Part shown: positions 1-64,000 of the stretch, in pieces | Layout: every line of letters begins with the position of its first letter | Position numbering within the stretch: position 1 is the first letter of the stretch | NCBI GenBank assembly: GCA_964384235.1 | Contig: CAYLJX010000001.1 | Span: forward strand, 241,709-305,708 | DNA from: an uncultured Bdellovibrionales bacterium | GTDB taxonomy: Bacteria; Patescibacteriota; Minisyncoccia; Moranbacterales; UBA1568 | Direction: 5' to 3' | DNA length: 64,000 nucleotides | The notes under the pieces: model-generated | Database searches by the model: none | What the model was told of the DNA's origin: nothing | What the model saw: the letters and a program-made list of their open reading frames with translations, nothing else | Program-made: the position numbers and the translations under genes

Positions 1-747
<747 letters not shown>

Positions 748-880
748 TTAAACTTGTTGTTACTAAATATTACGGTTAGTGATTCTTCTACGATGTATCG
801 TGTATCAGGTATTACGTATTATGTATGAATGCATGGATTTGGATTTATACATGATACTTGATACAAAATACTTGATACGC

Positions 881-1417
881 CTACTTGACTGTCACTTTCG
901 CTGGTCGGACGACTCGTTCCCCTATCTTGTACCCGTTCTGAATGATTTTTACGACTACATGCTGCTCTCCCTCCGATTCCTCGCTGCTTACCGCTTCATG
1001 GATGGTGGGATCGAACGTGTCTCCTGGTTTTACTTCGATGGTCGTGACGCCGTTCTCGCTCAAGACCTTTTCCAATTGTTTCTCGATGTACTGGATACCG
1101 ACAACCCATGGACTCGATTTCTGTTCTTCCGGTACATGCTCCGTCGCGGCGCGAAAATTGTCCATGACAGGAATGATATCAAGAACGAGCTTTTCAATGA
1201 GCATACCACGGAGTTCTTTCTGTCCTTCAGCCTGCCGCCTCTTGTAGTTTTCAAATTCTGCCTGGAGACGCTTCAGATCGTTGAGATATTCCTGCGCGAG
1301 CTCCGTGTCGGTTTTTTCGGGTACTGACGTTTCCTCCTGCTTCATTTCCTGTTCGGTTTCTTCCGGTTTTTCTTCATGTTTCTTCTGATGGGTCATATCA
1401 CAAAACGTTAATGACAA
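881..1417 (-). CDS. grpE: Nucleotide exchange factor GrpE
   Basis: 178 aa. Acidic N-terminus then coiled coil (LKRLQAEFENYKRR) and C-terminal beta domain, typical of GrpE. Sits between hrcA and dnaK. Confidence 0.85.
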   Translation of the reverse strand: MSLTFCDMTHQKKHEEKPEETEQEMKQEETSVPEKTDTELAQEYLNDLKRLQAEFENYKRRQAEGQKELRGMLIEKLVLDIIPVMDNFRAATEHVPEEQKSSPWVVGIQYIEKQLEKVLSENGVTTIEVKPGDTFDPTIHEAVSSEESEGEQHVVVKIIQNGYKIGERVVRPAKVTVK

Positions 1418-2138
1418 TGATGAGAACGAGCGACGACGAGAGGAGTTTCTTCATGTATTCGATGAGGGATTTGTTCTTGGCGTAGTCCATGCGCTTGGGA
1501 CCGATGATGGCGAGCACGCCCTTGCCTTCCGAGCTATCATAGGGCGCGACGACCATCGAGCAGTTGGATATCTCTCGGATGGGGTTCTCTTCGCCGATGA
1601 AGATGCGCGTCTCACCGTCTTTGAGCTTGAGGAGGACGGCGTCGAGCTTTTCATCGAGGGTATCGAGCGTCTCAACGAGGCGGCAGAGCTCATCCATCTC
1701 CTGGAATTCCGGTTTCTCGATGAGTTCCTTCATGCCGAAGTCGTAGAACTCGTCTTTGTCGATGAGACCCGAGACGGCGAGGTTGCCGGAGAGAGCGGAG
1801 AGGAGCTTGGTGGTGCTGCGACCCATGCGCACTTCTCTTGCTTTCATCACGAGGAGTTCTTTTTGGAGGCGACGCTGCTCTTCGCGGGAGAGTTCCTCGT
1901 CCCCCATCATTTCCTCGACGTAGAAGCGGTACCCCTGGTCGGTCGGGATGCGGCCGGCCGAGACGTGCGGCTGGTAGAGGTAGCCTTCTTCCTCGAGAGC
2001 CATCATGTCGTTTCGGAGTGTGGCCGAACTCACCGGAAACTCGAAATGTTCGAGGAGAGCCTGCGACCCTACCGGGAGCGCGGTCTTGGTATAGAGCTCG
2101 ACGATCGCCGAGAGGACTTGTTTTTGACGGGAGTTCAT
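1398..2138 (-). CDS. hrcA: Heat-inducible transcription repressor HrcA
   Basis: 246 aa. N-terminal winged-helix stretch (RQKQVLSAIVELYTKTALPVGSQAL). CIRCE operator lies upstream. Overlaps grpE start by 20 nt. Confidence 0.85.
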   Translation of the reverse strand: MNSRQKQVLSAIVELYTKTALPVGSQALLEHFEFPVSSATLRNDMMALEEEGYLYQPHVSAGRIPTDQGYRFYVEEMMGDEELSREEQRRLQKELLVMKAREVRMGRSTTKLLSALSGNLAVSGLIDKDEFYDFGMKELIEKPEFQEMDELCRLVETLDTLDEKLDAVLLKLKDGETRIFIGEENPIREISNCSMVVAPYDSSEGKGVLAIIGPKRMDYAKNKSLIEYMKKLLSSSLVLIIVINVL

Positions 2139-2142
2139 ACTC

Positions 2143-2177
2143 GAGTGAGTAGTGAGTAGTTGATAGTGAGTAGAAAA
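2143..2177 (-). repeat. Tandem heptamer array in hrcA 5' leader (TAGTGAG x5 on + strand; CTCACTA on mRNA)
   Basis: gagtgag tagtgag tagttga tagtgag tagaaaa sits immediately 5' of the hrcA ATG. No Shine-Dalgarno sequence is present. Confidence 0.6.
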
Positions 2178-2192
2178 TGCCTGACTGAATAC

Positions 2193-2221
2193 AGTATAAA
2201 AAATGATTTAGCAGTCGTCAA
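2193..2221 (-). promoter_or_regulatory. Sigma70-like promoter of hrcA operon (TTGACG-17-TATACT), overlapping CIRCE
   Basis: On the minus strand the -35 TTGACG and -10 TATACT are 17 nt apart. The -35 lies inside the CIRCE spacer and right half. Confidence 0.55.
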
Positions 2222-2234
2222 GTATGAGTGCTAA
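2208..2234 (-). promoter_or_regulatory. CIRCE operator (HrcA binding site)
   Basis: Minus strand reads TTAGCACTC-ATACTTGAC-GACTGCTAA. This is the 9-N9-9 inverted repeat matching the CIRCE consensus TTAGCACTC-N9-GAGTGCTAA with one mismatch. Confidence 0.8.
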
Positions 2235-2300
2235 CCATTCAGGGTAAACGAAAGGCTCCGGATGCGTGCTGCGCGAGCGGAGCCTAAGCGGAAGTAGGAT

Positions 2301-2588
2301 TCATTCGATATCCGGAACACTGAAGATATCGGGATAGCGCGAATCCAGAGGGCTTATGCCTTGTCGGATTGCCTCTTCCCGCAGGGCAATGAGCCTAAGA
2401 CCCTTCTCCTGAGTCCTGAAAACAGGGTGGAGTTTCCTGAGTTCCTTCCGGTGCCACTTAGCCAGTTTTTCGTTGGTGCGCAGATGCCATCCGAGATAGG
2501 ATTTCACCGCGTCCTCACCGAAAAGCCTCATGACACTGATTACCGGACCAGGCGGAAGCATGTTGTACAGCAATCTCGTAAAGAACAT
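2301..2588 (-). CDS. Hypothetical protein (~95 aa) downstream of yidD
   Basis: Internal Met (MFFTRLLYNMLPPGP...) of ORF 2301..2774. The upstream part of that ORF overlaps yidD in another frame and is probably not coding. No recognisable family. Confidence 0.3.
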   Translation of the reverse strand: MFFTRLLYNMLPPGPVISVMRLFGEDAVKSYLGWHLRTNEKLAKWHRKELRKLHPVFRTQEKGLRLIALREEAIRQGISPLDSRYPDIFSVPDIE

Positions 2589-2632
2589 CTCACTCTCCTT
2601 CCTTCGATGAAACTTCGATTGGGAAACAGCTA

Positions 2633-2869
2633 TTACGGAACAGGGTCGTAGCCGCCGTCGTTCCAGGGGTGGCAGCGGAGGATACGTCTCAGTCCCAGGT
2701 ACGAACCGCGTATAACGCCGTGCCGTTCGATGGCCTCGTACGTGTACTGCGAGCACGTCGGGTGAAAACGACAAAACCGTTCCCCGAACACCATGCCGAT
2801 GACCCCGTGATCAAACGACAGGGTCTTCTGGTAGAGGCGTATGAGAAAGAGAACTGTTTTCTTCACCAT
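2633..2869 (-). CDS. yidD: Membrane protein insertion efficiency factor YidD
   Basis: Carries the motifs [17 protein letters not shown] and [17 protein letters not shown] characteristic of the YidD/haemolytic-domain family. Start taken at MVKKTVLF within ORF 2633..2917. Confidence 0.75.
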
Positions 2870-2897
2870 TTTTTGAGGATATTCGCTTGGAAAAGCT

Positions 2898-2925
2898 TTG
2901 TCAACAGGATAACGCATGGTATACT
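2898..2925 (+). promoter_or_regulatory. Candidate sigma70 promoter of corA (TTGTCA-16-TATACT)
   Basis: Hexamers read directly from the sequence upstream of the corA ATG at 2959. Confidence 0.45.
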
Positions 2926-2958
2926 TGCATCAAAACAGAGACAAAGAAAAACGGAATC

Positions 2959-3867
2959 ATGAAGATACTCAAGCACAAAACCATCACCTGGATCGATTTC
3001 GAGAATCCAGGCCAGGATGACATCATCTACCTCCAGGAGAACTTCAACATCCATCCTCTCGCGATCGAGGAGCTCGTCACGCCGACCTACCAGCCCAAGG
3101 TCGTCCAGTATGACGGGTGCCTGTTCCTTTCTATCCACATCCCCCTCTTCGACGTGGAGCACCGCACCACCTATCCGGGCGAACTCGATATCATCCTCAC
3201 CAACGACCACCTGATCACGAGCCACAAGCAGAGCATCTATCAGCTTTCGACCTTTCTCGACGAACTCATCAAGAGCGAAGGCAAACGCCGCCTGCACCTG
3301 GAAGACTCCCCGGCCCACCTCCTCCACCGTCTCGTTGAGATTCTCCTCAATTCCTGCTTTCCCAAGCTCAACCACATCGCAGAGAAGCTCGACTTCATCG
3401 AGTCACAGGTCTTCGCCGAGAAGGAAAAAGAGATGGTTTTCGAGATTTCCGTCCTCAAGCGCGATATCCTCAACTTCCGCCGAACGCTCAAACCGCAGCG
3501 TTCCATCTTCGAGTCCATCCTCCAGAAGGATCACCCGTTCATCCCAACCGAGACCAAGATCTACTTCCAGGACCTCATCGGTACCAATATCCGCCTGTGG
3601 AACCTCCTCGAAAGCCAGAAGGAGACCATCGAGGCCCTCGAAGCGACCAACAACTCCCTCCTCTCCAACAAGCTCGACCTCACGATGAAGGTTTTGACCA
3701 TCTTTTCCGCGGTCATGCTCCCCATGACGGCCTATTCCAACATGCTCGCCATGAGCGCGCAGATTCCTTTTGCCAACGTACCCTACGCCTTTTGGATCCA
3801 CGTCGTGATCATGCTGCTCATCTCGCTTATCACCATCACGATCTTCCGGTGGAAGAAGTGGTTCTGA
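2959..3867 (+). CDS. corA: CorA-family magnesium/cobalt transporter
   Basis: Cytoplasmic domain followed by two C-terminal TM helices around a YSNMLAMS motif (a variant of the GMN loop). Start chosen at MKILKHK within ORF 2887..3867. Confidence 0.7.
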   Translation: MKILKHKTITWIDFENPGQDDIIYLQENFNIHPLAIEELVTPTYQPKVVQYDGCLFLSIHIPLFDVEHRTTYPGELDIILTNDHLITSHKQSIYQLSTFLDELIKSEGKRRLHLEDSPAHLLHRLVEILLNSCFPKLNHIAEKLDFIESQVFAEKEKEMVFEISVLKRDILNFRRTLKPQRSIFESILQKDHPFIPTETKIYFQDLIGTNIRLWNLLESQKETIEALEATNNSLLSNKLDLTMKVLTIFSAVMLPMTAYSNMLAMSAQIPFANVPYAFWIHVVIMLLISLITITIFRWKKWF

Positions 3868-3872
3868 CGGGG

Positions 3873-3978
3873 ATGTAGCATGTATCTTGTATCAAGTATC
3901 ACGTATGGCCGCGACACGTCGCGGTTTCTGTTTGCCTTAAATGGCACACTTGATACATAATACCTAATACGTACTACC
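3873..3978. repeat. Palindromic NNGTATC-heptamer element flanking the corA terminator
   Basis: Left arm atgtatcttgtatcaagtatcacgtatg. Right arm cacttgatacataatacctaatacgtac. Each arm is about 4 tandem heptamers, and the arms are mutually inverted around the terminator hairpin. Confidence 0.6.
3906..3932 (+). terminator. Intrinsic terminator after corA
   Basis: Hairpin ccgcgac-ac-gtcgcgg followed by tttctgtttg. Confidence 0.6.
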
Positions 3979-3987
3979 TCAAACGCT

Positions 3988-5397
3988 ATGCGTTTCTACA
4001 ACACCCTCACCAAGCGAAAAGACGAGTTTCAGCCGCTCCATCCGGGCAAAGTCGGCATGTATGTCTGCGGTCCGACGGTCTACGACTATATCCATATCGG
4101 CAATCTCCGCGCGTACGTGTTCGCCGACACCTTACGCCGTGTCCTCGAGGATGCCGGCTATGAGGTACGGCTCATCAAGAACGTCACCGATGTCGGTCAT
4201 CTGACGGCCGACGATATCGCCCAGGGAGACTCCGGCGAGGACAAGGTCGCCCGCAAGGCGGAGGCGGAGCACAAGACGCCCGAGGAGATCGCCGCTTTCT
4301 ATGAAAGCTATTTCCATCAGGCGGAGGACGATATGAATATTGAGCCCGCCCAGTACTTTCCCCGTGCCACCGCCCACGTCAAACAGATGATCGCGCTCAT
4401 CGAGACGCTCATCGACAAGGGGCACGCCTATGAAAAGAACGGCAATGTCTTCCTCGACGTGACGACCTTCCCTGAGTATGGAAGGCTTTCCGGCAACACC
4501 CTGGAAAACCTGCAGGTCGGCGCGCGTCTCGAGGAGCATCCGGACAAGAAGAATCCTTGGGACTTCGCCCTCTGGCTCAAGGCGCCGGAGGGTCACCTCA
4601 TGCGTTGGCCGTCCCCGTGGAGCGAAGGGTATCCCGGCTGGCACATCGAGTGTTCGGCCATGAGTATGGAATACTTAGGCGATACGCTCGATATCCATAC
4701 CGGCGGCGAGGACAATATCTTCCCCCACCATGAGGCGGAGATCGTCCAGTCGGAAGGCGTGACCGGCAAACCCTTTGTCCGATACTTCCTCCATACGCGG
4801 CATATCCTTGTGAACGGCGAAAAGATGTCCAAGTCCAAAGGGAATTTCTACACGCTCGAGGACGTGAAGAATCGCGGCTACTCGCCGATGGATTTCCGGA
4901 TGCTTCTGGTCGCTTCCCACTACCGCACGCAGATGAACTTTACCTGGGAAAGCCTGGAGCAGGCCAAGAAAAACCGTGAAACGATGCTCGCAACGTATCG
5001 GCGTGTCCAAGAGGAGGGAACGAAGCTCCCCGGTGACGCGTTTCTCGGCAAGGAATACCTGGAACGTATCCGCACTACCCTCCAGGACGATCTCAACTCT
5101 CCCGAGGCGCTCGCGGTCGCGCTCGAACTCTGCAAGAAAACCAATACACTCCTCGATGCCAAGGAAGCCGTGAACATCAAGGCGGTCGCCAAGGTTTTTG
5201 AGATCGTCTTCTTTCTCTTCGGACTGAAGATCGAAGAAGAAACCATACCCGAAGAAATCACGCGGCTGGCCGAGGCGCGGGATACCGCCCGCAAGAACAA
5301 GGACTACGCGGAATCCGATCGGCTCCGCGACGAGATCGAGGCGCACGGCTACAAAGTGGAAGACGTCGATGGCGGCTTCCGGGTGAAGAAGGGGTGA
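3988..5397 (+). CDS. cysS: Cysteinyl-tRNA synthetase
   Basis: 469 aa class I aaRS. HIGN motif (YDYIHIGNLRAY), KMSKS motif (GEKMSKSKGNF) and zinc-binding cysteines. Confidence 0.95.
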   Translation: MRFYNTLTKRKDEFQPLHPGKVGMYVCGPTVYDYIHIGNLRAYVFADTLRRVLEDAGYEVRLIKNVTDVGHLTADDIAQGDSGEDKVARKAEAEHKTPEEIAAFYESYFHQAEDDMNIEPAQYFPRATAHVKQMIALIETLIDKGHAYEKNGNVFLDVTTFPEYGRLSGNTLENLQVGARLEEHPDKKNPWDFALWLKAPEGHLMRWPSPWSEGYPGWHIECSAMSMEYLGDTLDIHTGGEDNIFPHHEAEIVQSEGVTGKPFVRYFLHTRHILVNGEKMSKSKGNFYTLEDVKNRGYSPMDFRMLLVASHYRTQMNFTWESLEQAKKNRETMLATYRRVQEEGTKLPGDAFLGKEYLERIRTTLQDDLNSPEALAVALELCKKTNTLLDAKEAVNIKAVAKVFEIVFFLFGLKIEEETIPEEITRLAEARDTARKNKDYAESDRLRDEIEAHGYKVEDVDGGFRVKKG

Positions 5398-5463
5398 AAC
5401 GGGAGGAAAGGGAAGGAAAAGAGTGAAAGAGAAGTAAAGGGAATAACAACACGCAAAAATTAC

Positions 5464-5516
5464 AAAGGCGTTCCTCGTGCATCCAGCGGATGTTTTCGAG
5501 CAACGCCTTTTTGTTG
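5464..5516. terminator. Bidirectional stem-loop terminator between cysS and the convergent small gene
   Basis: 9-bp stem aaaggcgtt / aacgccttt, followed by T-runs on both strands. Confidence 0.45.
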
Positions 5517-5531
5517 CCGTGCAGAGTAGGC

Positions 5532-5795
5532 TCACTCCGTGGTCGCGGCCTTGAAGCAGGATTTCTGCCTGCCGCATAGGCGAATCGTCTGGAGAGCGAG
5601 GTTCCAATAGAACAACGGCTCCAGATTGAGGAGATTGAATTCCTCTCCTTTCGTCAGCGGCCGCTTGTAGGTTCTCCTGAACACATCGCCACCCTTGAGT
5701 CCCGTTTCGAACTTGTTTATCGTCACGGTAGCTTCCAGGAACGATCCTTCCAGTTCCTGTCCTTCTGACAAAACAGCTTGAGTTTGGCTCATCAT
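5532..5795 (-). CDS. Hypothetical small protein (~87 aa)
   Basis: Start MMSQTQAV is preceded by a GGGAG Shine-Dalgarno (agggagaacATGATG) and followed by a terminator. No family recognised. Confidence 0.4.
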   Translation of the reverse strand: MMSQTQAVLSEGQELEGSFLEATVTINKFETGLKGGDVFRRTYKRPLTKGEEFNLLNLEPLFYWNLALQTIRLCGRQKSCFKAATTE

Positions 5796-5875
5796 GTTCT
5801 CCCTCACAAAGGAACTGCATAAAAATCGTCTTGCATCATACCCCGGACCGGGAAAAAAGTCAATCTGAGGCATGA

Positions 5876-5904
5876 TTGTCATCGGCTTCAAGTCTCGGTA
5901 TAAT
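5876..5904 (+). promoter_or_regulatory. Near-consensus sigma70 promoter upstream of dnaB (TTGTCA-17-TATAAT)
   Basis: -35 and -10 hexamers are 17 nt apart. The predicted TSS lies only ~4-6 nt before the dnaB ATG, suggesting a leaderless or very short-leader mRNA. Confidence 0.5.
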
Positions 5905-5914
5905 GTATAGACTT

Positions 5915-7270
5915 ATGGCAAAGACTCCCGACCACGTGCGCGTCCCTCCTCATAACCTCGAAGCCGAGATGTCCGTGCTCGGCTCTTTGATGCTCGACAA
6001 GGACGCCATCATCAAGGTGGCCGACCTGCTCAAGGTGGGAGATTTCTACAAGGACGATCACAACCTGATCTACGAGACGATGCTTGCCCTCTATGAGGCA
6101 CGCGAGCCGATCGACGTCCTGTCGCTCGCCAATCGTCTCGAGGAAAAGGAGCAGCTCGAGCGCGTCGGCGGATCGAGCTATCTCGCCTCGCTCGTGAACA
6201 CCGTCCCCTCCGCGACCAACGTCGTCCACTATGCCAAAGTGGTCCAGAAGAAAGCGCTCCTGCGTCGTCTCATCACGGCAGCAAGCGATATCGTCGAGAT
6301 GGGATACGATGAGTCCGAGGACGTTCAGAAAACGCTCGACGAAGCCGAACAGAAGATCTTCCAGGTGTCCGAAAAGTACATCAAGCAGGACTTCGTACCG
6401 ATCAAGTCCATCCTGGAAGTCGCCTTCAACCGTATCGACGAGCTTCACAAGAGCGATCAGACGTTCCGTGGCGTACCGACGGCCTTTCCCGATCTCGACA
6501 ACCTGCTCGCCGGTCTCCAGAAATCCGACCTTATCATCCTGGCGGCCCGTCCGTCCGTCGGTAAGACGACCTTCGCGCTCGACATCGCCCGCCAAGTCGG
6601 TGTCCATGCCAAGATCCCGGTCGGTATCTTTTCCCTGGAAATGGGTGCCGATCAGCTGGTCGACCGTATGATCGCAGCCCAGGCCGGCGTCGATCTCTGG
6701 CGCCTTCGTACCGGCAAGCTCTCGAGCGAGGGTCCGAACAACGATTTCGAACGGATCTCCGACGCCATGGGTGTCCTTTCCGAGGCCCCGATCTTCATCG
6801 ACGATACGGGCTCGCTCAACATCATGGAGATGCGCACCATGGCGAGACGTCTCCAGGCCGAACATAAGCTCGGTCTCATCATCGTCGACTACCTCCAGCT
6901 CATGGAAGGCCGCAGCCGCTCCGGTGACAACCGCGTCCAGGAGATTTCCGAGATCTCCCGCGGTCTCAAGCAGCTCGCCCGCGAGCTCAATATCCCGCTC
7001 ATCGCCCTTTCCCAGCTCTCCCGTGCCGTGGAATCGCGCCCCGACCAGATCCCCAAACTCTCCGACCTGCGCGAATCCGGTTCCATCGAACAGGATGCCG
7101 ACGTGGTGATGTTCCTCTACCGCGAGGACCGCGTGAAACCGGATACTCCCAACAAGAACATCGCCGACGTCATCATCGCCAAGCACCGCAACGGCCCCGT
7201 CGGCAAGATCTCCCTCTACTTCGAGGACAATTCCACGACTTTCAAAAGCCTGGAAAAGATCCATGGGTAA
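5915..7270 (+). CDS. dnaB: Replicative DNA helicase DnaB
   Basis: N-terminal domain (PHNLEAEMSVLGSLML), Walker A (GARPSVGKTTFAL) and the RecA-like core. Start at MAKTPDH is an internal ATG of ORF 5876..7270; an alternative start is at 5903. Confidence 0.9.
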   Translation: MAKTPDHVRVPPHNLEAEMSVLGSLMLDKDAIIKVADLLKVGDFYKDDHNLIYETMLALYEAREPIDVLSLANRLEEKEQLERVGGSSYLASLVNTVPSATNVVHYAKVVQKKALLRRLITAASDIVEMGYDESEDVQKTLDEAEQKIFQVSEKYIKQDFVPIKSILEVAFNRIDELHKSDQTFRGVPTAFPDLDNLLAGLQKSDLIILAARPSVGKTTFALDIARQVGVHAKIPVGIFSLEMGADQLVDRMIAAQAGVDLWRLRTGKLSSEGPNNDFERISDAMGVLSEAPIFIDDTGSLNIMEMRTMARRLQAEHKLGLIIVDYLQLMEGRSRSGDNRVQEISEISRGLKQLARELNIPLIALSQLSRAVESRPDQIPKLSDLRESGSIEQDADVVMFLYREDRVKPDTPNKNIADVIIAKHRNGPVGKISLYFEDNSTTFKSLEKIHG

Positions 7271-7447
7271 GAATGAGCGAAAAATGTAAGGAATTTTTGC
7301 TTTTCGGAGTCTTGAAGATCCGGAAGCGGGCATGGTTCCGACTGGCAAGGAGGAGAGCGAAGGAGCTTCAGGAGTGAGGTTGCACGCCGGGCGACCGAGC
7401 GACTCCGAAAAGTACAAAATTCCTGAAATTTACACCAACAAAAAATC

Positions 7448-8044
7448 ATGCATTATCCCAAAGCTTTCCAATCGCTCATCGCGCACTTTTCCTCTCTCCC
7501 CTCCGTCGGTCCCAAGATGGCCGAGCGTATCGTCCTCTATCTCTTTAAACAGGACGCCGAGCGCCTGCAGAACTTCGCAGAGAGTCTCGAGGGACTCCAC
7601 GCCCTCAAGAGCTGCTCGCGCTGCTTCCACATCGCCGAGGCGGACCTCTGTGAGATCTGCGCCGATCAAAAGCGCGACCACACCCTCCTCTGTCTCGTCG
7701 AGGAACCGCTCGATGTCATCGCCTTCGAGCGGGCCGGCGGTTACTCGGGAGTCTACCATGTCCTTGGCGGCGTCCTTGATGTCGGCAAGAACGACAACAG
7801 CCAGAACCTCCACATCCAGGAGCTCCTAGAACGCGTCCACGACGAGGGTATCAAGGAAGTCATCCTTGCGACCAATCCGACCACCGAGGGCGATATGACG
7901 GCCCTCTATCTCAAAAAGAAACTCGAACCGCTTCACGTGAAAATCTCCCGCATCGCCCGCGGCCTCGCGACTGGTGGAGACATCGAGTACGCCGACGAGC
8001 TCACCCTCCGCTCCGCCTTGACAAATAGGAAGGATCTGGTATAG
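7448..8044 (+). CDS. recR: Recombination protein RecR
   Basis: 198 aa. HhH motif (LPSVGPKMAERIV), C4 zinc finger (CSRCFHIAEADLCEIC) and Toprim domain. Confidence 0.9.
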   Translation: MHYPKAFQSLIAHFSSLPSVGPKMAERIVLYLFKQDAERLQNFAESLEGLHALKSCSRCFHIAEADLCEICADQKRDHTLLCLVEEPLDVIAFERAGGYSGVYHVLGGVLDVGKNDNSQNLHIQELLERVHDEGIKEVILATNPTTEGDMTALYLKKKLEPLHVKISRIARGLATGGDIEYADELTLRSALTNRKDLV

Positions 8045-8097
8045 TTGCAAGACTAGAAAAATCAGTCCTTTGTCCAATCACAATTGTCGGAGGAGAT

Positions 8098-8386
8098 CAT
8101 GGCTCGAATGGAAGTGCATATTCCACCCGGTCAGAGTTTCGCGCAGATCGAGAGGAGGTTGCTCCTGTCCTGGCTGGAATACATGGGCATACAAGCGGAG
8201 ATCGAGTTTTTCTGGGAAGGAATTGCTTCCCCGGAAGTTCTTGCGGGGAAGTATCAGCTTGTCACGGATGTGTGCAGTTACAACCCTCAGGACAGATGCT
8301 TTACCCTGAGGGTGAGAGGTTTTCGAGAGAGGGTGCGACATGGAGTACACGATTTTGCATACACCTGCTGCTTCGCTCCCCACTGA
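8098..8386 (+). CDS. Hypothetical small protein (96 aa) with Cys-rich C-terminus
   Basis: Strong GGAGG Shine-Dalgarno 5 nt upstream of the ATG at 8098 and its own terminator downstream. Sequence MARMEVHIPPGQSF...YTCCFAPH matches no known family. Confidence 0.45.
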
Positions 8387-8420
8387 CCTGTCACACCGTC
8401 ATGGATCCAGGAGAACAAGA

Positions 8421-8462
8421 GCGGGCTTAGGTAACCACTTAAGCCCGCTTTAAAATTGTTTC
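8421..8462 (+). terminator. Intrinsic terminator after the 8098-8386 gene
   Basis: Hairpin gcgggcttagg-taacca-cttaagcccgc followed by tttaaaattgttt. Confidence 0.55.
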
Positions 8463-8496
8463 AAAAAAGAAACCCTGGAGGAAATCCAGGGTTTTC
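8463..8496. terminator. Bidirectional intrinsic terminator (serves rplU on the minus strand)
   Basis: Hairpin ccctgga-ggaaa-tccaggg with A-run upstream and T-run downstream. On the minus strand it is followed by tttcttttttg. Confidence 0.6.
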
Positions 8497-8498
8497 AG

Positions 8499-8807
8499 TT
8501 AGGCGGAGATTTTGGTGATTTCTACCTCTGTGTACGGCTGACGGTGTCCGTAGCGGGTGAGTTCACGTTTCTTCGGCTTGTGCCTGATGCCCTTGACCTT
8601 CTTGCCGAGCTCCTGGGCGAGCACTTTGCCCTCTACGACGGCCTTTTCGAGGACCGGGGTGCCGACATGGGCCACCTGATCATCACCGACGAAGAGCGTC
8701 TCGAATTTCACGGTGTTGCCGATCTCTTCGGCGAGCTTCTCCACCTTCAGTTTCATGCCTTCGGAGACCTGGTATTGCTTGCCTCCGGTTCTGATAATCG
8801 CGATCAT
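8499..8807 (-). CDS. rplU: 50S ribosomal protein L21
   Basis: 102 aa MIAIIRTGGKQYQVSEGMKLKVEKL..., a clear match to L21. Confidence 0.9.
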   Translation of the reverse strand: MIAIIRTGGKQYQVSEGMKLKVEKLAEEIGNTVKFETLFVGDDQVAHVGTPVLEKAVVEGKVLAQELGKKVKGIRHKPKKRELTRYGHRQPYTEVEITKISA

Positions 8808-8837
8808 ACGCCAAAAACGAGAAATTCTTTACCTACC

Positions 8838-8866
8838 GAGTGTACATGATTTTATCGATACTGTCA
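8838..8866 (-). promoter_or_regulatory. Candidate sigma70 promoter of rplU (TTGACA-17-TACACT)
   Basis: Minus strand reads ttgacagtatcgataaaatcatgtacact, about 30 nt upstream of the rplU ATG. Confidence 0.5.
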
Positions 8867-9061
8867 AACCCGTTCCCTGAGCAACCCCATCGTCAGCAAC
8901 CTTTTCTCTTTCCTCTCAAACTCGAACCCGCTTTCGGTTACCGAAAAAAATCGCACCCGGTCAACGGCGGAAAAGCCATTTTTTCCGAACCGAAAGCGGT
9001 TCTCAGACAGTGAGATGATGCGAGAAAAGGTTCTGACGAGAGGTCGCTTATCTGCTCCCCG

Positions 9062-10831
9062 TCATTGTTCTAATACCGCTTTAATTCTTCGTACTCCAGC
9101 GGAGGAAGCTTCTTCCTTGGTGATCTTGAACCGACCGAAAGAGGCGATGTCCTTGGTGGTCGCTACGTGCGGACCGCCGCAGAGCTCGCGGGAGTAGACG
9201 GTACCGTCAGGACCTTCCACCTGATAGACTGTCACTTTTTCCGGATACTTCTCCCAGAAACTCCCCTCCACTCCGGCGGCTTTGGCGGCCTCCTTGTCCA
9301 TGACGACCGTAGTGACTCCTGCCTCGGCCTGGATCGCTTCGTTTACGTAGGCTTCCACTCTGTCGAGCACTTCGCGGGAAACCTTCTCCGGATAGGTGAA
9401 ATCAAACCGCGTGCGTTCCTCGGTGATGTTGGATCCAGCCTGATGGACATTCTCCCCCAGCTCTTTCCTGAGTGCAGCGAGCATGAGATGCGTCGAGGTA
9501 TGGAGTGCCGTCACCTTGGCACTGTGATCGGCAAGACCGCCCTTAAACTTGCCGGCGCTGGCCGTCCGGGAAAGGTCCTGGTGTTTTCGGAATTCCTGCT
9601 CGAATTCCTCCTTGTTCACCTCTATCCCTTTTTCCTTGGCGATCTCTTCGGTCATCTCGAGCGGAAAGCCGTACGTTGAGAAGAGGTCGAAGGCATCCTT
9701 GCCGGAGAGAGCTCCTGCCATCGTCCGCTTTTCCAGTTCCTTCATTCCTTTCGAAAGAGTGGATCGGAATTTCGCTTCCTCCTTATCCAGTTCCTCGAGG
9801 ATCCGTCCGGCGTTCGTCTTCACGGATTCGTAAAGATCCTCAAACTTTCCGATGAAGAGCTTGGCGATATCGGTGACGGCCGGCTGCTCGTATCCCATCT
9901 TGTAGAATTCGCGGATGGCGCGACGAATGAGACGACGAAGGATATATCCCTGATCGACATTTTTCGGCACCACGCCGTCGGCGAGCATATGCGTCGCGGC
10001 CCGCAGGTGGTCGGCGATGATACGTGCGGAGCGTTCGTCGTACCGTCCGGTACCGACGATGTTCCGTACCGCCTCGAGCACGTCGGCAAAGGCGTCCGTT
10101 TCGTAGACATTCTTCTTACCCCCAAGGATCGCGGCGGTGCGTTCCAGTCCCATACCGGTGTCGACGCAGGGTGCCGGCAGTTTCTCAAGCGTCTTTTCAT
10201 CGACACGGTTGTACTGCATGAAGACGTCGTTCCAGATCTCCATCCATTCTTTCGGATATGTGCCTTTGTTGCCTTGTGGTTCGCCTTCTCCTACCCAGTA
10301 GAAAATCTCCGTGTCGGGTCCGCAGGGTCCTGTCGGTCCGGCGGCCCACCAGTTGTCTTCGGCAGGAAGATACGCGATACGGTCTTCCGGCATTCCGAGC
10401 GATTTCCAAATACCAGCGGATTCCTCGTCGCGCGGCGCGTTCTCGTCCCCGGCAAAGACCGTCACGGAAAGCATCTTGGGATCGAGGTTCAACCACTCCT
10501 TCCCGGTGAGGAATTCCCATGACCAGCGGATGGATTCCTCTTTGAAATAGTCACCGAGGGACCAGTTGCCGAGCATCTCGAAGAAGGTGAGATGCGTATC
10601 GTCCCCCACGTCGTCGATATCGCCGGTCCGGACGCATTTTTGCACGTCAACTAGGCGTTTGCCCATGGGATGCGGTTTGCCGAGAAGGTATGGGACCAAG
10701 GGCTGCATCCCGGCGGTATTGAAGAGAACCGAAGGATCGTTCTCCGGAACGAGCGAAGCCGAAGGAATGATAGAGTGATCCTTCCCGGCAAAAAAATCCA
10801 GATAGCGTTTGCGGATATCGGCAGTCTGCAT
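9062..10831 (-). CDS. alaS: Alanyl-tRNA synthetase, short form lacking the C-terminal C-Ala domain
   Basis: About 590 aa. Class II catalytic core, tRNA-recognition domain and editing domain (HSAKVTALHTSTH...CGGPHV), ending soon after the editing domain. Start at MQTADIRKRYLDFF, an internal Met of ORF 9062..10951. Confidence 0.85.
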   Translation of the reverse strand: MQTADIRKRYLDFFAGKDHSIIPSASLVPENDPSVLFNTAGMQPLVPYLLGKPHPMGKRLVDVQKCVRTGDIDDVGDDTHLTFFEMLGNWSLGDYFKEESIRWSWEFLTGKEWLNLDPKMLSVTVFAGDENAPRDEESAGIWKSLGMPEDRIAYLPAEDNWWAAGPTGPCGPDTEIFYWVGEGEPQGNKGTYPKEWMEIWNDVFMQYNRVDEKTLEKLPAPCVDTGMGLERTAAILGGKKNVYETDAFADVLEAVRNIVGTGRYDERSARIIADHLRAATHMLADGVVPKNVDQGYILRRLIRRAIREFYKMGYEQPAVTDIAKLFIGKFEDLYESVKTNAGRILEELDKEEAKFRSTLSKGMKELEKRTMAGALSGKDAFDLFSTYGFPLEMTEEIAKEKGIEVNKEEFEQEFRKHQDLSRTASAGKFKGGLADHSAKVTALHTSTHLMLAALRKELGENVHQAGSNITEERTRFDFTYPEKVSREVLDRVEAYVNEAIQAEAGVTTVVMDKEAAKAAGVEGSFWEKYPEKVTVYQVEGPDGTVYSRELCGGPHVATTKDIASFGRFKITKEEASSAGVRRIKAVLEQ

Positions 10832-10836
10832 AGGTT

Positions 10837-11064
10837 CTAGTGGCGCGAAAGTTTCTTTTCTATCTCCTGGTAGCCGTGGCGGTCGAGGTCGTCCCCGAAA
10901 AGGTCCCGGAGGGACTCCATCGCCTTCGTGACATCGAGCGGGTCGCTGCATTCACGCGCGATGGCGTTCAGCTTGGAGAGCTGCGAATCATGAAGTTCGA
11001 CGGAGCGACTGACGACATCTTTGACGATTTTTAAGAACGTGTCTTTGGTCATATATGGAATCAA
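10837..11064 (-). CDS. Hypothetical small protein (75 aa)
   Basis: Fills the gap between the coiled-coil gene and alaS on the same strand, 5 nt from the alaS start. No family recognised. Confidence 0.35.
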   Translation of the reverse strand: MIPYMTKDTFLKIVKDVVSRSVELHDSQLSKLNAIARECSDPLDVTKAMESLRDLFGDDLDRHGYQEIEKKLSRH

Positions 11065-11333
11065 ATCAGATTGATCTGTCTCCGTACCCGGGCGATCTCA
11101 CCTTCAAGGACGGTGATCTGCCTGGAAAGATCCTGGTCCGCCCGCTCCTTGGCGTCGATATCGAGTTTGAGCCGGGACATCTCATTCTTGATCCCTCGAA
11201 GATCGGTGACGATCGCCTCGCGCTTCCCTTCGAGACGTTTCTTATCGCTTTGAAGGATGAGCAGTTCGCTTTCCAGGCGACGACTCCTGGCCTTCTTTTC
11301 GGAACTATCGTCATTCATGTCGGAGAAAGTCAT
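11061..11333 (-). CDS. Hypothetical coiled-coil protein (90 aa)
   Basis: Heptad-rich charged sequence (LESELLILQSDKKRLEGKREAIVTDLRGIKNEMSRLKLDIDAKE). Sits in an operon after the FtsA-like gene and the large membrane protein. Confidence 0.4.
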   Translation of the reverse strand: MTFSDMNDDSSEKKARSRRLESELLILQSDKKRLEGKREAIVTDLRGIKNEMSRLKLDIDAKERADQDLSRQITVLEGEIARVRRQINLI

Positions 11334-11392
11334 AGCGAAATATACGTAAAGGATACGTCAGTATAGCAGGTACCGCCCGTCCTGACAACGCG

Positions 11393-13348
11393 CTATTCGT
11401 CTTTCCCCGGTTCGACGATGACGGTTACCCGGCCGGCTGATTTGGGAATCGTAGAAGTGAAGAAATTCGGATGGAAGGACACTTCGATCTTCTCGATCTC
11501 GGGAAAGCTCCCGAGGGTTTCCCTGATACCGTCCTCGTCCTGTCCTAGGAGGGCGTCCCGTACCCGCTCGCTCTCGATGATCGACTCCAGGAGGATATCC
11601 GCATGCACCTTGAGCCGGAGCGTCCCCTTGGGGAAATCCGGCAGAGCCTCGCCGTAGCGGAGATCTATCGACTTGGGAGCGAACTTCACGCCGCGAACCT
11701 CCTTGGTGTATTCCTTGGTGATCGATTCCCGGATAGCCTGCTCCGAATACACGAATGCTTTCACGTGGTAACGCTGTCGATAGTCGAAGCTGCTTCCGAC
11801 CGTACCGACCTGAGGCAGGGCGGCCTCATTGAGCGGAGTCATCTCCATCGCTTCTTCCAGGATCTTCTCTCCGGGGTTGAGCTTCTCACTTATGGCCTTC
11901 ACGAAGGCTTCCTGGGCCTGTTTCTTCCCGTCCGTTTCGGCCTTTTCCAGATCGGCTTTGGAAATGACCAGGGTATCCGATCCGCCCTCGCCGCCGCCGG
12001 TAAAGGCCTTCACTGATTTGGCGGAGAACTTGCCATATTTGGGACTCCCCTTGAATCCGGGGATGGTGAAGGTGCTCGGGCCGACATTGTATTCCGAACC
12101 CGACTGATCGGCGACCACTGAGGCTTCTATGGCACCGGGCTCCTGTTTGCCTGCGGTCGTGGTCATCCCGGGAACGGTCACCCCTTCGGTCAGGCGGAAG
12201 ATTTTCCCGTCCGTTTCCAGGCGAGTCGTCGCCACCAGGGGTTGCGGATCGGCGGAATATTCATTGTAAATGACGACCGTACCGCGAGCCTTGTGATTGG
12301 CTGCACCAGATTTCCCGGTGGCCGCGACGGACAAGGCGACTTCCTGGTCTCCTTCCACGACTCGGACGGCGAGCCTGTCGTTCTCGAAAACGGTATCCGC
12401 GCTCTCAGTCACCGTATGGGGTGTCACGAAGATTTCCGCCTTGGGAAGGAAGAGGAAGACCCCGACACCGATCAGAGAAAGCAGGGAAATACCGCCGAGA
12501 ATGAAGATGATGGATTTGGCCTTGTGATGGACATGGGGCGGAATGGGCGCTCCTTCGGTAGGAGCCTTGTTCGGTAGTGACGGCATGGCCGGTGCTTTTT
12601 TCGGAAGAATCGCCTGTCCGTTCCCGTTGCTGAAAAAATTCTTGAGTCGTTCGCCTCGATCGCTAAGTGGTTGCTCGGCAGGACGTTCCGGCAGTCTCGT
12701 CGGCCGCTCCATGGGTTTTGCCTGGATCTCCGGCCGTACCTGCTGATACGGAGAGACGGTGTTCTGAGGAGGAACACTTGCCCGTTCCGCCTCTTGTTTT
12801 TTGGTCATTTCTTCCATGTAGCGCGTGGAATTGAGACTGGTCTGCTTGGCTGGTGAAGCGTTGCGGATACGAAGCGTCTGGGGCTGTGGAACAGAAGGAG
12901 TCATCCTTTGCTCCGGTGCCGGTTGAGTCTGTGAAGGAGATACTTCCGGGGAGGCGTAGAAGTTGGAGGAGCCGATATTCTCGGAGCGAGGGATGTACTC
13001 ACGTACGTCTTTTGTTTCTTCCGAAACGATGCGTTCGTTTCCTTCGGACGCCTGGTATGGTGAGATTTCCACCCGTTCGTTCTTCTGGGAGAAGTCCTCG
13101 GTATACTGCTCCGTCTCGATGCCAGCCTTGTCCGCTAGATTCCGTCCGATCTCATCCTGAGTGACGATCACGATCTTCTTGCCGAGCTTTTCCGCCTCGC
13201 GCTGAAAGAGGCGCAGATTGACGATGCTCTGCAGGACAAGCGCCCGTTTCGGAAAGACGAAGGTGTTTTCCTCTGAACTCGATTTGCGCAGACGGCCGAT
13301 GACCGAGATGATCTCCTCGTCGGATTCGATGTAGAAAGTCTGTGGCAT
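11393..13348 (-). CDS. Bitopic membrane protein: N-terminal cytoplasmic domain, Pro/Gln-rich linker, one TM helix, large extracytoplasmic domain
   Basis: 651 aa. TM helix IIFILGGISLLSLIGVGVFLFL near residue 270. Immediately downstream of the FtsA-like ATPase. No FtsZ motif (GGGTGTG) is present. Confidence 0.55.
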   Translation of the reverse strand: MPQTFYIESDEEIISVIGRLRKSSSEENTFVFPKRALVLQSIVNLRLFQREAEKLGKKIVIVTQDEIGRNLADKAGIETEQYTEDFSQKNERVEISPYQASEGNERIVSEETKDVREYIPRSENIGSSNFYASPEVSPSQTQPAPEQRMTPSVPQPQTLRIRNASPAKQTSLNSTRYMEEMTKKQEAERASVPPQNTVSPYQQVRPEIQAKPMERPTRLPERPAEQPLSDRGERLKNFFSNGNGQAILPKKAPAMPSLPNKAPTEGAPIPPHVHHKAKSIIFILGGISLLSLIGVGVFLFLPKAEIFVTPHTVTESADTVFENDRLAVRVVEGDQEVALSVAATGKSGAANHKARGTVVIYNEYSADPQPLVATTRLETDGKIFRLTEGVTVPGMTTTAGKQEPGAIEASVVADQSGSEYNVGPSTFTIPGFKGSPKYGKFSAKSVKAFTGGGEGGSDTLVISKADLEKAETDGKKQAQEAFVKAISEKLNPGEKILEEAMEMTPLNEAALPQVGTVGSSFDYRQRYHVKAFVYSEQAIRESITKEYTKEVRGVKFAPKSIDLRYGEALPDFPKGTLRLKVHADILLESIIESERVRDALLGQDEDGIRETLGSFPEIEKIEVSFHPNFFTSTIPKSAGRVTVIVEPGKDE

Positions 13349-13399
13349 AGCGTGCTTTTTAGTTCTCTTTCTCTTTTTTGTATTACATTCCTCCTCTAA

Positions 13400-14665
13400 T
13401 CATTTCTCGATGGATTCCATACTGCGGCGCAGTATCGAGGAAAGCATCTTTTCCTCTTCGAGATGGTCGAGCAACGCGAGATGAGCCAATCCGATCGGTG
13501 TGATGTCCTGCGGATTGCCGAGCTCTCCGGTCATATCGGTGATGCGGGCTACGTCCCGCGGCTGCAGGAAACTCACCTGTGGTGTCTTGGCAAAGGGAAG
13601 TCCGGCCGCCCACTCGGGAGACAAAAGAGACGCTTTGATCCCGGGAAGGGCCGATCCTCCGCCACAGAGGAAGATGCGCGACGGCAAGAGGTCCGTTTCG
13701 GCGAACTCCATGAGCGAGAGTTCCACACCACCGAGCCAGACACGACAGTCGTCGGCATAGATCGCGGCAATCCGGTCCACTTCATCGCTTCGTAGGCGTC
13801 CGTTGGAATAGTTTATCTTCATCTGTTCCGCCATCTCGAAGCTCAGGTTGAACTCCTGAACCAGACGTTTGGTAAAGGCACGACCGCCGAGGGCGAACAT
13901 CTTGGTTCCTTCCAATCCGCCGTTCCGTACCACGGCAATGTCCGTCGTCCCGCCGCCCACGTCGATGAAAATGGCACTGAAATCGAGCATATCCTCAACC
14001 TCTACGGAACGGGCTACCGCATACGGTTCAGCCGCGATAGAAAGCAGATCGAGATCGAGTTCGTCGGCGATGGTCTGTAGTGCCCCGAGATGGATCATCG
14101 GCGCATAGGCATTGAAGACGCTCATGGAGACGTCTCGGCCCTGAAAGTTGGTCGGGTTGGCGATATGGTATCCGTCGATACGGACGTCGACGATTGCGGC
14201 GTTTATGAGCTTCACATCGATGTCGTTTTGCCCTGTTTCCCAGGAAAGCTGCCGCTTGATACGCTCATAGGCTTTTTCCTGGACCTTTTGGATGATCATT
14301 TTGAGCTCCGGCATGCCGATATGGACTTCCGGATTGACGCGTTCGTAATGCACCGTGGTCGTCGTCCCCTTGACGAGCTCGCCAGCGATACCGATGATGC
14401 TCTTTTCGACGCGTTTCACCTTGGCCTTTTCTTTGGCGAGGGCGATGGCTTCGCGGGACGATTCGATGACGCCGCTGATATCGGCCACGGCCCCGCTCTG
14501 CATGTTGCCGGCCTTCTGGGCGGCCCGGCCGACACCGATCACGACACCGCGCTTGCCCTCCCCGTCGACGCGGAAAATGAGGGCTTTGACGACTTCGGTA
14601 CCGATATCGAGCGCCAACAGGAGATCGTTATCGGATTTCCAGGGAAGAGAGGAAAAAAGTCCCAT
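13400..14665 (-). CDS. Actin-fold ATPase of the FtsA/PilM family (cell-division FtsA-like)
   Basis: 421 aa. Phosphate-1 motif (LALDIGTEVVKALIF), FIDVGGGTTDIAV and CGGGSALPGI motifs typical of FtsA-like proteins. Confidence 0.7.
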   Translation of the reverse strand: MGLFSSLPWKSDNDLLLALDIGTEVVKALIFRVDGEGKRGVVIGVGRAAQKAGNMQSGAVADISGVIESSREAIALAKEKAKVKRVEKSIIGIAGELVKGTTTTVHYERVNPEVHIGMPELKMIIQKVQEKAYERIKRQLSWETGQNDIDVKLINAAIVDVRIDGYHIANPTNFQGRDVSMSVFNAYAPMIHLGALQTIADELDLDLLSIAAEPYAVARSVEVEDMLDFSAIFIDVGGGTTDIAVVRNGGLEGTKMFALGGRAFTKRLVQEFNLSFEMAEQMKINYSNGRLRSDEVDRIAAIYADDCRVWLGGVELSLMEFAETDLLPSRIFLCGGGSALPGIKASLLSPEWAAGLPFAKTPQVSFLQPRDVARITDMTGELGNPQDITPIGLAHLALLDHLEEEKMLSSILRRSMESIEK

Positions 14666-14670
14666 AAAGT

Positions 14671-14705
14671 CAGTGAACAGCTAACAGGAAACAGTTAACA
14701 GTATT
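14671..14705 (-). repeat. Tandem heptamer array (CAGNNAA x5 on + strand) in the leader of the FtsA-like gene
   Basis: cagtgaa cagctaa caggaaa cagttaa cagtatt lies between the pfkB stop and the FtsA-like ATG. No Shine-Dalgarno sequence. Confidence 0.55.
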
Positions 14706-14717
14706 CTCATTGTACCA

Positions 14718-15746
14718 TCAATCCAAACGTTTCGGAACGATGTGCGAGACGATTCTCTCAATCTCGTCTTTCCGGAGGAGTCCTTCGCCCGCGCCGTAGT
14801 ACCCGACGACGCTCCCGCTGTTGGCCATGCCGTAGGCGAGTGCCTCACCGAGCGTTTTCCCCAAGAGGATCGCTCCGAAAAATCCAGAACCGAAGGCATC
14901 CCCCGCCCCGGTCGAGTCTATCGCCTTACTCCGCGTATGGATGGGACAGTACCAATATTCCCGGCCATCGTAGCCCCAGGCACCGCGCTTGCCATCGGTC
15001 ATACCGATCATCTGAGCGCCGTTTCGGAAAAGAAACTCCAGAAGAAATTTCTCATCATCAAGGGATTCCCCTGAGAGCGGGGCATCCGCCTGGAGGGCAA
15101 GTTCGATGGCCTCGTCCTTGTTGAGAAGAAGGATATCGGTCTCCGCGACCACGCCGAGGACAGTGTCCGCGTCGCTTTTGATATTGTGCTGTCCCGGATT
15201 GAGTGCGAGTTTGAGATTCCCCTTTCGTTTGGCGGAAAGGATCTTCCCAATGTTGTCCTGCCAATCGCCGTTCAGGGCGCTCACGAAGAGCCACTCCGTC
15301 TCAGTGAGCTGATCTTCGAAGACTTCCAGACGCTCGTTGGCGTCACGGTTATGAAAAATGGTGCGTTCGGCGTTCTGGGTGAGGACGATGATGGCCGAGA
15401 GATCGGTCTTGATCCCCGGTTCGACGAAAAGATGCTCACGATCGACGTTTTCTTTCTTGAGGTTCTCGATGACCCATCGCCCGATGTCGTCCCCGCCCAC
15501 CTTGCTGTAGCAGGCCGCCCGGTGTCCGAGGCGCGAGAGTCCCGTGGCGACATTAGCCGCCACGCCGCCCACCGCCTCGTAGCGGTCGTCGACACGGTAC
15601 TTGCCACCCAGTTCAAAAGCGACCTTTTCCTTGGCGGTAATGTCTTCCGGAGTCTCGATGACGATACCCTCGTCGGTCGGAAAGAAGATATCCTTGGAGG
15701 TCGACCCGATGCAGATGACCCGCACCGGTTCTTTCTTGAAAAACAT
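14718..15746 (-). CDS. PfkB-family carbohydrate kinase (ribokinase-like)
   Basis: 342 aa. C-terminal motif DSTGAGDAFGSGF matches the PfkB signature. N-terminal GG motif. Confidence 0.8.
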   Translation of the reverse strand: MFFKKEPVRVICIGSTSKDIFFPTDEGIVIETPEDITAKEKVAFELGGKYRVDDRYEAVGGVAANVATGLSRLGHRAACYSKVGGDDIGRWVIENLKKENVDREHLFVEPGIKTDLSAIIVLTQNAERTIFHNRDANERLEVFEDQLTETEWLFVSALNGDWQDNIGKILSAKRKGNLKLALNPGQHNIKSDADTVLGVVAETDILLLNKDEAIELALQADAPLSGESLDDEKFLLEFLFRNGAQMIGMTDGKRGAWGYDGREYWYCPIHTRSKAIDSTGAGDAFGSGFFGAILLGKTLGEALAYGMANSGSVVGYYGAGEGLLRKDEIERIVSHIVPKRLD

Positions 15747-15766
15747 GGTTTTGTTTTTATGTGATA

Positions 15767-17044
15767 CTATTTCTCCGATTCCCAGATGGCGAGGAGGCGG
15801 TTGTATTTGGCGAGACGTTCACCGCGGGAGAGGGAGCCGGTCTTGATGAATTCCGCGCCAGTCCCGACGGCAAGATCCGCGATGAAGTCATCGATCGTCT
15901 CGCCCGAGCGGTGCGACACGACACGGTTCATGCCGTGCTTCTCGGCGAGCTTCATGCAATCGAGTGTCTCGGAAACCGTACCGATCTGATTGACCTTGAT
16001 AAGGACGGCGTTACAGGCATTTTCCGTGATGGCCTTCTCGAGACGCTTGACGTTGGTGACGAGGAGGTCGTCGCCGATAAGCATAAGTTTCTTCTTCCAG
16101 GCGGTTTCTTCTTTCTCAAGCTTTTCCTTCATCTGGGCCCAACCGGACCAGTCTTCCTCGTGGAGGCCGTCTTCGATAGAAACGACACTGTATTTTTGGA
16201 TCCAGTCGCGGTAGACATTGACGAGACTCTCGCGCGAGAGCGAGACGTTCTCGGGTTTCAGTGCGTACTGATCCTCGGTCGGTTCATAGAAAGAATTGGC
16301 TGCGACATCAAGTCCGATGAAGACCTGTTCACCCAAACGGTAGCCGGCATCCATGATGGCCTGCCCGATCATCTCAAGCGCCCGGGTGTGACTCTCGAGG
16401 CGCGGTGCGAAGCCACCCTCGTCACCCACTCCGACAGAGAACCCTTCTTTTTCGAGAAGTTTTTTGAGTGCATGAAAAATTTCGCTTCCGGCGCGGAGCT
16501 GCTCAGGATAGTCTGCGATCCCGGCGGGAACGACCTTGAACTCCTGGGCCGAGAGACCGGAGTCACTGTGTTTGCCGCCGTTCAGGATATTGAACATCGG
16601 GATAACGAATGCTTCGGATTTCTTCGTTCCATAGAGCGTTTCGATGTGTCGGTAGAGCGGGAGCTTGACGGAAAGAGCGGCGGCCCGACAGGCGGCGAGC
16701 GATATGCCGAGGATGGCATTGGCCCCGAGACGGCCCTTGTTCTCAGTCCCGTCGAGCGCGATCATCTTCTCATCGAGCGTCTTCTGGTCGTTTGCGTCCA
16801 TCCCGAGGACAGCGTCACGGAGTTCACCGTTGACATTGGAAACCGCTTTGAGGACACCGAGACCGTCGTAGCGGCTTGTGTCACCGTCACGGAGCTCCAC
16901 CGCTTCGAAGGCGCCTGTCGAAGCACCGGATGGCACGCCGGCCGTCGCAACTGTGCCGTCTTCGAGCGTAACCGTCACTTCTACCGTCGGGTTGCCACGG
17001 GAATCCAGGATCTCTCTCCCCTTCACATCCGTAATCTTGCTCAT
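15767..17044 (-). CDS. eno: Enolase
   Basis: 425 aa MSKITDVKGREILDSRGNPTVEVTV..., a clear enolase match. Confidence 0.95.
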   Translation of the reverse strand: MSKITDVKGREILDSRGNPTVEVTVTLEDGTVATAGVPSGASTGAFEAVELRDGDTSRYDGLGVLKAVSNVNGELRDAVLGMDANDQKTLDEKMIALDGTENKGRLGANAILGISLAACRAAALSVKLPLYRHIETLYGTKKSEAFVIPMFNILNGGKHSDSGLSAQEFKVVPAGIADYPEQLRAGSEIFHALKKLLEKEGFSVGVGDEGGFAPRLESHTRALEMIGQAIMDAGYRLGEQVFIGLDVAANSFYEPTEDQYALKPENVSLSRESLVNVYRDWIQKYSVVSIEDGLHEEDWSGWAQMKEKLEKEETAWKKKLMLIGDDLLVTNVKRLEKAITENACNAVLIKVNQIGTVSETLDCMKLAEKHGMNRVVSHRSGETIDDFIADLAVGTGAEFIKTGSLSRGERLAKYNRLLAIWESEK

Positions 17045-17271
17045 AAGCGTTCGGAATCAATTATTTTTATGTTCCCTCCACCTTGCTCTTTTCTCGACCC
17101 GCTCACTCACTCCCATACCATATCTGGTACCTATGTATCCTCAGTGGTCGTTTTGTTCGCTTAGTACAAATTTTGTCTTTGAGAAAAACAAAAGTCTTTC
17201 GGCACAAAATTTGTAAAATTCTCGAAAAGCCAAGGTGTTCAGGAACAAGAAATTCTTCTGTCCAGTATATC

Positions 17272-18321
17272 CTATCCTTCAAGTGCTACCAAACCAGGAA
17301 GCGTCTTGCCGCTCATATACTCGAGCATCGCGCCGCCGCCCGAAGAGACGAAGCTTATCTTATTCATGACATTAGCCGCTTCGACGACCGCGATCGATTC
17401 GCCGCCGCCGATCACTACCATCGCGTCGCTTTCCAGGAGAGCATTGAGGATGACACCGGTGCCGATGTCGTAGGGTTTCTCCTCGAACTTGCCCATCGGT
17501 CCGTTCCAGACGATGGTTTTGCCCGTCTTGATGATCTTGGCATAGTAAGCCGCCGTCTCCGGGCCGATATCGAGACGCTTGTCCGAATCGAAATCGTATG
17601 GCAGGAGCACTTTCGGCGAAAATTCGATTCCCTGATCAAGGGCTTCGTTGGCGATCTTTCCTCCTACCAGGACACAGTCATAACGCTCTTCCATGGCGCG
17701 GATGAGCGGAAGCTTGGTCTCGATCTTGGCACCGCCGATGACCGCGATGGCCGGGTGTTCCGGTGCGAGACGGACCTGATCGAGCTTCTCTATTTCCTGG
17801 AGCAATCGGAAACCGGCACAGGACGGCAGGAGCTTAGGCACCTTGGTCACGGACGCATGCTCGCGATGACAGACGCTGAAGGCCTCGTTGACGAACACCT
17901 CGAAGGGTTTGGCAAGCGCCGCCGCGAACGTCTCATCTCCTGTCTCCTCCTCGGCGTGGAAACGCACATTTTCCAGGAGAAGTATCTCTCCATCGGAAAG
18001 GTTCGAAAGTGCCGCTTCCACCGGTTCCCCGACACATTCCGGCACGAAGACCGTCTTTCTTCCCATGGCACGCTCCACCGCTGAAACGAGACGGCTGCTC
18101 GAAAAGGCCGGATCAGGTTTGCCGTCCGGACGACCGAAGTGTGTGAGAAGCGCTACCCGCGCACCGGGCTGTGAACAAAGAAAATCGACGGTCTTCTTGA
18201 CGATAACGAGACGAAAATGCTCCTCAATCCCGACGATGTCATTCATCTCGACGTTGAAGTCGACACGGACCAGCACTTTCTTTCCGGAAACATTTACTCC
18301 TTCGAGAGACCTCAACGCCAT
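17272..18321 (-). CDS. pgk: Phosphoglycerate kinase
   Basis: 349 aa. VLVRVDFNVE and LLENVRFH motifs, C-terminal Rossmann domain. Confidence 0.95.
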   Translation of the reverse strand: MALRSLEGVNVSGKKVLVRVDFNVEMNDIVGIEEHFRLVIVKKTVDFLCSQPGARVALLTHFGRPDGKPDPAFSSSRLVSAVERAMGRKTVFVPECVGEPVEAALSNLSDGEILLLENVRFHAEEETGDETFAAALAKPFEVFVNEAFSVCHREHASVTKVPKLLPSCAGFRLLQEIEKLDQVRLAPEHPAIAVIGGAKIETKLPLIRAMEERYDCVLVGGKIANEALDQGIEFSPKVLLPYDFDSDKRLDIGPETAAYYAKIIKTGKTIVWNGPMGKFEEKPYDIGTGVILNALLESDAMVVIGGGESIAVVEAANVMNKISFVSSGGGAMLEYMSGKTLPGLVALEG

Positions 18322-18343
18322 AGACCTTAGTATTTTAAACGTC

Positions 18344-19471
18344 TTAATTCAGATATTTCGAGAAATGCTTGCCCATCCCGAGAATCCCGATCATGACTCC
18401 GACGAGGGCGGTCATCGCCGTGAAGACCCAGGCGCGCATGACGATCTTGGGCTCCGGCCAACCTTTGGCCTCGAAGTGATGATGCAAGGGTGCTGCGAGG
18501 AAGAGTTTGCGTTTGAAGAATTTCTTGCTCATGAGCTGTAGCGCCACGCTCCCCGATTCGAGAACGTAGATAAACACGATGATAAACAATACCAGTGCGG
18601 AATCGGTCAGCATGGCTACCACGCCGAGCGTCGTTCCCAGGGAAATGGCACCGGTATCACCCATGAAGAAGCGCGCCGGATAGATATTGAACCAGAGGAA
18701 CGCGAGGAGCGCGCCGGAAATGGCGGCACAGAACGCCGCAAGGTCCACCCTGTTCTGAAGGAACGCGATAAGCGCGAATGATGCGAACGCGATGAGAAGT
18801 ACCCCGCCGTTCAACCCGTCGAGACCATCCGTCTCGTTAGAGGAAATGGCCGTGAAGAGGATGACAAAGAGAAAGAGCGGGATATACCACCACCCGATGG
18901 AAAAATCACCGACCGCCGGCACGTGGATCTTGTCCCAACCGAGCTTTTCATAGAACCACCAGGCACCGCCTCCCGCGATGGCAAAGAGCCACCAGAAACG
19001 GTAGGCGAACCGCATCCCGCCGCCCTTGTTGCTCCCATAGCCGCGCACGCTCATGTAGTCGTCAAGAAGCCCCAGGATACCAGCTGAAACGAGGAAAAAA
19101 AGCGGCAGCCAGACCTGGGAACGTCGCAGGAAATCCAGACGGGCGATGAAGTTGGTATCGGTCCAGGTCGCGATGATCGGAAAAAGATAGTGGGAGAGAT
19201 AGACGAGGATGAGTACCGATACCCAGACCAGGAACCCTCCCATAGTCGGCGTCCCGGACTTGCAGGCATGGAGCTTGCTCACATACGTGAGCTTCTCGCC
19301 GTTGACGTCGTTCTTCTTGATCTTGATGCCGATCTTTTTCTGATAGAGAAGATGCGTCCACAGAGGAGTCAAAAAGAATGCCAATAAAAAAGCCAGGAGC
19401 CCGGTCGTGAGCACCTTCATGACATTGATGACTTCGGGAATGTTTTGGACCTGAGCTATCTGAAACTCCAT
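18344..19471 (-). CDS. mraY: Phospho-N-acetylmuramoyl-pentapeptide transferase MraY
   Basis: 375 aa polytopic protein. CKSGTPTMGG motif and Asp-rich loops typical of MraY. Confidence 0.9.
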   Translation of the reverse strand: MEFQIAQVQNIPEVINVMKVLTTGLLAFLLAFFLTPLWTHLLYQKKIGIKIKKNDVNGEKLTYVSKLHACKSGTPTMGGFLVWVSVLILVYLSHYLFPIIATWTDTNFIARLDFLRRSQVWLPLFFLVSAGILGLLDDYMSVRGYGSNKGGGMRFAYRFWWLFAIAGGGAWWFYEKLGWDKIHVPAVGDFSIGWWYIPLFLFVILFTAISSNETDGLDGLNGGVLLIAFASFALIAFLQNRVDLAAFCAAISGALLAFLWFNIYPARFFMGDTGAISLGTTLGVVAMLTDSALVLFIIVFIYVLESGSVALQLMSKKFFKRKLFLAAPLHHHFEAKGWPEPKIVMRAWVFTAMTALVGVMIGILGMGKHFSKYLN

Positions 19472-19472
19472 A

Positions 19473-20498
19473 TCATTTCCAAGAAAAGGTCTGGAAACTC
19501 CAATTGAACATCGATCGCACGCTCTCCCACCGGTATTGATCGTCGAGCACCACGGCGACTACCTTGTGCTCCCGGGAAGGATCGGCGGCAACAGCCAAGA
19601 GCGACCGTCCCGCGAGCGGGGTGAACCCGGTCTTCGTCCCGATCAGGTTCGGCATCTGTCCCAAGAGCTCATCCGTATTGAAAATCTCGTGGCTGTAGCG
19701 ACCGTCTATCGAATAGATGTTCTGCTTCTCCATCCGCATCATATCCCAAAGAGTATCGTGCTTCAAGGCTTCGGCGGTGATTCGCGCGATATCGCGGGCG
19801 GACGAATAGCACTCATGCTCGCGACCGTCCGGCTCGAGACCGGAGGGTGTACAGAAGTGCGAATTCTCCAGACCGAGCTCCTTGGCGCGGTCGTTCATGA
19901 TCCTGGCGAAGCCCTCCTGCGTCCTCCCGAGGTGCTTGCCGAGAGCGATCGCCGCGTCATTGGCGCTGTTCATGAGCGCCGCCTTGAGGAGGTCGCGGAC
20001 CGTGAGACGTTCCCCGACCTTGAGGCGTTCGCCGTTGCAGAATCCGGAACGCGGACAGCCGACACGTGTCCCCTCGGCATAGACCGCCTCCTCATCAATG
20101 GTGACGGCCTCATCGAGGTTCCCGATCTGCTCCATGACGATAGTCGCCGTGAAGATCTTGGTGAGTGAAGCGATCTGGCGCCGGTCGTCGGCGTTGTGTC
20201 CATACAGGAGACGCCCCGAATCCGTATCCAGGATGGCCGAGGCATGGGCAGTCGGAACAGCAAAACCGGAAGTCGGATATTTCGGTACCGGCTGGAACGC
20301 TGTCGCCATCTCGCGGCTTTCCGCCACGAACGGCAGGAGTTTTTCCTCCTTCGGTCCATCAAAGCGCCTGGTTTCATCGCTCTCACCCGAAAGCAATGAA
20401 AAAATACCGGCACCGCGCGCTTTCAGTGCGCCGCCGTTCTCCATGACGAACCATCCGAGAACACCAAGGACGATAGTGATACCGAGAAATACTCTCAT
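19473..20498 (-). CDS. dacA: D-alanyl-D-alanine carboxypeptidase (S11 peptidase, PBP5/6-like)
   Basis: Active-site SxxK (ASLTKIF), SxN (SANDAA) and KTG motifs. N-terminal signal/TM segment. Confidence 0.8.
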   Translation of the reverse strand: MRVFLGITIVLGVLGWFVMENGGALKARGAGIFSLLSGESDETRRFDGPKEEKLLPFVAESREMATAFQPVPKYPTSGFAVPTAHASAILDTDSGRLLYGHNADDRRQIASLTKIFTATIVMEQIGNLDEAVTIDEEAVYAEGTRVGCPRSGFCNGERLKVGERLTVRDLLKAALMNSANDAAIALGKHLGRTQEGFARIMNDRAKELGLENSHFCTPSGLEPDGREHECYSSARDIARITAEALKHDTLWDMMRMEKQNIYSIDGRYSHEIFNTDELLGQMPNLIGTKTGFTPLAGRSLLAVAADPSREHKVVAVVLDDQYRWESVRSMFNWSFQTFSWK

Positions 20499-20499
20499 A

Positions 20500-21132
20500 T
20501 CATTCTTTTTCCGTTTCCTTTATCTCTTGCACGCTGTCGACACTTTTTCCTGTCTCCGGATGAGATTCACCGGAAACCTCCTCCACTCCCTCCAGGATGA
20601 CCTTGAGCCGTTCATCCTGGGAAAGCGTCTCATACTCAGGCAGGTCTTTCGTTCCGGAAAGTCCGAGCACCTGGAGCAGACGAAAGGACGGCTGATAGAC
20701 ATACCCGCGGGCATCATGAGGATTCCCCTGACGCTCGATGAGGTCACGGAGGAGGAGGTTTCGGAGCGTGAAGCTGCAGTTCACGCCACGGATTGCCTCG
20801 ATCTCGGAGCGGGTGATGGGCGCACGATAGGCGATGATGGCGAGCACTTCGAGACCGGCTTTGCTCAAGTTTTCCGAAAGCGTCGACTTGGTGAGATCCT
20901 CGACCGCCGCAGCATTCTCCGGCTTGGTCGCGAGCATCACCTGATCGCCCTTCTCCATGAGCATGAGTCCCCGTTCCTCGTCGGCGGCATATTTCTCCTT
21001 GAGCGCACCGACCGCCTCGCGCAGCTCGCTCTCAGGGATGCGAAGCGTCTTCATGAGACGCGTGAACGAGAGCGCTTCGCCGCTCACGAAGAGAAGCGCT
21101 TCCAAGGATGAGAGAAGGTGTTTTTTTTCCAT
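20500..21132 (-). CDS. scpB: Segregation and condensation protein B
   Basis: 210 aa tandem winged-helix protein (LEALLFVSGEAL..., SRSEIEAIRGVN). Confidence 0.8.
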   Translation of the reverse strand: MEKKHLLSSLEALLFVSGEALSFTRLMKTLRIPESELREAVGALKEKYAADEERGLMLMEKGDQVMLATKPENAAAVEDLTKSTLSENLSKAGLEVLAIIAYRAPITRSEIEAIRGVNCSFTLRNLLLRDLIERQGNPHDARGYVYQPSFRLLQVLGLSGTKDLPEYETLSQDERLKVILEGVEEVSGESHPETGKSVDSVQEIKETEKE

Positions 21133-21143
21133 AGGGGGAGATT

Positions 21144-21899
21144 TCAGACGTTCGCTTTTTCAGGACGCTTGAGGATGATGTCTGCGAAAAAATGCTTCTG
21201 TTCGACGAAGATGAACCGCTGCTTGACGAGCTCCAGGACCGCGAGGAACGAAACGATGATGTCTACGGTGTTCTCGGCGCCCTTGGTAAGTTCCGAAAAG
21301 GACGTCTCGATCCGATCGGCGAGCGTGCCCTGAAGCGTCAGGATCTTTTCTTCCAGGGTGATGACACGTTCCAGTTCCTTTTCCGGCAGTTCCTCAAACA
21401 CCGGTATCTCGCCGAGCACATCGAGGAAGTGTCCCTTGAGGGACTCTGCCGTCAGATCCTTGGGCGGATAGAAGACGACCTGCGTCCCGAGAAAACTCTC
21501 CCGGGCGAAAGCACCCCGCGAACGAAGCATCTCAATCCCCATCTTCTGCGCCGCCTCCCGGAAATACTTGTACAGTTTGAGTCTGGTCTCGAGATCATCC
21601 ATCGCCTCTTCCTCGTCGTCGCTGAATTCCAGGACCGGCAGAAGTGCGCGTGATTTGATCAGGATGAGGCGCGCCGCGATGGAGAGAAACGAGGCGAGAC
21701 TCTCCAGGGAGATGGACCGTTCCTCCTCGATGTACTTGAGATACTGGTCGGCCACCTGCGCCAGACTCACCTGGGTGATATCGAGCTTTTCCTTTTCGAT
21801 AAGCGAAAGCAGAAGGTCGAGCGGCCCTTCGAACTGATCAAGACGGAAATGGTAAGGCATAGCAAAAAAAGACACCGGATGTCTTTTGTAGTGTACCAT
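21144..21899 (-). CDS. scpA: Segregation and condensation protein A
   Basis: FEGPLDLLLSLIEKEKLDITQVSLAQVADQY, the ScpA/kleisin N-terminal signature. Immediately upstream of scpB. Confidence 0.8.
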   Translation of the reverse strand: MVHYKRHPVSFFAMPYHFRLDQFEGPLDLLLSLIEKEKLDITQVSLAQVADQYLKYIEEERSISLESLASFLSIAARLILIKSRALLPVLEFSDDEEEAMDDLETRLKLYKYFREAAQKMGIEMLRSRGAFARESFLGTQVVFYPPKDLTAESLKGHFLDVLGEIPVFEELPEKELERVITLEEKILTLQGTLADRIETSFSELTKGAENTVDIIVSFLAVLELVKQRFIFVEQKHFFADIILKRPEKANV

Positions 21900-21907
21900 T
21901 TTTCTTG

Positions 21908-23092
21908 TTACGAAGCCAATTCCCGTTCACTCTCCGTGTCCTCGAGGGCGAAAGCAGAAAGGAGAGAAAAGGAGAGCATGAGCGCCACGATGAAGAAAAG
22001 CCCCTGGACCGGCAGGAAGACAAGGAAAACGGCCGATACCAGAGCACCGACGATATTTGCCACCGGGCGGGCGGTCCGGAAGAAGGCGATGACATCCATG
22101 TCGTTCCCGTCGATCTGCTTGTAGAAATACGAGTCGCGCAGGATCTCGATGCCGGCGATACCGACACGCGTGAGAAAGAGCGCCCCGCCCCACACGAAGA
22201 GACTGGTCGAATCCAAGAATCCGAGCACAGCCGTCGCCCCCAGGACGATACAGAGACTCCCGATGATGAGCTCCTTTTCTCCGAAGCGTTTGTCCGCCAA
22301 GACACCGAGCGGGTACTGCAGGAACACGAACGGCAGAAGCATGATGGTGAAGATGATACCGATGTCGTGCCACGCGAAATCCAGGGATCGCAGGTAGATC
22401 GGCATGTAGACGATCATGATGGCATAGAAGAACTCCATGCCGAAGGAGACATGGTAGATCCGAAGGAGATTTTTCTCCCGGAGCATCTTGGTCAGGGTCT
22501 CGCGCAGACGAAGCCGCTCCTGGAACACGGCGTTGTCCCGCCGGAACCCCAAGAGCGTGATGAGAAACACGACGATGTACCCCAGCACAAGGAAAAAGAA
22601 TATCCCCGAGTACCCGTACCGCTCCAGCGCCACCGTCGAGAGGAACGGTGAGAGCAGGAGTCCGGCATTCATGATGGTGAGGTAGAGACCGCGGATACGT
22701 CCGGAAAGTTGGTCTTTGGAAAAGCTCTCCAAGAGGATGTCGAGCGCCACCCAGGTTGTGTTGGAGACGATGATGAAAACGAGCATGACCACGATGCCTG
22801 TCCATGCGACGGAGAGATGAGACAGGAGCGTGCTCGCCATGATAAGAAGCGCGAGGCAGAAGAGTAGGATCCGGACCTTGCCCACGCTCCGGATGAGCGG
22901 CTGGAGGAAGAAGAGCGTCATGAGGACGCCGCCGTAAGCGATGAGATAGAACACCCCGACGTTCTCGCTCCCGGACGCTTCCGCGAAATACGTCGAGAGA
23001 ACGTAGATGAGAAAGGCGTCCAAGAAACCAAAAAGAGACGATACCAGGCTTACCAATCGTACCTTGTTCTTGTTGAAATTCTCGGAATGCAT
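21908..23092 (-). CDS. MFS transporter
   Basis: 394 aa with 12 predicted TM helices and MFS-like loop motifs. Confidence 0.75.
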   Translation of the reverse strand: MHSENFNKNKVRLVSLVSSLFGFLDAFLIYVLSTYFAEASGSENVGVFYLIAYGGVLMTLFFLQPLIRSVGKVRILLFCLALLIMASTLLSHLSVAWTGIVVMLVFIIVSNTTWVALDILLESFSKDQLSGRIRGLYLTIMNAGLLLSPFLSTVALERYGYSGIFFFLVLGYIVVFLITLLGFRRDNAVFQERLRLRETLTKMLREKNLLRIYHVSFGMEFFYAIMIVYMPIYLRSLDFAWHDIGIIFTIMLLPFVFLQYPLGVLADKRFGEKELIIGSLCIVLGATAVLGFLDSTSLFVWGGALFLTRVGIAGIEILRDSYFYKQIDGNDMDVIAFFRTARPVANIVGALVSAVFLVFLPVQGLFFIVALMLSFSLLSAFALEDTESERELAS

Positions 23093-23134
23093 TTTTGTTT
23101 TTCTAAAAAGCTAAGAAGCTAACGAAGCTACAAG
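23093..23134 (-). repeat. Tandem TAGCTTn repeats in the MFS-gene leader
   Basis: Minus strand reads caaatagcttgtagcttcgttagcttcttagctttttag directly before the MFS ATG. Confidence 0.45.
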
Positions 23135-23575
23135 CTATTTGAGGCATCCAGCCTTGTATCCTCGCTTCTCGGCGTCTTCTTTGGCTGCGAAACACACTCT
23201 GTTCTCCGGTTTGATCCGCTTGGCGCAGGAACTGCTCGGGAGGTGGTACTTGTCGGAATTACGACTGCCGACGAACGCGCACTGTCCCTGCTTCGAAGCC
23301 GTCTCCGTGCCCGACTTCACGACTCCGGAAGAAAGATCTCTTGTCGGATTTTCTGATCCCTGACCCCTCACACCTGACCCCTGTTCAGGAGCGCTCGGGA
23401 TCTCGATCAGGAGCGGCTTGGTTTCCGTTCCCTTTCCTTGGATGAATCCCCCGCCGAATGACAAAGCACCTACCGCCAGAAGGCCAAAAAACAGGAATAT
23501 CCTGTCTTTTCTCTCGGACAGCCACTGTTTCACCCGAAACAGCCTTTCTTTCATTCTTTCGTACAGGTCTTTCAT
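23135..23575 (-). CDS. Membrane-anchored protein with C-terminal Ada-like Zn-binding domain
   Basis: N-terminal TM helix (IFLFFGLLAVGALSF). C-terminus CAFVGSRNSDKYHLPSSSCAKRIKPENRVCFAAKEDAEKRGYKAGC matches the Ada_Zn_binding pattern (YH.psC...eN..fF...eeA...Gy..C). Confidence 0.5.
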   Translation of the reverse strand: MKDLYERMKERLFRVKQWLSERKDRIFLFFGLLAVGALSFGGGFIQGKGTETKPLLIEIPSAPEQGSGVRGQGSENPTRDLSSGVVKSGTETASKQGQCAFVGSRNSDKYHLPSSSCAKRIKPENRVCFAAKEDAEKRGYKAGCLK

Positions 23576-23591
23576 ACCGGAGAGAAGCGGA

Positions 23592-23619
23592 ATTGACAGA
23601 GTGGCGGAATATGCTATAC
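23592..23619 (+). promoter_or_regulatory. Candidate sigma70 promoter of rpmA (TTGACA-16-TATACT)
   Basis: Plus strand reads attgacagagtggcggaatatgctatact, about 40 nt upstream of the ATG. Confidence 0.5.
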
Positions 23620-23657
23620 TTTTCCAGTATACAGAAGTTCAATAAGGTGTAAATACT

Positions 23658-23939
23658 ATGGCAACCAGAAAAGCAGGCGGTTCTACCAGTCTCGGCCGTG
23701 ATTCGATTTCCAAGCGTCTCGGAGTCAAGATCTACGGCAACCAGCTCGCGGAAAGCGGCAATATCCTCGTCCGTCAGCGCGGGACCAAGTTCCACGCGGG
23801 CAAGAACGTGAGCCGTGGCGAAGACGACACCCTTTTCGCGCTCATTTCCGGAGTCGTCGAGTTCCAGACCCGCAAGGTCAAGGACTTCACTGGCAAGCTC
23901 GTCTCCCGCACCTTCGTGAACGTCCTTCCGAAGAAGTAG
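23658..23939 (+). CDS. rpmA: 50S ribosomal protein L27
   Basis: [29 protein letters not shown]...[14 protein letters not shown] matches L27. Confidence 0.95.
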
Positions 23940-23943
23940 AGAT

Positions 23944-24037
23944 CAGTATTGTGTATTTTGTATCAGGTATCTTGTCAAAAAACCGGCCTCAGCCGGTTTT
24001 TTGTTTCTGCAATACGTAATACTTGATACAAGATACA
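23944..24037. repeat. Palindromic NNGTATC-heptamer element flanking the rpmA/pyrG convergent terminator
   Basis: Left arm tattgtgtattttgtatcaggtatcttgtc. Right arm aatacgtaatacttgatacaagatacatcatg, close to the reverse complement of the left arm. The terminator hairpin sits between the arms. Confidence 0.6.
23975..24005. terminator. Bidirectional intrinsic terminator (rpmA + / pyrG -)
   Basis: aaaaaa-accggc-ctca-gccggt-tttttg. Confidence 0.65.
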
Positions 24038-25687
24038 TCATGCCTTTCTCCCACAGGCTTTGAGGAAAGCGACGAAGAGTGGGTGCGGTCTCAAGAGGGA
24101 AGACTGGAACTCCGGATGGAACTGAGTCGCGAGAAAGAAGGGGTGTTTCCCTCGCGGGAGCTCGGCTACCTCCATGAGGATGCCGCTCGGTGACACGGCC
24201 GAGAAGGTAAGTCCCGCTTCCTCGAGCATCTTCACATATTCCGGATTGACCTCGTAGCGATGACGGTGACGCTCCAAGACGGACGACTTGCCATAGGCTT
24301 CCGCCGCGAGAGTGTCCGGCCGGATGAGCGCCTCGTAGTGACCGAGCCGCATGGTGGCACCGTAGTTCTTTTTCCGCAGGTTCTCTTTCTGCTCCGGCAT
24401 GATGTCGATGACCGGATGACCGGTCTTTTTGTCGACTTCAGTGGTATGGGCGCCACGCAGTCCCAGGACATGTCGCGCATATTCGATCACCATGAGCTGC
24501 ATGCCGTAGCAGAGTCCGAAATACGGGATCCCGTTCTCCCGACAGAAACGGATCGCCGAAATCTTTCCCTCGATGCCACGACTGCCGAAACCCCCAGGAA
24601 TCAGCACGCCGTCGAATTTTTTCAACTCTTCCAGTTTCTTCGGGTCTTCCTCGTACTCCGTGCTGTCGATCCAGGTGAGTACGGGCTTGCGTCCCACTTC
24701 GCAGGCGGCATGTTTGAGCGCCTCGATGACGCTGATGTAGGCGTCGGAGAGAACGAAATCCCCGGTCTTGAAATATTTGCCGACGACCCCGATACGGACC
24801 TCATGCTTGGCGTTATGAATACGCCGGACGCGTTTCTCCCATTCGCCGAGATCATGCTTCTTGGCCTTGAGATTGAGCTTTTTGAGAATGATGCGTCCGA
24901 GATCGTCTTTCTCGAAATTGACCGGCACGTCGTAGATACTCTCGACATCCGGCGCGCTCACGACGTCTTCTGTCCGCACGTTGCAGAAGACAGCGATCTT
25001 TTCCTTGCGCTTCTCATCGAGCGGTCGGTCGGCCCGGGCGATGACGATGTCGGGTTGGATACCGGTACCATTGAGCGTCCGGACCGCATGTTGGGTCGGC
25101 TTGGTCTTCATCTCACCCACCTTGGACGGCGTCGGCACATAGCTTACGATGGCGGTGATGACGTTGTCGGGTTCCTCGATCTTCATCATTCGGACCGCCT
25201 CGAGAAAGAGAATGTTTTCGTACTCCCCGACCGTCCCGCCGATCTCGATGATGGCGATATCAGCCTTGGCCTGCTCGGCGGCTTTTCGGATGCGACCGAT
25301 GACCTCCATCGGGATATGCGGCACCACCTGGACGCATTTTCCCTGGTATTCGAGGTTGCGTTCCTTTTCGATCACGGTCTTGTAGACGAGACCGGTCGTC
25401 ATGTAGTTGTCACGGGTGAGCTCGACTCCGAGGAAGCGCTCGTAGTTTCCCATGTCCTGGTCCGTCTCATAGCCATCCTTGAGGACGAAAACCTCACCGT
25501 GCTCCGTCGGATTCATCGTACCGGCATCGACGTTGATGTAAGGGTCGATCTTGAGAGCCGTAACGTTGAGCCCCTTGGACTGGAGGATTTTGCCGATGGA
25601 GGAGACCGCGATACCCTTGCCGACGCCGCTCATCACCCCTCCGACGACAAATATATATTTGGTTTTTCCTGATTTTTTTTTGGCCAT
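24038..25687 (-). CDS. pyrG: CTP synthase
   Basis: 549 aa. N-terminal synthetase domain (YIFVVGGVMSGVGKGIAVSSIG) and C-terminal glutamine amidotransferase domain (GLCYGMQL). Confidence 0.95.
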   Translation of the reverse strand: MAKKKSGKTKYIFVVGGVMSGVGKGIAVSSIGKILQSKGLNVTALKIDPYINVDAGTMNPTEHGEVFVLKDGYETDQDMGNYERFLGVELTRDNYMTTGLVYKTVIEKERNLEYQGKCVQVVPHIPMEVIGRIRKAAEQAKADIAIIEIGGTVGEYENILFLEAVRMMKIEEPDNVITAIVSYVPTPSKVGEMKTKPTQHAVRTLNGTGIQPDIVIARADRPLDEKRKEKIAVFCNVRTEDVVSAPDVESIYDVPVNFEKDDLGRIILKKLNLKAKKHDLGEWEKRVRRIHNAKHEVRIGVVGKYFKTGDFVLSDAYISVIEALKHAACEVGRKPVLTWIDSTEYEEDPKKLEELKKFDGVLIPGGFGSRGIEGKISAIRFCRENGIPYFGLCYGMQLMVIEYARHVLGLRGAHTTEVDKKTGHPVIDIMPEQKENLRKKNYGATMRLGHYEALIRPDTLAAEAYGKSSVLERHRHRYEVNPEYVKMLEEAGLTFSAVSPSGILMEVAELPRGKHPFFLATQFHPEFQSSLLRPHPLFVAFLKACGRKA

Positions 25688-25697
25688 ATTTTTACAT

Positions 25698-25740
25698 TTA
25701 AAGCGAAAGAGCCGCTGCTTCGGTAAAGAAGAGACGGCTC
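25698..25740 (-). terminator. Intrinsic terminator after rplI
   Basis: Minus strand hairpin gagccg ... cggctc followed by tttcgcttt. Confidence 0.4.
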
Positions 25741-25769
25741 CTTGTGAAGATACCTGGATGGATCTGAGA

Positions 25770-26210
25770 CTATTCGGCCTCGATCGTGACTTCGAACTTG
25801 GCTTTGATATCGTTTCCGAAATGAGCTTCCACCGCGAACGTCCCGACTTCCTTGAGCGGTTTTTCCAGGGCGATGTGCCTGGCTTCGATCTCTGTTCCTG
25901 TCGCGCTCACAGCGGCCGCGATCTCGTCGGCACCGACGGAACCGAAGAGCTTGCCTTTCTCAGCCTTGGTCTTGATCGTGATCGTCTTGCCATTGATAGC
26001 CTCGGCCTTGGCTTTCGATTCCGCTGTCGCTTGGGCGGCATCTGTCTTTTTCTTGGCGATAATCTTCTCGGCCTGCTTGATCGCGCCCGGCGTCGCGAGC
26101 TCTACCAATCCCTCGGGCAGCAGAAAATTGAATCCGTATCCGCTTCGGACTTCTTTCACTTCGCCGGCCTTGCCGAGCTTGGGAATATCTTGCAAAAGGA
26201 TGACTTTCAT
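25770..26210 (-). CDS. rplI: 50S ribosomal protein L9
   Basis: MKVILLQDIPKLGKAGEVKEVRSGYGFNFLLP matches the L9 N-terminal domain. Start at an internal Met of ORF 25770..26300. Confidence 0.85.
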   Translation of the reverse strand: MKVILLQDIPKLGKAGEVKEVRSGYGFNFLLPEGLVELATPGAIKQAEKIIAKKKTDAAQATAESKAKAEAINGKTITIKTKAEKGKLFGSVGADEIAAAVSATGTEIEARHIALEKPLKEVGTFAVEAHFGNDIKAKFEVTIEAE

Positions 26211-26416
26211 ACGGGAACCACTGTGACTTTTTACTCGTTTCAGGATACCGCATCCCGGCCATTCTGGCAAGCCCGCGCGGCGACTATGTTCCGGAACCAC
26301 GGGGCTTTACAAAATCCGAAAATCGTGTTTAATTGAATCGATGTCCCTTAACAAACGGCCGATAGTAACCGGAGCTAAGGGTGTATCACGCTTTGTTCAC
26401 TTAAAAATTCGGAGCT

Positions 26417-26908
26417 TTGCACAATATGAACACAACCACCTTTAACATAAGAATGGCGGCCCATAATGCCGGCCAGTCCGTTGGGTCCTTTATCGAAGGA
26501 CTGAACATCACCTCTATCGGCGAGGCAACACAAGCTGTCAAGAACGCCCCGTCCCAACTCAAAGCGAACGATTCCCCGATGCTCGCCATGATGGTGCTCC
26601 GTAAGTGGCTGCTCACGGTCATCAAGGACAACCAGTACGGCCTTGACGCATCCCTGATTCGACAGCTCGACGGAAAACCGACGGAGGATATCGTCATCGT
26701 CCTCACCCTGCATGCCAGACGCACAAGGAAGGGATCGGCTGAACAGCTGGTATGGGAAATCCACCATTTCATCTGCTCGCACGGTCTGAAGCAGTCGTTC
26801 GGTGACGCGATCCATGCCATTACCGGCCAACTTGATGCGATCGATGCCAGACCGGAATCGACCAAACAAAAGAAGACTGGACGGCACTTCGGTCAACAGC
26901 ATCTCTAG
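26417..26908 (+). CDS. Hypothetical protein (~160 aa)
   Basis: Followed by a strong intrinsic terminator. The overlapping minus-strand ORF has Arg/Gly/His-rich composition typical of a spurious antisense frame. No family recognised. Confidence 0.4.
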   Translation: MHNMNTTTFNIRMAAHNAGQSVGSFIEGLNITSIGEATQAVKNAPSQLKANDSPMLAMMVLRKWLLTVIKDNQYGLDASLIRQLDGKPTEDIVIVLTLHARRTRKGSAEQLVWEIHHFICSHGLKQSFGDAIHAITGQLDAIDARPESTKQKKTGRHFGQQHL

Positions 26909-26933
26909 CCTTCCCCATCGTGGGAAGCGAAAA

Positions 26934-26971
26934 GCCCTGGTCACGTGCTACGTGCCAGGGCGTTCTTTTTT
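26934..26971. terminator. Bidirectional intrinsic terminator
   Basis: gccctgg-tcacgtgctacgtg-ccagggc followed by gttctttttt. Confidence 0.55.
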
Positions 26972-26985
26972 CTTAACGAAGGAGT

Positions 26986-27732
26986 TCAGGTCGGCAGGAT
27001 CGTATCCTCGATCACTTCCGCCATCGTCGTGACGAAATTGACACCTTGCGACAGCATGCCTTTCCCGATCACGATACAGCCACCAGCCTGATCGACTGTA
27101 CTCGAGAGAACATGGCCGTTCCGGCTTCTGACGTGTTCGCAGTATCGCCGGGTAGCCGTGCCGGTCACGAGATACTGGAACCCTTCCCGGTTGAATGACT
27201 TCAGCTGAAGATGGCATCCTTGGAACTGGAACAGCGCAGCGTCACAGATGACTCCTCCGAGTCCTATCCGTCGGACGAAATCCAGCGTTTCCTGGAGTTT
27301 CCCCGTCGGAAAGAGCCTGGTACCGTCCGGTTCAAGATTGACCAAGACGGCCTTCCCCAACATCTGGAACACTTCCCAGACTTCCCGGTCACGGAAATTC
27401 ACCCGCCAGTCGACGGTAATCTGGTCACCATCGGCCAACTGGAAGCTCCCGAGTGCCCGCTCCAGCGTCGGTGCGTTCCCATTGGCACGCAGATCATAGA
27501 GCATCCGTCCATGGGAATAGCGGATGCCCTCGATGAGGGGTCCGATGGATTGGTCGGATCCGCCGTTCTTGAGACGGACCTTCCTGACACCGTACTTAAA
27601 AGCTGTGTGTATGAGACGCTGCCGTTCCTCAAAGCTCTGACCGTCGCTCATATCGATACTGAGACACATCTTTTCCGCGACCGCTTCGTGAAAGAATTCT
27701 TGTTGGGAGAACATACCGACGACATCTGCCAT
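26986..27732 (-). CDS. Hypothetical protein (~249 aa)
   Basis: Start MADVVGMF has an AAGGAG Shine-Dalgarno 6 nt upstream. The longer ORF 26986..28200 would overlap queA. A TTGACG-17-TATAAT promoter lies upstream. Family not recognised. Confidence 0.5.
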   Translation of the reverse strand: MADVVGMFSQQEFFHEAVAEKMCLSIDMSDGQSFEERQRLIHTAFKYGVRKVRLKNGGSDQSIGPLIEGIRYSHGRMLYDLRANGNAPTLERALGSFQLADGDQITVDWRVNFRDREVWEVFQMLGKAVLVNLEPDGTRLFPTGKLQETLDFVRRIGLGGVICDAALFQFQGCHLQLKSFNREGFQYLVTGTATRRYCEHVRSRNGHVLSSTVDQAGGCIVIGKGMLSQGVNFVTTMAEVIEDTILPT

Positions 27733-27799
27733 TTTTGACTCCTTGTCTGGTTTTGCAATGAACATATGGGTGCTTCCACCCGGCTGAAAACAGGTATCC

Positions 27800-27828
27800 A
27801 TTATAGCAGAAAAAAGCCTTGACGTCAA
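27800..27828 (-). promoter_or_regulatory. Near-consensus sigma70 promoter (TTGACG-17-TATAAT) for the 26986-27732 gene
   Basis: Minus strand reads cttgacgtcaaggcttttttctgctataatgg. The -35 is part of the palindrome TTGACGTCAA. Confidence 0.55.
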
Positions 27829-27859
27829 GACGAACGCCGGATTTTCCCTTTTACAGGAC

Positions 27860-28924
27860 CTACAGGATGAGCATGCTGTCGCCGAAGGAATAGAAGGCGA
27901 AGCGATTCTCGATGGCGATCCGATAGAGATCGACGACGTTCTTCTTTGCCTGTTTGTCACGAAGGAACGCATCCACGAGGAGCATGAGCGACGTCTGAGG
28001 AAGGTGAAAGTTGGTGATGAGATGGTCGACCGCCAGGAACCGGTATGGCGGTAAGATAAAAATATCGGTTTTTCCGGTGTATGGTGTGAGCACTCCACCT
28101 CTTGAAAGAGATTCCAGCGTGCGCGTGGTCGTCGTGCCGACAGAAACGATTTTCCTCCCCTCTCGTTTTGCCGTGCTGATACGCTGCACCGTTTTTTCAC
28201 TCACCTCGACATATTCCGGATGGAGTTTTCCTGTGGAAAAATTCTCCTCCCGAAGCGGGGCGAATGTCCCAAGACCGACATTGAGTGTCACGTGCGCGAT
28301 ATCGATATCTTTCTCATCGAGCGATCGGAAGACCTCGTCGGTGAAATGAAGCGAGGCGGTCGGGGCCGCGACCGATGCCTTCCCTTTGGTACCCTGGGCG
28401 AAGATCGTCTGGTAACGCCGGCGCAGCTCGTCCTCGGGTGTCTCTGCACCCTCGAGATAGTGCGGGAGCGGCGTCTCACCGAACGTTTCCAGAAGCGAAA
28501 AGAGATCGTGTCCCGACGCGGTCGAAAGTGTCACGGAAAAAACGTTTTCTTCCTGACCGATCACTTCGAAAAAATCCCCGTTCGGGAAAAACAATTTCTG
28601 TCCGATCGCCGTCTTGCGATCGACGATGATGGGGATATGACGTTCGTCCTCGATCTGGTTGGCCAGGACCAGGACCTCGATCTTGCCCCCGGTTTCCTTT
28701 TTGAGCCAGAGCCTCGCCGGAAGGACGCGGGTATCATTGAGCACCATGAGCGACTCTTTGGGCAGATAATTCGAAAGGTTGCGAAAGGTATCGAACGTCA
28801 CCGTATCGGTCGCCGTGTCATAGACAAAGAGCCGCGCGCTATCTCGCGGTTCCACCCCCTGCCGCCGGATGAGTTCTGGCGGAAGGAAATAGTCGTATTG
28901 TTGGAGTTCGGAAAAACCCTGCAT
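27860..28924 (-). CDS. queA: S-adenosylmethionine:tRNA ribosyltransferase-isomerase
   Basis: Begins MQGFSELQQYDYFLPPELIRRQGVEPRDSARLFVYD, matching the QueA N-terminal signature. About 355 aa. Confidence 0.9.
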   Translation of the reverse strand: MQGFSELQQYDYFLPPELIRRQGVEPRDSARLFVYDTATDTVTFDTFRNLSNYLPKESLMVLNDTRVLPARLWLKKETGGKIEVLVLANQIEDERHIPIIVDRKTAIGQKLFFPNGDFFEVIGQEENVFSVTLSTASGHDLFSLLETFGETPLPHYLEGAETPEDELRRRYQTIFAQGTKGKASVAAPTASLHFTDEVFRSLDEKDIDIAHVTLNVGLGTFAPLREENFSTGKLHPEYVEVSEKTVQRISTAKREGRKIVSVGTTTTRTLESLSRGGVLTPYTGKTDIFILPPYRFLAVDHLITNFHLPQTSLMLLVDAFLRDKQAKKNVVDLYRIAIENRFAFYSFGDSMLIL

Positions 28925-29111
28925 AAAAGGAAAAACCAATGTCTGCGACTCAAAAATCATAGCACCCTTGACAAATACTTGACAATGGTGTTGATTTTAT
29001 TGTCGGACAGGTACATACTGAAAGCGTAAATACGGGTGTACTTGCGATGCGAAACCACGCGACGCAGGTGCGGTTCTTTTTTGCAGTTCAATTCATGGGA
29101 AGGGGAAAACC

Positions 29112-29486
29112 ATGAAGACAAGCAAATTGCTCCATCCGAAGAATAGTCAAGAATTGATCGCTTACTGGCTGCTGTTCCATAAGCACGCCACAAGCATACT
29201 CGACGAAGAATGTCTCGTTCTCGGTCAGAGAAACATGGTTCAATGGTCGCTGTTCGAGGAGTATCGCCAACGGCGCATATGTCCGGCACAAGGCATCCCG
29301 GTTCCCACAACGGATCCGGATACGACCGATACCGAACTCAATATCCTGTTCATTGAGTGGTCGTCAAAGTTCGGCGAGACCATCGAGAAGCTTTTCGATG
29401 TACACCCGGAGTGGCGGAAAACATCCCTCACTCCTGAAGAAAGGGAAGAGATTGTTGACATCCTCGTGATGTGCACCAGTCACTGA
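29112..29486 (+). CDS. Hypothetical protein (124 aa), lower GC than neighbours
   Basis: Followed by an intrinsic terminator at ~29521-29560. No family recognised. Confidence 0.4.
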   Translation: MKTSKLLHPKNSQELIAYWLLFHKHATSILDEECLVLGQRNMVQWSLFEEYRQRRICPAQGIPVPTTDPDTTDTELNILFIEWSSKFGETIEKLFDVHPEWRKTSLTPEEREEIVDILVMCTSH

Positions 29487-29520
29487 CCCCCCTGCCAACT
29501 GACAGAGTCTCCTTTGCCCC

Positions 29521-29560
29521 GAAGTCGTCACGCACGGCTCTCGGGGCGATCTTTTTTTAA
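29521..29560 (+). terminator. Intrinsic terminator after the 29112-29486 gene
   Basis: Hairpin ccccgaag...ctctcgggg followed by cgatcttttttt. Confidence 0.5.
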
Positions 29561-29750
29561 GAGCCTGTCTGTAAATCCTCTTTCGTCGCGAAATTTCAAA
29601 ATTTTGAGCGAAAGACGTGAAGGCGGAGGAGGGCTACTCGAAGGGTAACCCGACGAAACATGAACGTTTTGCAGCCAAAATTTTGAAATTGCAGCAGAAT
29701 ACGGGGTTTACAGACAGGCTCTCAAGAAGAAAAGCCCGCCACCGAATGTC
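29549..29750. repeat. ~200-nt long imperfect palindrome (MITE-like element or structured RNA)
   Basis: Outer arms ttaagagcctgtctgtaaa and tttacagacaggctctcaag. Inner arms gaaatttcaaaattttgagc and gccaaaattttgaaattgc. The central ~70 nt is non-palindromic. Confidence 0.4.
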
Positions 29751-29798
29751 GGCAACGGGCCTGTCGGAATGGGTTCCCAGGGAACTTGTCCCGGAACC

Positions 29799-30452
29799 CT
29801 AGAACTTCCATCCGTATGTCAGGGTCGTGATGTTGTGTTCGTCCCGCAGCGGATCGAACAGGGTGCGGATTTCCCGATTGGGACGACTGACATAAGTCAG
29901 CGCCACTTCCCCGTCATCTCCCAGACGCCATCGGAAACCGGCCGAGACCCCTCTCGAGATGCCGAGATACGCGGACACGTCCTCGTTCCATCGGTACTGT
30001 GCTCCGACAAAGAACTTGTCGCTCCCGCCGAACCGACCGCGATCGATGATCGGCGACCTGTCCCTCCGCAGATATTCCACCGCCACGGTCCACGATCCTA
30101 CCTCAAAGGCCACTCCCATGGCCGGCCGGGATTTCGCCCACTCCGGTTTCCGCTCCTTCGGAACCGGGAACGGTTCGAAGAAATGCACCGAATGGAGCTT
30201 GAACCCCTGCCGTCCGAAAGACAACACCTGCGAAACGGACCCACCAGGCGGATCCAGACCGGAGACGTCCTGCGGCAATTCGACAAGGAAAGAGGCTCCC
30301 CGACCGACATGGGCGACGCCGAGAAGCGGCGGGGATTCCGCCCCGACAGGACTGGAAAAAGCGGCCAACGACAGGCCGACACAACAAAAAAGAACGGTTC
30401 GCATAACCACCCTCCTCTGGTGAACAGGCATTTGCCTGAGGATAGTATTCAC
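29799..30452 (-). CDS. Putative outer-membrane beta-barrel protein (OmpW/OmpA-like small barrel)
   Basis: Signal peptide MRTVLFCCVGLSLAAFSSPVGA. Alternating amphipathic beta-strand pattern. C-terminal ...LTYGWKF ends in an aromatic residue, as in OMP barrels. Confidence 0.45.
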   Translation of the reverse strand: MNTILRQMPVHQRRVVMRTVLFCCVGLSLAAFSSPVGAESPPLLGVAHVGRGASFLVELPQDVSGLDPPGGSVSQVLSFGRQGFKLHSVHFFEPFPVPKERKPEWAKSRPAMGVAFEVGSWTVAVEYLRRDRSPIIDRGRFGGSDKFFVGAQYRWNEDVSAYLGISRGVSAGFRWRLGDDGEVALTYVSRPNREIRTLFDPLRDEHNITTLTYGWKF

Positions 30453-30486
30453 CGTCCCAAAAAGAAAGTCAATCTGCTCCTACTCC

Positions 30487-30509
30487 TTACCAGCCGTTCG
30501 ATTCTCCTC
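30487..30509 (+). repeat. Inverted partial copy of the tRNA-Ala 3' end
   Basis: cgttcgattctcctcaggtc is the reverse complement of plus positions ~30565-30585 inside the tRNA gene, so it forms an inverted repeat around the terminator. Confidence 0.5.
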
Positions 30510-30520
30510 AGGTCATAAAT

Positions 30521-30554
30521 CAAAACTCCTCTGTAAAAAAACAGAGGAGTTTTG
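30521..30554. terminator. Strong stem-loop terminator downstream of tRNA-Ala
   Basis: Perfect hairpin aaaactcctctg-taaaaaaa-cagaggagtttt. Confidence 0.65.
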
Positions 30555-30563
30555 ATTTAGATG

Positions 30564-30634
30564 TGGACCTGAGGAGAATCGAACTCCTGCCTCTGCAATG
30601 CGAATGCAGCGTTGTACCACTTAACTACAGGCCC
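30564..30634 (-). tRNA. Candidate tRNA-Ala (CGC), folded by hand
   Basis: Proposed minus-strand sequence GGGCCTGTAGTTAAGTGGTACAACGCTGCATTCGCATTGCAGAGGCAGGAGTTCGATTCTCCTCAGGTCCA. Acceptor stem carries the G3:U70 alanine identity pair. Anticodon loop TTCGCAT gives anticodon CGC. T-arm GGAGTTCGATTCTCC. The D-stem could not be paired cleanly and the CCA end is not encoded, so this is a candidate that needs a tRNA search. Confidence 0.55.
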
Positions 30635-30653
30635 TTCTCACGTAGATTCGATT

Positions 30654-31163
30654 CTAGCGTTGTTTTCCGAAAAAATCAAGCTGGTGGTCGGACAGTCTCT
30701 CGGTCTCTACGGTCCTGATATCCTGTTCCAGGACGCTGTCGCCTTCGCCGAAGAGGAACTTGGTCCGGAGCTTCTTGCCTTCGAGAAAGAGCGGGAACCA
30801 ATGGATGTCGTCCGGCCACATCGTGTCGTACGGGATCTCGTCGAATCCGAACCATTGCGGTTTCATCTCATCCGTTTCCATCGGCTCGCCGGAAAACGTA
30901 TCCACCCGGAACACATGCACCTCGAGGATCTCGCCGCGGTTTTTCTCAAACTCGAATTCATGGACGCCGACCTCTTCCATTGTCTTGATCTCGACCCCAC
31001 ATTCCTCCTGCATCTCACGCTTGGCCGCCTCCTCGATCGTCTCACCGTCCTCCACCTTGCCCCCGAACCCATTCCATCTCCCCGCCCCGAATCCGCGTTT
31101 TTTCATCCCGAGGAGTACTTTGCCATCTTGTATCGCGAGGCACAACGTCAGGATTTTTCTCAT
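30654..31163 (-). CDS. NUDIX hydrolase (MutT-like)
   Basis: Nudix box GGKVEDGETIEEAAKREMQEECGV. 169 aa. Confidence 0.85.
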   Translation of the reverse strand: MRKILTLCLAIQDGKVLLGMKKRGFGAGRWNGFGGKVEDGETIEEAAKREMQEECGVEIKTMEEVGVHEFEFEKNRGEILEVHVFRVDTFSGEPMETDEMKPQWFGFDEIPYDTMWPDDIHWFPLFLEGKKLRTKFLFGEGDSVLEQDIRTVETERLSDHQLDFFGKQR

Positions 31164-31170
31164 ATATTCA

Positions 31171-31200
31171 TTGACTTTTCCTAATATTTATGACTAATAT
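31171..31200 (+). promoter_or_regulatory. Candidate promoter (TTGACT-18-TAATAT) for the 31229 gene
   Basis: ttgacttttcctaatatttatgactaatat, followed by a GGAGGG Shine-Dalgarno 8 nt before the ATG. Confidence 0.4.
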
Positions 31201-31228
31201 ACCGCAGTTCATTTTGGAGGGTTTTCCC

Positions 31229-31513
31229 ATGTGTATCCATATCACCCTGATCGGGCCCGGCGAAAAGTACGGCTATTCCAAAGGCGATATCCTGATCGAG
31301 CTCTCTCCGACAGGCTGCTGTTCCATAGAAGAAGATCGGCAGTTCTGGAAGGAAGCCGGCGAGTCCCCGGATATCGTGGCCGGACACTTGATACTGAGTG
31401 TTTCGGAAGAAATCGGGAACTACATCGAGGAACTTCGGGAACGCGATGGTCCGGAGATGATAGAGACCATCCTAACCGCCGCTTTCAATCTCGGAAGAGC
31501 CTATCAGGAGTAG
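31229..31513 (+). CDS. Hypothetical small protein (~95 aa)
   Basis: GGAGGG Shine-Dalgarno before the ATG (MCIHITLIGPGEKYGYSKGD...) and an upstream promoter. No family recognised. Confidence 0.4.
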   Translation: MCIHITLIGPGEKYGYSKGDILIELSPTGCCSIEEDRQFWKEAGESPDIVAGHLILSVSEEIGNYIEELRERDGPEMIETILTAAFNLGRAYQE

Positions 31514-31701
31514 GTACTTTTGTCCGAAACCATTTCCTGTAGTATACTCCAAGTGCGAGGAATTGGGGATTTTGAGGGAGCCGGTATCCGCTTGGATACC
31601 ATTACAACATCACGAAACAACGCTTTCACCTCATCCCCTCCTCGCTCTCCCTTCTGCATCGCAGAGACCTCACACGGCGCCGATCACTCGATCAGCGCTT
31701 T

Positions 31702-32295
31702 TCAATTTCCCTCGAAAATTTCTTTTTCGTTTTCCTTGAGAATCGCCACGAGTTCGTTCCAGTATGGTTCGATTTCCGGTGAGAGCGCGACCTTGCCTTG
31801 TTTGTGTGCGACGAGCATGTCGAGCGTAACGTTCTTTTCTCTCCACATGCGGCCACCATGGTCGAGATAGATATGGATGACCGGTTGGATCTTGTCGAGC
31901 GCGTAGACGAAACGACTCTCGTGATCCTCCCGTCTTTCGTATTGTTCTACCAGCGAAAATATATCTTTACCTGAAGGAAATTCCTGTTTCAGGCGTTCCA
32001 GCGCTTCGTGCTCACGGACAATCTTGGATTCCAGATAGTCCTTGTCGTCGGAGTAGATATAGGTATCGCCGGCGTATACTTCGGCCAGATCATGAATAAG
32101 CGCGTACCGGATGACGAGATCCTTGTCGAGATCGAGCTTTTCCGTATCCACGATATACCACGCGAGCATGGCGAGATTGTACGAATGCTCGCTGTCATTT
32201 TCCAGCCGATCGGTACCGTTCGCGTACATGACCCGCTCCACCCGTCGGAACGCATTCTGTATCTCGACAAATTTGATGATTTCGTCCAGGTTCAT
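31702..32295 (-). CDS. HD-domain phosphohydrolase (YfbR-like 5'-deoxynucleotidase family)
   Basis: H..DSEHSY and HDLAE motifs are present, as is a DK...H motif. Confidence 0.75.
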   Translation of the reverse strand: MNLDEIIKFVEIQNAFRRVERVMYANGTDRLENDSEHSYNLAMLAWYIVDTEKLDLDKDLVIRYALIHDLAEVYAGDTYIYSDDKDYLESKIVREHEALERLKQEFPSGKDIFSLVEQYERREDHESRFVYALDKIQPVIHIYLDHGGRMWREKNVTLDMLVAHKQGKVALSPEIEPYWNELVAILKENEKEIFEGN

Positions 32296-32322
32296 ACGGT
32301 CAATTTTCCTTGCGATGCACTC

Positions 32323-32706
32323 CTATTCCTTCCAATCGAGCTGGTCGTCGGGGATGCCGATGGTCTGGCCGAAGGCGATCGCTTCGGCGCGCGCGGCCTG
32401 GTCGCCTTTCTGATAATGGAAGACTCGGTTGGGAAAAATGACGAAGATGTCCTTGTCACTGAGGAGCGTCGTGTACCAACCCTTCGGTTTGAGCGCGTGG
32501 CTCAGCTTCTGTGCCGTCTCCTGGACCGTCGGCTCCTGTGCCTCGAAATAGATGGCGGCCCACTGCGGCGGCTGGATCTGCGCGTTGTTGGAAACCGCCC
32601 ACGTCTCCGTCTTGGTGATGTTCAGCCCGTCAAGGATGGAGACATCCTCCAGGCTCTCCTTGAGGAGCACCCCCTTGTACACCTGCTCCCACGCCGTGTT
32701 GTTCAT
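32323..32706 (-). CDS. Hypothetical protein (127 aa)
   Basis: Sits between secA and the HD gene on the same strand. No family recognised. Confidence 0.4.
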   Translation of the reverse strand: MNNTAWEQVYKGVLLKESLEDVSILDGLNITKTETWAVSNNAQIQPPQWAAIYFEAQEPTVQETAQKLSHALKPKGWYTTLLSDKDIFVIFPNRVFHYQKGDQAARAEAIAFGQTIGIPDDQLDWKE

Positions 32707-32723
32707 AGTATGCGATTAAATAG

Positions 32724-35408
<2,685 letters not shown>

Positions 35409-35419
35409 AGCATTGAAGG

Positions 35420-35461
35420 AATAGAGAATATTGAATAAAGAATGAGGAATAAGGAATAAGG
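35420..35461 (-). repeat. Six tandem heptamers (CYTYATT on mRNA; AATNNNG on + strand) filling the secA 5' leader
   Basis: Minus strand reads ccttatt ccttatt cctcatt ctttatt caatatt ctctatt and ends 8 nt before the secA ATG. No Shine-Dalgarno sequence. Confidence 0.65.
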
Positions 35462-35500
35462 AAAAAATCCCTTTCCTGGGCCGTTATATTTTATAGAATA

Positions 35501-35529
35501 CCAAGGAAAACGGCTCCAGTAAAGGAGCC
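35501..35529 (-). terminator. Intrinsic terminator after hpf
   Basis: Minus strand reads ggctcc-tttact-ggagcc-gttttcc. Confidence 0.55.
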
Positions 35530-35565
35530 GAATCATTATTCGATATTCAAGATTCCTTTCTCCAC

Positions 35566-35922
35566 TCAAAATCTCGCTGAGCCGTCGACCACCATCTTTT
35601 TCTTGATGGAACGCTGCCCACGGAGCTTGAGATCGCGATGCTTGTCTTTTTTCTTGTCGATCTGGGCCTCGAGCTCGTCGATGGCGATGTCGGTCGACCC
35701 TTCAATGCTTTCCGTCGTGTCTTCGGCACGGTAGAGGTTATGAGGCGTCTTGACCATGATTTCGACACGGAATTTCCCCTTTTTGTCCTTCTCGATCTCT
35801 ATCTCGAACTGCGAGACGGGATCGACGAGCTTCTCTATCCGTTCCAGGCGCTTGAGGATATAGTCCCGGGTACGTTCGTCGATATCCACACCTTGAAACA
35901 GGAAACGCGTGTTGGCGTTCAT
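35566..35922 (-). CDS. hpf: Ribosome hibernation promoting factor (HPF/RaiA family)
   Basis: 118 aa MNANTRFLFQGVDIDERTRDYILKRLERIEKL... with the beta-alpha-beta-beta-beta-alpha fold pattern of YfiA/HPF. Confidence 0.8.
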   Translation of the reverse strand: MNANTRFLFQGVDIDERTRDYILKRLERIEKLVDPVSQFEIEIEKDKKGKFRVEIMVKTPHNLYRAEDTTESIEGSTDIAIDELEAQIDKKKDKHRDLKLRGQRSIKKKMVVDGSARF

Positions 35923-35996
35923 ATGCTCTTTCTTAAAGGATTAATCCTTTCAAGTATACCATCGGAGGAAAAGAACAAGAAGCCGGTTTTTTGCCG

Positions 35997-36209
35997 TCAA
36001 ATACCGGTGACCGAGGAAAGGGTGCTGAGAAAGAACGGGATGACGAACAGGAGACCGATGAGCGGCAAGAGGAAGAAAACCAGCGAAAGAATGAGTGTCC
36101 AAAGGAAGTATCGTCGCGTCTTTTCCACCGAAGCATAAATCGCATCGAGCTTCTTCTCCTGTTCCGCAAGCTTCTGTAGTAATACACTGTCCTCCATAAA
36201 TTTCTTCAC
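35997..36209 (-). CDS. Hypothetical small membrane protein (70 aa)
   Basis: Two hydrophobic helices. Lies between groES and hpf. Confidence 0.3.
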   Translation of the reverse strand: MKKFMEDSVLLQKLAEQEKKLDAIYASVEKTRRYFLWTLILSLVFFLLPLIGLLFVIPFFLSTLSSVTGI

Positions 36210-36484
36210 TATCCAACGACAGCAAGCACGTCTTTGTAGTTGGTAATCAGATATTCCTCGCCGTCAATCTTGACTTCCGTACCGCCGTAGCGGTTGAAGA
36301 TCACATGCTGACCCTTTTTCACCTTGATCTTGTCGCTGTCACCCACCGCCACCACTTTTCCCTGCTGGGGGCGCTCCTGACTGGCGGTTTCGGGGAGATA
36401 GAGGCCACCAGAGGTCTTTTGTTCGGGCTTTTCGGGAACAATGAGAATGTTTTCACCGAGCGGCGTCACGTTGACTTTTGCCAT
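36209..36484 (-). CDS. groES: Co-chaperonin GroES
   Basis: 91 aa MAKVNVTPLGENILIVPEKPEQKTSGGLYLP. No groEL follows. Confidence 0.95.
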   Translation of the reverse strand: MAKVNVTPLGENILIVPEKPEQKTSGGLYLPETASQERPQQGKVVAVGDSDKIKVKKGQHVIFNRYGGTEVKIDGEEYLITNYKDVLAVVG

Positions 36485-36513
36485 AGTGTTTTCGATTAGA
36501 TCGTTACGTCTTC

Positions 36514-36542
36514 AGTGTAAAAAATATTAGCACCCAGGTCAA
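36514..36542 (-). promoter_or_regulatory. Sigma70-like promoter of groES (TTGACC-17-TACACT) overlapping CIRCE
   Basis: Same architecture as the hrcA promoter: the -35 lies in the CIRCE spacer. Confidence 0.5.
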
Positions 36543-36553
36543 GTGAGTGCTAA
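36527..36553 (-). promoter_or_regulatory. CIRCE operator upstream of groES
   Basis: Minus strand reads TTAGCACTC-ACTTGACCT-GGGTGCTAA, matching the 9-N9-9 CIRCE consensus with one mismatch. Confidence 0.8.
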
Positions 36554-36562
36554 TACTTTCTG

Positions 36563-37858
36563 TCAGAGCTTTTCTTTCACGATCTCGAGGGCCTTGTCGA
36601 GCTGGGGATCGCGCTTGTTCTTGACATCGTCGGCCGAGAGCGAGACTTCCGTATCGGGAGCGATGCCGACATTGTTAATCTGTGAACCCTTGGGCGTGAG
36701 CCACCGGGCCACCGTGATCTTGACCGAGGTGTCCTTGGTCACGGGGACGAGCTCCTGAACCGATCCCTTGCCGAAGGACTTCTTGCCGACGAGCGTCACG
36801 TTGTCACGGTTGTCACGGAGCGCTCCCGCGAGGATTTCCGAGGCACTGGCGCTCCCCTCATTGATGAGGACGACGGTCGGCAAACGACTGAGCACGTCAC
36901 CGCCTCGCGCCTTGAGCTCCTTGCGTTCGCCTGTGGCGTTCTCTTCCATCACCACGACCTTTCCGGCAGGCAGCATCAGACTGCCGAGATTCACCGCCGT
37001 CTCCAGGAATCCTCCCGGGTCATTCCGCAGATCGATGATCAGCCCCTTGGCTTGATTCCTCTGGATCTCTTTGACGGCCGCATTGAATTCCCGTTCGGTA
37101 TCCTCACCGAAGCGGCTGATGCGGACATAGGCGATACTGCCCTCTTTCATCTCGAAACGGACGCTTTTGACGAGAATGGTGTCGCGCTTCACCGCGATAT
37201 CACGGGTCTCCTCCTCGCCGCTCCGGAAAATCGTGAGGGTCACTTCCGTACCTTTCTTGCCACGGATCTTACCCACGGCCTCCTCAAGCGAGAGGTTCGT
37301 GGTCGTCTCCCCGTTTATCTTGACCACCTTGTCACCGGCCATGAGTCCGGCCTTTTCCGCCGGCATCCCTTCGAGCGGCGCGATGATGGTGAGCACCTCG
37401 TCCTTGATACCCATTTCCGCCCCGATACCCTCGAACGTCCCGGAAATATCCTCCTGGAACTCCTTGTTCTCCTTGGGATCGAAGAAGGTGGTATAGGGAT
37501 CGCCGGTCGCCGCGAGCATCCCGTCGATCGCCCCGTAGAAGAGCTCGTTGGCGTTGAGCGCGGCACGATCCACGTACTTGTCCTTCAGGAGTCCCCAGAC
37601 CTTCCAGAACAGGGAGAAATCGATCGTCTTGTCCTGGGAATCCTTGTTGAGGAAAATCGCCTCTTCCGGTGAGAGCTTCCCGATCGTTCCGCTTCCGGCC
37701 CTCTCGTCTTCGCGACCGCGCTCGTACCCGGACCAGAAGGCGCCCCCGATCAGGAACACGACCAGGAAAAAGAGGAACGCGCGACGAAACGTCCGCTGGC
37801 CCCGCTGCTCGAAGGATTCCGGCGCCTGAGGAGGAGTCTGAAGAGAAGAAACATCCAT
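36563..37858 (-). CDS. ctpA: Carboxyl-terminal processing protease (S41 family) with PDZ domain
   Basis: PDZ domain followed by an S41 catalytic region (GLIIDLRNDPGG, S..K). Start at MDVSSLQTPP, an internal Met of ORF 36563..37936, which avoids overlapping the GT2 gene. Confidence 0.8.
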   Translation of the reverse strand: MDVSSLQTPPQAPESFEQRGQRTFRRAFLFFLVVFLIGGAFWSGYERGREDERAGSGTIGKLSPEEAIFLNKDSQDKTIDFSLFWKVWGLLKDKYVDRAALNANELFYGAIDGMLAATGDPYTTFFDPKENKEFQEDISGTFEGIGAEMGIKDEVLTIIAPLEGMPAEKAGLMAGDKVVKINGETTTNLSLEEAVGKIRGKKGTEVTLTIFRSGEEETRDIAVKRDTILVKSVRFEMKEGSIAYVRISRFGEDTEREFNAAVKEIQRNQAKGLIIDLRNDPGGFLETAVNLGSLMLPAGKVVVMEENATGERKELKARGGDVLSRLPTVVLINEGSASASEILAGALRDNRDNVTLVGKKSFGKGSVQELVPVTKDTSVKITVARWLTPKGSQINNVGIAPDTEVSLSADDVKNKRDPQLDKALEIVKEKL

Positions 37859-37863
37859 AGCTT

Positions 37864-38703
37864 TTATTTGGTGTTCGGCAAAGGTTTGCCGAAATACTTG
37901 AAAAAATATTTTATGGCGCTCTCGATATGGTACCATGTCAGCCGGTTGAAGAGGAGCGAACCGAGGAATCCGCCCCGGGCGCTGCCCTTAGCATGATAGT
38001 GGTAGACCTCCGCTTCCGGGTAGTACGTGACCTTGAGCCCGTTCTCCCAGAACCGCCGGCACCAATCGACATCTTCCATGTACATGAAGAACCGCCGGTC
38101 CATCTCCCCGATACGGAGCGCGTTCTCCCGCGAGACGAGCATCGCCGATCCGATCACCCAGTCGACGTCTCTGACCGTCTCGTGGTCATAGTCCTCCATG
38201 GTGAACCAGGCGAGGTGTCTTTTCCCGAAGGGAAGCTTCCCCAGCCAGGTACGTCGATAGAGAATGGTCTGCGGTCGATAGAAACGGTAACAGCTCTGCT
38301 GGAGCGTCCCGTTGAAATTCTTCTGCTTGGGCGCGAGGATGCCGATCTCCGGATGTGTCTGGAGATACCCGAGAAGCTTCGGGACGGTTCCTTGCATCAG
38401 GACGATATCGCTGTTGATGAGAAAGACATATCGCCCATGAGCTTCCTGGATGGAAACATTGACGAGCGTCTTGAACCCGACGTTTTCCTGGAAGGGAAAG
38501 AACCGCACCTGCGGAAATTCCTCCCGCATGAGCATGGCGGTATCCTCCTCGGTGGCGCTGTCGGTCACGATCACCTCGTAGTCGATGCCGGTTCCCGCCA
38601 TCTCCTTGGCGATGGACGAGAGGCACAGGCGGAGCAGTTCCGGACTGCGGTAGCCGTTGACAGCGATCGTGAGCTCTTTCGTTTCCGTACGAGCGGTATT
38701 CAT
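37864..38703 (-). CDS. Glycosyltransferase family 2
   Basis: 279 aa with GT-A fold motifs (DSATEED, DxD-like INSD, and the ED motif). Confidence 0.75.
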   Translation of the reverse strand: MNTARTETKELTIAVNGYRSPELLRLCLSSIAKEMAGTGIDYEVIVTDSATEEDTAMLMREEFPQVRFFPFQENVGFKTLVNVSIQEAHGRYVFLINSDIVLMQGTVPKLLGYLQTHPEIGILAPKQKNFNGTLQQSCYRFYRPQTILYRRTWLGKLPFGKRHLAWFTMEDYDHETVRDVDWVIGSAMLVSRENALRIGEMDRRFFMYMEDVDWCRRFWENGLKVTYYPEAEVYHYHAKGSARGGFLGSLLFNRLTWYHIESAIKYFFKYFGKPLPNTK

Positions 38704-38715
38704 CCCCGTTTCAGG

Positions 38716-39984
38716 CTATTTCAACGAGTTCTGAAACAGCTCGCGTATCTTGTCGTAGTTGTCGCCTCGCGGCAGGAGGATGTATCCGGCATTGCCGGTC
38801 TCCGTCGGGGCGTAGAGGAGTCCCTCCTCGGAGTTCTCGAGGACCTTCTGGTTCGGATTGACGTCGCCGATCTTCTGGTAAAGCGTGAAGAGGCGCTTCA
38901 TCTCCCAGGCTTCCATGTTGGTCGAGACGTTGTTGCCGAGACTGTCGAGCATGGCGTTCACCTTGGAGAAATCCGTGAGCGTTCCGGCGGAGAGCGCCTT
39001 CTTCTTGATCTCCTGGATCACCTGCTGCTGACGCTTGGCGCGCTCAAAGTCGTTGGAGGTATAGCGGGCGCGGGCATAGCAGAGGGCGGTCTTGCCGTCG
39101 AGCTGACTGTCACCGGCCGGCAGGCTGAAGTTGCCACCGCATTCGGAGTTCTTGTTGTAGCAGAGGGGATACTGGGCCATCACCTTGTACACGCGGGTCA
39201 AATCTCTCGGCTTGTTCTGGCAGAGCGGATACGGATCGTACTTCGGCGCGTAGAGGATGCTCGAGCGTGGCTTCTGACTGAACTTGCACTCATACATCTG
39301 CTGACCCTTCTCGTTCTTCATTGGATCGGTGAAGACAAGCGTGTCGCAGACGTGCGGCTCATGGAACTGCTGGGACTCGTTGAACGGCTCCGTCAGGCTG
39401 ACCGTCACCCCGCCCATGGCGTCCACCAGGTCGACGAACCCCTTGAAGTTGATCGTCACCGCGTACGGGATATCGAGACCGGTCACCTCGCCGACGATCG
39501 TTCGCATGTCTTCGATGCCGCCCTTGTGGTATTCGCGTTCCTCACCGAGGGCATAGACGGCGTTGATCTTGCGCTGTTCGTCGCGGCCCGGCACCTTGAC
39601 GTAGAGGTCGCGGGGAATGGAAATGAGAGAAGCCTTGCTTGCGTCCCCTTCGCCGTTCGATGGATGGATGGAGAGCACCATGATGGTGTCGGCCAGGAGT
39701 CCCCCGCCTTCGACACCCTCACCGCGCATTCCGAGAAGGAGGATATTGATACGGCCTTCTTCCTCACCCTTCACCTTCTGATCCACGCCCGGAAGCGATT
39801 TCACGAGGCTCTTGAAGATGTTGGCATTGCCGCCGGAAACCTTGTCGAGGATGAATCCCGTCTTCCAGATGAACGCTCCTGCCACGATGAGCAGGACCAC
39901 GCCGACAATCAGGGCGATTTTCCAGTAACGCTTTTTCTTGGGAACGTTTCCGGGTTCCGAGGATTGAAATTGGTTCAACGCCAT
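38716..39984 (-). CDS. LytR-CpsA-Psr (LCP) family protein
   Basis: N-terminal TM helix then the LCP domain (RINILLLGMRGEG...ADTIMVLSI...ISIPRDLYV). Confidence 0.75.
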   Translation of the reverse strand: MALNQFQSSEPGNVPKKKRYWKIALIVGVVLLIVAGAFIWKTGFILDKVSGGNANIFKSLVKSLPGVDQKVKGEEEGRINILLLGMRGEGVEGGGLLADTIMVLSIHPSNGEGDASKASLISIPRDLYVKVPGRDEQRKINAVYALGEEREYHKGGIEDMRTIVGEVTGLDIPYAVTINFKGFVDLVDAMGGVTVSLTEPFNESQQFHEPHVCDTLVFTDPMKNEKGQQMYECKFSQKPRSSILYAPKYDPYPLCQNKPRDLTRVYKVMAQYPLCYNKNSECGGNFSLPAGDSQLDGKTALCYARARYTSNDFERAKRQQQVIQEIKKKALSAGTLTDFSKVNAMLDSLGNNVSTNMEAWEMKRLFTLYQKIGDVNPNQKVLENSEEGLLYAPTETGNAGYILLPRGDNYDKIRELFQNSLK

Positions 39985-40020
39985 AACGAAAAACGCAAAA
40001 AAAATTACAACGAGACTCTT

Positions 40021-41166
40021 TCAGGAGAGCTGTTCGAAATGCGATAGAAGAAGCTCGGCACTCTTGTCCCAGGAGAAGGCTTGGAGGCGCGATTTCCCGC
40101 GCGTCAGACACATCTTCCTCGCTTCCTCATCAGTGCACACACTATACAATATATTTTCACAAGCGACAAGGTTCTTCGGATCGAAGTACAGCGCCGCATC
40201 CTCTCCCGTCTCCCGCAGGCTCGGGATATCCGATGCCGCCACCGGCACCCCGACCGCAAAAGCCTCCAGAAGCGGAATCCCGAATCCCTCGTACAGACTG
40301 GGGAACACGAACCCCCTGGAGAGCTTCATGAGCACGGCCAAGTCCTTCTGATCGACAAACCCAGGAAAGATGACGTCTTCCCTGATTTGAGTACGATCGA
40401 TCACGTCGTCGAGACGCGTATCGGCGTGGTGTCCCTGACGGTTGCCGACGAGCACGAGCTTCATCCCGGGCACGCGTTCCTTGAGACGCGCGAAAGCCTC
40501 GATCAAAAACGGGATGTTCTTGCGCGGCTGAAGCGTACCGACGGAGAGAAGAAACTCTTTGGGAAGCGAATACTTCTCACGGACCATGGCGTTTCTTTCC
40601 GTATCATCACTTTCCACGACGAAATCTTCTCCCAGGGCATTAGGCACGACCGCGATCTTCTCCGGATCAGTCCCGTAATACTTCACGATCTCGTCCTTGG
40701 TGAACCGTGACGGCGCGATGACAAGCGCTGCCCGACGAAGCGAGGGCGGGATGAGGAGATCAAGGAAAAATCTGTCCTTCCGGCCGATGAGCTCCGGATA
40801 CGCGGCAAAAGACACATCGTGGATATGTGTCGCGACTTTGGTTCGTCTCGGGACAAAGAATGGCAGTATGTACTGCGTGTGAAAAACATCGACATGGTGA
40901 CGGAACAGAAACCACGGCAGCGTCACGAAGTTCCACACGAAACGGTTGCGCCCGCGAAGCGACACGATCTCCACGTTTTCCTGTCCGACACAACCGAGCG
41001 TACCGTAGAGTGCGGCGACCTTTTCCGGCTCCCGTTCGTTAGTCATGAGGAGGTAGCGGTTCTTCTTGTCGAGCCGCAGGAGCGCCTTGGTCAGGTTGAA
41101 CACCACCGCCTCATCGCCGGTGCGCTTTTTGCCAAGCAGTCTGATGTCGATCGCAAAGGTTTTCAT
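40021..41166 (-). CDS. Glycosyltransferase family 1 (GT4-type)
   Basis: C-terminal EGFGIPLLEAFAVGVPV motif and the RKN motif. 381 aa. Confidence 0.8.
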   Translation of the reverse strand: MKTFAIDIRLLGKKRTGDEAVVFNLTKALLRLDKKNRYLLMTNEREPEKVAALYGTLGCVGQENVEIVSLRGRNRFVWNFVTLPWFLFRHHVDVFHTQYILPFFVPRRTKVATHIHDVSFAAYPELIGRKDRFFLDLLIPPSLRRAALVIAPSRFTKDEIVKYYGTDPEKIAVVPNALGEDFVVESDDTERNAMVREKYSLPKEFLLSVGTLQPRKNIPFLIEAFARLKERVPGMKLVLVGNRQGHHADTRLDDVIDRTQIREDVIFPGFVDQKDLAVLMKLSRGFVFPSLYEGFGIPLLEAFAVGVPVAASDIPSLRETGEDAALYFDPKNLVACENILYSVCTDEEARKMCLTRGKSRLQAFSWDKSAELLLSHFEQLS

Positions 41167-42752
41167 GACGGATTTCTATCATTTTCCATCATCAACGTTC
41201 CCAAAGCAAGAAACAGGAAAAAGAATCCCAGAAGGATACCGGAGTTGAACATGTTGAACACCGTGATGCCTGCCCAGACGGAAGCGACGAAAAGAAAGAG
41301 CGGCCGCATGTTTTCCTCTCCGCGAAACCATCCGTACACCGCCGCCGCGATCACCGAGAACCAGAAAACGACAAACGCGACCAGTCCGATGAGTCCGCTC
41401 CCGAGCCAAATCTCCAAGAACATATTGCTCGCGTTGAGTCCCGCACCGCGCTCATCAGAACCAAGGAAAGCCGCCGCGCTCCCCCATCCGATACCCAGGA
41501 GAGGGTGTTCCCGTATCAGGCCCCAGACTTTTCCATAGATTTCCTTGCGGATCGAGACGTTGGGGTCGTCACGGACGATTTCCTTCACGAAGTGCCCGGC
41601 AACTTTCTCCGCCTCGATATCCTCCAGATCGATGTGTCGGCAACCGAAAGCGGCAAGCTCCGAGACGTCACCGATCTTTTCCGGGAGCGCGACATCCTGC
41701 CCGCACGAGACCGTGATTCTCTGCAGTCCTGACCCGACACTCTGCACGCGGTTCCCAAGTTGGAACGACGTGAGGTGCAGACCCCATACCAACCCGAGTG
41801 CGATGACAAACGAAACAGCGACCGTCCCGACAAACACCATTCCCTCCCTGATCCGCCGCGAGAGGAGAAGTAATCCAGCAAACGTTACGGCACCGATGAC
41901 CGCCCCCAGCCACGCGCTCCTCGCCACGGTGATGATGAGAACGACAAACGAGAGGATAAGCATGACAGCCATGAGCCATGCCTTCGCATCCCGCATTTTC
42001 CGCATGATACATGATACATGATACATGATACTTCCCTGTTCTTTGGAGAAGAACGTCTGATACGCCAAAACATACATCACACCCAAGACTACGATAACGA
42101 AAAGTCCCAGCCAATCCGCCTCGCTGAACGTGGCGTTCGGCCGTCCGGCCATCACCTGAAAGCTTTCCTGCCCCGCGAGGAACCGCACATTCTGCCACAG
42201 GGCATAGCCAAAAACGACGAGCGAAGAACCGAGAAAAAACGGCAGCACCTGCCTGACATCCTCATACGATCGCAGATAGAGACGGGAGAGGAGATAGATC
42301 AGTCCGAACGACGAAAGTACCAGCGCCTGCTTGAACGCGAGCGCCAGGGACGGAGCGTTGAGACTCGCGAAGAACGCCCCGATCGGCACGAACGCGAGAC
42401 AAAAATCGAACCAGCGGAGACGAAGCGGCGCAAGCGACAGTCTCCCCATGACCAGGCGCACCGCGAGAGCGAGCGAGAGGAGCACGGCGATCCACTGATA
42501 CGGCCGAAGCATCATCCCGAAACCTTCCGGAAGGAGATTGACCGTCTCATAAGGAAGCATCCCGATGAGAAAGAGAAATACCCACCCCGGCCGATAGAGA
42601 GCAAAAAGAAAAGCAACGAATGAAAAGAAAAGAAAATTGACCGGATCAAGCGGCACCACACCAGTGTTTGCGAGCACGATCAACACGACGCCAAGGAAGA
42701 TATTCCCCAGGACAAGCATCAGTTTGTTCTGACTCCACCCGAAAAAATTCAT
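41163..42752 (-). CDS. O-antigen ligase/polymerase-like membrane protein (Wzy_C domain)
   Basis: About 12 TM helices and a periplasmic loop with the Wzy_C pattern (AGLNASNMFLEIWLGSGLIGL). Start overlaps the upstream GT4 stop (ATGA). Contains an in-frame (ATGATAC)x4 tract. Confidence 0.65.
   Translation of the reverse strand: MNFFGWSQNKLMLVLGNIFLGVVLIVLANTGVVPLDPVNFLFFSFVAFLFALYRPGWVFLFLIGMLPYETVNLLPEGFGMMLRPYQWIAVLLSLALAVRLVMGRLSLAPLRLRWFDFCLAFVPIGAFFASLNAPSLALAFKQALVLSSFGLIYLLSRLYLRSYEDVRQVLPFFLGSSLVVFGYALWQNVRFLAGQESFQVMAGRPNATFSEADWLGLFVIVVLGVMYVLAYQTFFSKEQGSIMYHVSCIMRKMRDAKAWLMAVMLILSFVVLIITVARSAWLGAVIGAVTFAGLLLLSRRIREGMVFVGTVAVSFVIALGLVWGLHLTSFQLGNRVQSVGSGLQRITVSCGQDVALPEKIGDVSELAAFGCRHIDLEDIEAEKVAGHFVKEIVRDDPNVSIRKEIYGKVWGLIREHPLLGIGWGSAAAFLGSDERGAGLNASNMFLEIWLGSGLIGLVAFVVFWFSVIAAAVYGWFRGEENMRPLFLFVASVWAGITVFNMFNSGILLGFFFLFLALGTLMMENDRNPS
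42004..42031 (-). repeat. Perfect (ATGATAC)x4 heptamer tract inside the Wzy-like CDS
   Basis: Encodes the peptide ...IMYHVSCIM.... The 28-nt tract sits in frame in an otherwise intact ORF. Changing the copy number by one unit would shift the frame. Confidence 0.7.
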
Positions 42753-43978
42753 ATCGTCATTTCCGAAAAAATCTTCTCCACGAACTTGTCCCAACTGAAT
42801 TGTACAATCTGGGCATGAGATCGGGCAACGAGCCTCTCCCGGAGTGCTTCATCACCGAGCAACCGCTCCATCCCCATGACGATCGAATCAGTATCGTGAG
42901 GATCGCAGTACTGTACCGCTTCACCCCCCACTTCCGGAAGTGATGAATTGTTCGAAGCAAGTACCGGCGTTCCCTTACACATCGCCTCCAAGACCGGCAG
43001 ACCGAACCCCTCGTAAAGCGACGGATAGACAAAGAACACCGCGCCGCGATACAGCGCCAGCAGATCTTCTTCCGGGACGAACCCCAGAAGCTTCACTTTT
43101 TCTTCCAATCCTAATTCCTTCACCAACCCCTCTACATCAGTCGCCAACTTATTTTCTTTCGAAAAAATTTTTCCAGAAATAACAAGAGGTGGGATATCGG
43201 CATTTTTTTGTATCTTGTATCTTGTATCTTGTATCTTTGCTTGAAGCATTGCATATGCTTCAAGCAGTGTCTTGGCATTCTTCCTCACTTCCAATCCCCC
43301 ACCATGATAAATGTAGCCCTGTTCGAGGCCGTACTTTTTCAAAACCGTGTCCACTGTCTCATCAGAGATAACTTCACGGAAACGCGGACTGACATCCGGA
43401 TACGCCACAACGATCCGTTCTTCCGAAAGACCGAGATGCTTCACAAGGTCTTGCTTCGTGGCTTCGGACACCGCGACGATCTGGTCTGCACTTCGGATGC
43501 CCCCCTCCACTGCCTTCCAGTGAAGCCTCTGTGACATCTTGCCTAAATATTCCGGAAACAATTTTGGGATGACATCATGTACGACCATTACATGTTTCAG
43601 CTTGTAGCTGGTAGCTGGTAGCTTGTAGCTTTCAAAAGAAGTTGAAGACTGGTAAAGAGAAAGGAAGACGTCACAGCCGTCGGCAGCGGCGCGCTTGGCG
43701 AGCTCGCGCTCCCAGAGCCACTTCCTCGGCACATCATCACGCTTCCACCACTTCGGGAGAAAACTCTTCACTTCAAAGTTCGCTGGAAGATCAATATTGA
43801 TGGGTTCTTCGGTATACAAAATGTATCTTGTATCTTGTATTTTGTATTTTGTATTCCCTTGATACGTAATACCGGATACATGATACTCGGTTAACTTTTG
43901 TAAAAAGTTAGCCGTTACTTGCCCGATACCGGTTCCGGGCTTTCTCAAAAATGACGCGTTGATACCTATTTTTTTCAT
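42749..43978 (-). CDS. Glycosyltransferase family 1 (GT4-type) carrying three in-frame heptamer-repeat insertions
   Basis: N-terminus MKKIGINASFLRKPGTGIGQVTANF and C-terminus EGFGLPVLEAMCKGTPV. Repeat-encoded segments are YHVSGITYQGNTKYKIQDTRYILY, YKLPATSYKLK and KIQDTRYKIQ. Confidence 0.75.
   Translation of the reverse strand: MKKIGINASFLRKPGTGIGQVTANFLQKLTEYHVSGITYQGNTKYKIQDTRYILYTEEPINIDLPANFEVKSFLPKWWKRDDVPRKWLWERELAKRAAADGCDVFLSLYQSSTSFESYKLPATSYKLKHVMVVHDVIPKLFPEYLGKMSQRLHWKAVEGGIRSADQIVAVSEATKQDLVKHLGLSEERIVVAYPDVSPRFREVISDETVDTVLKKYGLEQGYIYHGGGLEVRKNAKTLLEAYAMLQAKIQDTRYKIQKNADIPPLVISGKIFSKENKLATDVEGLVKELGLEEKVKLLGFVPEEDLLALYRGAVFFVYPSLYEGFGLPVLEAMCKGTPVLASNNSSLPEVGGEAVQYCDPHDTDSIVMGMERLLGDEALRERLVARSHAQIVQFSWDKFVEKIFSEMTI
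43209..43236 (-). repeat. (TGTATCT)x4 tract inside the GT4 CDS
   Basis: Four perfect tandem heptamers that encode KIQDTRYKIQ. Confidence 0.7.
43603..43630 (-). repeat. (KGTAGCT)x4 tract inside the GT4 CDS
   Basis: tgtagct ggtagct ggtagct tgtagct, encoding YKLPATSYKL. Confidence 0.65.
43822..43856 (-). repeat. (TGTATYT)x5 tract inside the GT4 CDS, near the N-terminus
   Basis: tgtatct tgtatct tgtattt tgtattt tgtattc, followed by gatacgtaataccggatacatgatac. Confidence 0.65.
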
Positions 43979-44004
43979 TCTTCTATTGTATCAAGGAAAA
44001 GAAA

Positions 44005-44046
44005 AGTTGAGAAAAGAAAAGCGCCCCCAAGGAAACCTCAGGGGCG
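44005..44046 (-). terminator. Intrinsic terminator ending the minus-strand transcript at 44.05-44.73 kb
   Basis: Minus strand hairpin gcgcccc-13 nt loop-ggggcgc followed by ttttcttttctc. Confidence 0.55.
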
Positions 44047-44413
44047 CGGTGTGTCTACGATGTAGGCGGGCGGACGATCGTCACCGATCAGTCGTGTCGG
44101 CCGGTACACAGATCTCAGCCGTGTAGTACCGACACCGTCGATGGTCGCGATCGTCGAGGGGTTGCGATGTTTCCATGCTTCCTCCTCGGTTGTGCGCGAT
44201 AGGCGGATGGCGCGGCGCTTCCCGACGTTGGGAGGGGCCGATGCCACTGGAGAAGTGCTCCCGGTGGCCTACGCGCGATTCGATGATACTACTTCTCTGC
44301 CGAGACGACCTCGGGGTCCAAAGGACAGGTGGTGAGCTCCAGTCAGCCTTTAGGCAAACTTCCGGAAACCGGACGCACACAGGCGAGACGTTCGCTCCCT
44401 TCCGACAGCAAAG
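44047..44413 (-). ncRNA. Candidate structured RNA (~360 nt), or structured 3' UTR of the 106-aa gene; family unassigned
   Basis: GC-rich (~65%) with no plausible ORF in any frame. Dense in stem-loops such as cttccgac..gtcggaag and gtgtcgg..ccgacac. Bounded by its own terminator and preceded by a strong promoter at 44766-44793. Not tmRNA, RNase P or SRP RNA by motif inspection. Confidence 0.3.
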
Positions 44414-44734
44414 CTATCCGGTCGGAAGCAGGCGCTCCCAAAAGGCCCAGTAGCAGCGGAGCCGCCACATGAAGAATCGGACTTGCCACGACCCCATGAG
44501 TCCCCAGGCGAAGTCCCGCTGTTTCGGGTCTTCGGGAATAGGGAGGATCTGAAAGAGGTTGAGGACAGCCCCATACAGCCCGCCGAAGCCCATGTAGTAC
44601 GCGGCCTTACGAAAAGCGTCACGACGCATCATGGGAGAAAAGCTGCTATTGAGACCATCCTGGATGCAAAGAACCGCTTTGCGGATAGCCACGTCATCGC
44701 TATCCGGACAAACAAGTACCGGTTTCTGTTTCAT
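44414..44734 (-). CDS. Hypothetical small protein (106 aa), Trp-rich C-terminus
   Basis: GGAGGA Shine-Dalgarno 8 nt before the ATG and a TTGCAA-16-TATACT promoter upstream. One hydrophobic segment. No family recognised. Confidence 0.4.
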   Translation of the reverse strand: MKQKPVLVCPDSDDVAIRKAVLCIQDGLNSSFSPMMRRDAFRKAAYYMGFGGLYGAVLNLFQILPIPEDPKQRDFAWGLMGSWQVRFFMWRLRCYWAFWERLLPTG

Positions 44735-44765
44735 CGGAGCTTCCTCCAGAAGGAACTTGCCCTAC

Positions 44766-44793
44766 AGTATACCGCCCGGGAAAATATTTGCAA
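44766..44793 (-). promoter_or_regulatory. Candidate sigma70 promoter (TTGCAA-16-TATACT)
   Basis: Minus strand reads ttgcaaatattttcccgggcggtatact. It drives the 106-aa ORF and the downstream structured region. Confidence 0.5.
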
Positions 44794-44797
44794 ACAC

Positions 44798-45676
44798 CTA
44801 CCGGAACCAGACGATGAGCATGGAGCCTGAGACGAGGAGTGCCGTGCCGATGACGTGGCGCCTCGTCACCTGTTCCCCGAACATCATGATCCCGAGAACC
44901 AGCGCGAAGAACGGCATGACCCGCTTGATGGCAAAGACTTCGCTCGCTTTGGCACTCTCCAGGGCGACCGTCGCCGGGCCGTTTTCGAGGAACGCGATGA
45001 CGAGACCCGCGAGAACCATCACGCCGAGTACTTTGCTCCACTGCCCGCTCATCCGGAGTTCCCGGATCGTCTGTCGTTCGTTGGTAAAAAGCACCAAGAG
45101 GAGAAACCCAAAAGCGATCCCGACATGAAACACTGCCGCCGAGAAAAGACCCGAACCGGACTCCGCCACAGCCACTCCCATGAAGACCGACGTGAAGGAA
45201 TATGAGACGACCGTGACGGCGAAATATCCCGTGACCGCGAGCGCCTCGCGTGACAGCTTCTCCTTGGCCGAAAAGAGGATGGCACCCGCCACGACCACCG
45301 CGATACCGACGATCTGCATCATGGTCGGGAGTGTCCCCCGCACGACGTATTCAAGCGGGACGATGAGGAGCGCCGTGAGCGAGATGAAGGGCATCAGTTT
45401 GGACAGGGCCGCCTTGTCGAGGGCGCGGTAGGCCGTCCAGGCGGCGAGCACGTTGAGGACGATGACCATCGCAGAGGCGAAGAAAAACCTGTTTGAAAGA
45501 TGCCCGACGCTCTCCCCGGACATACCATACCCGACCGCGAGCGCGATCCCTGCCACGGCAAAAGACACGAGACCGAGCGTGTTGTTGACACCCTTCTTCT
45601 CGAGCGACTTCTTCTTGAGCGCCCATCCGAACGCCTGCCCGAACGCGGACAAGAGTGAGAGAAATATCCAACTCAT
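44798..45676 (-). CDS. EamA/DMT-family transporter
   Basis: 292 aa with 10 TM helices and duplicated EamA domains. Confidence 0.75.
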   Translation of the reverse strand: MSWIFLSLLSAFGQAFGWALKKKSLEKKGVNNTLGLVSFAVAGIALAVGYGMSGESVGHLSNRFFFASAMVIVLNVLAAWTAYRALDKAALSKLMPFISLTALLIVPLEYVVRGTLPTMMQIVGIAVVVAGAILFSAKEKLSREALAVTGYFAVTVVSYSFTSVFMGVAVAESGSGLFSAAVFHVGIAFGFLLLVLFTNERQTIRELRMSGQWSKVLGVMVLAGLVIAFLENGPATVALESAKASEVFAIKRVMPFFALVLGIMMFGEQVTRRHVIGTALLVSGSMLIVWFR

Positions 45677-45787
45677 ATAATACTTTTCCTCAGCATATCA
45701 CCCCGACAGACAAAAGAAAAAGGAGAGGTCGGCGTTCCGTTGTTTTGGAACGCGTTCCTCTCCCTGCGAGGGTCGATGCCCTCTGAA

Positions 45788-46564
45788 TCAGACCTTCTTC
45801 GGCATGAACTTGGCAAGCATCATGCCGTGGACGTTGGCCGCGTTGGCCTGCAAGATCAGCTTGTCCGGCGTGCGGTTCGGCGAATGGCCGAAGCACTCCA
45901 GATAGGCTGCCTTGATGCGCGCACCCGTGCCGACGGCGATCAGATGGATCATCACGCCGTGGAGGCCCCACCGCGGAAACGACTCAGTCGTATTCTTGGC
46001 GAAGAACTCCTGGTAGCGCTCGAAGAACACCAGCGCATTCTCGACACGATGCCGTTGGTGGAGGTTGTAGCCCGGCGACTGGATGTAGAACATCCCGTCG
46101 ACACCGGCCATGGCCGCCTGCATGCCACCCCAGAAACGCATCATGTTGCGGTCGTTGTGGTTGGCATCGTGATCGGGAAAGATGATGCTCCCCACCACAC
46201 CGTCGCACTCGCCGCGCTCGATCATGCCGAGATGGCGGATCATGGCGTAGGGTGAGTGTTCGCCGTCGGCGTCCATGCACCCGACCACATCGGCGTCCGA
46301 GTCGGCTCCCCACCTGTAACCGGCGAGAATGTTGCCGGCGTTGCTGAGGTTCTTGGCGTTGTGGCGGACCGTGATCCAGGAGTACACCTCGCTGGCCTGG
46401 TCGAGCACTTCGCGCGTACCGTCGGTCGAGTTGTCGTTGATCAACAGGACCTCCAACTGGTGATCGTGTTGGTCCAAGATGATCTGCACATCGGCGAGCT
46501 CGTTGACGAGACGTTCCGCCGCTTGCGCGACGTTATACGCGGACGAGAAGATGCGGATCTTCAT
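45788..46564 (-). CDS. Glycosyltransferase family 2, DPM1-like soluble polyprenyl-phosphate glycosyltransferase
   Basis: 258 aa GT-A fold (LINDNSTDGT, DADGEH). No C-terminal TM helices. Confidence 0.7.
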   Translation of the reverse strand: MKIRIFSSAYNVAQAAERLVNELADVQIILDQHDHQLEVLLINDNSTDGTREVLDQASEVYSWITVRHNAKNLSNAGNILAGYRWGADSDADVVGCMDADGEHSPYAMIRHLGMIERGECDGVVGSIIFPDHDANHNDRNMMRFWGGMQAAMAGVDGMFYIQSPGYNLHQRHRVENALVFFERYQEFFAKNTTESFPRWGLHGVMIHLIAVGTGARIKAAYLECFGHSPNRTPDKLILQANAANVHGMMLAKFMPKKV

Positions 46565-46642
46565 TTCATGCCCTTCTCCCCTCTAAAGGGGTAAGTAAGT
46601 TGTTCGAGAACTGCTGCCAACACTCATTCATGTTGACCATAT

Positions 46643-46671
46643 AGTATAGCACTTTTTTGATAAAAAGTCAA
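46643..46671 (-). promoter_or_regulatory. Candidate sigma70 promoter for the GT2 gene at 45788-46564 (TTGACT-17-TATACT)
   Basis: Minus strand reads ttgactttttatcaaaaaagtgctatact. Partly palindromic with the plus-strand ttgacc. Confidence 0.5.
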
Positions 46672-46691
46672 TATCAGTCGGAGAGCTTGGT

Positions 46692-46720
46692 TTGCTAATT
46701 TTCGCTCTTTTTCGTACAAT
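46692..46720 (+). promoter_or_regulatory. Candidate sigma70 promoter for the + strand glycan operon (TTGCTA-17-TACAAT)
   Basis: AT-rich island upstream of the dehydrogenase gene; tttgctaattttcgctctttttcgtacaat. Confidence 0.45.
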
Positions 46721-46747
46721 AGAAGCAATATTCTCTAAGGTTTCTCT

Positions 46748-48037
46748 ATGACACAATCAACTCAGAAGACGGTATGCGTGGTCGGTCTCGGGTATGTGGG
46801 TTTGCCTTTGGCTGTCCGTGCCCGGGAACGCGGCTATCGCGTCATCGGCTTCGATACGAACGAGGAAAAGATCACCCTCATCAACGAGGGCAAGAGCCCG
46901 ATCATGGAAGAGTTCCTGGAAACGCGCATAGGACAGTTCCACCCGGAAGCGACCAGCGACCCGGCCATGATCAAGGAAGCCGACATCGTCCTCATCTGCG
47001 TCCCCACTCCGGTCGACGAGATGCGCAATCCCGACTACGGTCCGGTGGAAGACGCCTCGCGTCTCATCGCTTCCAATCTCAAGAAAGGCGCCCTCGTCGT
47101 CCTCGAATCGACCGTCAACCCTGGCGTAAGCGAAGAGATCGTCGCCCCTATCTTCGAAGCGGCCGGTCATACGGTCAGTACCGATGTCTACCTCGCCCAC
47201 TGCCCGGAGCGCATCAATCCCGGTGACAAGAAGTGGAACGTGACCAACATCCCGCGCGTCCTCGGTTCTTTCGACGAAAAGGGGCTCTCGATCGGATTGG
47301 AATTCTACCGCTCCATCGTCGATGCCGAAATCCGCCCGATGAAATCCATCCGCGAAGCCGAAGCGGTCAAGATCCTCGAAAACTCCTTCCGTAACGTGAA
47401 CATCGCTTTCGTCAATGAGCTGGCGCGCTCCTTCGCAAGGCTCGATATCGACGTCAAGGACGTCATCGACGGTGCTGCTACCAAACCGTTTGCCTTCATG
47501 GCCCACTATCCGTCCTGCGGTATCGGCGGCCACTGCATCCCGGTCGATCCGTACTATCTCGTCGAATACGCGAGGAAGACCTCCGACTTCGACCACAAAT
47601 TCCTCTCGCTCGCCCTCGAGATCAACCGCGACATGCCGGTCTATACCGTCGAACTCCTGCAGGATGCGCTGAACGAAGTGAGGCTCCCGATGAACGGCAC
47701 GAAAGTCGCCGTACTCGGTATTGCCTACAAGGCGAACGTCGACGACTCGCGCGAATCGCCGGCGTTCGAGATCATCAAGCATTTGAAAAAGCATCACTGC
47801 CAGGTAGAGACATACGACCCGTACATCCTCAGGGAATCCACCATGAAGAACCTCGATGAGATCCTCGCTGCCTGCGACGCCGCCGTCCTCGTCACCAACC
47901 ACAAGGATTTCGTGGAGAGCGTCACTCCTGAGCTTCTCAAGAAGCACGATATCAAGGTCATCATCGACGGCAAGAACTGCCTCGACAAAGAAGCTTTCAA
48001 ACAGTCAGGGATCGTCTATCACGGGATAGGACGGTGA
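46748..48037 (+). CDS. UDP-sugar (UDP-GlcNAc/UDP-ManNAc) 6-dehydrogenase family
   Basis: 429 aa. N-terminal Rossmann fold (VCVVGLGYVGLPLA), catalytic Cys region and C-terminal domain motif AYKANVDDSRESPA. Confidence 0.85.
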   Translation: MTQSTQKTVCVVGLGYVGLPLAVRARERGYRVIGFDTNEEKITLINEGKSPIMEEFLETRIGQFHPEATSDPAMIKEADIVLICVPTPVDEMRNPDYGPVEDASRLIASNLKKGALVVLESTVNPGVSEEIVAPIFEAAGHTVSTDVYLAHCPERINPGDKKWNVTNIPRVLGSFDEKGLSIGLEFYRSIVDAEIRPMKSIREAEAVKILENSFRNVNIAFVNELARSFARLDIDVKDVIDGAATKPFAFMAHYPSCGIGGHCIPVDPYYLVEYARKTSDFDHKFLSLALEINRDMPVYTVELLQDALNEVRLPMNGTKVAVLGIAYKANVDDSRESPAFEIIKHLKKHHCQVETYDPYILRESTMKNLDEILAACDAAVLVTNHKDFVESVTPELLKKHDIKVIIDGKNCLDKEAFKQSGIVYHGIGR

Positions 48038-48039
48038 TT

Positions 48040-48130
48040 CAGTTGTCCAGCTAACGGGTTAAAAAGTTAACGGGTTAAAGAATACCGATCGGAACTCGTT
48101 AACCCGTGAACCCGTTAACGGAAAAACAGA
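48040..48130. repeat. GTTAAC-containing palindromic element (8-nt periodic arms)
   Basis: Left arm gttaacgg gttaaaaa gttaacgg gttaaag. Right arm cgttaacc cgtgaacc cgttaacg. A second copy follows the small gene at 48381-48472. Confidence 0.55.
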
Positions 48131-48134
48131 ACGT

Positions 48135-48380
48135 ATGTTCGGCATCATCAAGCTCATCATCTGGATCGCGGGGGTGGCGGCTATCGCCTATTTCGCGTTG
48201 CCCTACTTCGGCTATGAGGTGAACCTCAACTATTGGAACGAGCGCAAGGCGGCGTGTCAGGAGAAACTCCAGCAGTGCCAAAAGGATCTCATCAAGACCG
48301 GTCTCGACGGCGCCAAAGAGAAGTGCAATATCCAGTGCGTCGACCCGCAACTGCTGATACGGAAATCCGAAGACAATTAA
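48135..48380 (+). CDS. Hypothetical small membrane protein (81 aa) with 4 Cys in the C-terminal half
   Basis: N-terminal TM helix. Flanked on both sides by copies of the GTTAAC element. Confidence 0.35.
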   Translation: MFGIIKLIIWIAGVAAIAYFALPYFGYEVNLNYWNERKAACQEKLQQCQKDLIKTGLDGAKEKCNIQCVDPQLLIRKSEDN

Positions 48381-48472
48381 TCAGTTAACGAGTTAAAAAG
48401 TTAACGAGTTCGGATACGGAATCCCGGTTTCAACCCGTTAACCCGTGAACCTTTTAACCGTATAACAGAAAA
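48381..48472. repeat. Second copy of the GTTAAC-containing palindromic element
   Basis: cagttaacgagttaaaaagttaacgagtt ... aacccgttaacccgtgaaccttttaaccg. Confidence 0.55.
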
Positions 48473-48475
48473 AAT

Positions 48476-49444
48476 ATGCGCCTCATCGTCAACCTGCCGG
48501 CTTACAATGAAGAAGAGAAGCTCGGAGAAACCATCCACAGGATCCCCCGCCAGTTCGACGGCATCGACGAGGTGCTCGTCCAGGTGATCGATGACGGATC
48601 GCAGGACCGCACCATGGAAGTCGCGAAACAAGCGGGGGCCGATTTTGTCTACACGAACGGCGTCAACCGCGGCATCGGCAAGACGTTCCGTCACGCCGCC
48701 TTCCGTGCGCTCGAGAACGGCGCCGACATCATGGTCAATATCGACGCTGACGGCCAGTTCGATCCACAGGATATTTCCAAGCTCATCGCCCCGATCCTCG
48801 CAAACGAAGTCGACATGGTGAGCGCCGACCGATTCGATCACCTCAAGGCCAAGAACATCCCCTGGGTCAAGGACACGCTGAACCGCCTGGCTGCCAAGCT
48901 CATCGGCAGTTTCATGAACGTCAATATCAAGGACCTCACCTGTGGATTCCGCGCCTATTCTCGCGAGACGCTTCTCAAGCTCAACCTCCCCGGCGACTTC
49001 ACCTACACGCAGGAAACCATCATCGACGCCCTCGGCAAGGATCTCAAGATCCTCTGGGTCCCCGTCGAGGTCACCTATTTCGCCGAGCGCAAGTCGCGCG
49101 TGGTGCGAAGCGTCTGGAAGTACGTCTCTAACAGCTTCCGTCTGATCCTCAAGACCGTCCGCGACGTGCGACCCATGAAGTTCTTCGGCGTGCCGGGACT
49201 CGCCCTCGTCACGCTCGGGGTCACCGTCTTCATCGTCTTCCTCTTTCTCTACTTCCAGGAGTTCAAGATCACCCCGTATCGCAACTACCTCTGGTTTGCG
49301 TCCGTCACCTTCCTCATCGGGCTGCAGTTCCTCATCTTCGCCTTCATCGCCGACATGATCAAGTCGAGCCGCAAGCTGACGGAAGACATGATGTACCAGT
49401 TCAAGAAAGACAAATACAAAAAACAGTCAACAATTAACAGTTAA
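48476..49444 (+). CDS. Glycosyltransferase family 2 with C-terminal TM helices (GtrB/ArnC-like polyprenyl-phosphate glycosyltransferase)
   Basis: GT-A domain (VIDDGSQDRT, DADGQ) plus two C-terminal TM helices, the architecture of bactoprenol-phosphate sugar transferases. Confidence 0.8.
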   Translation: MRLIVNLPAYNEEEKLGETIHRIPRQFDGIDEVLVQVIDDGSQDRTMEVAKQAGADFVYTNGVNRGIGKTFRHAAFRALENGADIMVNIDADGQFDPQDISKLIAPILANEVDMVSADRFDHLKAKNIPWVKDTLNRLAAKLIGSFMNVNIKDLTCGFRAYSRETLLKLNLPGDFTYTQETIIDALGKDLKILWVPVEVTYFAERKSRVVRSVWKYVSNSFRLILKTVRDVRPMKFFGVPGLALVTLGVTVFIVFLFLYFQEFKITPYRNYLWFASVTFLIGLQFLIFAFIADMIKSSRKLTEDMMYQFKKDKYKKQSTINS

Positions 49445-49461
49445 CTTCGGGTCCACGCCTT

Positions 49462-49492
49462 TGTTCTCTGTTTACTGTTAGCTGTTAACTGT
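49462..49492 (+). repeat. Tandem heptamers (CTGTTNN x4) immediately upstream of the GT4 ATG
   Basis: ctgttta ctgttag ctgttaa ctgttat then ATG. No Shine-Dalgarno sequence. The same motif family occurs in the FtsA-like leader. Confidence 0.55.
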
Positions 49493-49493
49493 T

Positions 49494-50582
49494 ATGAAGA
49501 TTCTTTTCATATCGAGAGCGTATCCCCCTGTGGTAGGTGGCATCGAGAACCAGAACTACGAGCTCTCGGTGTGGCTCCCGAAACTCGCAGAGACCAGGAC
49601 GATCGCCAATACGCGCGGGAAACCTTTTCTCCCTTTTTTTACCCCTTACGCCCTTTTGAGGGCCATTTTTCTCGTGCCGCGTTACGACGTGCTTCTTCTC
49701 GGTGACGGCGTCCTCGGCATCGTCGGCTGGTTCGTGAAATTTTTCTATCCGAAGAAAACCGTCGTCTCGGTCGTCCACGGTCTCGATCTCACGTTCACGA
49801 GCGGTATTTACCAACGCTTCTGGGTACGGAAATTCCTGCCCGCGCTCGACGGACTGATAGCCGTCGGAAATGAGACCATCCGTCAGGGTGTCGCCCGCGG
49901 CATCCCGGAAGACAAATTCTTCTTCGTCCCTAACGGCGTGGACACGGAGAAATATTTCGGCAGACACGATCGCAAGGAACTGGAAAAGATTCTCGGCCTC
50001 CCGCTCGAAGGCAAACGTGTCCTCCTCACATCCGGCCGCCTCGCGAAACGAAAGGGTGTCGCCTGGTTCATCCGCTCTGTCATGCCGAAACTTCCGGAGA
50101 ACATCCTCTACGTCGTCGCCGGTGACGGGGCCGACCGGGAAAACATCAATCGAGCGGTGCAGGAAACCGGCCTCGCCTCGCGCGTGAAACTCCTCGGCTA
50201 TGTTTCGGACGAAGTACGAAACGTCCTCCTCAACACCAGCGACCTCTTCATCCAGCCCAATATCCGGGTCAAGGGGGACATGGAAGGCTTCGGTATCTCC
50301 GTCATCGAGGCCGCTTCATGCGAACTCCCCGTCATCGCCTCGCGCCTCGAAGGTCTCCAGGACGCCATCCAGGACGGCGAGAACGGCCTCCTGGTAGAAA
50401 CGGAAGATGCCGACGGATATGTCTCCGCTATCACAGGACTCCTCGATGATCTCGCCCGTCTCAGTGACTTCAAATCAGAAGTCCGACGCTACACAGTGGA
50501 ACATTTCTCCTGGGAACACATAGCCTCGCGCTACATCGCCGTGCTGGAAAAAATCGCTGAAATGGGGCATAATGGGAAGTAA
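49494..50582 (+). CDS. Glycosyltransferase family 1 (GT4-type)
   Basis: 362 aa. EGFGISVIEAASCELPVIAS motif and N-terminal GT-B domain. Confidence 0.8.
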   Translation: MKILFISRAYPPVVGGIENQNYELSVWLPKLAETRTIANTRGKPFLPFFTPYALLRAIFLVPRYDVLLLGDGVLGIVGWFVKFFYPKKTVVSVVHGLDLTFTSGIYQRFWVRKFLPALDGLIAVGNETIRQGVARGIPEDKFFFVPNGVDTEKYFGRHDRKELEKILGLPLEGKRVLLTSGRLAKRKGVAWFIRSVMPKLPENILYVVAGDGADRENINRAVQETGLASRVKLLGYVSDEVRNVLLNTSDLFIQPNIRVKGDMEGFGISVIEAASCELPVIASRLEGLQDAIQDGENGLLVETEDADGYVSAITGLLDDLARLSDFKSEVRRYTVEHFSWEHIASRYIAVLEKIAEMGHNGK

Positions 50583-52486
50583 TGACCTCCCTTTTGTATC
50601 CAATCTTGTTTCTTCTGGCGCTGCCCCTGGTACTCTTTCTGCCGGGGTGGGCATTCGTCGCTTTCCTCGAACGGAAAGGTGATATTTTTACCGCACTGGA
50701 ACGGGCCGTACTCGCCGTGGCCATGAGCCTCGTATCCGTGGATGCGATCTTTCTCATCCTCGATCGTCTGCATGTCCCGCTTCGCACCGCGACGATTCTT
50801 CCTGTCATTGTCATATTCAGCCTCATATTCTTTTTTCTTGGAAAGAAGAAAATCCCGCAGGAAAAGACCGGACCGACGAAAACGGTTCCCATCGCTTTCC
50901 TCGTCATTCTCGCCGCGATCGTCGCCATCAAGACGGTCTATTTCCTCCCCTCCGTCATCCCGAACTCGACCGACCTCGGCCACCACATGTACTGGGTCAA
51001 GCAGCTCGTGACCGAACAGTCGATCCCGGAATACGCCGAACGTGAGATCATCCAGAAAGACGGGAAATATGTCATCGGTGAACCCGAGCCGATCTCCGAT
51101 TTCATCGTCGGCGAACACCTCGTCCTCTCGGCCATCCAGATGCTCTCCGGCATGGAGTTCGACTCTGTCTATCCGTCGCTCACGCTCTTTTTCATCCACC
51201 TTTTCACGGCCATCGCTCTCTACGTCCTGGCGCTCCGTCTCTTCGCCGGAACGAAATACCAGGAAAAAATCGCCCTCACGGCCCTTCTCCTCATCGGCCT
51301 CCTCTATTCCTTCTCACCGCCGGAGATGAAGTACATCCTCGGAGGCGTAGTCGGAAACACGTTCGGGAACCTCCTCATCCCTGCGATCTTTCTCCTCCTT
51401 GTCATCGCCCTCCGCCTGCGACGCCCAGACCTTCTCGCCACGGCTGTCCTCCTCATGTTCGGCCTCGCCTACACGCACCACCTCTCGACCCTCCTCTTTG
51501 CCATCGTCCTTGTCTCGGTCGCTTTCTTTCTCATTCTCCTCAACCGACGCTTCGTCCGAGACAACATCCTCCCTCTCGTTTTTTCAAGAAACGTCCTTTC
51601 GGTCTTCACGCTCTGTCTCATCTTTTTCTTTCTTGTCTGGACGCCTTCCTACATCCGAAACAGCGCCGTGAACACCGTCATCGGAGCGCCCACTGCGAGC
51701 GAACACCTCGGCTTCTCCTTTTCCCAGCTCAAATTCGCCGTCGGTGAACCCCGCATGATGTTCGGTCTCCTCGGTATCATTCTCCTTCTCGCCTCCAAGA
51801 AACTGCGGACTTCCGAGACGGCCGCCCTCCTTCTCGGCTGGACCCTGCCGCTCATCCTCCTCGTCATGGAACCGGATCTCACCCGCATCGATCTCCCTTC
51901 GGGTCGGGTCGCCAATTATGCCATCTTTCCCCTCGTGCTCCTCGCCTCCTTCGCCCTGGTGTGGGTCCTGGAAAAGATGAAGAAGCAGTCTTTTCTCCCG
52001 GTCTTTCTCAGGAATGGTGTCTTCTTCCTGCTCTTCCTCCTCATCATGCACAACGGCTTTTTCGACAACAGCTTCTATCAGAGAGGTAAAAACGAAGGCG
52101 CCCGAAAAATGCTCTCGCTTCGGGATGCCTCGCAGTACCTCGGAGAGACGCTTCCCCCGGAAGCCGCCGCCGTCCATGACCACATCAACATCCTCGGTGA
52201 TTCCTGGATCAAACTTTCCTTCATGCGCGATTACAACTTCCCCTTTTACCGCGCCAATCTCTTCCGATATGAGCGCATCACCGACAAGCAGGAGAAGTGC
52301 ACGCTCTACATGATCAGCCAGCCGAACTCCGCCGACGCTACCAAATGTCTCCAAGACCTCGATGTAAAAGCCATCCTCGTGAATGAGTCCATAGACGGGC
52401 CGCAGTTCCGGCACTTCCGCAATTTCTCCCTCACGTATAATGGCCCGTATTATTCGACGTACTGGCACGCTCCTCTGAAAAAGTAA
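50582..52486 (+). CDS. Polytopic membrane protein, possible GT-C-type glycosyltransferase or polymerase
   Basis: 634 aa with about 13 N-terminal TM helices and a C-terminal soluble domain. No DE motif. Start overlaps the upstream stop (TAATG). Confidence 0.5.
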   Translation: MTSLLYPILFLLALPLVLFLPGWAFVAFLERKGDIFTALERAVLAVAMSLVSVDAIFLILDRLHVPLRTATILPVIVIFSLIFFFLGKKKIPQEKTGPTKTVPIAFLVILAAIVAIKTVYFLPSVIPNSTDLGHHMYWVKQLVTEQSIPEYAEREIIQKDGKYVIGEPEPISDFIVGEHLVLSAIQMLSGMEFDSVYPSLTLFFIHLFTAIALYVLALRLFAGTKYQEKIALTALLLIGLLYSFSPPEMKYILGGVVGNTFGNLLIPAIFLLLVIALRLRRPDLLATAVLLMFGLAYTHHLSTLLFAIVLVSVAFFLILLNRRFVRDNILPLVFSRNVLSVFTLCLIFFFLVWTPSYIRNSAVNTVIGAPTASEHLGFSFSQLKFAVGEPRMMFGLLGIILLLASKKLRTSETAALLLGWTLPLILLVMEPDLTRIDLPSGRVANYAIFPLVLLASFALVWVLEKMKKQSFLPVFLRNGVFFLLFLLIMHNGFFDNSFYQRGKNEGARKMLSLRDASQYLGETLPPEAAAVHDHINILGDSWIKLSFMRDYNFPFYRANLFRYERITDKQEKCTLYMISQPNSADATKCLQDLDVKAILVNESIDGPQFRHFRNFSLTYNGPYYSTYWHAPLKK

Positions 52487-52488
52487 CT

Positions 52489-52869
52489 ATGCAGACAATG
52501 ACTGAAAAAACGACTCTTTGGATCACGGGAGGTATCATCCTTCTCTCCTTCGCCGTGCTCCTCATCGCCGGGGAACGCGCGGTGCGGACACCCTCTGACG
52601 GACTCTGGGCGGTCTCCTTTTCCGATCCGGAAAGCCGGGAGTTTTCCTTCGATGTGAAAAACTTCGCCGGCCCTGACGCACATTTCCGCTGGTCTCTCCT
52701 TCAGGAAGGCAGGAAAGAAGAGGAAGAGATCGTCTCCGGCGCCTCTGACGTGGTAAGCAAAGCATCACTTCGCATCTCTCCAGAAACCGGGAAACTCTCC
52801 GGCAAAGTGATCATCCGCGTGACTGACGAAGCCGGCGTCACGAGAGAGCTCTACAAGATACTTCCTTAA
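52489..52869 (+). CDS. Hypothetical membrane-anchored small protein (126 aa)
   Basis: N-terminal TM helix. Lies directly after the polytopic protein. Confidence 0.35.
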   Translation: MQTMTEKTTLWITGGIILLSFAVLLIAGERAVRTPSDGLWAVSFSDPESREFSFDVKNFAGPDAHFRWSLLQEGRKEEEEIVSGASDVVSKASLRISPETGKLSGKVIIRVTDEAGVTRELYKILP

Positions 52870-52879
52870 CCCTGCCTCT

Positions 52880-54328
52880 ATGCCTACTCTTGCCCGTTCG
52901 ATTTTCTGGCTTTTCTTCGCGGAATTCGCCTTCTACATCTCCGGCTACCTCGTCCAGATGGGAGCCGGCCGGATCCTGGGACCAGCCGACTACGGCCGCT
53001 TCGGTCTGGTCGTCACGCTCACCCTCCTCGTCGCCAATCTCATCGGGAACGGCGTCCCCATCGCCATGAGCAAGTACCTGAGCGAAGCCGCCACCGTGAA
53101 ACCAGAACTCCTCGCTTCCATCAAGAGAAGAGGAGCACTCATCCAGGCACTCTTCATGGGGGCAGTGACCGTCCTGTTCTTCCTCTTCGCTCCGGGATTC
53201 TCACGCCTCATCGGCGATCCCGCGCTCGCGCCGTTCTTCACGCTCTCCGCGTTCATCATTCCCTGTTTCGCCGCGGACGCCTTTTACTTCTACTACTATT
53301 CCGGCACCAAACGCTTCAATATCCAGTCCTTCCTCAAGATCTCACGCGCTGTCATGCGCATCACCATCATCCTCGGGCTCGCCTACGCCTTCCAGCTCAA
53401 GGGCATCATCGCCGGATACATCTTCGTGCCGCTCTCCGTCTTCCTCATCGCCCTCGCCATCGATATCTTCTCCCGGAAGAATACTGAGACGAAACCCGTC
53501 GAAGCCTCCTTCCCGATCCGAAAGATCGCCCTCCTCGCCCTGCCTGTCACCGTCTTCCTCGTCCTCTCCGAGACCTTCATCTCGTTCGACATCTACCTCC
53601 TCAAATACTTCTTTCATGACGATAAGCTCGCCGGCTTCTACAACGCGGCCCTGAACGTCGCCCGCATCCCCTCCTACCTCTTCTACGCCCTCACCCTCAT
53701 CCTCCTTCCCGTGATCGCCGAATCCTCCTCGACGAACGACGTCAAGAAAATGAGCGGGATGGTGACTTTGGCGCTCCGTTTCATGCTTCTTCTCTCCTTT
53801 CCTTTCATCGTCTTTTCGACGGTTTATCCCGAGACCGTCATCGGCCTCCTCTTCGGCCACGCCTTCACTTCGGCCGCCTCGTTCCTGCCTCTCCTCTCGG
53901 TCGGCACCAGTCTCATCGCTATCTTTTATGTCCTCGCTTTCGCCTACAAAGGGATCGATCGCATCGGTATTCCGCTTCTCTTCATGGGAGCGGGGATTTT
54001 CCTTAACGTCCTCCTCGACCTTTCCCTCTTCCCTCTCATCCGGGCCGATGCCGTGCCGCTCGCCAAGGCGCTCTCCGGTCTCGTCCTCCTGCCGTTTTTT
54101 CTTGTCTCATTGAGGCGGACTTTCCAGGCCACCGTCAGTCTCGGATCATTCTCGCGGATGCTCCTCGCCGCCGCCATCCTCTTCCTCGCGGCGCGCTTCT
54201 TCGACGACTCACTCACGAGCCTCCTCATCATCGCCCCGCTTCTCACGGCCGGGTACGTCGCCATCCTCTTCTTTCTCGGAGAGATCAAAAAAGAGGACTT
54301 CGCAGTCCTCAGTCATTCTTCCAAATGA
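52880..54328 (+). CDS. Polysaccharide biosynthesis flippase (Wzx/MOP superfamily)
   Basis: 482 aa with about 14 TM helices and the N-terminal pattern of Polysacc_synt proteins. Confidence 0.75.
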   Translation: MPTLARSIFWLFFAEFAFYISGYLVQMGAGRILGPADYGRFGLVVTLTLLVANLIGNGVPIAMSKYLSEAATVKPELLASIKRRGALIQALFMGAVTVLFFLFAPGFSRLIGDPALAPFFTLSAFIIPCFAADAFYFYYYSGTKRFNIQSFLKISRAVMRITIILGLAYAFQLKGIIAGYIFVPLSVFLIALAIDIFSRKNTETKPVEASFPIRKIALLALPVTVFLVLSETFISFDIYLLKYFFHDDKLAGFYNAALNVARIPSYLFYALTLILLPVIAESSSTNDVKKMSGMVTLALRFMLLLSFPFIVFSTVYPETVIGLLFGHAFTSAASFLPLLSVGTSLIAIFYVLAFAYKGIDRIGIPLLFMGAGIFLNVLLDLSLFPLIRADAVPLAKALSGLVLLPFFLVSLRRTFQATVSLGSFSRMLLAAAILFLAARFFDDSLTSLLIIAPLLTAGYVAILFFLGEIKKEDFAVLSHSSK

Positions 54329-54371
54329 CGGAATTCGATCCGAATTTACCGTCATTGATCCTGAAACAAGT

Positions 54372-56315
54372 TCAGGATGACAAATCAGAAGTGGGATCGG
54401 ATGTAGCATCTTCCGTTTCCGGATCGTTTTGTATGTCGTTCTCCGAAGGTGCCGGGGCTTCCGGACGGCCATCGGAGGGACGGGCTCGGTAGATCTGCAC
54501 ATAGTTCTTCTCGCGGCCGTCGATGTTGAGCGTCCAAAACGGTTCCTCCTCTATCGCTTCCTGCTTCTTGAGGTCGCTCCAGATACCCTTGTTGAGGATC
54601 GAACCACGGCGTGTCTTCACGAAGTATCCTACTTCGCTTCCGGCGTATTGTTTCTTGAGATGCTTCTTGATGGTGCTCCCGGAGAGGCACTTGCCAACGA
54701 AGAAGCGGCAGAATCCGTCGTAGTCGGACCATGCGACGAGACTCTTGGCATCGGGAAGAGCATTGAGCACCGCCGCGGCCTCGTACCCGCCGTAGCCCCA
54801 CGCGCTCGAGACGATCTGCTTCTTCGGGAGAAGGTCGTTGGTATAGTTGAAATAGAACGGCACGGTCAGGGAGAGGCTGAGGAGCGATACAAGAAGGACG
54901 ACCAATGGAGCGCCATACTCGGATACCGGTTTTTCCGGAAGCTTGGAAAAAAGAACACGAAGCCCGATAGCGGCGAGCACGGCCATCGCCGGATAGAGGA
55001 GGATGCCGTAGCGGATGGTGAGAAGCACGTCCTGCATGAGCACGGCCACGTAGAAGAGCGTGATGAAGGCCCCGAGAAGAAAAGCAAGACGGTGATGTTC
55101 AAGGCGCTTCCACGGCGCGAGAAACAGCGCAAGAAGCGCCGAAAAAAGCACGAGCGGCGTGACGGAGAAAGGAAGGGTTTTCACTTCCAACTGCATCTTT
55201 TCAAAGAGAGTCAATCCGAAGGCGTCCTTGAACCGTCCGAGATCGAGCGTCACGCTCGGAACCTTGAAAAGGTTACCGCCCATCCAGTTGATGAGCGAAT
55301 AGACGAGCAGGCCGGCGATGACCCAGGTAAACAAGACGATCAGAGGCCGTTCCAAAAACGCGATCCGTCGAAGGAGTACGTAAATCGTCCGACCTCGGAG
55401 CAAGACCATGTCGAGGAGGACACCGAGCATGAGCGCTCCGACCAGGGAGATGAGCGGGAGCAGTCCCACGGACATGCGGAAGCCGATAGTGCCGGAATAG
55501 AAGTACTGAGGATGGACGAGTGCCGCCGGCATGAGGATCGCGAACACCGAAAACACGATTCCAAGGAAGGCGAAGTAGCCAAGGACTGCCTGTTTGAACT
55601 CCTGAAAGAACGTTTCCTGATCGGTTTCCGCCGCCCGGGACAGGAACCGGGCTCCGATCGCGAACGCGACGAAGAGGAGAATGAACGTCGCACTGTACTT
55701 GCTCGCGAGCGCCAAACCGCCAAGCACCCCCGCCAGGATCGCGTAGCGCCAAAACTTCGTCCGGAGAAACACGAGAAAAGAGAGGAGTGAAGCGAACCCG
55801 AACGACCACATGGTCGCGTCAGGATTGACGATCTGCGAGATCCCGAGAAGTACCGGAGAAAGAGAAATGAGTATGACAGCAAACAACGCGAGCCGTTCGT
55901 CATCGGTCACGCGGTACAGAAGGAAGAACATCAGGAGGATGAGGAGACCGTTCACGATGAGGATCGGCAGACGGTAGAAAAAGACCGTCCGCTCGTACAT
56001 CTCCGTATCGTAGATCTTCACGTACGGACTGAGACGCTCCTTGATCTTGCCTTCCGGGTGGGTATCGACGGCAAGACCGACCAGGCCGGAGACGAGCGCC
56101 GTCGTCACGCCGGGCTTGTCATTGATACGCGTCCTTTCCCAGTCCCCTGCCGACATCGCCGCGAAATACGCATGGATGCGGCCGGTCACGGGATCGGCGA
56201 ACCAGAGATCCTCATCCGCCGTGGAGAACTTCCCCAAGTGATACAGACCGAACGCGAAATACAGGGCGAGCGACAGCCCGAGAAACAGCTTGGTGCTCCG
56301 CTTCAACGTCTTCAT
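54372..56315 (-). CDS. GT-C glycosyltransferase, ArnT/PMT-like (family 39/83)
   Basis: DE motif in the first extracytoplasmic loop (FSTADEDLWFADP), about 11 TM helices, and a C-terminal soluble domain with an acidic tail. Confidence 0.7.
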   Translation of the reverse strand: MKTLKRSTKLFLGLSLALYFAFGLYHLGKFSTADEDLWFADPVTGRIHAYFAAMSAGDWERTRINDKPGVTTALVSGLVGLAVDTHPEGKIKERLSPYVKIYDTEMYERTVFFYRLPILIVNGLLILLMFFLLYRVTDDERLALFAVILISLSPVLLGISQIVNPDATMWSFGFASLLSFLVFLRTKFWRYAILAGVLGGLALASKYSATFILLFVAFAIGARFLSRAAETDQETFFQEFKQAVLGYFAFLGIVFSVFAILMPAALVHPQYFYSGTIGFRMSVGLLPLISLVGALMLGVLLDMVLLRGRTIYVLLRRIAFLERPLIVLFTWVIAGLLVYSLINWMGGNLFKVPSVTLDLGRFKDAFGLTLFEKMQLEVKTLPFSVTPLVLFSALLALFLAPWKRLEHHRLAFLLGAFITLFYVAVLMQDVLLTIRYGILLYPAMAVLAAIGLRVLFSKLPEKPVSEYGAPLVVLLVSLLSLSLTVPFYFNYTNDLLPKKQIVSSAWGYGGYEAAAVLNALPDAKSLVAWSDYDGFCRFFVGKCLSGSTIKKHLKKQYAGSEVGYFVKTRRGSILNKGIWSDLKKQEAIEEEPFWTLNIDGREKNYVQIYRARPSDGRPEAPAPSENDIQNDPETEDATSDPTSDLSS

Positions 56316-58444
56316 AGGGTCTCGTCGGTATCAGGTTCGGCCGGTTCTTCCTCAGCTTTCTTGGCATCACGCTTGGCGGCCTCCTGCCGGTAGTATTTTT
56401 CCTCCGCAGCTACGGGATCGTTTTTATAGATCTTCATGAAGTTCTTGGTCCGGCCGTCGATCACGTACTGCCACTCGGTGCCGACCTTCTCATACGGGAA
56501 CTTCGGATTGAGCGATCCGCCGTAGGACTGGAAGATATAGTCTACCTTGTACTTGGTCACGTCGACCTTGGTCTTGTGGATACACTTCCCCACGAAGAAC
56601 TCGCAGACGCCGTGCGTGTCCGTCCAGAGCGTGAGCTCCTTGGCATTCGGCTTCTGGTTGAGGTGTTCGGCGATCTCATACCCGCCGTAGCCCCAGGAAT
56701 GCATGATGAGGTATTTCTTTGGCAGGAAATCGTTCACATAGACGAAGAAGTGCGGGGAAGCCTGGATGAGGAACACGATTCCCGATCCGAGGATGACAAA
56801 GGAAAGAAACGTCGTCCCAATACGCGTGAAGACCGGATGTTTCGCGACATATCGTACGACCAGTCTGCCGATGAAAAAGCTGAAGACCGCCACCGCTATG
56901 ACACCCGACGCCACGAGAAACCAATACTGATCGGAAAAGTCCTTCCACCAGGTGATCTGCTTGCGGGTGAGCTGCTGATGCCAGAAGAACGCGGCGACCG
57001 AGACCGGCACGAACAGCACCGCGAGCGTCGAGAGGAGCGTGACCGCGCGACGTTTCCCGAGATCCGAGGCAGTGTCCTCTTTCCTGAGATAGGCAGAGAG
57101 ACCGATCGCGGCCAGCGTGAGCGCGACAGGGAACAGGATGATACTGTAGCGGGCCGTGACGAGGAGCCCCTGCTCGATGACCGCCAGGTAGAAGACCAGC
57201 ATGAACCCGGAGAGTGTCATCGCAAGCAGTCGCTCCCGAAACCCGACGAAGATACCGTAGACGAAGGAGGCGATCAGGAGGAACAAGGAGAGCGGCGTCA
57301 GCGAAAACGTGAGCGCGACGAACTCGACGGCGAAACGCGCCAGGAACGGATTTTCCGTCGTAAAGGTCTCCTTGGTCTTGGCATCGAACGGGATGTCGGA
57401 GAGATCGTAAAGGTTGTTCCCGAGCATCCAATTGAAGAGGACGAATACGACCGCGAGACAGAGGATCGCGTAGAGCGCCTGTTCGACAGGCCGTCTCAAC
57501 ACGACGAGCGCCCCCAGTACCCGTGTCAGCAGACGACCCTTAAAGAAAAACACGTCGGCAAGCAGGAGCATGTGACTCGCGACGACCGCGAGAAAGATCG
57601 GCCACATACCGCCGAAGCCGATGGTGCTCTCAAAGAAAAGCTCCGGGTCGGTGAAGACCGCCGGCATAAGGACCGCGAAGATCGTCCCGCCGCCGAGAAG
57701 TACCGTCCAATAGGACAGAACGTCCCGTTTCACGGCACGGGCGAGCATTCCTTCCTCCGCCGAGTACTCCTCGAAACGGTAGAAGTAATCCAAGAGCATC
57801 ATGACGAAAAAGAACGGGATGAAGATCACGGCGACGTACTTGCTCGCAAGCGCCAAACCGAAGAACAGCGTGGCAAGGACGACATACCGCCACTCCCGGA
57901 ATTTCAGGGTCGCGAAGAACGTACAAAGGGTCGCGAATCCGAACGTCCAGAAGAGCGTATCCGGATTGACGATCTGCGAGATGCCGAGAAGCACCGGCGA
58001 GAGGTACATGAGCATCGATGCCCAGGCCGCGACCCACTCGTCCGCGACGATCTTCCGGAGAATCCAGAAGAAGTAGAGGATCATCAGACCATTGAGCAGG
58101 AAGAGCGGGAGACGGAAACGGAAATTGATAGCCTTGGTCTTCTCGGGATCGAACATCTTGAAAGTGCCGTCGTGTGAGACGAGCTGCTCGCGGATGAGAT
58201 CCTGCGAAAAGGGAAGCGCGATACCGGAGACGTAGGCGAGCGTGATACCGGGCTTATCATTGATACGGGTGTCCTCCCAGTCGCGATCGGCTACGGCTTC
58301 CCAATAATCCTGGATGCGCTCCGTACCGTAATTGGGCAGCCAGAAATGCTCGTCCGCCGTGACAAAGTTCGAGAGCGTCGAAAGACCGAAGGAAAGATAC
58401 GTGAGAAACGCCAAAAAGACAAAAAAAATCGGCTTTTTCAGCAT
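56312..58444 (-). CDS. GT-C glycosyltransferase, ArnT/PMT-like paralog
   Basis: FVTADEHFWLPNYG DE motif. Same architecture and a similar C-terminal domain (HSWGYGGYE..., ...FFVGKC) as the neighbouring paralog. Start at MLKKPIFF, an internal Met of ORF 56312..58579. Confidence 0.65.
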   Translation of the reverse strand: MLKKPIFFVFLAFLTYLSFGLSTLSNFVTADEHFWLPNYGTERIQDYWEAVADRDWEDTRINDKPGITLAYVSGIALPFSQDLIREQLVSHDGTFKMFDPEKTKAINFRFRLPLFLLNGLMILYFFWILRKIVADEWVAAWASMLMYLSPVLLGISQIVNPDTLFWTFGFATLCTFFATLKFREWRYVVLATLFFGLALASKYVAVIFIPFFFVMMLLDYFYRFEEYSAEEGMLARAVKRDVLSYWTVLLGGGTIFAVLMPAVFTDPELFFESTIGFGGMWPIFLAVVASHMLLLADVFFFKGRLLTRVLGALVVLRRPVEQALYAILCLAVVFVLFNWMLGNNLYDLSDIPFDAKTKETFTTENPFLARFAVEFVALTFSLTPLSLFLLIASFVYGIFVGFRERLLAMTLSGFMLVFYLAVIEQGLLVTARYSIILFPVALTLAAIGLSAYLRKEDTASDLGKRRAVTLLSTLAVLFVPVSVAAFFWHQQLTRKQITWWKDFSDQYWFLVASGVIAVAVFSFFIGRLVVRYVAKHPVFTRIGTTFLSFVILGSGIVFLIQASPHFFVYVNDFLPKKYLIMHSWGYGGYEIAEHLNQKPNAKELTLWTDTHGVCEFFVGKCIHKTKVDVTKYKVDYIFQSYGGSLNPKFPYEKVGTEWQYVIDGRTKNFMKIYKNDPVAAEEKYYRQEAAKRDAKKAEEEPAEPDTDETL

Positions 58445-58520
58445 ATTTTGAGACAATTCGATAGCTCCAGTGTAGCAAAAAATCACCCTCTTTGTCCACC
58501 AGGGTGCTATACTGAATCCG

Positions 58521-59951
58521 ATGGACCAACAACCCCAAAAAAAGAGTTTCCGTCTTGAACAGATCATCGGGTATCTCAAGAAGCTTGTTCAGACCGTCCC
58601 GAATGAGAAACAGCGGTTCCGGGCTGTCATTTTCTTCCTTACCGTGGCTGTCCTCCTGACCGCCCTGCACCTTTCCCGCTACCCCGTCGCGAGTTTCTTC
58701 GAGAAAAAGATTCTCTACTATTCCATCCTCTCTTCCGTGCAGCCGCCGACGTTTCCTGACCGGCGCTGCGTCATCTCCGACTACGGTGCCGTCCCCGGTG
58801 GCAAGACGAAAAATACCGAGGCGTTCAGGGCGGCCTTCGAGGATTGCTCCCGAAACGGCGGAGGACACGTCATCGTTCCCGAAGGGCTGTGGCTTACCGG
58901 AGCCATCCACTTCCGGGACAACATCGACTTCCATCTCGAGGAAGGCTCCGAGATCATCTGGAGCGACAAGCGAAGCGACTATCTCCCGGTCGTCTTCTCC
59001 CGTTTCCAGGGCATGGAATACTACAATTACTCTCCCCTTTTGTACGGAAACGGCGTCCGCAACGTGGCGATCACCGGCGAAGGGACGCTTAACGGCGACG
59101 GCGACAAGTGGCTCGATTGGGACGATGACGACAGAGGAAGGGATCGGCTGTACAAGATGGCCGAGCAGGGCGTACCCGTCGAGGAACGGGTGTTCGGCGA
59201 AAGGGACAACATGCGGCCGTCTTTCATCCAGTTCATCAACAGTCAGAACCTCCTCATAGAAAATATCCACATCAAGAACAGTCCTTTCTGGACTATCCAC
59301 CCCATCTATTCCGAGAACATCATTATCCGAAACATCACCCTCGAGAATGACGGACAGAACACGGACGGCGTCGATATCGATTCTTCCCGTAATGTCCTCA
59401 TCGAGAACTCGCACTTCTCCGCCGACGATGACAGCATCGCCATCAAGTCCGGCCTGGAAAAAGACGGCTGGCGCGTGAACAAGCCGTCGGAAAACATCCT
59501 CATCAGAAACTCCACCATGACCAAGGGGCACTCCGGCGTCGCCATCGGGAGTGAGATGTCAGGCGGCGTCCGGAACGTCATCATCACGGACAATACCTTC
59601 ATCGATACCGACGGCGGGTTCAAGATCAAGTCGCTCCCCGGACGGGGCGGAGTGGTGGAAAATATCTGGCTCTCCGATACCGAGATGTCGCTGGTTCCGA
59701 TCGGTATCTCGTTTGATATGGCCTATGCCTCCGGTATCCGGGGAAAGAACGACGACGAGCCGGTCTTTCGCAACATCCTCATTTCCGATATCCGGATGAG
59801 CGGCGTGACGAGGTACAGCCTCTTCGTCCACGCCCTCGGCAACGAGTCGGTCTCCGGTATCGATGTCACCAACCTCCGGTCGGACTACCCCAAGGCATCC
59901 ATCCGGAAAACCGACGGTGTCCGCATCACCCGCTCCACTATCGATCAGTGA
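58521..59951 (+). CDS. Glycoside hydrolase family 28-like beta-helix protein (polygalacturonase-like) with N-terminal membrane anchor
   Basis: NTDGVDIDSSRNVLIENSHFSADDDSIAIKSG and GHSGVAIGSE motifs match the GH28 active-site region. TM helix near residue 35. Confidence 0.7.
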   Translation: MDQQPQKKSFRLEQIIGYLKKLVQTVPNEKQRFRAVIFFLTVAVLLTALHLSRYPVASFFEKKILYYSILSSVQPPTFPDRRCVISDYGAVPGGKTKNTEAFRAAFEDCSRNGGGHVIVPEGLWLTGAIHFRDNIDFHLEEGSEIIWSDKRSDYLPVVFSRFQGMEYYNYSPLLYGNGVRNVAITGEGTLNGDGDKWLDWDDDDRGRDRLYKMAEQGVPVEERVFGERDNMRPSFIQFINSQNLLIENIHIKNSPFWTIHPIYSENIIIRNITLENDGQNTDGVDIDSSRNVLIENSHFSADDDSIAIKSGLEKDGWRVNKPSENILIRNSTMTKGHSGVAIGSEMSGGVRNVIITDNTFIDTDGGFKIKSLPGRGGVVENIWLSDTEMSLVPIGISFDMAYASGIRGKNDDEPVFRNILISDIRMSGVTRYSLFVHALGNESVSGIDVTNLRSDYPKASIRKTDGVRITRSTIDQ

Positions 59952-59965
59952 ATCAAATAAAAGTT

Positions 59966-61525
59966 TTACCAGCGGTAGGCTTTGGCTGCCCCACGTATAG
60001 CGCTCACGTCCGTTTCCTGCATATTTTCCTTTATGTAAGAAAGCGTTTCCTTGGTCAGGAACTGCTGATCGTTGTCGAAGAGGACCACCCAGCCGCTCGG
60101 GTACTCGTTCATGAGCGCCTGCAACTCGGAGAGTCGGACATCATGATCGGCCCGCTCGCCGCCGAAGTCATACACCTTGAGACGGGCATCTTTGAGATAA
60201 AAATTCCTGAAGTTTCGCGTCACGATGAGGTCGTCTTTCGCAGCATGTTTCTTCACATAGGCGAGCGCCTTGCGGTAATCAGCGATCTCGCTGTTGCCGC
60301 GGTGATACGTCGTGTCCTCCTCGGTGAAAAAGTACCCATACTGGGGAAGAAACAGGAGCAACAAGAAAAGCGATCCGGCAAACGCGTGTTTGGAAAAATG
60401 TTTCAGGTTTTCCTCAAAGAACTTCCCCACGGCATAGATACCGACAGAAACGAGGATGATGAGGAATGATTGGATGAAGAACACGTACTGGATCCCCTGG
60501 GTGCGCTTCCAGAGGAACGCCGCCATGAGGAGCGGTACGAAAAAGGAGAGACTGAGCCACCAGGCTTCTTTTGATCGGCCTTCCCGAACGGCGAGGAAAC
60601 GTATTCCTGTGACGAGAAGAAGCACCCCGAGGAGCGGGTGGGAATAGTCACGAAACGCCCGGAGGAGATACTCCTGGTTGTCGATGAAAAATTTGAGCGA
60701 GGCGGTGAACAGTTCAATCATCTGCGGGGCCACGACCCACAGACCGACCGCTCCGAGGACGGAAAGACCCAAGAATACGACGTATTTGTTCGAGAATGAT
60801 CGGTGTTTCCGAAAAAGAACCGCCGCCATTACCAGCACGTATATGAAAAAGACCGGGGCCAGATTGACGGTCAGGAGCTGCAGATGGTAACTGAGCGCCG
60901 CAAGCGGAAGCAAAAGAAAAATCAGGAGCGGCTGCACGCCTGTCTGTTTGGAAAGCTTCCGAAGCCACGTCACGCTCCCCTCGTATTTCCCTTCCAAAAA
61001 CCGGAAGAGTGCCCAGGACAACGCCAGATACACCGGATAGAACATCGCGTACATGCGCAGTTTCCGGTCGAACTCGATGCCGGTGATACTCACCGCAAAG
61101 AGAAACGCGCCAATGAGAGCGATGATCCTGTTCCCCGTAAACGAGCGCGTGACGAAGTACATGAGGACGATCGCTATGAGACCCCACAATGCGCTCACGG
61201 AGCGCCCGACTGTTTCGTTCACACCGAAGTATTGGAAGAATGTGGCGACTTGCAACCGATAGAACCACGAACGTTCGTCCCGTGGCGGATAGACATCAAT
61301 CGCATCAGGAGCACCCTGATTGAAATCCCAGGCCTGCCAATGACTGGTCTGTGCGTATCCGTAGGAGGCATTGAGATCGATGAATTCGTCCGCAACGAAG
61401 GAGTTGCTGTCGAGATCCCAAAAACGCAAACCAGCCCCGACCAAGACGATCAGGACAAGCGTCACCGCCACCGTCAGTTTCTTCTTCTCCAACCAGAAAA
61501 GCACTTCTTTCAATCGCCGCATCAT
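59966..61525 (-). CDS. GT-C glycosyltransferase, ArnT/PMT-like third paralog
   Basis: RFWDLDSNSFVADEFIDLN DE motif, about 11 TM helices and a C-terminal soluble domain. Confidence 0.65.
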   Translation of the reverse strand: MMRRLKEVLFWLEKKKLTVAVTLVLIVLVGAGLRFWDLDSNSFVADEFIDLNASYGYAQTSHWQAWDFNQGAPDAIDVYPPRDERSWFYRLQVATFFQYFGVNETVGRSVSALWGLIAIVLMYFVTRSFTGNRIIALIGAFLFAVSITGIEFDRKLRMYAMFYPVYLALSWALFRFLEGKYEGSVTWLRKLSKQTGVQPLLIFLLLPLAALSYHLQLLTVNLAPVFFIYVLVMAAVLFRKHRSFSNKYVVFLGLSVLGAVGLWVVAPQMIELFTASLKFFIDNQEYLLRAFRDYSHPLLGVLLLVTGIRFLAVREGRSKEAWWLSLSFFVPLLMAAFLWKRTQGIQYVFFIQSFLIILVSVGIYAVGKFFEENLKHFSKHAFAGSLFLLLLFLPQYGYFFTEEDTTYHRGNSEIADYRKALAYVKKHAAKDDLIVTRNFRNFYLKDARLKVYDFGGERADHDVRLSELQALMNEYPSGWVVLFDNDQQFLTKETLSYIKENMQETDVSAIRGAAKAYRW

Positions 61526-61637
61526 ACGTGTTTCATATCATCCTTTCTCCCCTATTATACACAAAAACCGTCATACAAAGAAGTTGTCCGTAGCCGAAAA
61601 AAACGGTACAATACCACCGTAACAGAGCTTTCTTTTC

Positions 61638-62972
61638 ATGCTTGATCTCACCAAAAATCTCTCTCTGGAAGCCTCATCCAGAAAAGCATATCGGGTACTT
61701 CGCGTCGTCTTGTACGTCGTTCTGGTAGCCGCGGCGGTCGCGGTGACCATTCGTTTCATCTTTCCCGACCGTGACAAATACTTCGACTTCCGCATCTATT
61801 TCGGACCGAAAAACACCATCGCCGATCCCCGGTTCGCGACCACCGGAAAACCCGTAGAAAAAGGTGTCGTTCCCGAACAACAGACGATGTTCTTCAACGC
61901 TTCCGTTCTCGGTTCCTTTTCGACCATCCAGGTCGATATGGCCGTATCGGACCAGGTGACGCCCGCAGAAAACGGCACCCTTTCCGTCATCCGGGCCTAC
62001 CGGGCCTTTCTCTATCCCGACGGCGAACCGGTCACCTTTCGCGACGGTACACTCCTCACCGACGGCTCGCGTTTCCTCATCAAATCAGGCGATACGCTCC
62101 GACCCTTCGTGTCGTGGAATATCGCCGAGCAGATGGGCTTCAGACAGGAACAGTTCCTCTCCGTGGAACCCGCCGAACTGATCCGTGAAACCCCTGGTAC
62201 CCCCGTCACCGATCCCGGAGAAACACTTGAGGATATCGTATTCACGGTCCAAGGAAACTATTATCAGATCAGAGACAATCGATCGGTACCGTTCGTGAGC
62301 GAGCGCGCGTATTTCTCCCGATTCAAGGAAGGAAACGCTTTGGAAACAGACGAATCGATACTCTCTCGATTCCCCGTGAGTGATACGATGACCGGTTTCC
62401 TTGACGGCACACTTCTTTCCTACGGCGAGTCCGTCTACGTCGTCGAGGGAGAGACACTGCGACCCATCGACAGTGTCGATACCTTCCTCATCAAAGGCTA
62501 CCAGTGGCCCTCCGTCATCGCGGCCACCGGTGAAGAATTCGGCATGTACACGCGCGGCAAACTCTACACCCTCCAGCAGCCCCATCCAAACGGCACCCTG
62601 TTCCACCTCAAGGACAGCAACCGATATTACCTCGTTGAGAACGGAACAAAAAGAGAGGTTTCTGGGAACGATCTCTCAACTCAATACGCCGCCATCACAC
62701 CCGTCGATATCGAAACTTCACCTGAACCGGAAACCTGCACGCTCGTCCTTCGTCGTTTCCTTCTGTCAAAGTCGTATGGATGCGAGATTCCCCTGCAGAG
62801 ATTCGGAAACACGACGATCAACGAATATCAGTTCACCCTCACCCCGGACAAGCAGATGACACTCCAGGACCTCACGACGAATTTCGTGAGTCATGTGAAC
62901 CGCGAAAACTATCAATACTTCATGAACGAACTGAAAACCAAGCTCCTCACCCGCTACGGAACCACCCCCTAG
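61638..62972 (+). CDS. Hypothetical signal-anchored extracytoplasmic protein (444 aa)
   Basis: One N-terminal TM helix. No family recognised. Confidence 0.45.
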   Translation: MLDLTKNLSLEASSRKAYRVLRVVLYVVLVAAAVAVTIRFIFPDRDKYFDFRIYFGPKNTIADPRFATTGKPVEKGVVPEQQTMFFNASVLGSFSTIQVDMAVSDQVTPAENGTLSVIRAYRAFLYPDGEPVTFRDGTLLTDGSRFLIKSGDTLRPFVSWNIAEQMGFRQEQFLSVEPAELIRETPGTPVTDPGETLEDIVFTVQGNYYQIRDNRSVPFVSERAYFSRFKEGNALETDESILSRFPVSDTMTGFLDGTLLSYGESVYVVEGETLRPIDSVDTFLIKGYQWPSVIAATGEEFGMYTRGKLYTLQQPHPNGTLFHLKDSNRYYLVENGTKREVSGNDLSTQYAAITPVDIETSPEPETCTLVLRRFLLSKSYGCEIPLQRFGNTTINEYQFTLTPDKQMTLQDLTTNFVSHVNRENYQYFMNELKTKLLTRYGTTP

Positions 62973-62975
62973 CCT

Positions 62976-63395
62976 ATGCGATTCGACCGATCCATCATGA
63001 GACAATCCGCCGTCATCACCTACAAGCTCGTCGCCGAAGTCCTGTTTTGGGTGCTCGTGGCGACCGCCCTCTTCTTCGTCGCGGAGGCCGTTCTTCCCGG
63101 CTTCGTCTCCAGCCGGATCAACTTCTCGACGTTCTACCTCGTCCTCATCGCCACGATACTCCCGCTCATCCTCCTCCGACCGCTTCTTCCTGAGACAGAA
63201 AAAGAGCTTTCGGAAAACCAGACGTGGAGCAACAAAACGGTATTGATCGTAAGTCTCCTCGTCACGCTTCTCCTCGCAAACGACATGCACGGCCTCTCCC
63301 TCCTTGCAAGCACCGCCTCGCTCCTCTCCATATTCTTCGTCACGTTCTTTCTTCTTTCCTTCCTCTTTTCCAGGAACGAAAAAAGCACCTGGTAG
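62976..63395 (+). CDS. Hypothetical small membrane protein (139 aa)
   Basis: Three to four hydrophobic helices. Confidence 0.35.
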   Translation: MRFDRSIMRQSAVITYKLVAEVLFWVLVATALFFVAEAVLPGFVSSRINFSTFYLVLIATILPLILLRPLLPETEKELSENQTWSNKTVLIVSLLVTLLLANDMHGLSLLASTASLLSIFFVTFFLLSFLFSRNEKSTW

Positions 63396-63434
63396 GGCGC
63401 TCCATATAGTGAGACCAGAACACGGATACCTTTC

Positions 63435-64000
63435 CTAAACCGTGTCCTTCTCCTCGTAGTTCTCGATCTTTTCCAGTTCCGCTTCTTCGGCTTTGATGGC
63501 TTCGGCGGTTTGGAGGTCCTTTTTCTCGCGGAAGAAGAAGGGTGCGCCGAAAAGACTCGCGAACATCTGGAGGAACCGCCCAAGGAGCGCTACGGCGAGC
63601 GCCGCTTCCGGACTGATGCCGATAGTTGGGAAAAATGTCAGATAGGCCCACTCCTTGAGACCGATATTGTTGATCGAAACCGGGAGACTCGAGACGATGG
63701 AGAGGAGAAATACAACGGAAAGGAACGGTATGACCGGAACCGACTCATGGAACGCCGTGAAGAGCGTCAGGTTGAAGAGGCCGACACCGACGAAGGTAAA
63801 GAGGAGCGAGACCAGGAAACTCTCGAACACGAACCGCTTGTCCGTATAGCCGCTCATCTCGGAAAAGAAATTCTGCAGTTTCTCAGGAAACAAAGAAAAC
63901 AGTTTCTGGATCCACGCGCGATCGGAAAAGACCGTGAACAAAACATCGATGATCAGGAACGCCGCGAGACCGACAGCGAAGGGAACGAAAATCGGCTGCG
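63435..64000 (-). CDS. Polytopic membrane protein, partial (runs off the window end)
   Basis: The frame stays open and hydrophobic to position 64000 (..PIFVPFAVGLAAFLIIDV..). C-terminal charged tail. May be a flippase-like or MprF-like TM domain. Confidence 0.45.
   Translation of the reverse strand, partial: QPIFVPFAVGLAAFLIIDVLFTVFSDRAWIQKLFSLFPEKLQNFFSEMSGYTDKRFVFESFLVSLLFTFVGVGLFNLTLFTAFHESVPVIPFLSVVFLLSIVSSLPVSINNIGLKEWAYLTFFPTIGISPEAALAVALLGRFLQMFASLFGAPFFFREKKDLQTAEAIKAEEAELEKIENYEEKDTV

Follow-up and report, generated by a model that had tools for sequence, protein, structure and literature searches.

The heptanucleotide repeats of Calothrix PCC 7601 go by the name STRR. Three tandemly repeated heptanucleotides have been described from that strain (PMC4692102), and bacterial genomes are known to be enriched in heptanucleotide repeats, according to the passages of PMC4679880 and PMC4692102 that cite Mrazek 2007. 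Dispersed arrays of TAACTGA (in Beggiatoaceae and cyanobacteria) and of GGGNATC (in Xanthomonas and Nostoc) consist of 2-6 or more units, with particular units preferred in particular genomes, and lie mostly between genes, often directly upstream of start codons (PMC4679880, PMC4692102). In Haemophilus influenzae, (TGAAAGA)n lies in the hmw1A and hmw2A promoters and (AATTTTG)14 within an open reading frame of strain PittAA; these tracts run to 13-38 units without interruption, vary in length from strain to strain and include frameshifted alleles (PMC2651432). Our full-text literature search found no report of heptanucleotide arrays of this kind in Patescibacteria. Rickettsia palindromic elements, which form hairpins, occur between genes and also in frame in genes unrelated to one another, where the fold of the protein allows it (PMC10969869).

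We analysed a Moranbacteria locus within a 64-kb stretch of DNA, hereafter the window, in which a sequence-only reading had reported four heptanucleotide tracts inside two surface-polysaccharide genes and had taken them for classic phase-variable contingency loci. All four tracts lie where that reading had placed them, and all are in frame. Two further in-frame tracts, one in secA and one in a small open reading frame, had escaped that reading. The two genes and all six tracts are as follows.

42749-43978, minus strand: gene for a GT4 (GT-B fold) glycosyltransferase of 409 aa, with three tract sites inside.
41163-42752, minus strand: gene for a membrane protein of the Wzy_C family (O-antigen ligase/polymerase), with 529 aa counted from the ATG at 42752.
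43815-43892, minus strand: GT4 site 1 (codons about 30-54), an inverted double array forming a segmented hairpin.
43599-43631, minus strand: GT4 site 2 (codons about 113-128), AGCTTGT x4.7 by TRF with 92% matches; an AGCTACM array encoding SYKLPATSYKL.
43208-43237, minus strand: GT4 site 3 (codons about 246-262), TTGTATC x4.3 by TRF with 100% matches; (AAGATAC)4 on the coding strand, encoding KIQDTRYKIQ.
42003-42031, minus strand: Wzy tract, CATGATA x4.1 by TRF with 100% matches; (GTATCAT)4 on the coding strand, encoding IMYHVSCIM.
32866-32895, minus strand: SecA tract found by TRF, a CAATCAA-type heptamer in frame, encoding NQQSTTNSQQ in the C-terminal linker between the SecA_SW and SEC-C domains (Pfam).
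23353-23383: sixth in-frame tract, in a small open reading frame (23135-23575) without a family match.

The peptides quoted by the earlier reading (KIQDTRYKIQ, YKLPATSYKLK and IMYHVSCIM) are correct translations. On the plus strand, site 1 includes a left array (TGTATYT)5 at 43822-43856, which TRF reports at 43822-43855 as x4.9 with 96% matches and whose fifth unit is TGTATTC. Directly after it, at 43861-43886, comes an inverted right array, (RATACNN)4, with the sequence GATACGTAATACCGGATACATGATAC; this partner had gone unnoticed in the earlier reading.

Both host genes belong to well-defined families. The GT4 protein matches Glycos_transf_1 (1.7e-27) and Glyco_transf_4 (2.8e-12) in Pfam, and its AlphaFold model (mean pLDDT 86.8, pTM 0.86) finds MshA, BshA and WaaG as its best Foldseek matches, with E values down to 3e-20; it thus has the two Rossmann-like domains and the GT4 signatures of a GT-B enzyme. 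The Wzy_C frame is open over 41163-42794, with 42752 as the most likely ATG, and its product is a polytopic membrane protein matching PF04932 (8.7e-18) over residues 278-475, which places it in the Wzy_C/O-antigen ligase family as a putative polymerase or ligase. The GT4 stop and Wzy_C start codons overlap as ATGA at 42749-42752, and the surrounding cluster, comprising a second GT4, a LytR_cpsA_psr protein, a GT2 and a UDP-glucose dehydrogenase, is that of a surface polysaccharide. We collected 119 full-length GT4 orthologs, and those with names come from Moranbacteria/Patescibacteria. Scans of metagenomes and genomes gave at least 25 orthologs of the Patescibacteria type, the closest among the matches listed being L092 (61% identical), and the DNA of close relatives was obtained through exact-protein look-ups.

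A periodicity of 7 nt extends well beyond these genes. When exact tandem runs with periods of 2-15 were scanned across the window, six were found at period 7 and 0-1 at each other period, making 7 the sole enriched tandem period. TRF reports 13 period-7 rows in the window, most of them between genes, and tracts of the same kind occupy about a dozen intergenic sites; a core-spacing scan places the coding units in the same GTATC family as the intergenic arrays, as had been claimed. The coding units of every tract are open in all three coding-strand frames, and the units CAGTTAA and CTGTTAA, found in 5' leaders, contain stops on both strands. TRF on 11 ortholog loci gave period 7 as the commonest in all 11, and exact period-7 arrays are present also in Chloroflexi, cyanobacterial and Acidobacteria loci. 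A resemblance between a coding unit and the intergenic unit of the same genome is anecdotal (GTATC in the window, CAGTTAA/AACAG in L085).

The window resembles the genomes with dispersed arrays in its genome-wide type of excess of short period-7 arrays, over-represented, dispersed, mostly intergenic and often placed right before start codons. It differs from them in that the dispersed arrays are reportedly under-represented within coding sequence, TAACTGA carrying stops in its forward orientation, whereas here arrays lie in frame in defined loops of conserved enzymes in many species, and some form inverted pairs. The likeness to H. influenzae lies in tandem 7-nt units, in genes for surface structures, a change in whose number moves the reading frame or affects expression (PMC2651432); here, however, there are 4-5 units per tract, assemblies agree on tract length and the search for OFF alleles gave none. 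Like Rickettsia palindromic elements, the repeats of the window form hairpins and occur both between genes and in frame within them, but those elements are about 150 bp long, fall into defined sequence families and encode a conserved peptide, whereas the present ones span 30-80 nt, are built of 7-nt units with a short shared core and show no sign of transposition.

In the AlphaFold model the GT4 tracts fill three loops that join secondary-structure elements of the GT-B fold. The pLDDT falls under 50 at residues 35-43 (site 1) and 255-259 (site 3), and in distant orthologs the loops there are minimal, in keeping with the proposal that the tracts are in-frame loop insertions. The Wzy tract falls in a short hydrophilic stretch flanked by two hydrophobic segments. 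Across 26 ortholog genes, lag 7 was the best period in 18/18 strongly periodic site segments, and with lags of 3 to 12 no window outside the three sites scored as high as 18/21 matches. Sites 2 and 3 hold a period-7 array in every close ortholog, each with a different unit; unlike units occupy the same site in orthologs ~65% identical, those of site 3 being AACAGnn, GAACAGn, AATTYCn, CAGGAAT and a 14-mer. Amino-acid identity across orthologs is 0.31 at site 2 and 0.15 at site 3, and five pairs that are 91-95% identical elsewhere (P0035/P0055, P0045/P0053, P0072/P0077, P0027/P0034 and P0017/P0022) have unrelated loops at one or more sites. Units have thus turned over completely between close species, which shows instability at sites 2 and 3 on an evolutionary time scale. 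Among the 119 orthologs the site 2 loop clusters at 7-9 and 14-16 aa, modes ~7 aa apart, so that the step equals three units. In L044 a whole domain is inserted at site 3. The AACAG-type site 3 arrays of orthologs run on from conserved K-Q-L codons (AAACAGTTA), which points to nucleation in place rather than insertion. The Wzy loop carries GTATATC x4 in L086 and three arrays in L004, and is without an insert in the others.

Site 1 behaves otherwise: it is conserved at the nucleotide level in 10 species, with a constant number of units and a constant core. Its shape is (GTATY)4…(RATAC)4-5, with helices of 4-6 bp separated by mismatched spacers of 1-2 nt, and its RNA fold scores z = -4.5 for the sense strand and -5.2 for the antisense. 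In 10 orthologs 92% of cells were paired, compared with 15-61% when the partners were slid. Covariation is modest, with four pairs changed on both sides and the observed number of double changes reached by 18/500 shuffles, for a structure derived from one of the compared sequences. By raw identical-codon fraction site 1 is the top-ranked region of the GT4 gene (0.75 versus 0.47 gene-wide; 541 identical pairs observed versus 368 expected). Within the cores, Val is GTA in 10/10, Thr is ACG in 9/9 and Ile is ATA in 8/8 cases, and the third positions that vary lie in the spacers. The ortholog L001 has the same architecture built of another unit (GAATATC/GATATTC; z = -3.7). Given such nucleotide-level selection, site 1 probably functions as an element of RNA or DNA, with relatives in the terminator-flanking arms found elsewhere in this genome.

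A secondary structure is not a general property of the tracts, a possibility that we rejected: neither site 2 (z = -0.5) nor the Wzy tract (z = +0.6) forms a significant fold, and the only folding parts are site 1 and a hairpin beside site 3 (RNA fold -17.9 kcal/mol, z = -5.4), the latter not evident in the GT4 ortholog sequences compared. An Rfam scan of the whole window gave one tRNA match and nothing else. This hairpin and three intergenic elements of the site 1 type are the following, no strand being assigned to the intergenic ones.

43238-43266, minus strand: perfect 12-bp hairpin within conserved codons (LLEAYAMLQA) that, on the coding strand, adjoin the 5' side of the site 3 array.
795-878: composite element copy filling the operon spacer between grpE and dnaK, (GTATY N2)4 … (RATAC N2)4 by core-spacing scan; z = -3.6 and -6.8 on the two strands.
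3882-3970: composite element copy in the corA-cysS interval, placed around a terminator-like GC hairpin that has a U tract; z = -4.0.
23946-24036: composite element copy between the convergent genes rpmA and pyrG, enclosing a bidirectional terminator-like hairpin; z = -7.2 and -7.6.

The four composite copies in the window, site 1 included, share only GTATY/RATAC cores at 7-nt spacing, and their centres are unrelated. The inverted GTATC arrays at 3882-3970 and 23946-24036 extend terminator-like stems at the 3' ends of genes, as do REP-like and terminator-like hairpins such as pneumococcal SPRITE, a likeness of architecture only; here the arms consist of heptad repeats interrupted by mismatched spacers, not of an unbroken palindrome, and one copy lies inside an open reading frame under purifying selection.

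We interpret these observations as the probable outcome of a heptanucleotide microsatellite process that operates across the lineage and whose products selection confines to permissive loops, together with one conserved nucleic-acid element within coding sequence. The four tracts would then be in-frame members of a larger set of period-7 arrays, spread over the genome and characteristic of this Moranbacteria lineage as well as of several other bacterial phyla. Most of these arrays are intergenic, in 5' leaders abutting start codons or as terminator flanks. Arrays would arise and be remodelled locally, with replication slippage as the likely generator and with one unit giving way to another. 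Within genes, selection would retain only those arrays that are free of stops in all three coding-strand frames, add a multiple of 3 nt and lie in loops tolerating disordered peptide; the places so permitted would be the three GT4 loops, one Wzy loop between hydrophobic segments and the SecA C-terminal linker. Sites 2 and 3 and the Wzy tract turn over fast with the period fixed at 7, unit and loop length changing even at >90% identity, and are nevertheless fixed among the strains sampled, while the inverted double array of site 1 is held by selection on its nucleotides. The anatomy, the position in loops, the turnover across species, the constraint on synonymous sites and the stability among strains are observed; slippage as the source of the arrays and a function of the hairpin are inferred. 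One observation sits uneasily with this account: 4/6 coding tracts of the 64-kb window fall in GT4 and Wzy_C, two adjacent glycan genes, and tolerance alone gives no obvious reason for it.

That concentration, which recurs in the genome of L086, is among the grounds for considering that the tracts are slipped-strand contingency tracts in which a one-unit change reversibly switches GT4 or Wzy off, giving surface-glycan heterogeneity that might serve, for example, against phages or in host attachment. We regard this as unlikely, although several observations speak for it. Both genes lie in a surface-polysaccharide cluster, the repeat inside each frame is not a triplet, and many species keep arrays of non-triplet units at the same sites even as the units turn over. 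As the sequence-only reading had foreseen, the loss or gain of one unit breaks the genes (GT4 to 64-136 or 278-279 aa, Wzy to 286 or 363 aa); changes of ±7 or ±14 nt truncate both proteins and ±21 nt keeps the frame. Since GT4 is cytoplasmic, diversity of its loops brings no evident benefit, and on/off switching stays conceivable as the selected trait. Three Logan contigs, drawn from three sequencing runs, each have their start within the 30-nt tract of site 3, as copy-number heterogeneity could cause, although no unique branching scenario of 3, 4 or 5 units could be reconstructed for these starts at an assumed k of 31 and a shared repeat elsewhere would give the same result.

The tracts themselves argue the other way. 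They have 4.1-4.9 units, with mismatches in 2/4, and by comparison with the 13-38 units of characterised heptanucleotide switches (PMC2651432), rather than by a measured rate, they lack the uninterrupted length of hypermutable repeats. None of the three GT4 tracts has an indel relative to the 98.7%-identical strain L081, the Wzy tract aligns without a gap to the 99.9%-identical contig L082, and the exact 529-aa Wzy protein is encoded on five public contigs; tract length does not differ among five independent assemblies, a comparison at consensus level in a small sample of strains. By exact look-up, neither the eight predicted ±1-unit products nor the two ±3-unit products, both of site 3, occur in a collection of 15 billion proteins. 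The ortholog genes examined contain no frame break, a comparison of low power because few arrays are among the loci retrieved without a bias towards intact frames. Site 1, which as the N-terminal tract would be the best-placed switch, is constant in unit number and core across 10 species, conservation of the sort that the sequence-only reading had itself said would speak against switching, and an equivalent tract in the essential housekeeping gene secA shows that tracts are not specific to glycan genes. The slipped-strand proposal is supported in part, by the frame-breaking unit and the long-term instability of sites 2 and 3; the shortness of the tracts and their fixity between strains run against it, and with the secA tract and the absence of an OFF allele from the collection they give no support to a classic contingency locus.

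The microsatellite account has also to be weighed against remnants of small palindromic mobile elements of the MITE/REP kind, inserted like Rickettsia palindromic elements between genes and in frame in permissive loops, for which in-frame insertion is frequent (PMC10969869). Site 1 shares its (GTATY)4…(RATAC)4 hairpin architecture with the three intergenic elements, REP-like peptides (LGYARDDK and LDSRLRGNDK) and GC-rich hairpins appear at the same sites in other orthologs, a GC-rich palindrome is nested within a heptamer array in L092, and L044 has its inserted domain at site 3. We nonetheless find a mobile origin improbable. The four composite copies in 64 kb of genome have only cores of 4-5 nt at 7-nt spacing in common, with no extended consensus, defined ends or visible target-site duplications, and the intergenic copies enclose different centres; a hairpin in frame at a tolerated position is found at site 1 only, sites 2 and 3 and the Wzy tract being single direct, non-palindromic arrays without an inverted partner; and the continuation of K-Q-L codons by AACAG-type arrays again speaks for growth in place. 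That the loops are ordinary lineage-specific insertions, with the 7-nt period a coincidence or a by-product of peptide repeats, is very hard to credit: loops of this family are disordered and variable in length, as in many enzymes, but the periodicity belongs to the DNA, 7 nt being out of phase with codons, the strongly periodic segments of orthologs and the exact runs of the window single out period 7, and third-position conservation tracks the DNA cores and not the amino acids. Chance and peptide-level repeats were rejected on the same out-of-phase signal, confined as it is to three sites. Three more readings, namely a diversity-generating retroelement, a slippery heptamer causing programmed ribosomal frameshifting, and a coiled-coil heptad behind the 7-aa peptide period, were set aside, as the sequences have none of the motifs that define them.

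A further idea, speculative and in our view improbable, is that heptad-repeat elements form a functional system in Moranbacteria. Inverted GTATC-type arrays would be recognition sites for a protein that scans single-stranded RNA or DNA 7 nt at a time; they would flank terminators, with the copy in the 5' part of the GT4 gene serving as a cis-regulatory hairpin, and the direct arrays in the GT4 and Wzy loops would be evolvable frameshift switches of low rate. If true, an uncultured episymbiont lineage would possess a mild contingency system for its surface glycans.

Among the long simple repeats of many bacteria, heptanucleotide repeats are the most frequent kind. The GT4 family offers a natural experiment on them, three defined loops having been rebuilt repeatedly from 7-nt arrays in more than 100 Patescibacteria orthologs, so that one can measure how fast units turn over, how the reading frame filters arrays and how native codons seed them. 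The synonymous constancy of site 1 marks a probable RNA or DNA element within coding sequence, with intergenic relatives at terminators. Taken alone, a non-triplet repeat in a gene for surface glycans does not demonstrate phase variation, nor does it count as evidence for it, and low-complexity loops in the proteins of these uncultured bacteria can stem from DNA repeats rather than from adaptive peptides, a point that bears on their annotation.

Tandem Repeats Finder recovered all four heptanucleotide tracts that the sequence-only reading had placed inside a glycosyltransferase gene and its Wzy-like neighbour, and both minus-strand genes stay open across them, as that reading held. The ORF at 42749–43978 (409 aa; hereafter GT4) matches Glycos_transf_1 and Glyco_transf_4, and the neighbouring ORF matches Wzy_C. 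In the sequence ATGA the Wzy start codon (42752) overlaps the GT4 stop, and public assemblies carry the 529-aa Wzy form that starts at this ATG. An inverted array in site 1 and in-frame tracts in SecA and in a small ORF had been missed; these are listed last.

42003–42031, in Wzy (minus strand): CATGATA, 4.1 copies, 100% matches
43208–43237, site 3 of GT4 (minus strand): TTGTATC, 4.3 copies, 100% matches
43599–43631, site 2 of GT4 (minus strand): AGCTTGT, 4.7 copies, 92% matches
43822–43855, site 1 of GT4 (minus strand): TGTATTT, 4.9 copies, 96% matches
43861–43886, site 1 of GT4: inverted array GATACGTAATACCGGATACATGATAC, 5 nt past the 43822 array
32866–32895: in-frame tract in SecA
23353–23383: in-frame tract in a small ORF without family match

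Exact tandem runs, counted for every period from 2 to 15, number six at period 7 and 0–1 at each other period; the period-7 signal is not due to chance. The two genes belong to a cell-envelope glycan cluster whose other members include a second GT4, a LytR_cpsA_psr protein, GT2 enzymes, an EamA transporter and UDP-glucose dehydrogenase, and the named GT4 homologs are from Candidatus Moranbacteria or Patescibacteria. A promoter-like site at 43985–44013 (minus strand; TTCTCA, 17-nt spacer, TG-TACAAT), a consensus match only, ends 6 nt short of the GT4 start codon, so that the mRNA leader would be very short or absent; a terminator-like hairpin (44021–44047) lies just upstream of it.

We modelled GT4 with AlphaFold, using 34 orthologs as input (mean pLDDT 86.8, pTM 0.86). 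The best solved-structure matches of the model are the GT-B enzymes MshA, BshA and WaaG, and the predicted placement of the insertions in loops of this fold is borne out: site 1 falls between helix 17–34 and strand 50–56, site 2 between strands 104–107 and 128–133, and site 3 between helix 234–252 and strand 265–268, with pLDDT below 50 only at residues 35–43 and 255–259. Among 119 aligned orthologs, the lengths between fixed anchors range over 8–38 (site 1), 6–29 (site 2) and 6–40 residues (site 3); the site peptides are not conserved family-wide, and in more distant orthologs the loops are minimal and repeat-free. In Wzy, the tract codes for a short hydrophilic stretch flanked by two hydrophobic segments, a topology predicted from sequence. 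In a Parcubacteria GT4 ortholog (L044, 10664–11329), a whole 222-codon Ser_hydrolase domain (PF06821, E 1.3e-18) sits precisely at site 3 as an in-frame insertion, with heptamer-like low-complexity sequence on either side; this loop therefore tolerates an entire domain.

Ortholog DNA comprised 10 sequences sharing site 1, plus about 25 more distant ones among the matches listed. Sites 2 and 3 hold a period-7 array in every close ortholog, each with a differing unit; at site 3 this is AAGATAC in the window, AACAGnn in L085, GAACAGn in L086, AATTYCn in L087, CAGGAAT in L089 and a 14-mer in L090. Amino-acid identity across the 10 orthologs is low at site 2 (0.31) and site 3 (0.15) compared with 0.67 elsewhere, and protein pairs that are 91–95% identical off-site (for example, P0035/P0055, P0045/P0053, P0072/P0077, P0027/P0034 and P0017/P0022) can have unrelated loops of different length at at least one of the three sites. 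Lag 7 is the best period in all 18 strongly periodic site segments from 26 genes, in which no window outside the three sites reached 18 of 21 matches at lags 3–12. Site 2 lengths cluster at 7–9 and 14–16 residues, a step of about 7 residues that corresponds to three units, the smallest frame-keeping change. The AACAG-type arrays of site 3 extend conserved K-Q-L codons (AAACAGTTA), which suggests that they were seeded from native sequence. The Wzy loop behaves likewise, with GTATATC x4 at the same position in L086 and three arrays there in L004. Adjoining the site 3 array of the window, a perfect 12-bp hairpin (43238–43266, z = −5.4) lies in conserved LLEAYAMLQA codons and is not evident in the orthologs; quasi-palindrome template switching could have produced it, or it could itself cause slippage locally.

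Site 1 (43815–43892) is different in kind. Its inverted arrays fold on the sense strand (z = −4.5) as a segmented hairpin of 4–6-bp GUAUY/RAUAC helices separated by mismatched spacers of 1–2 nt, and this hairpin is kept in 10 of 10 orthologs, with 92% of cells paired as against 15–61% when partners are slid. Four pairs have changed on both sides, a count reached in 18 of 500 shuffles and only suggestive. Synonymous constraint is the stronger result: among same-amino-acid pairs the codon is identical in 75% at site 1 versus 47% gene-wide (541 observed against 368 expected from amino-acid-specific rates), and site 1 windows top the gene's ranking by raw identical-codon fraction. Third positions are invariant in the cores (Val GTA 10/10, Thr ACG 9/9, Ile ATA 8/8, Asp GAT 9/9) and vary freely in the spacers (Ser TCN, Gly GGN, Gln CAR). 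The L001 ortholog, which is more distant, has the same kind of inverted-array hairpin there, assembled instead from GAATATC/GATATTC units (z = −3.7). In the GT4 of L092 (about 3085–3200), a GC-rich palindrome, CCGCC…GGCGG (PAESGPRQGGG), is nested at site 1 within an AATTTCA heptamer array, recalling the small dispersed repeats of cyanobacteria that are reportedly nested in heptamer repeats.

The (GTATY N2)4…(RATAC N2)4 architecture recurs in three more copies in the window, all intergenic:

795–878: grpE–dnaK spacer
3882–3970 (wider bounds 3868–3985): around a terminator-like hairpin after corA, z = −4.0
23946–24036 (wider bounds 23940–24042): around a bidirectional terminator-like hairpin between convergent rpmA and pyrG, z = −7.2 and −7.6

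Inverted GTATC heptad arrays lengthen the stems of both terminator-like hairpins, and the site 1 element is probably related to these terminator-flanking arms. A long plus-strand ORF (28–828) that matches Pfam NAD-GH (PF10712) is probably spurious; the minus strand there encodes DnaK, with its start near 741, as part of an hrcA-grpE-dnaK operon. Two hairpins of inverted 8-nt arrays (GTTAACGG/CCGTTAAC type; 48052–48119 and 48383–48459, z = −3.9 and −2.7) are separated by about 260 nt in the interval from the UDP-glucose dehydrogenase gene to a GT2 gene.

Many further period-7 arrays, mostly intergenic, occur across the window; several abut start codons and are on the sense strand wherever checked:

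2144–2173: directly upstream of the hrcA start
3953–3979: directly upstream of the cysS start
14671–14702: directly upstream of the start of an FtsA-like gene
35416–35467: directly upstream of the secA start
49468–49494: upstream of another GT4 gene, running into its ATG

Their position resembles that reported for the TAACTGA repeats of Beggiatoaceae and cyanobacteria. Seven is also the commonest Tandem Repeats Finder period in 11 orthologous Moranbacteria/Patescibacteria loci, and loci recovered as by-catch from Chloroflexi, cyanobacteria and Acidobacteria often contain exact period-7 arrays. Surplus heptanucleotide repeats are documented in bacterial genomes, described examples being the heptanucleotide arrays of cyanobacteria and the TAACTGA and GGGNATC repeats, all of unknown function (PMC4679880, PMC4692102). 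A full-text literature search found no report of heptanucleotide repeats in the candidate phyla radiation.

The tracts had been read as phase-variable contingency loci. This interpretation is only partly supported: its frame logic, gene class and site turnover stand, whereas the tracts are short, the few strains compared show no length difference and none of the predicted OFF alleles was found. Gain or loss of one or two units would truncate Wzy to 286–363 aa and GT4, according to which tract changes, to 57–74, 124–136 or 271–286 aa, but the tracts comprise only 4–5 units, two of them being imperfect, compared with 13–38 in characterised H. influenzae heptanucleotide switches (PMC2651432). The two genes are of a class that often bears contingency repeats and account for four of the six tracts that fall within coding sequence in the 64 kb; however, the essential gene secA carries an equivalent tract. 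Turnover of units between species shows that the sites are mutationally active, yet site 1, best placed for a switch because it is nearest the N-terminus, is constant across species. At consensus level and in a small sample, a separate sample yielded a second strain, L081 (98.7% identity across 4.3 kb), that has no indel in the GT4 tracts, its indels being intergenic and its two GT4 substitutions outside the tracts; a 6-kb contig from a third sample (99.9% identical) has no gap over the Wzy tract; and five contigs encode one and the same Wzy protein. None of eight predicted ±1-unit and two ±3-unit products occurs among about 15 billion proteins, and the ortholog genes examined contain no frame breaks. 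We consider a true low-rate phase switch unlikely. Three Logan contigs from three sequencing runs (L082, L083 and L084) cross the 29-nt Wzy tract unbroken and share the same first base (window position ~43234), inside the 30-nt (TTGTATC)4 tract of site 3, which fits an assembly-graph branch and could reflect heterogeneous copy number or the presence of the repeat at a second locus. Separately, 44 of the 49 substitutions that separate L081 from the window over the 4.3 kb are crowded into roughly 500 nt of the gene for the EamA transporter (45124–45608), a cluster that suggests a recombination tract.

That the tracts are RPE- or MITE-like mobile palindromes is, in our judgement, distinctly improbable, and that they are coincidental loop insertions is hardly credible. 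Excess heptanucleotide repeats, simple repeats in coding sequence and palindromic insertions in frame are each already known; we found no description of turning-over 7-nt arrays persistently in frame in defined enzyme loops across a large Patescibacteria gene family, nor of a heptad-built hairpin under synonymous constraint within the same gene. The arrays are best explained by selection acting as a filter on a heptanucleotide microsatellite process that spans the lineage. Slippage would create and remodel the arrays, which within genes would persist only where they are stop-free in the three coding-strand frames, add a multiple of three bases and lie in permissive loops. The stop filter is visible: every coding tract is oriented with its unit open in all frames, and in the 5′ leaders the units CAGTTAA and CTGTTAA contain stops whichever strand is read. 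Its outcome at site 2, site 3 and the Wzy loop would be short, fast-evolving, disordered linkers. Site 1 is a separate case, probably a conserved nucleic-acid element within coding sequence, in the form of an RNA hairpin or of a repeated motif for protein binding, that may serve in mRNA processing or stability, in translation control or as the binding site of a factor reading in 7-nt steps.

Follow-up and report, generated by a model that had tools for sequence, protein, structure and literature searches.

The question raised by this locus is what fills the slot between the EamA and GT4 genes of a cell-envelope glycan locus, and whether the long GC-rich stretch that it contains is a structured RNA. 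The window, by which we mean the whole 64,000-nt stretch of DNA that was analysed, carries at this place what an earlier note had described as a promoter-to-terminator transcription unit, with a small ORF followed by some 360 nt of non-coding sequence packed with stem-loops. A large unclassified ncRNA, a cis-regulatory 3' UTR and a decayed pseudogene had been named there as candidates. The adjoining glycan genes look phase-variable.

All of the features of the unit lie on the minus strand, as does the EamA-family transporter gene (Pfam EamA, 44798-45676). This gene is followed, beginning 5 nt past its stop codon, by a sigma-70-like promoter, TTGCAA-16-TATACT (44766..44793), which has 9 of 12 consensus matches in a promoter scan. 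No terminator was found in the interval between EamA and this promoter, and the scan returned four promoter-like sites in 43500-45300 where 0.9 were expected. Direct reading of the sequence places a Shine-Dalgarno (SD) element, GGAGGA (44742..44747), 7 nt 5' of an ATG at 44734, the start of a small orphan ORF (44414..44734, hereafter ORF106) that encodes 106 aa, five of them Trp. The promoter-like site (44793-44766), the SD (44747-44742) and the Trp-rich ORF had all been proposed in the earlier note, and each is present as described.

No terminator was found between the ORF106 stop codon (44414-44416) and a GC-rich stem of 12 bp at 44047-44021, which has 9 G-C pairs, a 3-nt loop and a TTTTCTTTTC tail (whole element 44011..44047). 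The hairpin has a predicted free energy of -23.6 kcal/mol (z = -5.71 against shuffles), in keeping with the clean intrinsic terminator that had been claimed, and is the first that transcription of the GT2-EamA-ORF106 gene series would meet. Because the non-coding stretch lies between a stop codon and this first terminator, it is a 3' UTR by position, and that candidate of the earlier note holds in this positional sense. The GT4 gene starts at 43978 and has its own promoter, TTCTCA-17-TG-TACAAT (43985..44013, promoter scan), whose -10 region is common with the related locus L008. This promoter sits 3' of the terminator of the ORF106 unit; it is outside the unit and marks its downstream boundary. 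A transcription unit running from the promoter-like site to the terminator, with non-coding downstream sequence, is thus supported.

We evaluated coding potential with a codon log-likelihood trained on 38 long ORFs of the window, on which in-frame real genes reach 0.27 +/- 0.16 per codon. For ORF106 the value is +0.12 per codon, and its GC content at the three codon positions (0.59/0.43/0.67) is like that of the genome (0.61/0.38/0.69). The coding-like signal comes from the first two-thirds of the ORF (first 70 codons), and ORF106 could be a chance ORF, as its last third scores as non-coding. The protein had no Pfam or NCBIfam match and only a self-match among 5.8 billion proteins. A HMMER search of 1.84 billion protein representatives returned, besides the protein itself, one weak match (P0068, E = 3.8e-4), which is a translated tandem-repeat protein and was judged spurious as a homologue. 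The AlphaFold2 model is all-helical and of low confidence (pLDDT 63), too low for a fold search, and with a maximum hydropathy of 1.19 the protein has no clear transmembrane segment.

The non-coding stretch that follows (44047-44413) is 367 nt long and has a GC content of 61.6%, somewhat below the approximately 65% given in the earlier note. None of the six frames exceeds a codon log-likelihood of 0.01 per codon, where real genes have 0.27 +/- 0.16, and the GC content by codon position is flat (0.62/0.59/0.63), which bears out the claim that there is no credible ORF. The ORF106 frame does stay open for 111 further codons past its TAG, giving a read-through ORF of 218 codons. We rejected a nonsense-mutated or read-through gene of this length: an equally long open frame arises in 5% of dinucleotide shuffles, its GC at the second codon position is 0.59 versus 0.38 in real genes, and a strain insertion, described below, breaks the frame. 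The GC content of the region (0.59-0.62) is the highest among the long gaps in the window, the others having 0.30-0.56. Templates of structured RNAs are enriched in long GC-rich intergenic regions (PMC8632094).

Comparison with related loci shows what else can occupy the slot. The nearest homologues of EamA belong to Moraniibacteriota-like genomes and have only 60-70% identity to it, and the gene order GT2-EamA-slot-GT4-Wzy is common to the window and these relatives. In six of seven related loci (L007, L008, L009, L010/L011 and L023) the slot is occupied by an HD_4/HD-domain gene (PF13328/PF01966, about 200 aa), accompanied in L008 by an additional ORF of 153 aa; the slot of the remaining locus (L024) has only 102 nt and no HD gene. 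EamA in the relatives is directly followed by an intrinsic terminator, which is absent at the equivalent place in the window. These differing contents indicate that the slot is variable and that the lineage of the window has a unique filling. No terminal inverted or direct repeats of a mobile element were found at the boundaries of the insert.

The filling could in principle be a decayed gene, whether the HD-domain gene, some other frameshifted gene or the former 218-codon ORF. The insert does share with the HD gene its position between EamA and GT4, and at 819 nt the slot is close in length to those of L009 and L010 (805-892 nt); the open frame beyond the TAG points the same way. The insert has, however, no residual likeness to the HD gene at the protein, profile or frameshift-aware level. 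Searching it with four HD proteins by tblastn gave only scattered, non-collinear matches (E at least 0.04), and the HD profile scored -1.2 bits against the six frames. A frameshift-aware profile alignment scored 27.5 versus 25.8 +/- 3.3 for shuffles, a score reached by 54 of 200 shuffles, whereas a positive control, an HD gene given three frameshifts and random replacement of 60% of its bases, still reached 54.5. No frame had a Pfam or NCBIfam match or coding statistics, and the read-through frame is both unlike genes at its second codon position and shifted by the strain insertion in four assemblies. An HD pseudogene is therefore largely refuted by tblastn, profile HMM and frameshift-aware alignment with controls. 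A decayed gene of any of the three kinds is very improbable, and neither that candidate of the earlier note nor the frameshifted gene that homology searches might have revealed is supported.

We also searched for known RNAs and for homologues. Rfam 15 at gathering thresholds identified only tRNA-Ala in the whole window, and searches in E-value mode up to 10 on 1201 nt and on 291 nt gave chance matches only. The best Rfam score in the region was that of the terminator hairpin against ctRNA_p42d, at 14.9 bits where the threshold is 50. The earlier note had seen no tmRNA, RNase P or SRP motifs here and had suggested an Rfam search; the covariance models agree, with no match of the region to these or to any other family. 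Neither Pfam nor NCBIfam gave a match to the non-coding part translated in each frame. With its six frames concatenated into one query, it also matched none of 5.8 billion proteins, a weak result, as the query missed an antisense ORF on L020. Nucleotide searches were likewise negative for phage and plasmid collections (blastn) and in exact-pattern scans, two of JGI metagenomes and one of IMG/VR (0 matches). By blastn, nhmmer and tblastx the insert resembled nothing in the relatives' loci, the 153-aa ORF of L008 included. Duplication of another part of the window was rejected, since blastn and tblastx gave only compositional, out-of-frame matches rich in P and R; one example, at 15038-15196, contains stop codons. 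On these searches the sequence belongs to no described RNA family and is found in this species only.

Our analyses of the fold are thermodynamic predictions for a sequence carried only by near-identical strains (12 sequences with two polymorphisms). Taken as a whole, the stretch folds in an ordinary way. The minimum free energy (MFE) of the whole 364-367 nt has z = -1.8 against dinucleotide shuffles, and the whole 367 nt deviates by only -0.56 SD from the MFE that a regression over same-strand genome windows gives for its GC content, with 17 of 55 equal-GC windows folding as well. Several sub-segments of the stretch are unremarkable (z +1.2 to -0.5). The 5' part (44279..44398), which is GC-rich and has no coding frame, has no robust fold either: sub-segments gave z = +1.17 and -0.40, and the fold of the 5' 130 nt is not robust and refolds with the common G allele at 44054. 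Within this part lies an AT-rich linker, GAAGTAGTATCATCG (44295-44280).

In contrast, the 3' 208 nt (44071-44278) have z = -4.27, with 16.6% of the ensemble in the MFE structure. Among 2552 window-strands of a background grid (208-nt windows in 50-nt steps, both strands), this segment came first for both low ensemble diversity and MFE frequency and 21st for GC-corrected MFE, the statistics of fold definition having been picked after the first fold tests gave ordinary values. The two grid positions that adjoin it ranked second and third for MFE frequency, and its low diversity holds across window boundaries and was matched by 2 of 300 shuffles. The opposite strand of the segment ranked 11 for MFE; because it also folds well, the signal may reflect inverted repeats at the DNA level and not selected RNA.

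This well-defined part can be divided into discrete predicted modules. A three-way junction (44194..44276) consists of a 10-bp closing helix (GCGCG-UAGGC with GCCUA-CGCGC) and two hairpins, one of which holds a GGAG...CTCC stem. Its 87 nt have a predicted free energy of -40.7 kcal/mol (z = -3.28, 0 of 200 shuffles), an MFE structure at 44% of the ensemble and helix probabilities of 0.88-0.99. A second hairpin (44156..44187; z = -4.17, MFE 94% of the ensemble) would pair GAGGAGG with CCCCUC and so bury an SD-like sequence together with the ATG (44176-44174) of a mini-ORF, whose 31 codons (44176-44081) specify a hydrophilic peptide. The third module is a long interrupted hairpin of about 30 bp (44073..44155, inverted repeat I3), with a base formed by CGATCG-containing arms and an upper part formed by the GTGTCGGTAC...GTACCGGCCGACAC arms; its energy is -42.5 kcal/mol (z = -3.26, 1 of 200 shuffles, MFE 48% of the ensemble). 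A small hairpin, CUAC-AUC-GUAG (44053..44066), has the A/G polymorphism at 44054 on its 3' edge, and the G allele adds a C-G pair to it. At the other end of the stretch, a hairpin formed by CTTCCGAC...GTCGGAAG surrounds the TAG of ORF106 (44399..44428, inverted repeat I2) at -15.4 kcal/mol (z = -2.46, 3 of 200 shuffles as good).

The four stem-loops that had been named in the earlier note were all found in our sequence and fold analysis. Its description of a stretch packed with stem-loops stands for the 3' 208 nt and fails for the whole 367 nt, which fold no better than their GC content would predict. Most of the stem-loops spotted by eye are of the kind that a sequence with 62% GC gives by chance. 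A large structured ncRNA is unproven, and the 3' approximately 200 nt have, by prediction, an unusually well-defined fold.

Variation among strains was evaluated in the 12 sequences, comprising the window and 11 independent contigs of near-identical strains (Logan and ENA assemblies). They form three haplotypes, distinguished only by the base at 44054 (A or G) and by an insertion of one A at 44289/44290, in the AT-rich linker, which is found in four assemblies. Since this insertion shifts every frame, the stretch is non-coding and under no reading-frame constraint. Both polymorphisms flank the three strong modules and lie outside them, which with two events (chance about 0.2) is weak evidence. 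A tract from 42600 to 45120 is nearly invariant among the strains, with flanks that differ by 2.5-9%. The element is kept in all strains, and its retention says nothing about selection.

Our preferred reading, to which we give a probability of roughly 45%, is that of a young, species-specific insertion in which an orphan small ORF precedes a long 3' UTR with a structured module and a terminator at its end. The insertion would be about 750 bp of young DNA (44797 to about 44048) in the variable slot between EamA and GT4, in the glycan locus of a Moraniibacteria-like bacterium. RNA polymerase arriving from the EamA operon, starting at the local promoter, or both, would transcribe ORF106 through to the terminator. 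The last approximately 260 nt, with the three-way junction, the SD-burying hairpin, the 30-bp hairpin, the small hairpin and the terminator, could then form a compact and stable 3' end. Its most likely effect would be to terminate transcription efficiently, to insulate the GT4 promoter and to shield the transcript from 3' exonucleases, and the 3' end might also accumulate as a 3'-derived RNA.

The most serious rival, doubtful in our judgement, is that the same 750 bp is a non-functional relic of the loss or replacement of the HD gene, with ORF106 arising by chance, the hairpins being accidental or inverted duplications and only the terminator at work. Several observations would fit: the sequence is an orphan in every search, the slot is variable among relatives, the whole region folds as expected of its GC content, the 3' segment folds well on either strand, and the strains tolerate an insertion. 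The non-coding codon score of the last third of ORF106 and its Trp-rich tail are also what a GC-rich random frame would give, and many long GC-rich intergenic regions that have no homologues may be junk (PMC8632094). However, a relic would require chance to account for the strong, ideally spaced SD, for the promoter-like site and for the 70 initial codons with coding-like usage, and its 3' segment is the best-defined fold of 2552 window-strands. High GC content lacking codon periodicity is also unlike neutral decay amid AT-rich spacers, unless the DNA is very young. The proposal that the last approximately 260 nt (about 44278-44015) are a new, recently arisen or acquired structured RNA restricted to this species, perhaps of dual function with a 31-aa peptide, appears unlikely.

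As an independent species-restricted sRNA of about 260 nt (about 44278 to 44015), with its own weak promoter and possibly a dual function, the 3' domain seems improbable. The domain begins right after the only AT-rich stretch, with TAGTAT (44291-44286) about 10 nt 5' of its first helix, contains three modules with z of -3.3 to -4.2 that as a set rank first for fold definition, and ends at a strong terminator; the GAGGAGG-N4-ATG within it is an excellent ribosome-binding site. Yet the candidate -10 element TAGTAT has no -35 element, the promoter scan finds no site in the non-coding stretch, and the strain insertion is located within this putative box. At -0.26 per codon, the codon usage of the mini-ORF is non-coding; its peptide would be highly charged, and no homologues were found in Rfam, the JGI metagenomes or IMG/VR. 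Lower still we place an attenuator or leader of GT4-Wzy, in which upstream RNA or translation of the mini-ORF would set read-through of the terminator (44021-44047). The terminator is directly 5' of GT4 and the mini-ORF ends 34 nt ahead of its stem, but GT4 has a promoter 3' of the terminator, with the -10 region it has in common with L008. The best rival pairings of the terminator arms reach -14.7 and -16.5 kcal/mol versus -22.2 kcal/mol for the terminator, and they need bases already locked in high-probability helices. No riboswitch or leader family in Rfam matched, and the element is absent from relatives. We rejected the attenuator model on the lack of a competitive antiterminator pairing and on GT4's own promoter.

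The structured 3' UTR of our preferred reading resembles, in part, several known systems. Conservation across species, a conserved seed region and known targets characterise the 3'-UTR-derived sRNAs of enterobacteria, such as CpxQ, SroC and DapZ. The insert is like them in its position from a stop codon to a shared terminator, in its stable 3' hairpins and in having no obvious promoter of its own; it differs in being found in a single species, with no detectable seed or target, and in being known here from sequence alone. The mRNAs of type I toxin-antitoxin systems are highly folded, with a buried SD and a short ORF, and the mini-ORF here likewise has its SD sequestered in a hairpin of a compact, stable fold. 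Its peptide (METSQPLDDRDHRRCRYYTAEICVPADTTDR), however, is hydrophilic (mean hydropathy -1.29) and not a membrane toxin. The high charge of the 31-aa peptide and the non-coding codon usage of the mini-ORF argue against a type I toxin. Within 44047-44413 the promoter scan found nothing promoter-like on the opposite strand, and so gave no sign of an antisense RNA gene.

The insert is also comparable to large or well-known RNAs (OLE, GOLLD, HEARO, ROOL, raiA, tmRNA, RNase P, SRP and 6S) in its length of a few hundred nucleotides, high GC content and several predicted helices, but it matched none of their Rfam models at E-values up to 10. What defines the large ncRNA classes is conservation and covariation over many genomes, whereas the insert is known from near-identical strains only. 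The insert is also like the "unknown" long GC-rich intergenic regions of the Breaker laboratory GC-IGR surveys, which are described as either very rare ncRNAs or junk (PMC8632094). As in those regions, the insert is long, has a GC content well above that of other spacers and lacks homologues even in close relatives. It differs in that the host genome has 55% GC, a weaker contrast than in AT-rich genomes, to which the method is best suited, and in that it follows an orphan ORF inside an operon.

The more useful results of this work are the negative ones, that the locus contains no known RNA family and no HD pseudogene and that most stem-loops seen by eye are to be expected of its GC content. 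Judged by its sequence, the insert is a low-priority orphan RNA candidate that may or may not act beyond termination and 3' protection, and it joins the many GC-rich intergenic regions of similar kind and doubtful function. Should the 3' module prove to be a genuine RNA, it would provide an uncommon case of a structured RNA that arose recently and is confined to one species, in a streamlined and uncultured bacterium of the Candidate Phyla Radiation.

Predicted folds also stand out at several places elsewhere in the window. The 312-nt gap at 29487-29798, which lies between two ORFs without a Pfam match, holds two inverted-repeat arms of 65 nt each (29554-29618 and 29664-29728, 74% complementary), and its GC-corrected stability ranked with the highest in the scan; an Rfam search of the gap matched no family. 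On the minus strand, a 254-nt spacer at 8808-9061 separates the alanyl-tRNA synthetase gene from rplU (ribosomal protein L21), and its fold was far more stable than its GC content would predict, with a residual z (GC-corrected MFE) of -4.1 that ranked fifth among the 2552 window-strands of 208 nt. Rfam returned nothing beyond weak sub-threshold matches near 8808-9061; this spacer is possibly an unrecognised r-protein leader. Upstream of secA, the spacer at 35409-35565 contains a 14-nt tandem repeat of 3.7 copies at 35416-35467, and the folding segment at 35421 on its minus strand had a strongly negative GC-corrected MFE (z = -3.3). The most over-structured spot of all was 30491-30634, the region of the tRNA-Ala(CGC) gene (30563-30634, minus strand). 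A perfect 19-bp hairpin follows the tRNA (30559-30516), and beyond it lies an inverted copy of the tRNA's final 24 nt (30491-30514 against 30566-30589, 92% complementary). This arrangement might be the scar of an integration or recombination event.

We also compared the window with four contigs from near-identical strains (L001, L003, L004, and L005), among which divergence proved to be a mosaic, with 42600-45120 behaving differently from 45124-54356. The former tract, comprising the 3' half of the EamA transporter gene, ORF106 (the 106-aa ORF), the GC-rich non-coding stretch, and the GT4 glycosyltransferase gene, was near-identical in all strains (1-5 differences), whereas the 5' half of EamA was about 9% divergent (44 SNPs across 485 nt) and in L001 the 9 kb beyond it diverged by about 2.5%. 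This mosaic pattern suggests recombination, or a recent sweep, of the tract at 42600-45120.

The two genes immediately downstream of the non-coding stretch, GT4 (42749-43978) and a Wzy_C-like gene (41163-42794), carry four tracts in which a 7-nt unit is tandemly repeated about 4-5 times; the 64 kb has no other period-7 repeats. Three lie inside GT4 (43208-43237, 43599-43631, and 43822-43855) and one inside the Wzy_C-like gene (42003-42031). Because a change in the copy number of a 7-nt unit within coding sequence would shift the reading frame, GT4 and the Wzy_C-like gene are possibly glycan genes subject to phase variation. The ends of five Logan contigs fall at 43208, where one of these tracts has its boundary. 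The copy number of the three GT4 tracts did not differ in L003 and L004, the two assemblies that span them; none of the contigs compared extends to the tract at 42003-42031. Additionally, a (TTTTC)n tract of about five copies (43996-44021, minus strand) separates the terminator from the -10 box of the GT4 promoter; it overlaps that promoter's -35 element and is possibly a further slippage site acting on GT4 expression.

Among more distant, Moraniibacteria-like relatives, the content of the slot between EamA and GT4 is variable. In L010 (3264-3550), and likewise in L011, a leader of about 200 nt precedes an HD-domain gene, and a promoter-like TTTACA...TACAAT site lies upstream of this leader. 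The slot of L008 includes an additional 153-aa ORF (7106-7567) that belongs to no family, and that of L024, a 767-kb Moraniibacteriota contig, is empty (3883-3984, 102 nt). Given this variation, the EamA-GT4 slot looks like a place in the glycan locus where genes turn over.

Follow-up and report, generated by a model that had tools for sequence, protein, structure and literature searches.

The region of interest lies in a 64-kb window of the genome of an uncultivated Moranbacterium (CPR), in a sugar-chain operon on the + strand, three junctions of which are each filled by a conserved hairpin. The ugd gene (46748-48037), 5' of the first element, encodes a protein of the UDP-glucose/GDP-mannose dehydrogenase family (Pfam PF03721, PF00984 and PF03720), and a consensus scan placed a sigma-70-like promoter at 46692-46720, in the divergent region 5' of it. 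It is followed by a gene for an 81-aa membrane protein (48135-48380) with an N-terminal TM helix and four conserved Cys, by a GT2 glycosyltransferase gene (48476-49444; PF00535) whose stop codon occupies 49442-49444, and by a GT4 glycosyltransferase gene (49494-50582; PF00534 and PF13439). Element 1 (IGR1, 48038-48134) fills the entire spacer between ugd and the small ORF, element 2 (IGR2, 48381-48475) fills the spacer between the small ORF and the GT2 gene, and element 3 (49422-49493), in the third spacer (IGR3), precedes the GT4 gene. The original prediction had placed such elements exactly at junctions of co-directional genes and had described two copies of about 90 nt flanking the 81-aa ORF; both statements held, the copies being elements of ~95 nt.

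In element 1 the left arm (48050-48081) consists of four octamers, GCTAACGG GTTAAAAA GTTAACGG GTTAAAGA, with a TRF period of 8, while the right arm (48093-48119) reads AACTCGTT AACCCGTG AACCCGTT AAC, which is exactly a 27-nt module, AACTCGTTAACCCGTGAACCCGTTAAC; the left arm is approximately the reverse complement of this module with its middle unit swapped for GTTAAAAA. The loop (48082-48092) includes an 8-bp palindrome, CCGATCGG (48085-48092), and the basal 3' strand and leader (48120-48134, GGAAAAACAGAACGT), in which a scan found no Shine-Dalgarno motif, pairs in the predicted fold with 48038-48049. The predicted stem has 32 pairs and runs from 0 nt past the ugd stop codon to 3 nt short of the ATG. 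Element 2 is a second copy of this doublet, with a left arm GTTAACGA GTTAAAAA GTTAACGA GTT (48384-48410), a loop (48411-48431), a right arm AACCCGTT AACCCGTG AACCTTTT AACCGTAT AAC (48432-48466) and a leader (48467-48475). An ungapped alignment of IGR1 and IGR2 gives 76% identity over 59 nt, and 90% over a stretch of 29 nt; the two have the lineage-specific GTTAAAAA unit in common, their loops are ~65% similar, and no perfect inverted pair is longer than GTTAACGGGTT/AACCCGTTAAC, whose halves lie 32 nt apart. The 8-nt periodicity proposed for the arms of both copies was borne out by the sequence and by TRF; a perfect 16-bp palindrome, AACCCGTTAACGGGTT, attributed to both copies, does not exist, and nothing in the window comes closer to it than 13 of 16 positions (3 mismatches).

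Element 3 is built of heptamers (TRF period 7, 3.9 copies; inverted repeats I8, I14 and I22). Its left arm, AACAGTC AACAATT AACAGTT AAC (49422-49445), is supplied by the last 23 nt of the GT2 gene with its stop codon, and across a loop (49446-49469) it faces the right arm, GTTTACT GTTAGCT GTTAACT GTT (49470-49493), which adjoins the ATG at 49494. The inverted pair and heptamers expected before the GT4 gene were found here as a perfect 11-nt pair, TAACAGTTAAC/GTTAACTGTTA, held within the 7-nt-period arms. The module thus amounts to about three 8-nt units AACYCGTK in IGR1 and IGR2 and, in IGR3, to roughly 3.5 heptamers (AACAGTY / RCTGTT). It is well supported that every spacer contains a very short tandem-repeat module twice, in inverted orientation, and, on predicted folds, that these copies are opposed across a loop of ~20 nt, giving an imperfect stem-loop of ~30 pairs.

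The predicted folds had MFE values of -31.7 (IGR1), -24.7 (IGR2) and -22.2 kcal/mol (element 3, folded as 49415-49500), with z of -3.6, -3.4 and -3.35, respectively (z values overall ranged from about -3.4 to -5.5). Each of the three spacers folded better than all of its 200 shuffles, so the check for RNA hairpins suggested earlier came out, by prediction, in favour of a hairpin in every case. These values also bear on whether the elements could have arisen by chance in sequence rich in GTTAAC or of low complexity. The total of GTTAAC sites in the window, 10 against 6.2 expected, is modestly raised and was reached by 17 of 100 shuffles; however, 8 of the 10 sites lie in the three spacers, within 1.45 kb, which argues that the background is not GTTAAC-rich, and a background of that kind, named as the refutation of the original prediction, was not seen. 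The clustering and the folds, together with the array counts and the conservation described below, refuted the chance reading, to which we give practically no weight. Neither a promoter nor a terminator consensus was found by scanning 48038-48134, 48381-48475 and 49445-49493. All three spacers lack a G+C-rich stem with a T-run behind it, the sequences 3' of the stems being GGAAAAACAG, AGAAAAAAT and ATGAAG, and a classical attenuator or terminator was not supported. Against Rfam 15 the three spacers gave chance-level matches only (E 0.65 and 0.97, far under gathering scores), and a search of the whole window returned tRNA-Ala only.

Conservation of the elements was assessed against an evenly diverged strain, L187. 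A nearer relative, L001 (97.9% identical), was uninformative because its divergence is patchy, as if from recombination, and the majority of 250-nt bins show no change. Between L187 and the window 61 of 820 coding nucleotides differ, 48 of them at third positions (17.6% of third positions), while IGR1 and IGR2 together show 0 changes in 192 nt, a result with a Poisson P of 6e-7 if the mean coding rate is assumed and of 2e-15 if the rate of third positions is used. This comparison is clear evidence of purifying selection on both 8-mer elements. Over longer distances IGR1 is 76% identical to its orthologue in L049, and in a second family L042, L048 and L051 are 79-88% identical, with third positions saturated (44-61%). 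Alignment of IGR1, IGR2 and the L049 copy gave a mean column identity of 79%, with the unit core GTTAACG invariant in the three copies; the arms are kept and the loops are not, those of the window and L049 being unrelated. The hairpin is kept in both families, each showing one compensatory pair and several one-sided changes that still pair, for example as G-U. As a decider of mRNA pairing covariation was set aside, the sequences being too few and too similar: with three sequences per family there were 0 or 1 two-sided pair changes, and the alignment reading gave 91.7% paired with no two-sided change.

The loops and leaders, like the arms, are invariant between the window and L187, and pairing alone therefore does not explain the constraint. 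This observation, with the invariant GTTAACG core and the recurrence of the unit in many organisms, would fit arrays that act as double-stranded DNA binding sites, either operators or nucleoid-protein sites, in the manner of the TTTTGAT heptad repeats that recruit transcriptional regulators at the ctxAB promoter of Vibrio cholerae (10.1101/2021.05.14.444153). The original prediction had likewise suggested an operator array for a cluster-specific regulator, and a co-located HTH regulator was looked for. Among the 60 ORFs covered by the Pfam scan, nearly all of the ~64 genes called in the window, no DNA-binding regulator or transposase was found but HrcA at 1398-2138, and neither the cluster nor the +/-10 kb around the elements yielded a regulator. 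Moreover, the units differ from spacer to spacer and from lineage to lineage, which would call for a separate factor each time; at an 8-bp spacing neighbouring sites should not share a face of the helix; the orientation is strand-specific; and the 27-nt module is found in unrelated genes and organisms and is tolerated in coding sequences. We thus withdrew the cluster-specific operator and regard DNA binding of any kind as improbable.

The wider distribution of the module points to intrusive DNA. The exact 27-mer AACTCGTTAACCCGTGAACCCGTTAAC was found in four unrelated contexts (L074, L080, L088 and L151), and 44 copies with at most 3 mismatches were counted in the fetched loci, near-constant in length at about 27 nt whatever the context. 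In many ORFs the module lies in frame, as 9 codons encoding 9-residue inserts such as LTGSRVNEL or NSLTRxPVN, and in orthologous RecR proteins of Roizmanbacteria it occupies two different loops; RecR also places the loci L103 and L080 in Roizmanbacteria/Patescibacteria. In L171 (25% GC) the neighbouring protein, a type I restriction S subunit, was uninformative as a taxonomic marker. A metagenome pattern scan returned arrays in about 37 of the 125 contexts listed, many matches being chance 14-mers. The module carries no GTAG or CGTC tag, and its sole self-complementarity is the 6-bp GTTAAC. That it behaves as intrusive DNA, identical copies being found both in spacers with no relation to one another and, in frame, within genes, is well supported.

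We then considered the hairpins as members of a larger class. A TRF census of the window and 58 relatives (478 kb) gave 70 period-7 arrays against 2 in shuffles and 13 period-8 arrays against 3. Intergenic DNA, 8% of this sequence, is enriched about 12-fold for arrays; with overlapping TRF rows merged, 33 of 68 heptamer and 9 of 10 octamer arrays are intergenic, and an inverted partner accompanies 25 of 51 intergenic arrays vs 3 of 44 coding ones. Within the window, besides the GTTAAC octamers of IGR1 and IGR2, arrays of unit CTGTTAR lie at 14671-14702 and 49468-49494 and GTATC-type arrays at 752-880, 3868-3987, 23940-24037, 43208-43237 and 43822-43855. Heptamer arms of a similar kind flank ordinary terminators at 3868-3987 and 23940-24037. 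The 752-880 hairpin lies on the minus strand between grpE and dnaK, directly after the grpE stop and 54 nt before the dnaK start; its placement between convergent genes was rejected, since the ORF at 1-828 (+) is a spurious frame antisense to dnaK. Arrays close to starts are pyrimidine-rich in 20 of 27 cases, compared with 33% of other leaders, and none of these 27 genes is preceded by a Shine-Dalgarno motif, motifs of this type being rare genome-wide (7-11% of 473 genes). It is well supported that arrays of 7-8-nt period form a lineage-wide class, present in Moranbacteria and other CPR, of which the hairpins are members.

At the ugd/small-ORF junction the class is unevenly represented. In most of 58 related genomes the 81-aa gene, which has 82 homologues in Moranbacteria, has ugd on one side and the GT2 gene on the other, and as a rule no such element accompanies it. 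It lies 3' of ugd in 50 genomes, of which 27 have a spacer of only 2-35 nt (median 8) and the other 23 one of 45-142 nt (at least 89 nt where a long hairpin is present), with about 14-16 periodic-arm hairpins among them. In 17 spacers that fold with at least 20 pairs the unpaired residue is 1-34 nt (median 16, one outlier). These orthologous junctions carry hairpins built of unrelated units, or none, and over half of the relatives have no hairpin there, which implies that the hairpin is not essential. The idea of a small cassette bracketing the 81-aa ORF was dropped on these grounds, the gene being conserved and usually present in relatives without the element rather than as a unit with its flanks. 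What stood of the original readings was that these are conserved cis elements and inserted-looking DNA; the operator, the cassette and the attenuator did not stand.

An insertion without host function was also weighed, in which the doublet would be the replicative unit of a selfish mini-repeat, comparable with REPINs or Rickettsia palindromic elements, and would owe its conservation to element-level selection (enzyme recognition) or to recent spread. The exact 27-mer in unrelated contexts, its in-frame copies and the two RecR loops speak for it, as do the absence of the element from most relatives at the ugd/small-ORF junction and the variation between near-identical genomes: L014 has a hairpin of ~90 nt that is absent from L013 and L017 despite flanks of ~100% identity. 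The GTTAAAAA unit and similar loops of IGR1 and IGR2 are expected if the whole doublet was copied, and REPINs too are more conserved as doublets (PMC3116915). However, the 60 window ORFs include no transposase or RAYT (Pfam), no direct repeat or target-site duplication surrounds IGR1, IGR2 or the L014 insertion, the window holds just 2-3 copies in 64 kb, and the arrays are not randomly oriented with respect to the gene downstream. Furthermore, the L049 copy has stayed at the orthologous junction for long enough that synonymous sites are saturated, which argues for long-term retention rather than turnover. A purely selfish element with no host function is in our judgment unlikely.

From geometry and conservation we infer a role for the elements in translation, and it is our preferred reading, held tentatively and at somewhat below even odds, that these intrusive doublets have been kept as intercistronic mRNA stem-loops that couple the stop of one cistron to the start of the next and mask its start region, which lacks a Shine-Dalgarno motif. 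The elements would be transcribed within the mRNA of the ugd-to-flippase operon, and each stem would span from the stop codon of the upstream cistron to 0-12 nt from the next AUG, the 5' arm in IGR3 being supplied by the end of the GT2 coding sequence. Because the stem reaches from the stop to near the AUG, folding would hold the two effectively adjacent despite the insert of ~95 nt, and would hide the pyrimidine-rich initiation region downstream. A ribosome terminating upstream would melt the base of the stem and free the start, such that translation of the 81-aa protein, GT2 and GT4 would each be coupled to the preceding cistron, and arm complementarity would then be maintained by purifying selection. 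Several considerations count against coupling, among them the thin covariation, the invariant loops and leaders and the many relatives that manage with no hairpin at the junction. A palindrome inserted into a short spacer would trivially give a stop-to-start geometry, and coupling cannot be the role of the similar heptamer arms that flank terminators at 3868-3987 and 23940-24037.

The same hairpins could instead be determinants of mRNA processing or stability (RNase III sites, barriers to 3'-exonucleases or sites where the polymerase pauses), giving ugd, the small protein and the transferases unequal steady-state levels, as intercistronic RNase III sites do in T7 and REP sequences in E. coli operons. 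Long, irregular stems of 22-32 pairs with symmetric internal loops in the predicted folds, and arms conserved over long evolutionary distances while loops vary, are consistent with it, and the position of the grpE hairpin fits 3'-end protection better than coupling. For the STRR hairpins between hupS and hupL of cyanobacteria, both transcript stability and translational coupling have been proposed (PMC2670836). On the other hand, the stems are not followed by a T-run, so they are not intrinsic terminators, and the frequent ending of the 3' arm 0-13 nt from the AUG is left unexplained. A difficulty for either mRNA role, coupling included, is that the sense RNA is usually the less stable strand: the antisense RNA folds better in 12 of 14 stop-to-start hairpins (-36.7 vs -31.7 kcal/mol in IGR1 and -31.0 vs -24.7 in IGR2), from which it follows that mismatches on the mRNA strand are A.C rather than G.U, which is unexpected if there was selection for mRNA pairing alone. 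As a test of mRNA-level selection this energy comparison is ambiguous, the antisense usually being the stronger and strand compositional skew being a cause that may explain it. We consider processing or stability a less probable role than coupling.

Taken more broadly, there is a reasonable, though lesser, possibility that the 27-nt module and its sibling heptamers represent unrecognised miniature intrusive repeats of CPR/Patescibacteria, which would be written or copied sequence-specifically and would settle at operon junctions as hairpin-forming doublets and in permissive protein loops as in-frame inserts, with the doublets kept by the host, under purifying selection, as intercistronic control. 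A full-text literature search turned up no account of comparable dispersed repeats in CPR bacteria. CPR genomes are very small and streamlined, and conserved hairpins of ~95 nt in tight operon junctions of Shine-Dalgarno-poor hosts suggest that gene expression in them may rely on intercistronic RNA structure. The module in frame in different CPR proteins suggests an unrecognised source of variation in protein loops and regulation, and in practice calls for caution when CPR metagenomes are assembled and their genes called. The function of STRR and TAACTGA arrays has been in question since 1990, and what the present case adds is a clear sign of purifying selection on such arrays, with a geometry open to direct testing.

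Among known systems, STRRs likewise repeat a 7-nt unit in tandem, lie mostly between genes and draw on a few favoured units at many loci of a genome, and their facing arrays can form a hairpin between two co-transcribed genes (PMC2670836). The Nostoc units include ttgtcagttgtcag and ttgttagttgttag (PMC2408588), which resemble the IGR3 unit CTGTTAR. A 7-nt tandem unit is found here in IGR3, the period of IGR1 and IGR2 being 8, and units are reused at dispersed loci; no copy-number variation of the kind produced by slippage was seen in the species' Logan and ENA contigs, L001-L008 and L187/L188. The arrays differ further from STRRs in being short (about 3 units) and near-constant in length, in the purifying selection shown for them, and in their host, a small-genome CPR bacterium rather than a filamentous cyanobacterium. 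REPINs also comprise two inverted conserved copies of ~25 nt with conserved ends, separated by a variable spacer and able to form a hairpin (PMC3116915); the inverted doublet described here, of a conserved sequence of ~20-40 nt with a spacer, forms a hairpin too, is extragenic, and seems to be the copied unit (IGR1 to IGR2). Unlike in REPINs, each half is a tandem repeat and not a palindromic REP with a GTAG/CGTC tag, no RAYT gene was seen among the 60 ORFs scanned in the 64-kb window, and single copies of the module exist too, as do copies in frame in genes. A MITE was rejected, as there is no target-site duplication and the loop of the window's element bears no relation to that of L049. Rickettsia palindromic elements, reportedly described by Ogata et al. 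in 2000, are said to be inserted in frame in protein genes as well as between genes, and to be 100-150 bp long and palindromic as a whole. The module here differs in being 27 nt (9 codons) and in belonging to CPR bacteria. Lastly, the TAACTGA heptamers (MacGregor 2015), which have a scattered phylogenetic distribution in marine Beggiatoaceae, cyanobacteria and Bacteroidetes, form short arrays (2-6 units) directly 5' of starts without Shine-Dalgarno motifs, with a biased orientation and some copies in ORFs (PMC4679880), and the right-arm unit of IGR3, TAACTGT, is one base from TAACTGA. The Beggiatoaceae repeats are nearly all direct, with 169 direct sets vs one indirect (PMC4679880), whereas about half of the intergenic arrays described here are inverted pairs that form hairpins.

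The operon under study lies on the chromosome of a member of Candidatus Moranbacteria (CPR/Patescibacteria), a name borne by homologues of the 81-aa protein and by the related loci. On the plus strand it comprises ugd (46748-48037), the 81-aa membrane protein gene (48135-48380), GT2 (48476-49444), GT4 (49494-50582), an ORF with a weak DUF1616 match under the Pfam cut-off (50582-52486), a 126-aa ORF (52489-52869) and a flippase gene (52880-54328). A consensus scan placed a sigma-70-like promoter in the divergent region (46692-46720) and detected no promoter or terminator consensus in the three hairpin-bearing spacers, IGR1 (48038-48134), IGR2 (48381-48475) and the GT2/GT4 junction, IGR3 (49422-49493). 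As originally predicted, IGR1 and IGR2, which flank the 81-aa ORF, are copies of one element whose arms have an 8-nt period, and GT4 is preceded by a related hairpin with 7-nt-period arms; the 5' arm of the latter is the final 23 nt of GT2 including its stop codon, while its 3' arm adjoins the GT4 ATG. The predicted fold of each spacer was better than all 200 dinucleotide shuffles. The perfect 16-bp palindrome that had also been described is absent from the window, where the best match is 13/16. The IGR1 right arm (48093-48119) is the 27-nt module AACTCGTTAACCCGTGAACCCGTTAAC, and its reverse complement makes up the left arms, with 2 mismatches in the relative L049. IGR1 and IGR2 share the middle unit GTTAAAAA and have loops about 65% similar, which suggests that the whole doublet may have been copied once within this lineage. 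The window has 10 GTTAAC sites, and 8 of these fall in the three spacers. Only two lie elsewhere (14694, in a heptamer array, and 43890) vs about 6 expected; this HpaI-type palindrome could be avoided in the rest of the window.

The 81-aa gene is itself conserved. Its 82 homologues, usually situated between ugd and GT2 in Moranbacteria, have a TM helix and four Cys, and in the family alignment (A1) the helix is N-terminal, C41 and C48 are invariant and C64 and C68 are kept in at least 90% of sequences; the Pfam scan gave no match for the protein. In some relatives a second small membrane ORF follows it (e.g., L049 4294-4509). Relative to the window, strain L001 carries a 36-nt insertion (CCGGACGCGATCCGGAATCTCTGATAGTTTTTCCGA; L001 11152-11187) at 54357, in the convergent flippase/PMT spacer. 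Since the divergence of L001 is patchy, reaching 10% per 250 nt and alternating with unchanged stretches, frequent recombination between strains is suggested.

The elements are real and conserved. One strain, represented by L187 and L188, is evenly diverged from the window over 47719-48730, with 61 mismatches in 820 coding nt (48 at third positions, of which 17.6% differ), vs no change at all in the 192 nt of IGR1 and IGR2; under a Poisson model such an absence of changes has a probability of 6e-7 if the mean coding rate applies and of 2e-15 if the third-position rate does. Between distant relatives the elements change at roughly the slow pace of first and second codon positions, with IGR1 76% identical to its L049 counterpart and L042, L048 and L051 showing 79-88%, against a baseline of about 62% for unrelated elements and saturated third positions (44-61%). 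Alignment of IGR1, IGR2 and L049 located the conservation in the arms and not in the loops. RNAalifold retained the stem-loop for each of the two families, which show one compensatory pair apiece and several one-sided changes that still pair, e.g., G-U, a weak covariation support as each family has three sequences.

We identified the ugd/small-ORF junction in 50 genomes. The spacer measures 2-35 nt (median 8) in 27 of them and 45-142 nt in the other 23, of which about 14-16 are hairpins with 7-9-nt-period arms. Their repeat unit varies by lineage: AACA-type in L014, L019, L025 and L189, AAGTC/GACTT in L042, L048 and L051, TTTCTAA/TTAGAAA in L062, and further types in other relatives. The GTTAAC type was found at this junction only in L049 (53% protein identity), whose element aligns full length with IGR1 and IGR2 (79% mean column identity) and whose GT2/GT4 junction carries a TTCAAAA/TTTTGAA heptamer hairpin. 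The roughly 90-nt hairpin of L014 is absent from L013 and L017, although the flanks are about 100% identical, and since L189 shares it, a recent loss from L013 and L017 is most likely. These orthologous junctions rule out two readings offered in the original prediction, an insertion cassette around the 81-aa ORF and a cluster-specific operator. Among the 60 window ORFs scanned against Pfam the only regulator is HrcA, and there is no transposase. The structural description essentially stands, the palindrome excepted, whereas the regulatory and cassette readings have mostly fallen.

The repeats extend well beyond this operon. TRF, run on the window and 58 related loci (478 kb), found 70 period-7 and 13 period-8 arrays, vs 2 and 3 in the shuffled control. 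Half of the heptamer arrays and 9 of 10 octamer arrays fall in the 8% of this sequence that is intergenic. An inverted partner no more than 160 nt away accompanies 25 of 51 intergenic arrays, vs 3 of 44 coding arrays. Other spacer hairpins in the window have arms built from another unit, tandem GTATCNN/NNGATAC heptamers: in the minus-strand grpE/dnaK spacer (752-880), flanking a canonical terminator hairpin and its T-run between corA and cysS (3868-3987), and flanking a bidirectional terminator with a T-run between convergent rpmA and pyrG (23940-24037). The latter two look as if palindrome arms grew outward from the terminator. A GAATAAA array starting at 35416 has its inverted partner downstream (spacer 35409-35637), and a single CTGTTAR array (14671-14702) lies directly upstream of an ftsA-like gene. 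ORF 1-828(+), which matches Pfam NAD-GH, is the spurious reading frame known to occur antisense to dnaK; the genuine gene here is dnaK, which starts at 741 on the minus strand. The 282-nt spacer 29487-29768, between two ORFs with no Pfam match, contains a very stable long hairpin (-125.8 kcal/mol, z -9.5, arms of about 90 nt) with no Rfam match, perhaps a structured RNA or else a large palindromic element. Next to tRNA-Ala(CGC) (30563-30634), the stretch 30491-30589 holds two inverted repeats, one of 19 bp and perfect (TAAATCAAAACTCCTCTGT / ACAGAGGAGTTTTGATTTA) and the other a 24-nt pair.

A metagenome scan with 16 nt of AACTCGTTAACCCGTGAACCCGTTAAC gave at least 120 loci among the matches listed, and about 37 of the 125 contexts among those matches were octamer arrays, some with inverted partners. 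Four unrelated contexts carry the 27-mer without a mismatch, and the fetched loci hold 44 copies with up to 3 mismatches. Many copies lie in long open frames, encoding xLTGSRVNEL one way and NSLTRxPVN the other; those with up to 2 mismatches occupy frames of 150-1000 codons on low-GC (31-42%) contigs (L067, L070, L074/L088, L094, L101, L104, L146, L151, L175 and L186). RecR orthologues that bear the name Roizmanbacteria or Patescibacteria (80-92% identical; P0204, P0205, P0222 and P0317) carry the module in frame, encoding LTGSRVN, in either of two variable loops (L103 4068-4094, L080 8116-8142), and P0222 carries it in both; in orthologues without it, the matching loops resemble 8-nt-period arrays that have decayed. 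Minus-strand genes of the window also contain heptamer arrays, perfect or nearly so: CATGATA x4 (42003-42031) in a Wzy-like ORF (41163-42794), and TTGTATC x4.3 (43208-43237), AGCTKGT x4.7 (43599-43631) and TGTATYT x4.9 (43822-43855) in a GT4 ORF (42749-43978), where they encode KIQDTRY-type inserts such as KIQDTRYKIQ. The frame is kept because three units make 21 nt. The three GT4-gene arrays are unchanged in L001, which does not cover 42003-42031. The underlying phenomenon is a family of modular 7-8-nt repeats found across the CPR, forming junction hairpin doublets and in-frame protein inserts, and it exceeds the original finding in breadth and interest.

At junctions these structures span from stop to start, are conserved, are oriented in a strand-specific manner and lack SD motifs. 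Of 27 start-proximal arrays, 20 are rich in pyrimidines, vs 33% of other leaders. Just 7-11% of 473 genes have an SD motif ahead of them, and the 27 genes preceded by an array have none. The elements would be transcribed within the operon mRNA, where the stem-loop may in effect keep stop and start side by side, with 1-34 nt left unpaired, compared with the 2-35-nt spacers of relatives without a hairpin. The stem would hide the initiation region until a terminating upstream ribosome opens the helix base; in IGR3 that ribosome would unwind the entire 5' arm. However, the antisense fold is more stable than the sense fold in 12 of 14 such hairpins, the loops, like the arms, are invariant between strains, some arrays flank ordinary terminators instead, and the stop-to-start geometry would also follow trivially from a palindrome inserted in a short spacer. 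Because of these four caveats, two rivals to translational coupling stay serious: that the hairpins serve RNA stability or processing, and that the element is purely selfish.

A full-text literature search turned up no account of arrays like these in CPR/Patescibacteria. Among the long simple-sequence repeats of bacteria, heptamers are the most strongly over-represented, an excess ascribed to polymerase slippage (Mrazek 2007, as cited in PMC4679880 and PMC4692102). REPINs, too, are inverted doublets with a spacer (PMC3116915), but their tagged REP palindrome is lacking here. The Pfam scan of 60 ORFs in the 64-kb window revealed no RAYT gene. TAACTGA repeats resemble our elements in lying upstream of start codons, in the lack of SD motifs and in having in-ORF copies, but almost all are direct repeats (PMC4679880). 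The closest match is the cyanobacterial STRR heptamer hairpins (hupS-hupL), for which a role in transcript stability or translational coupling has been proposed (PMC2670836, PMC2408588).
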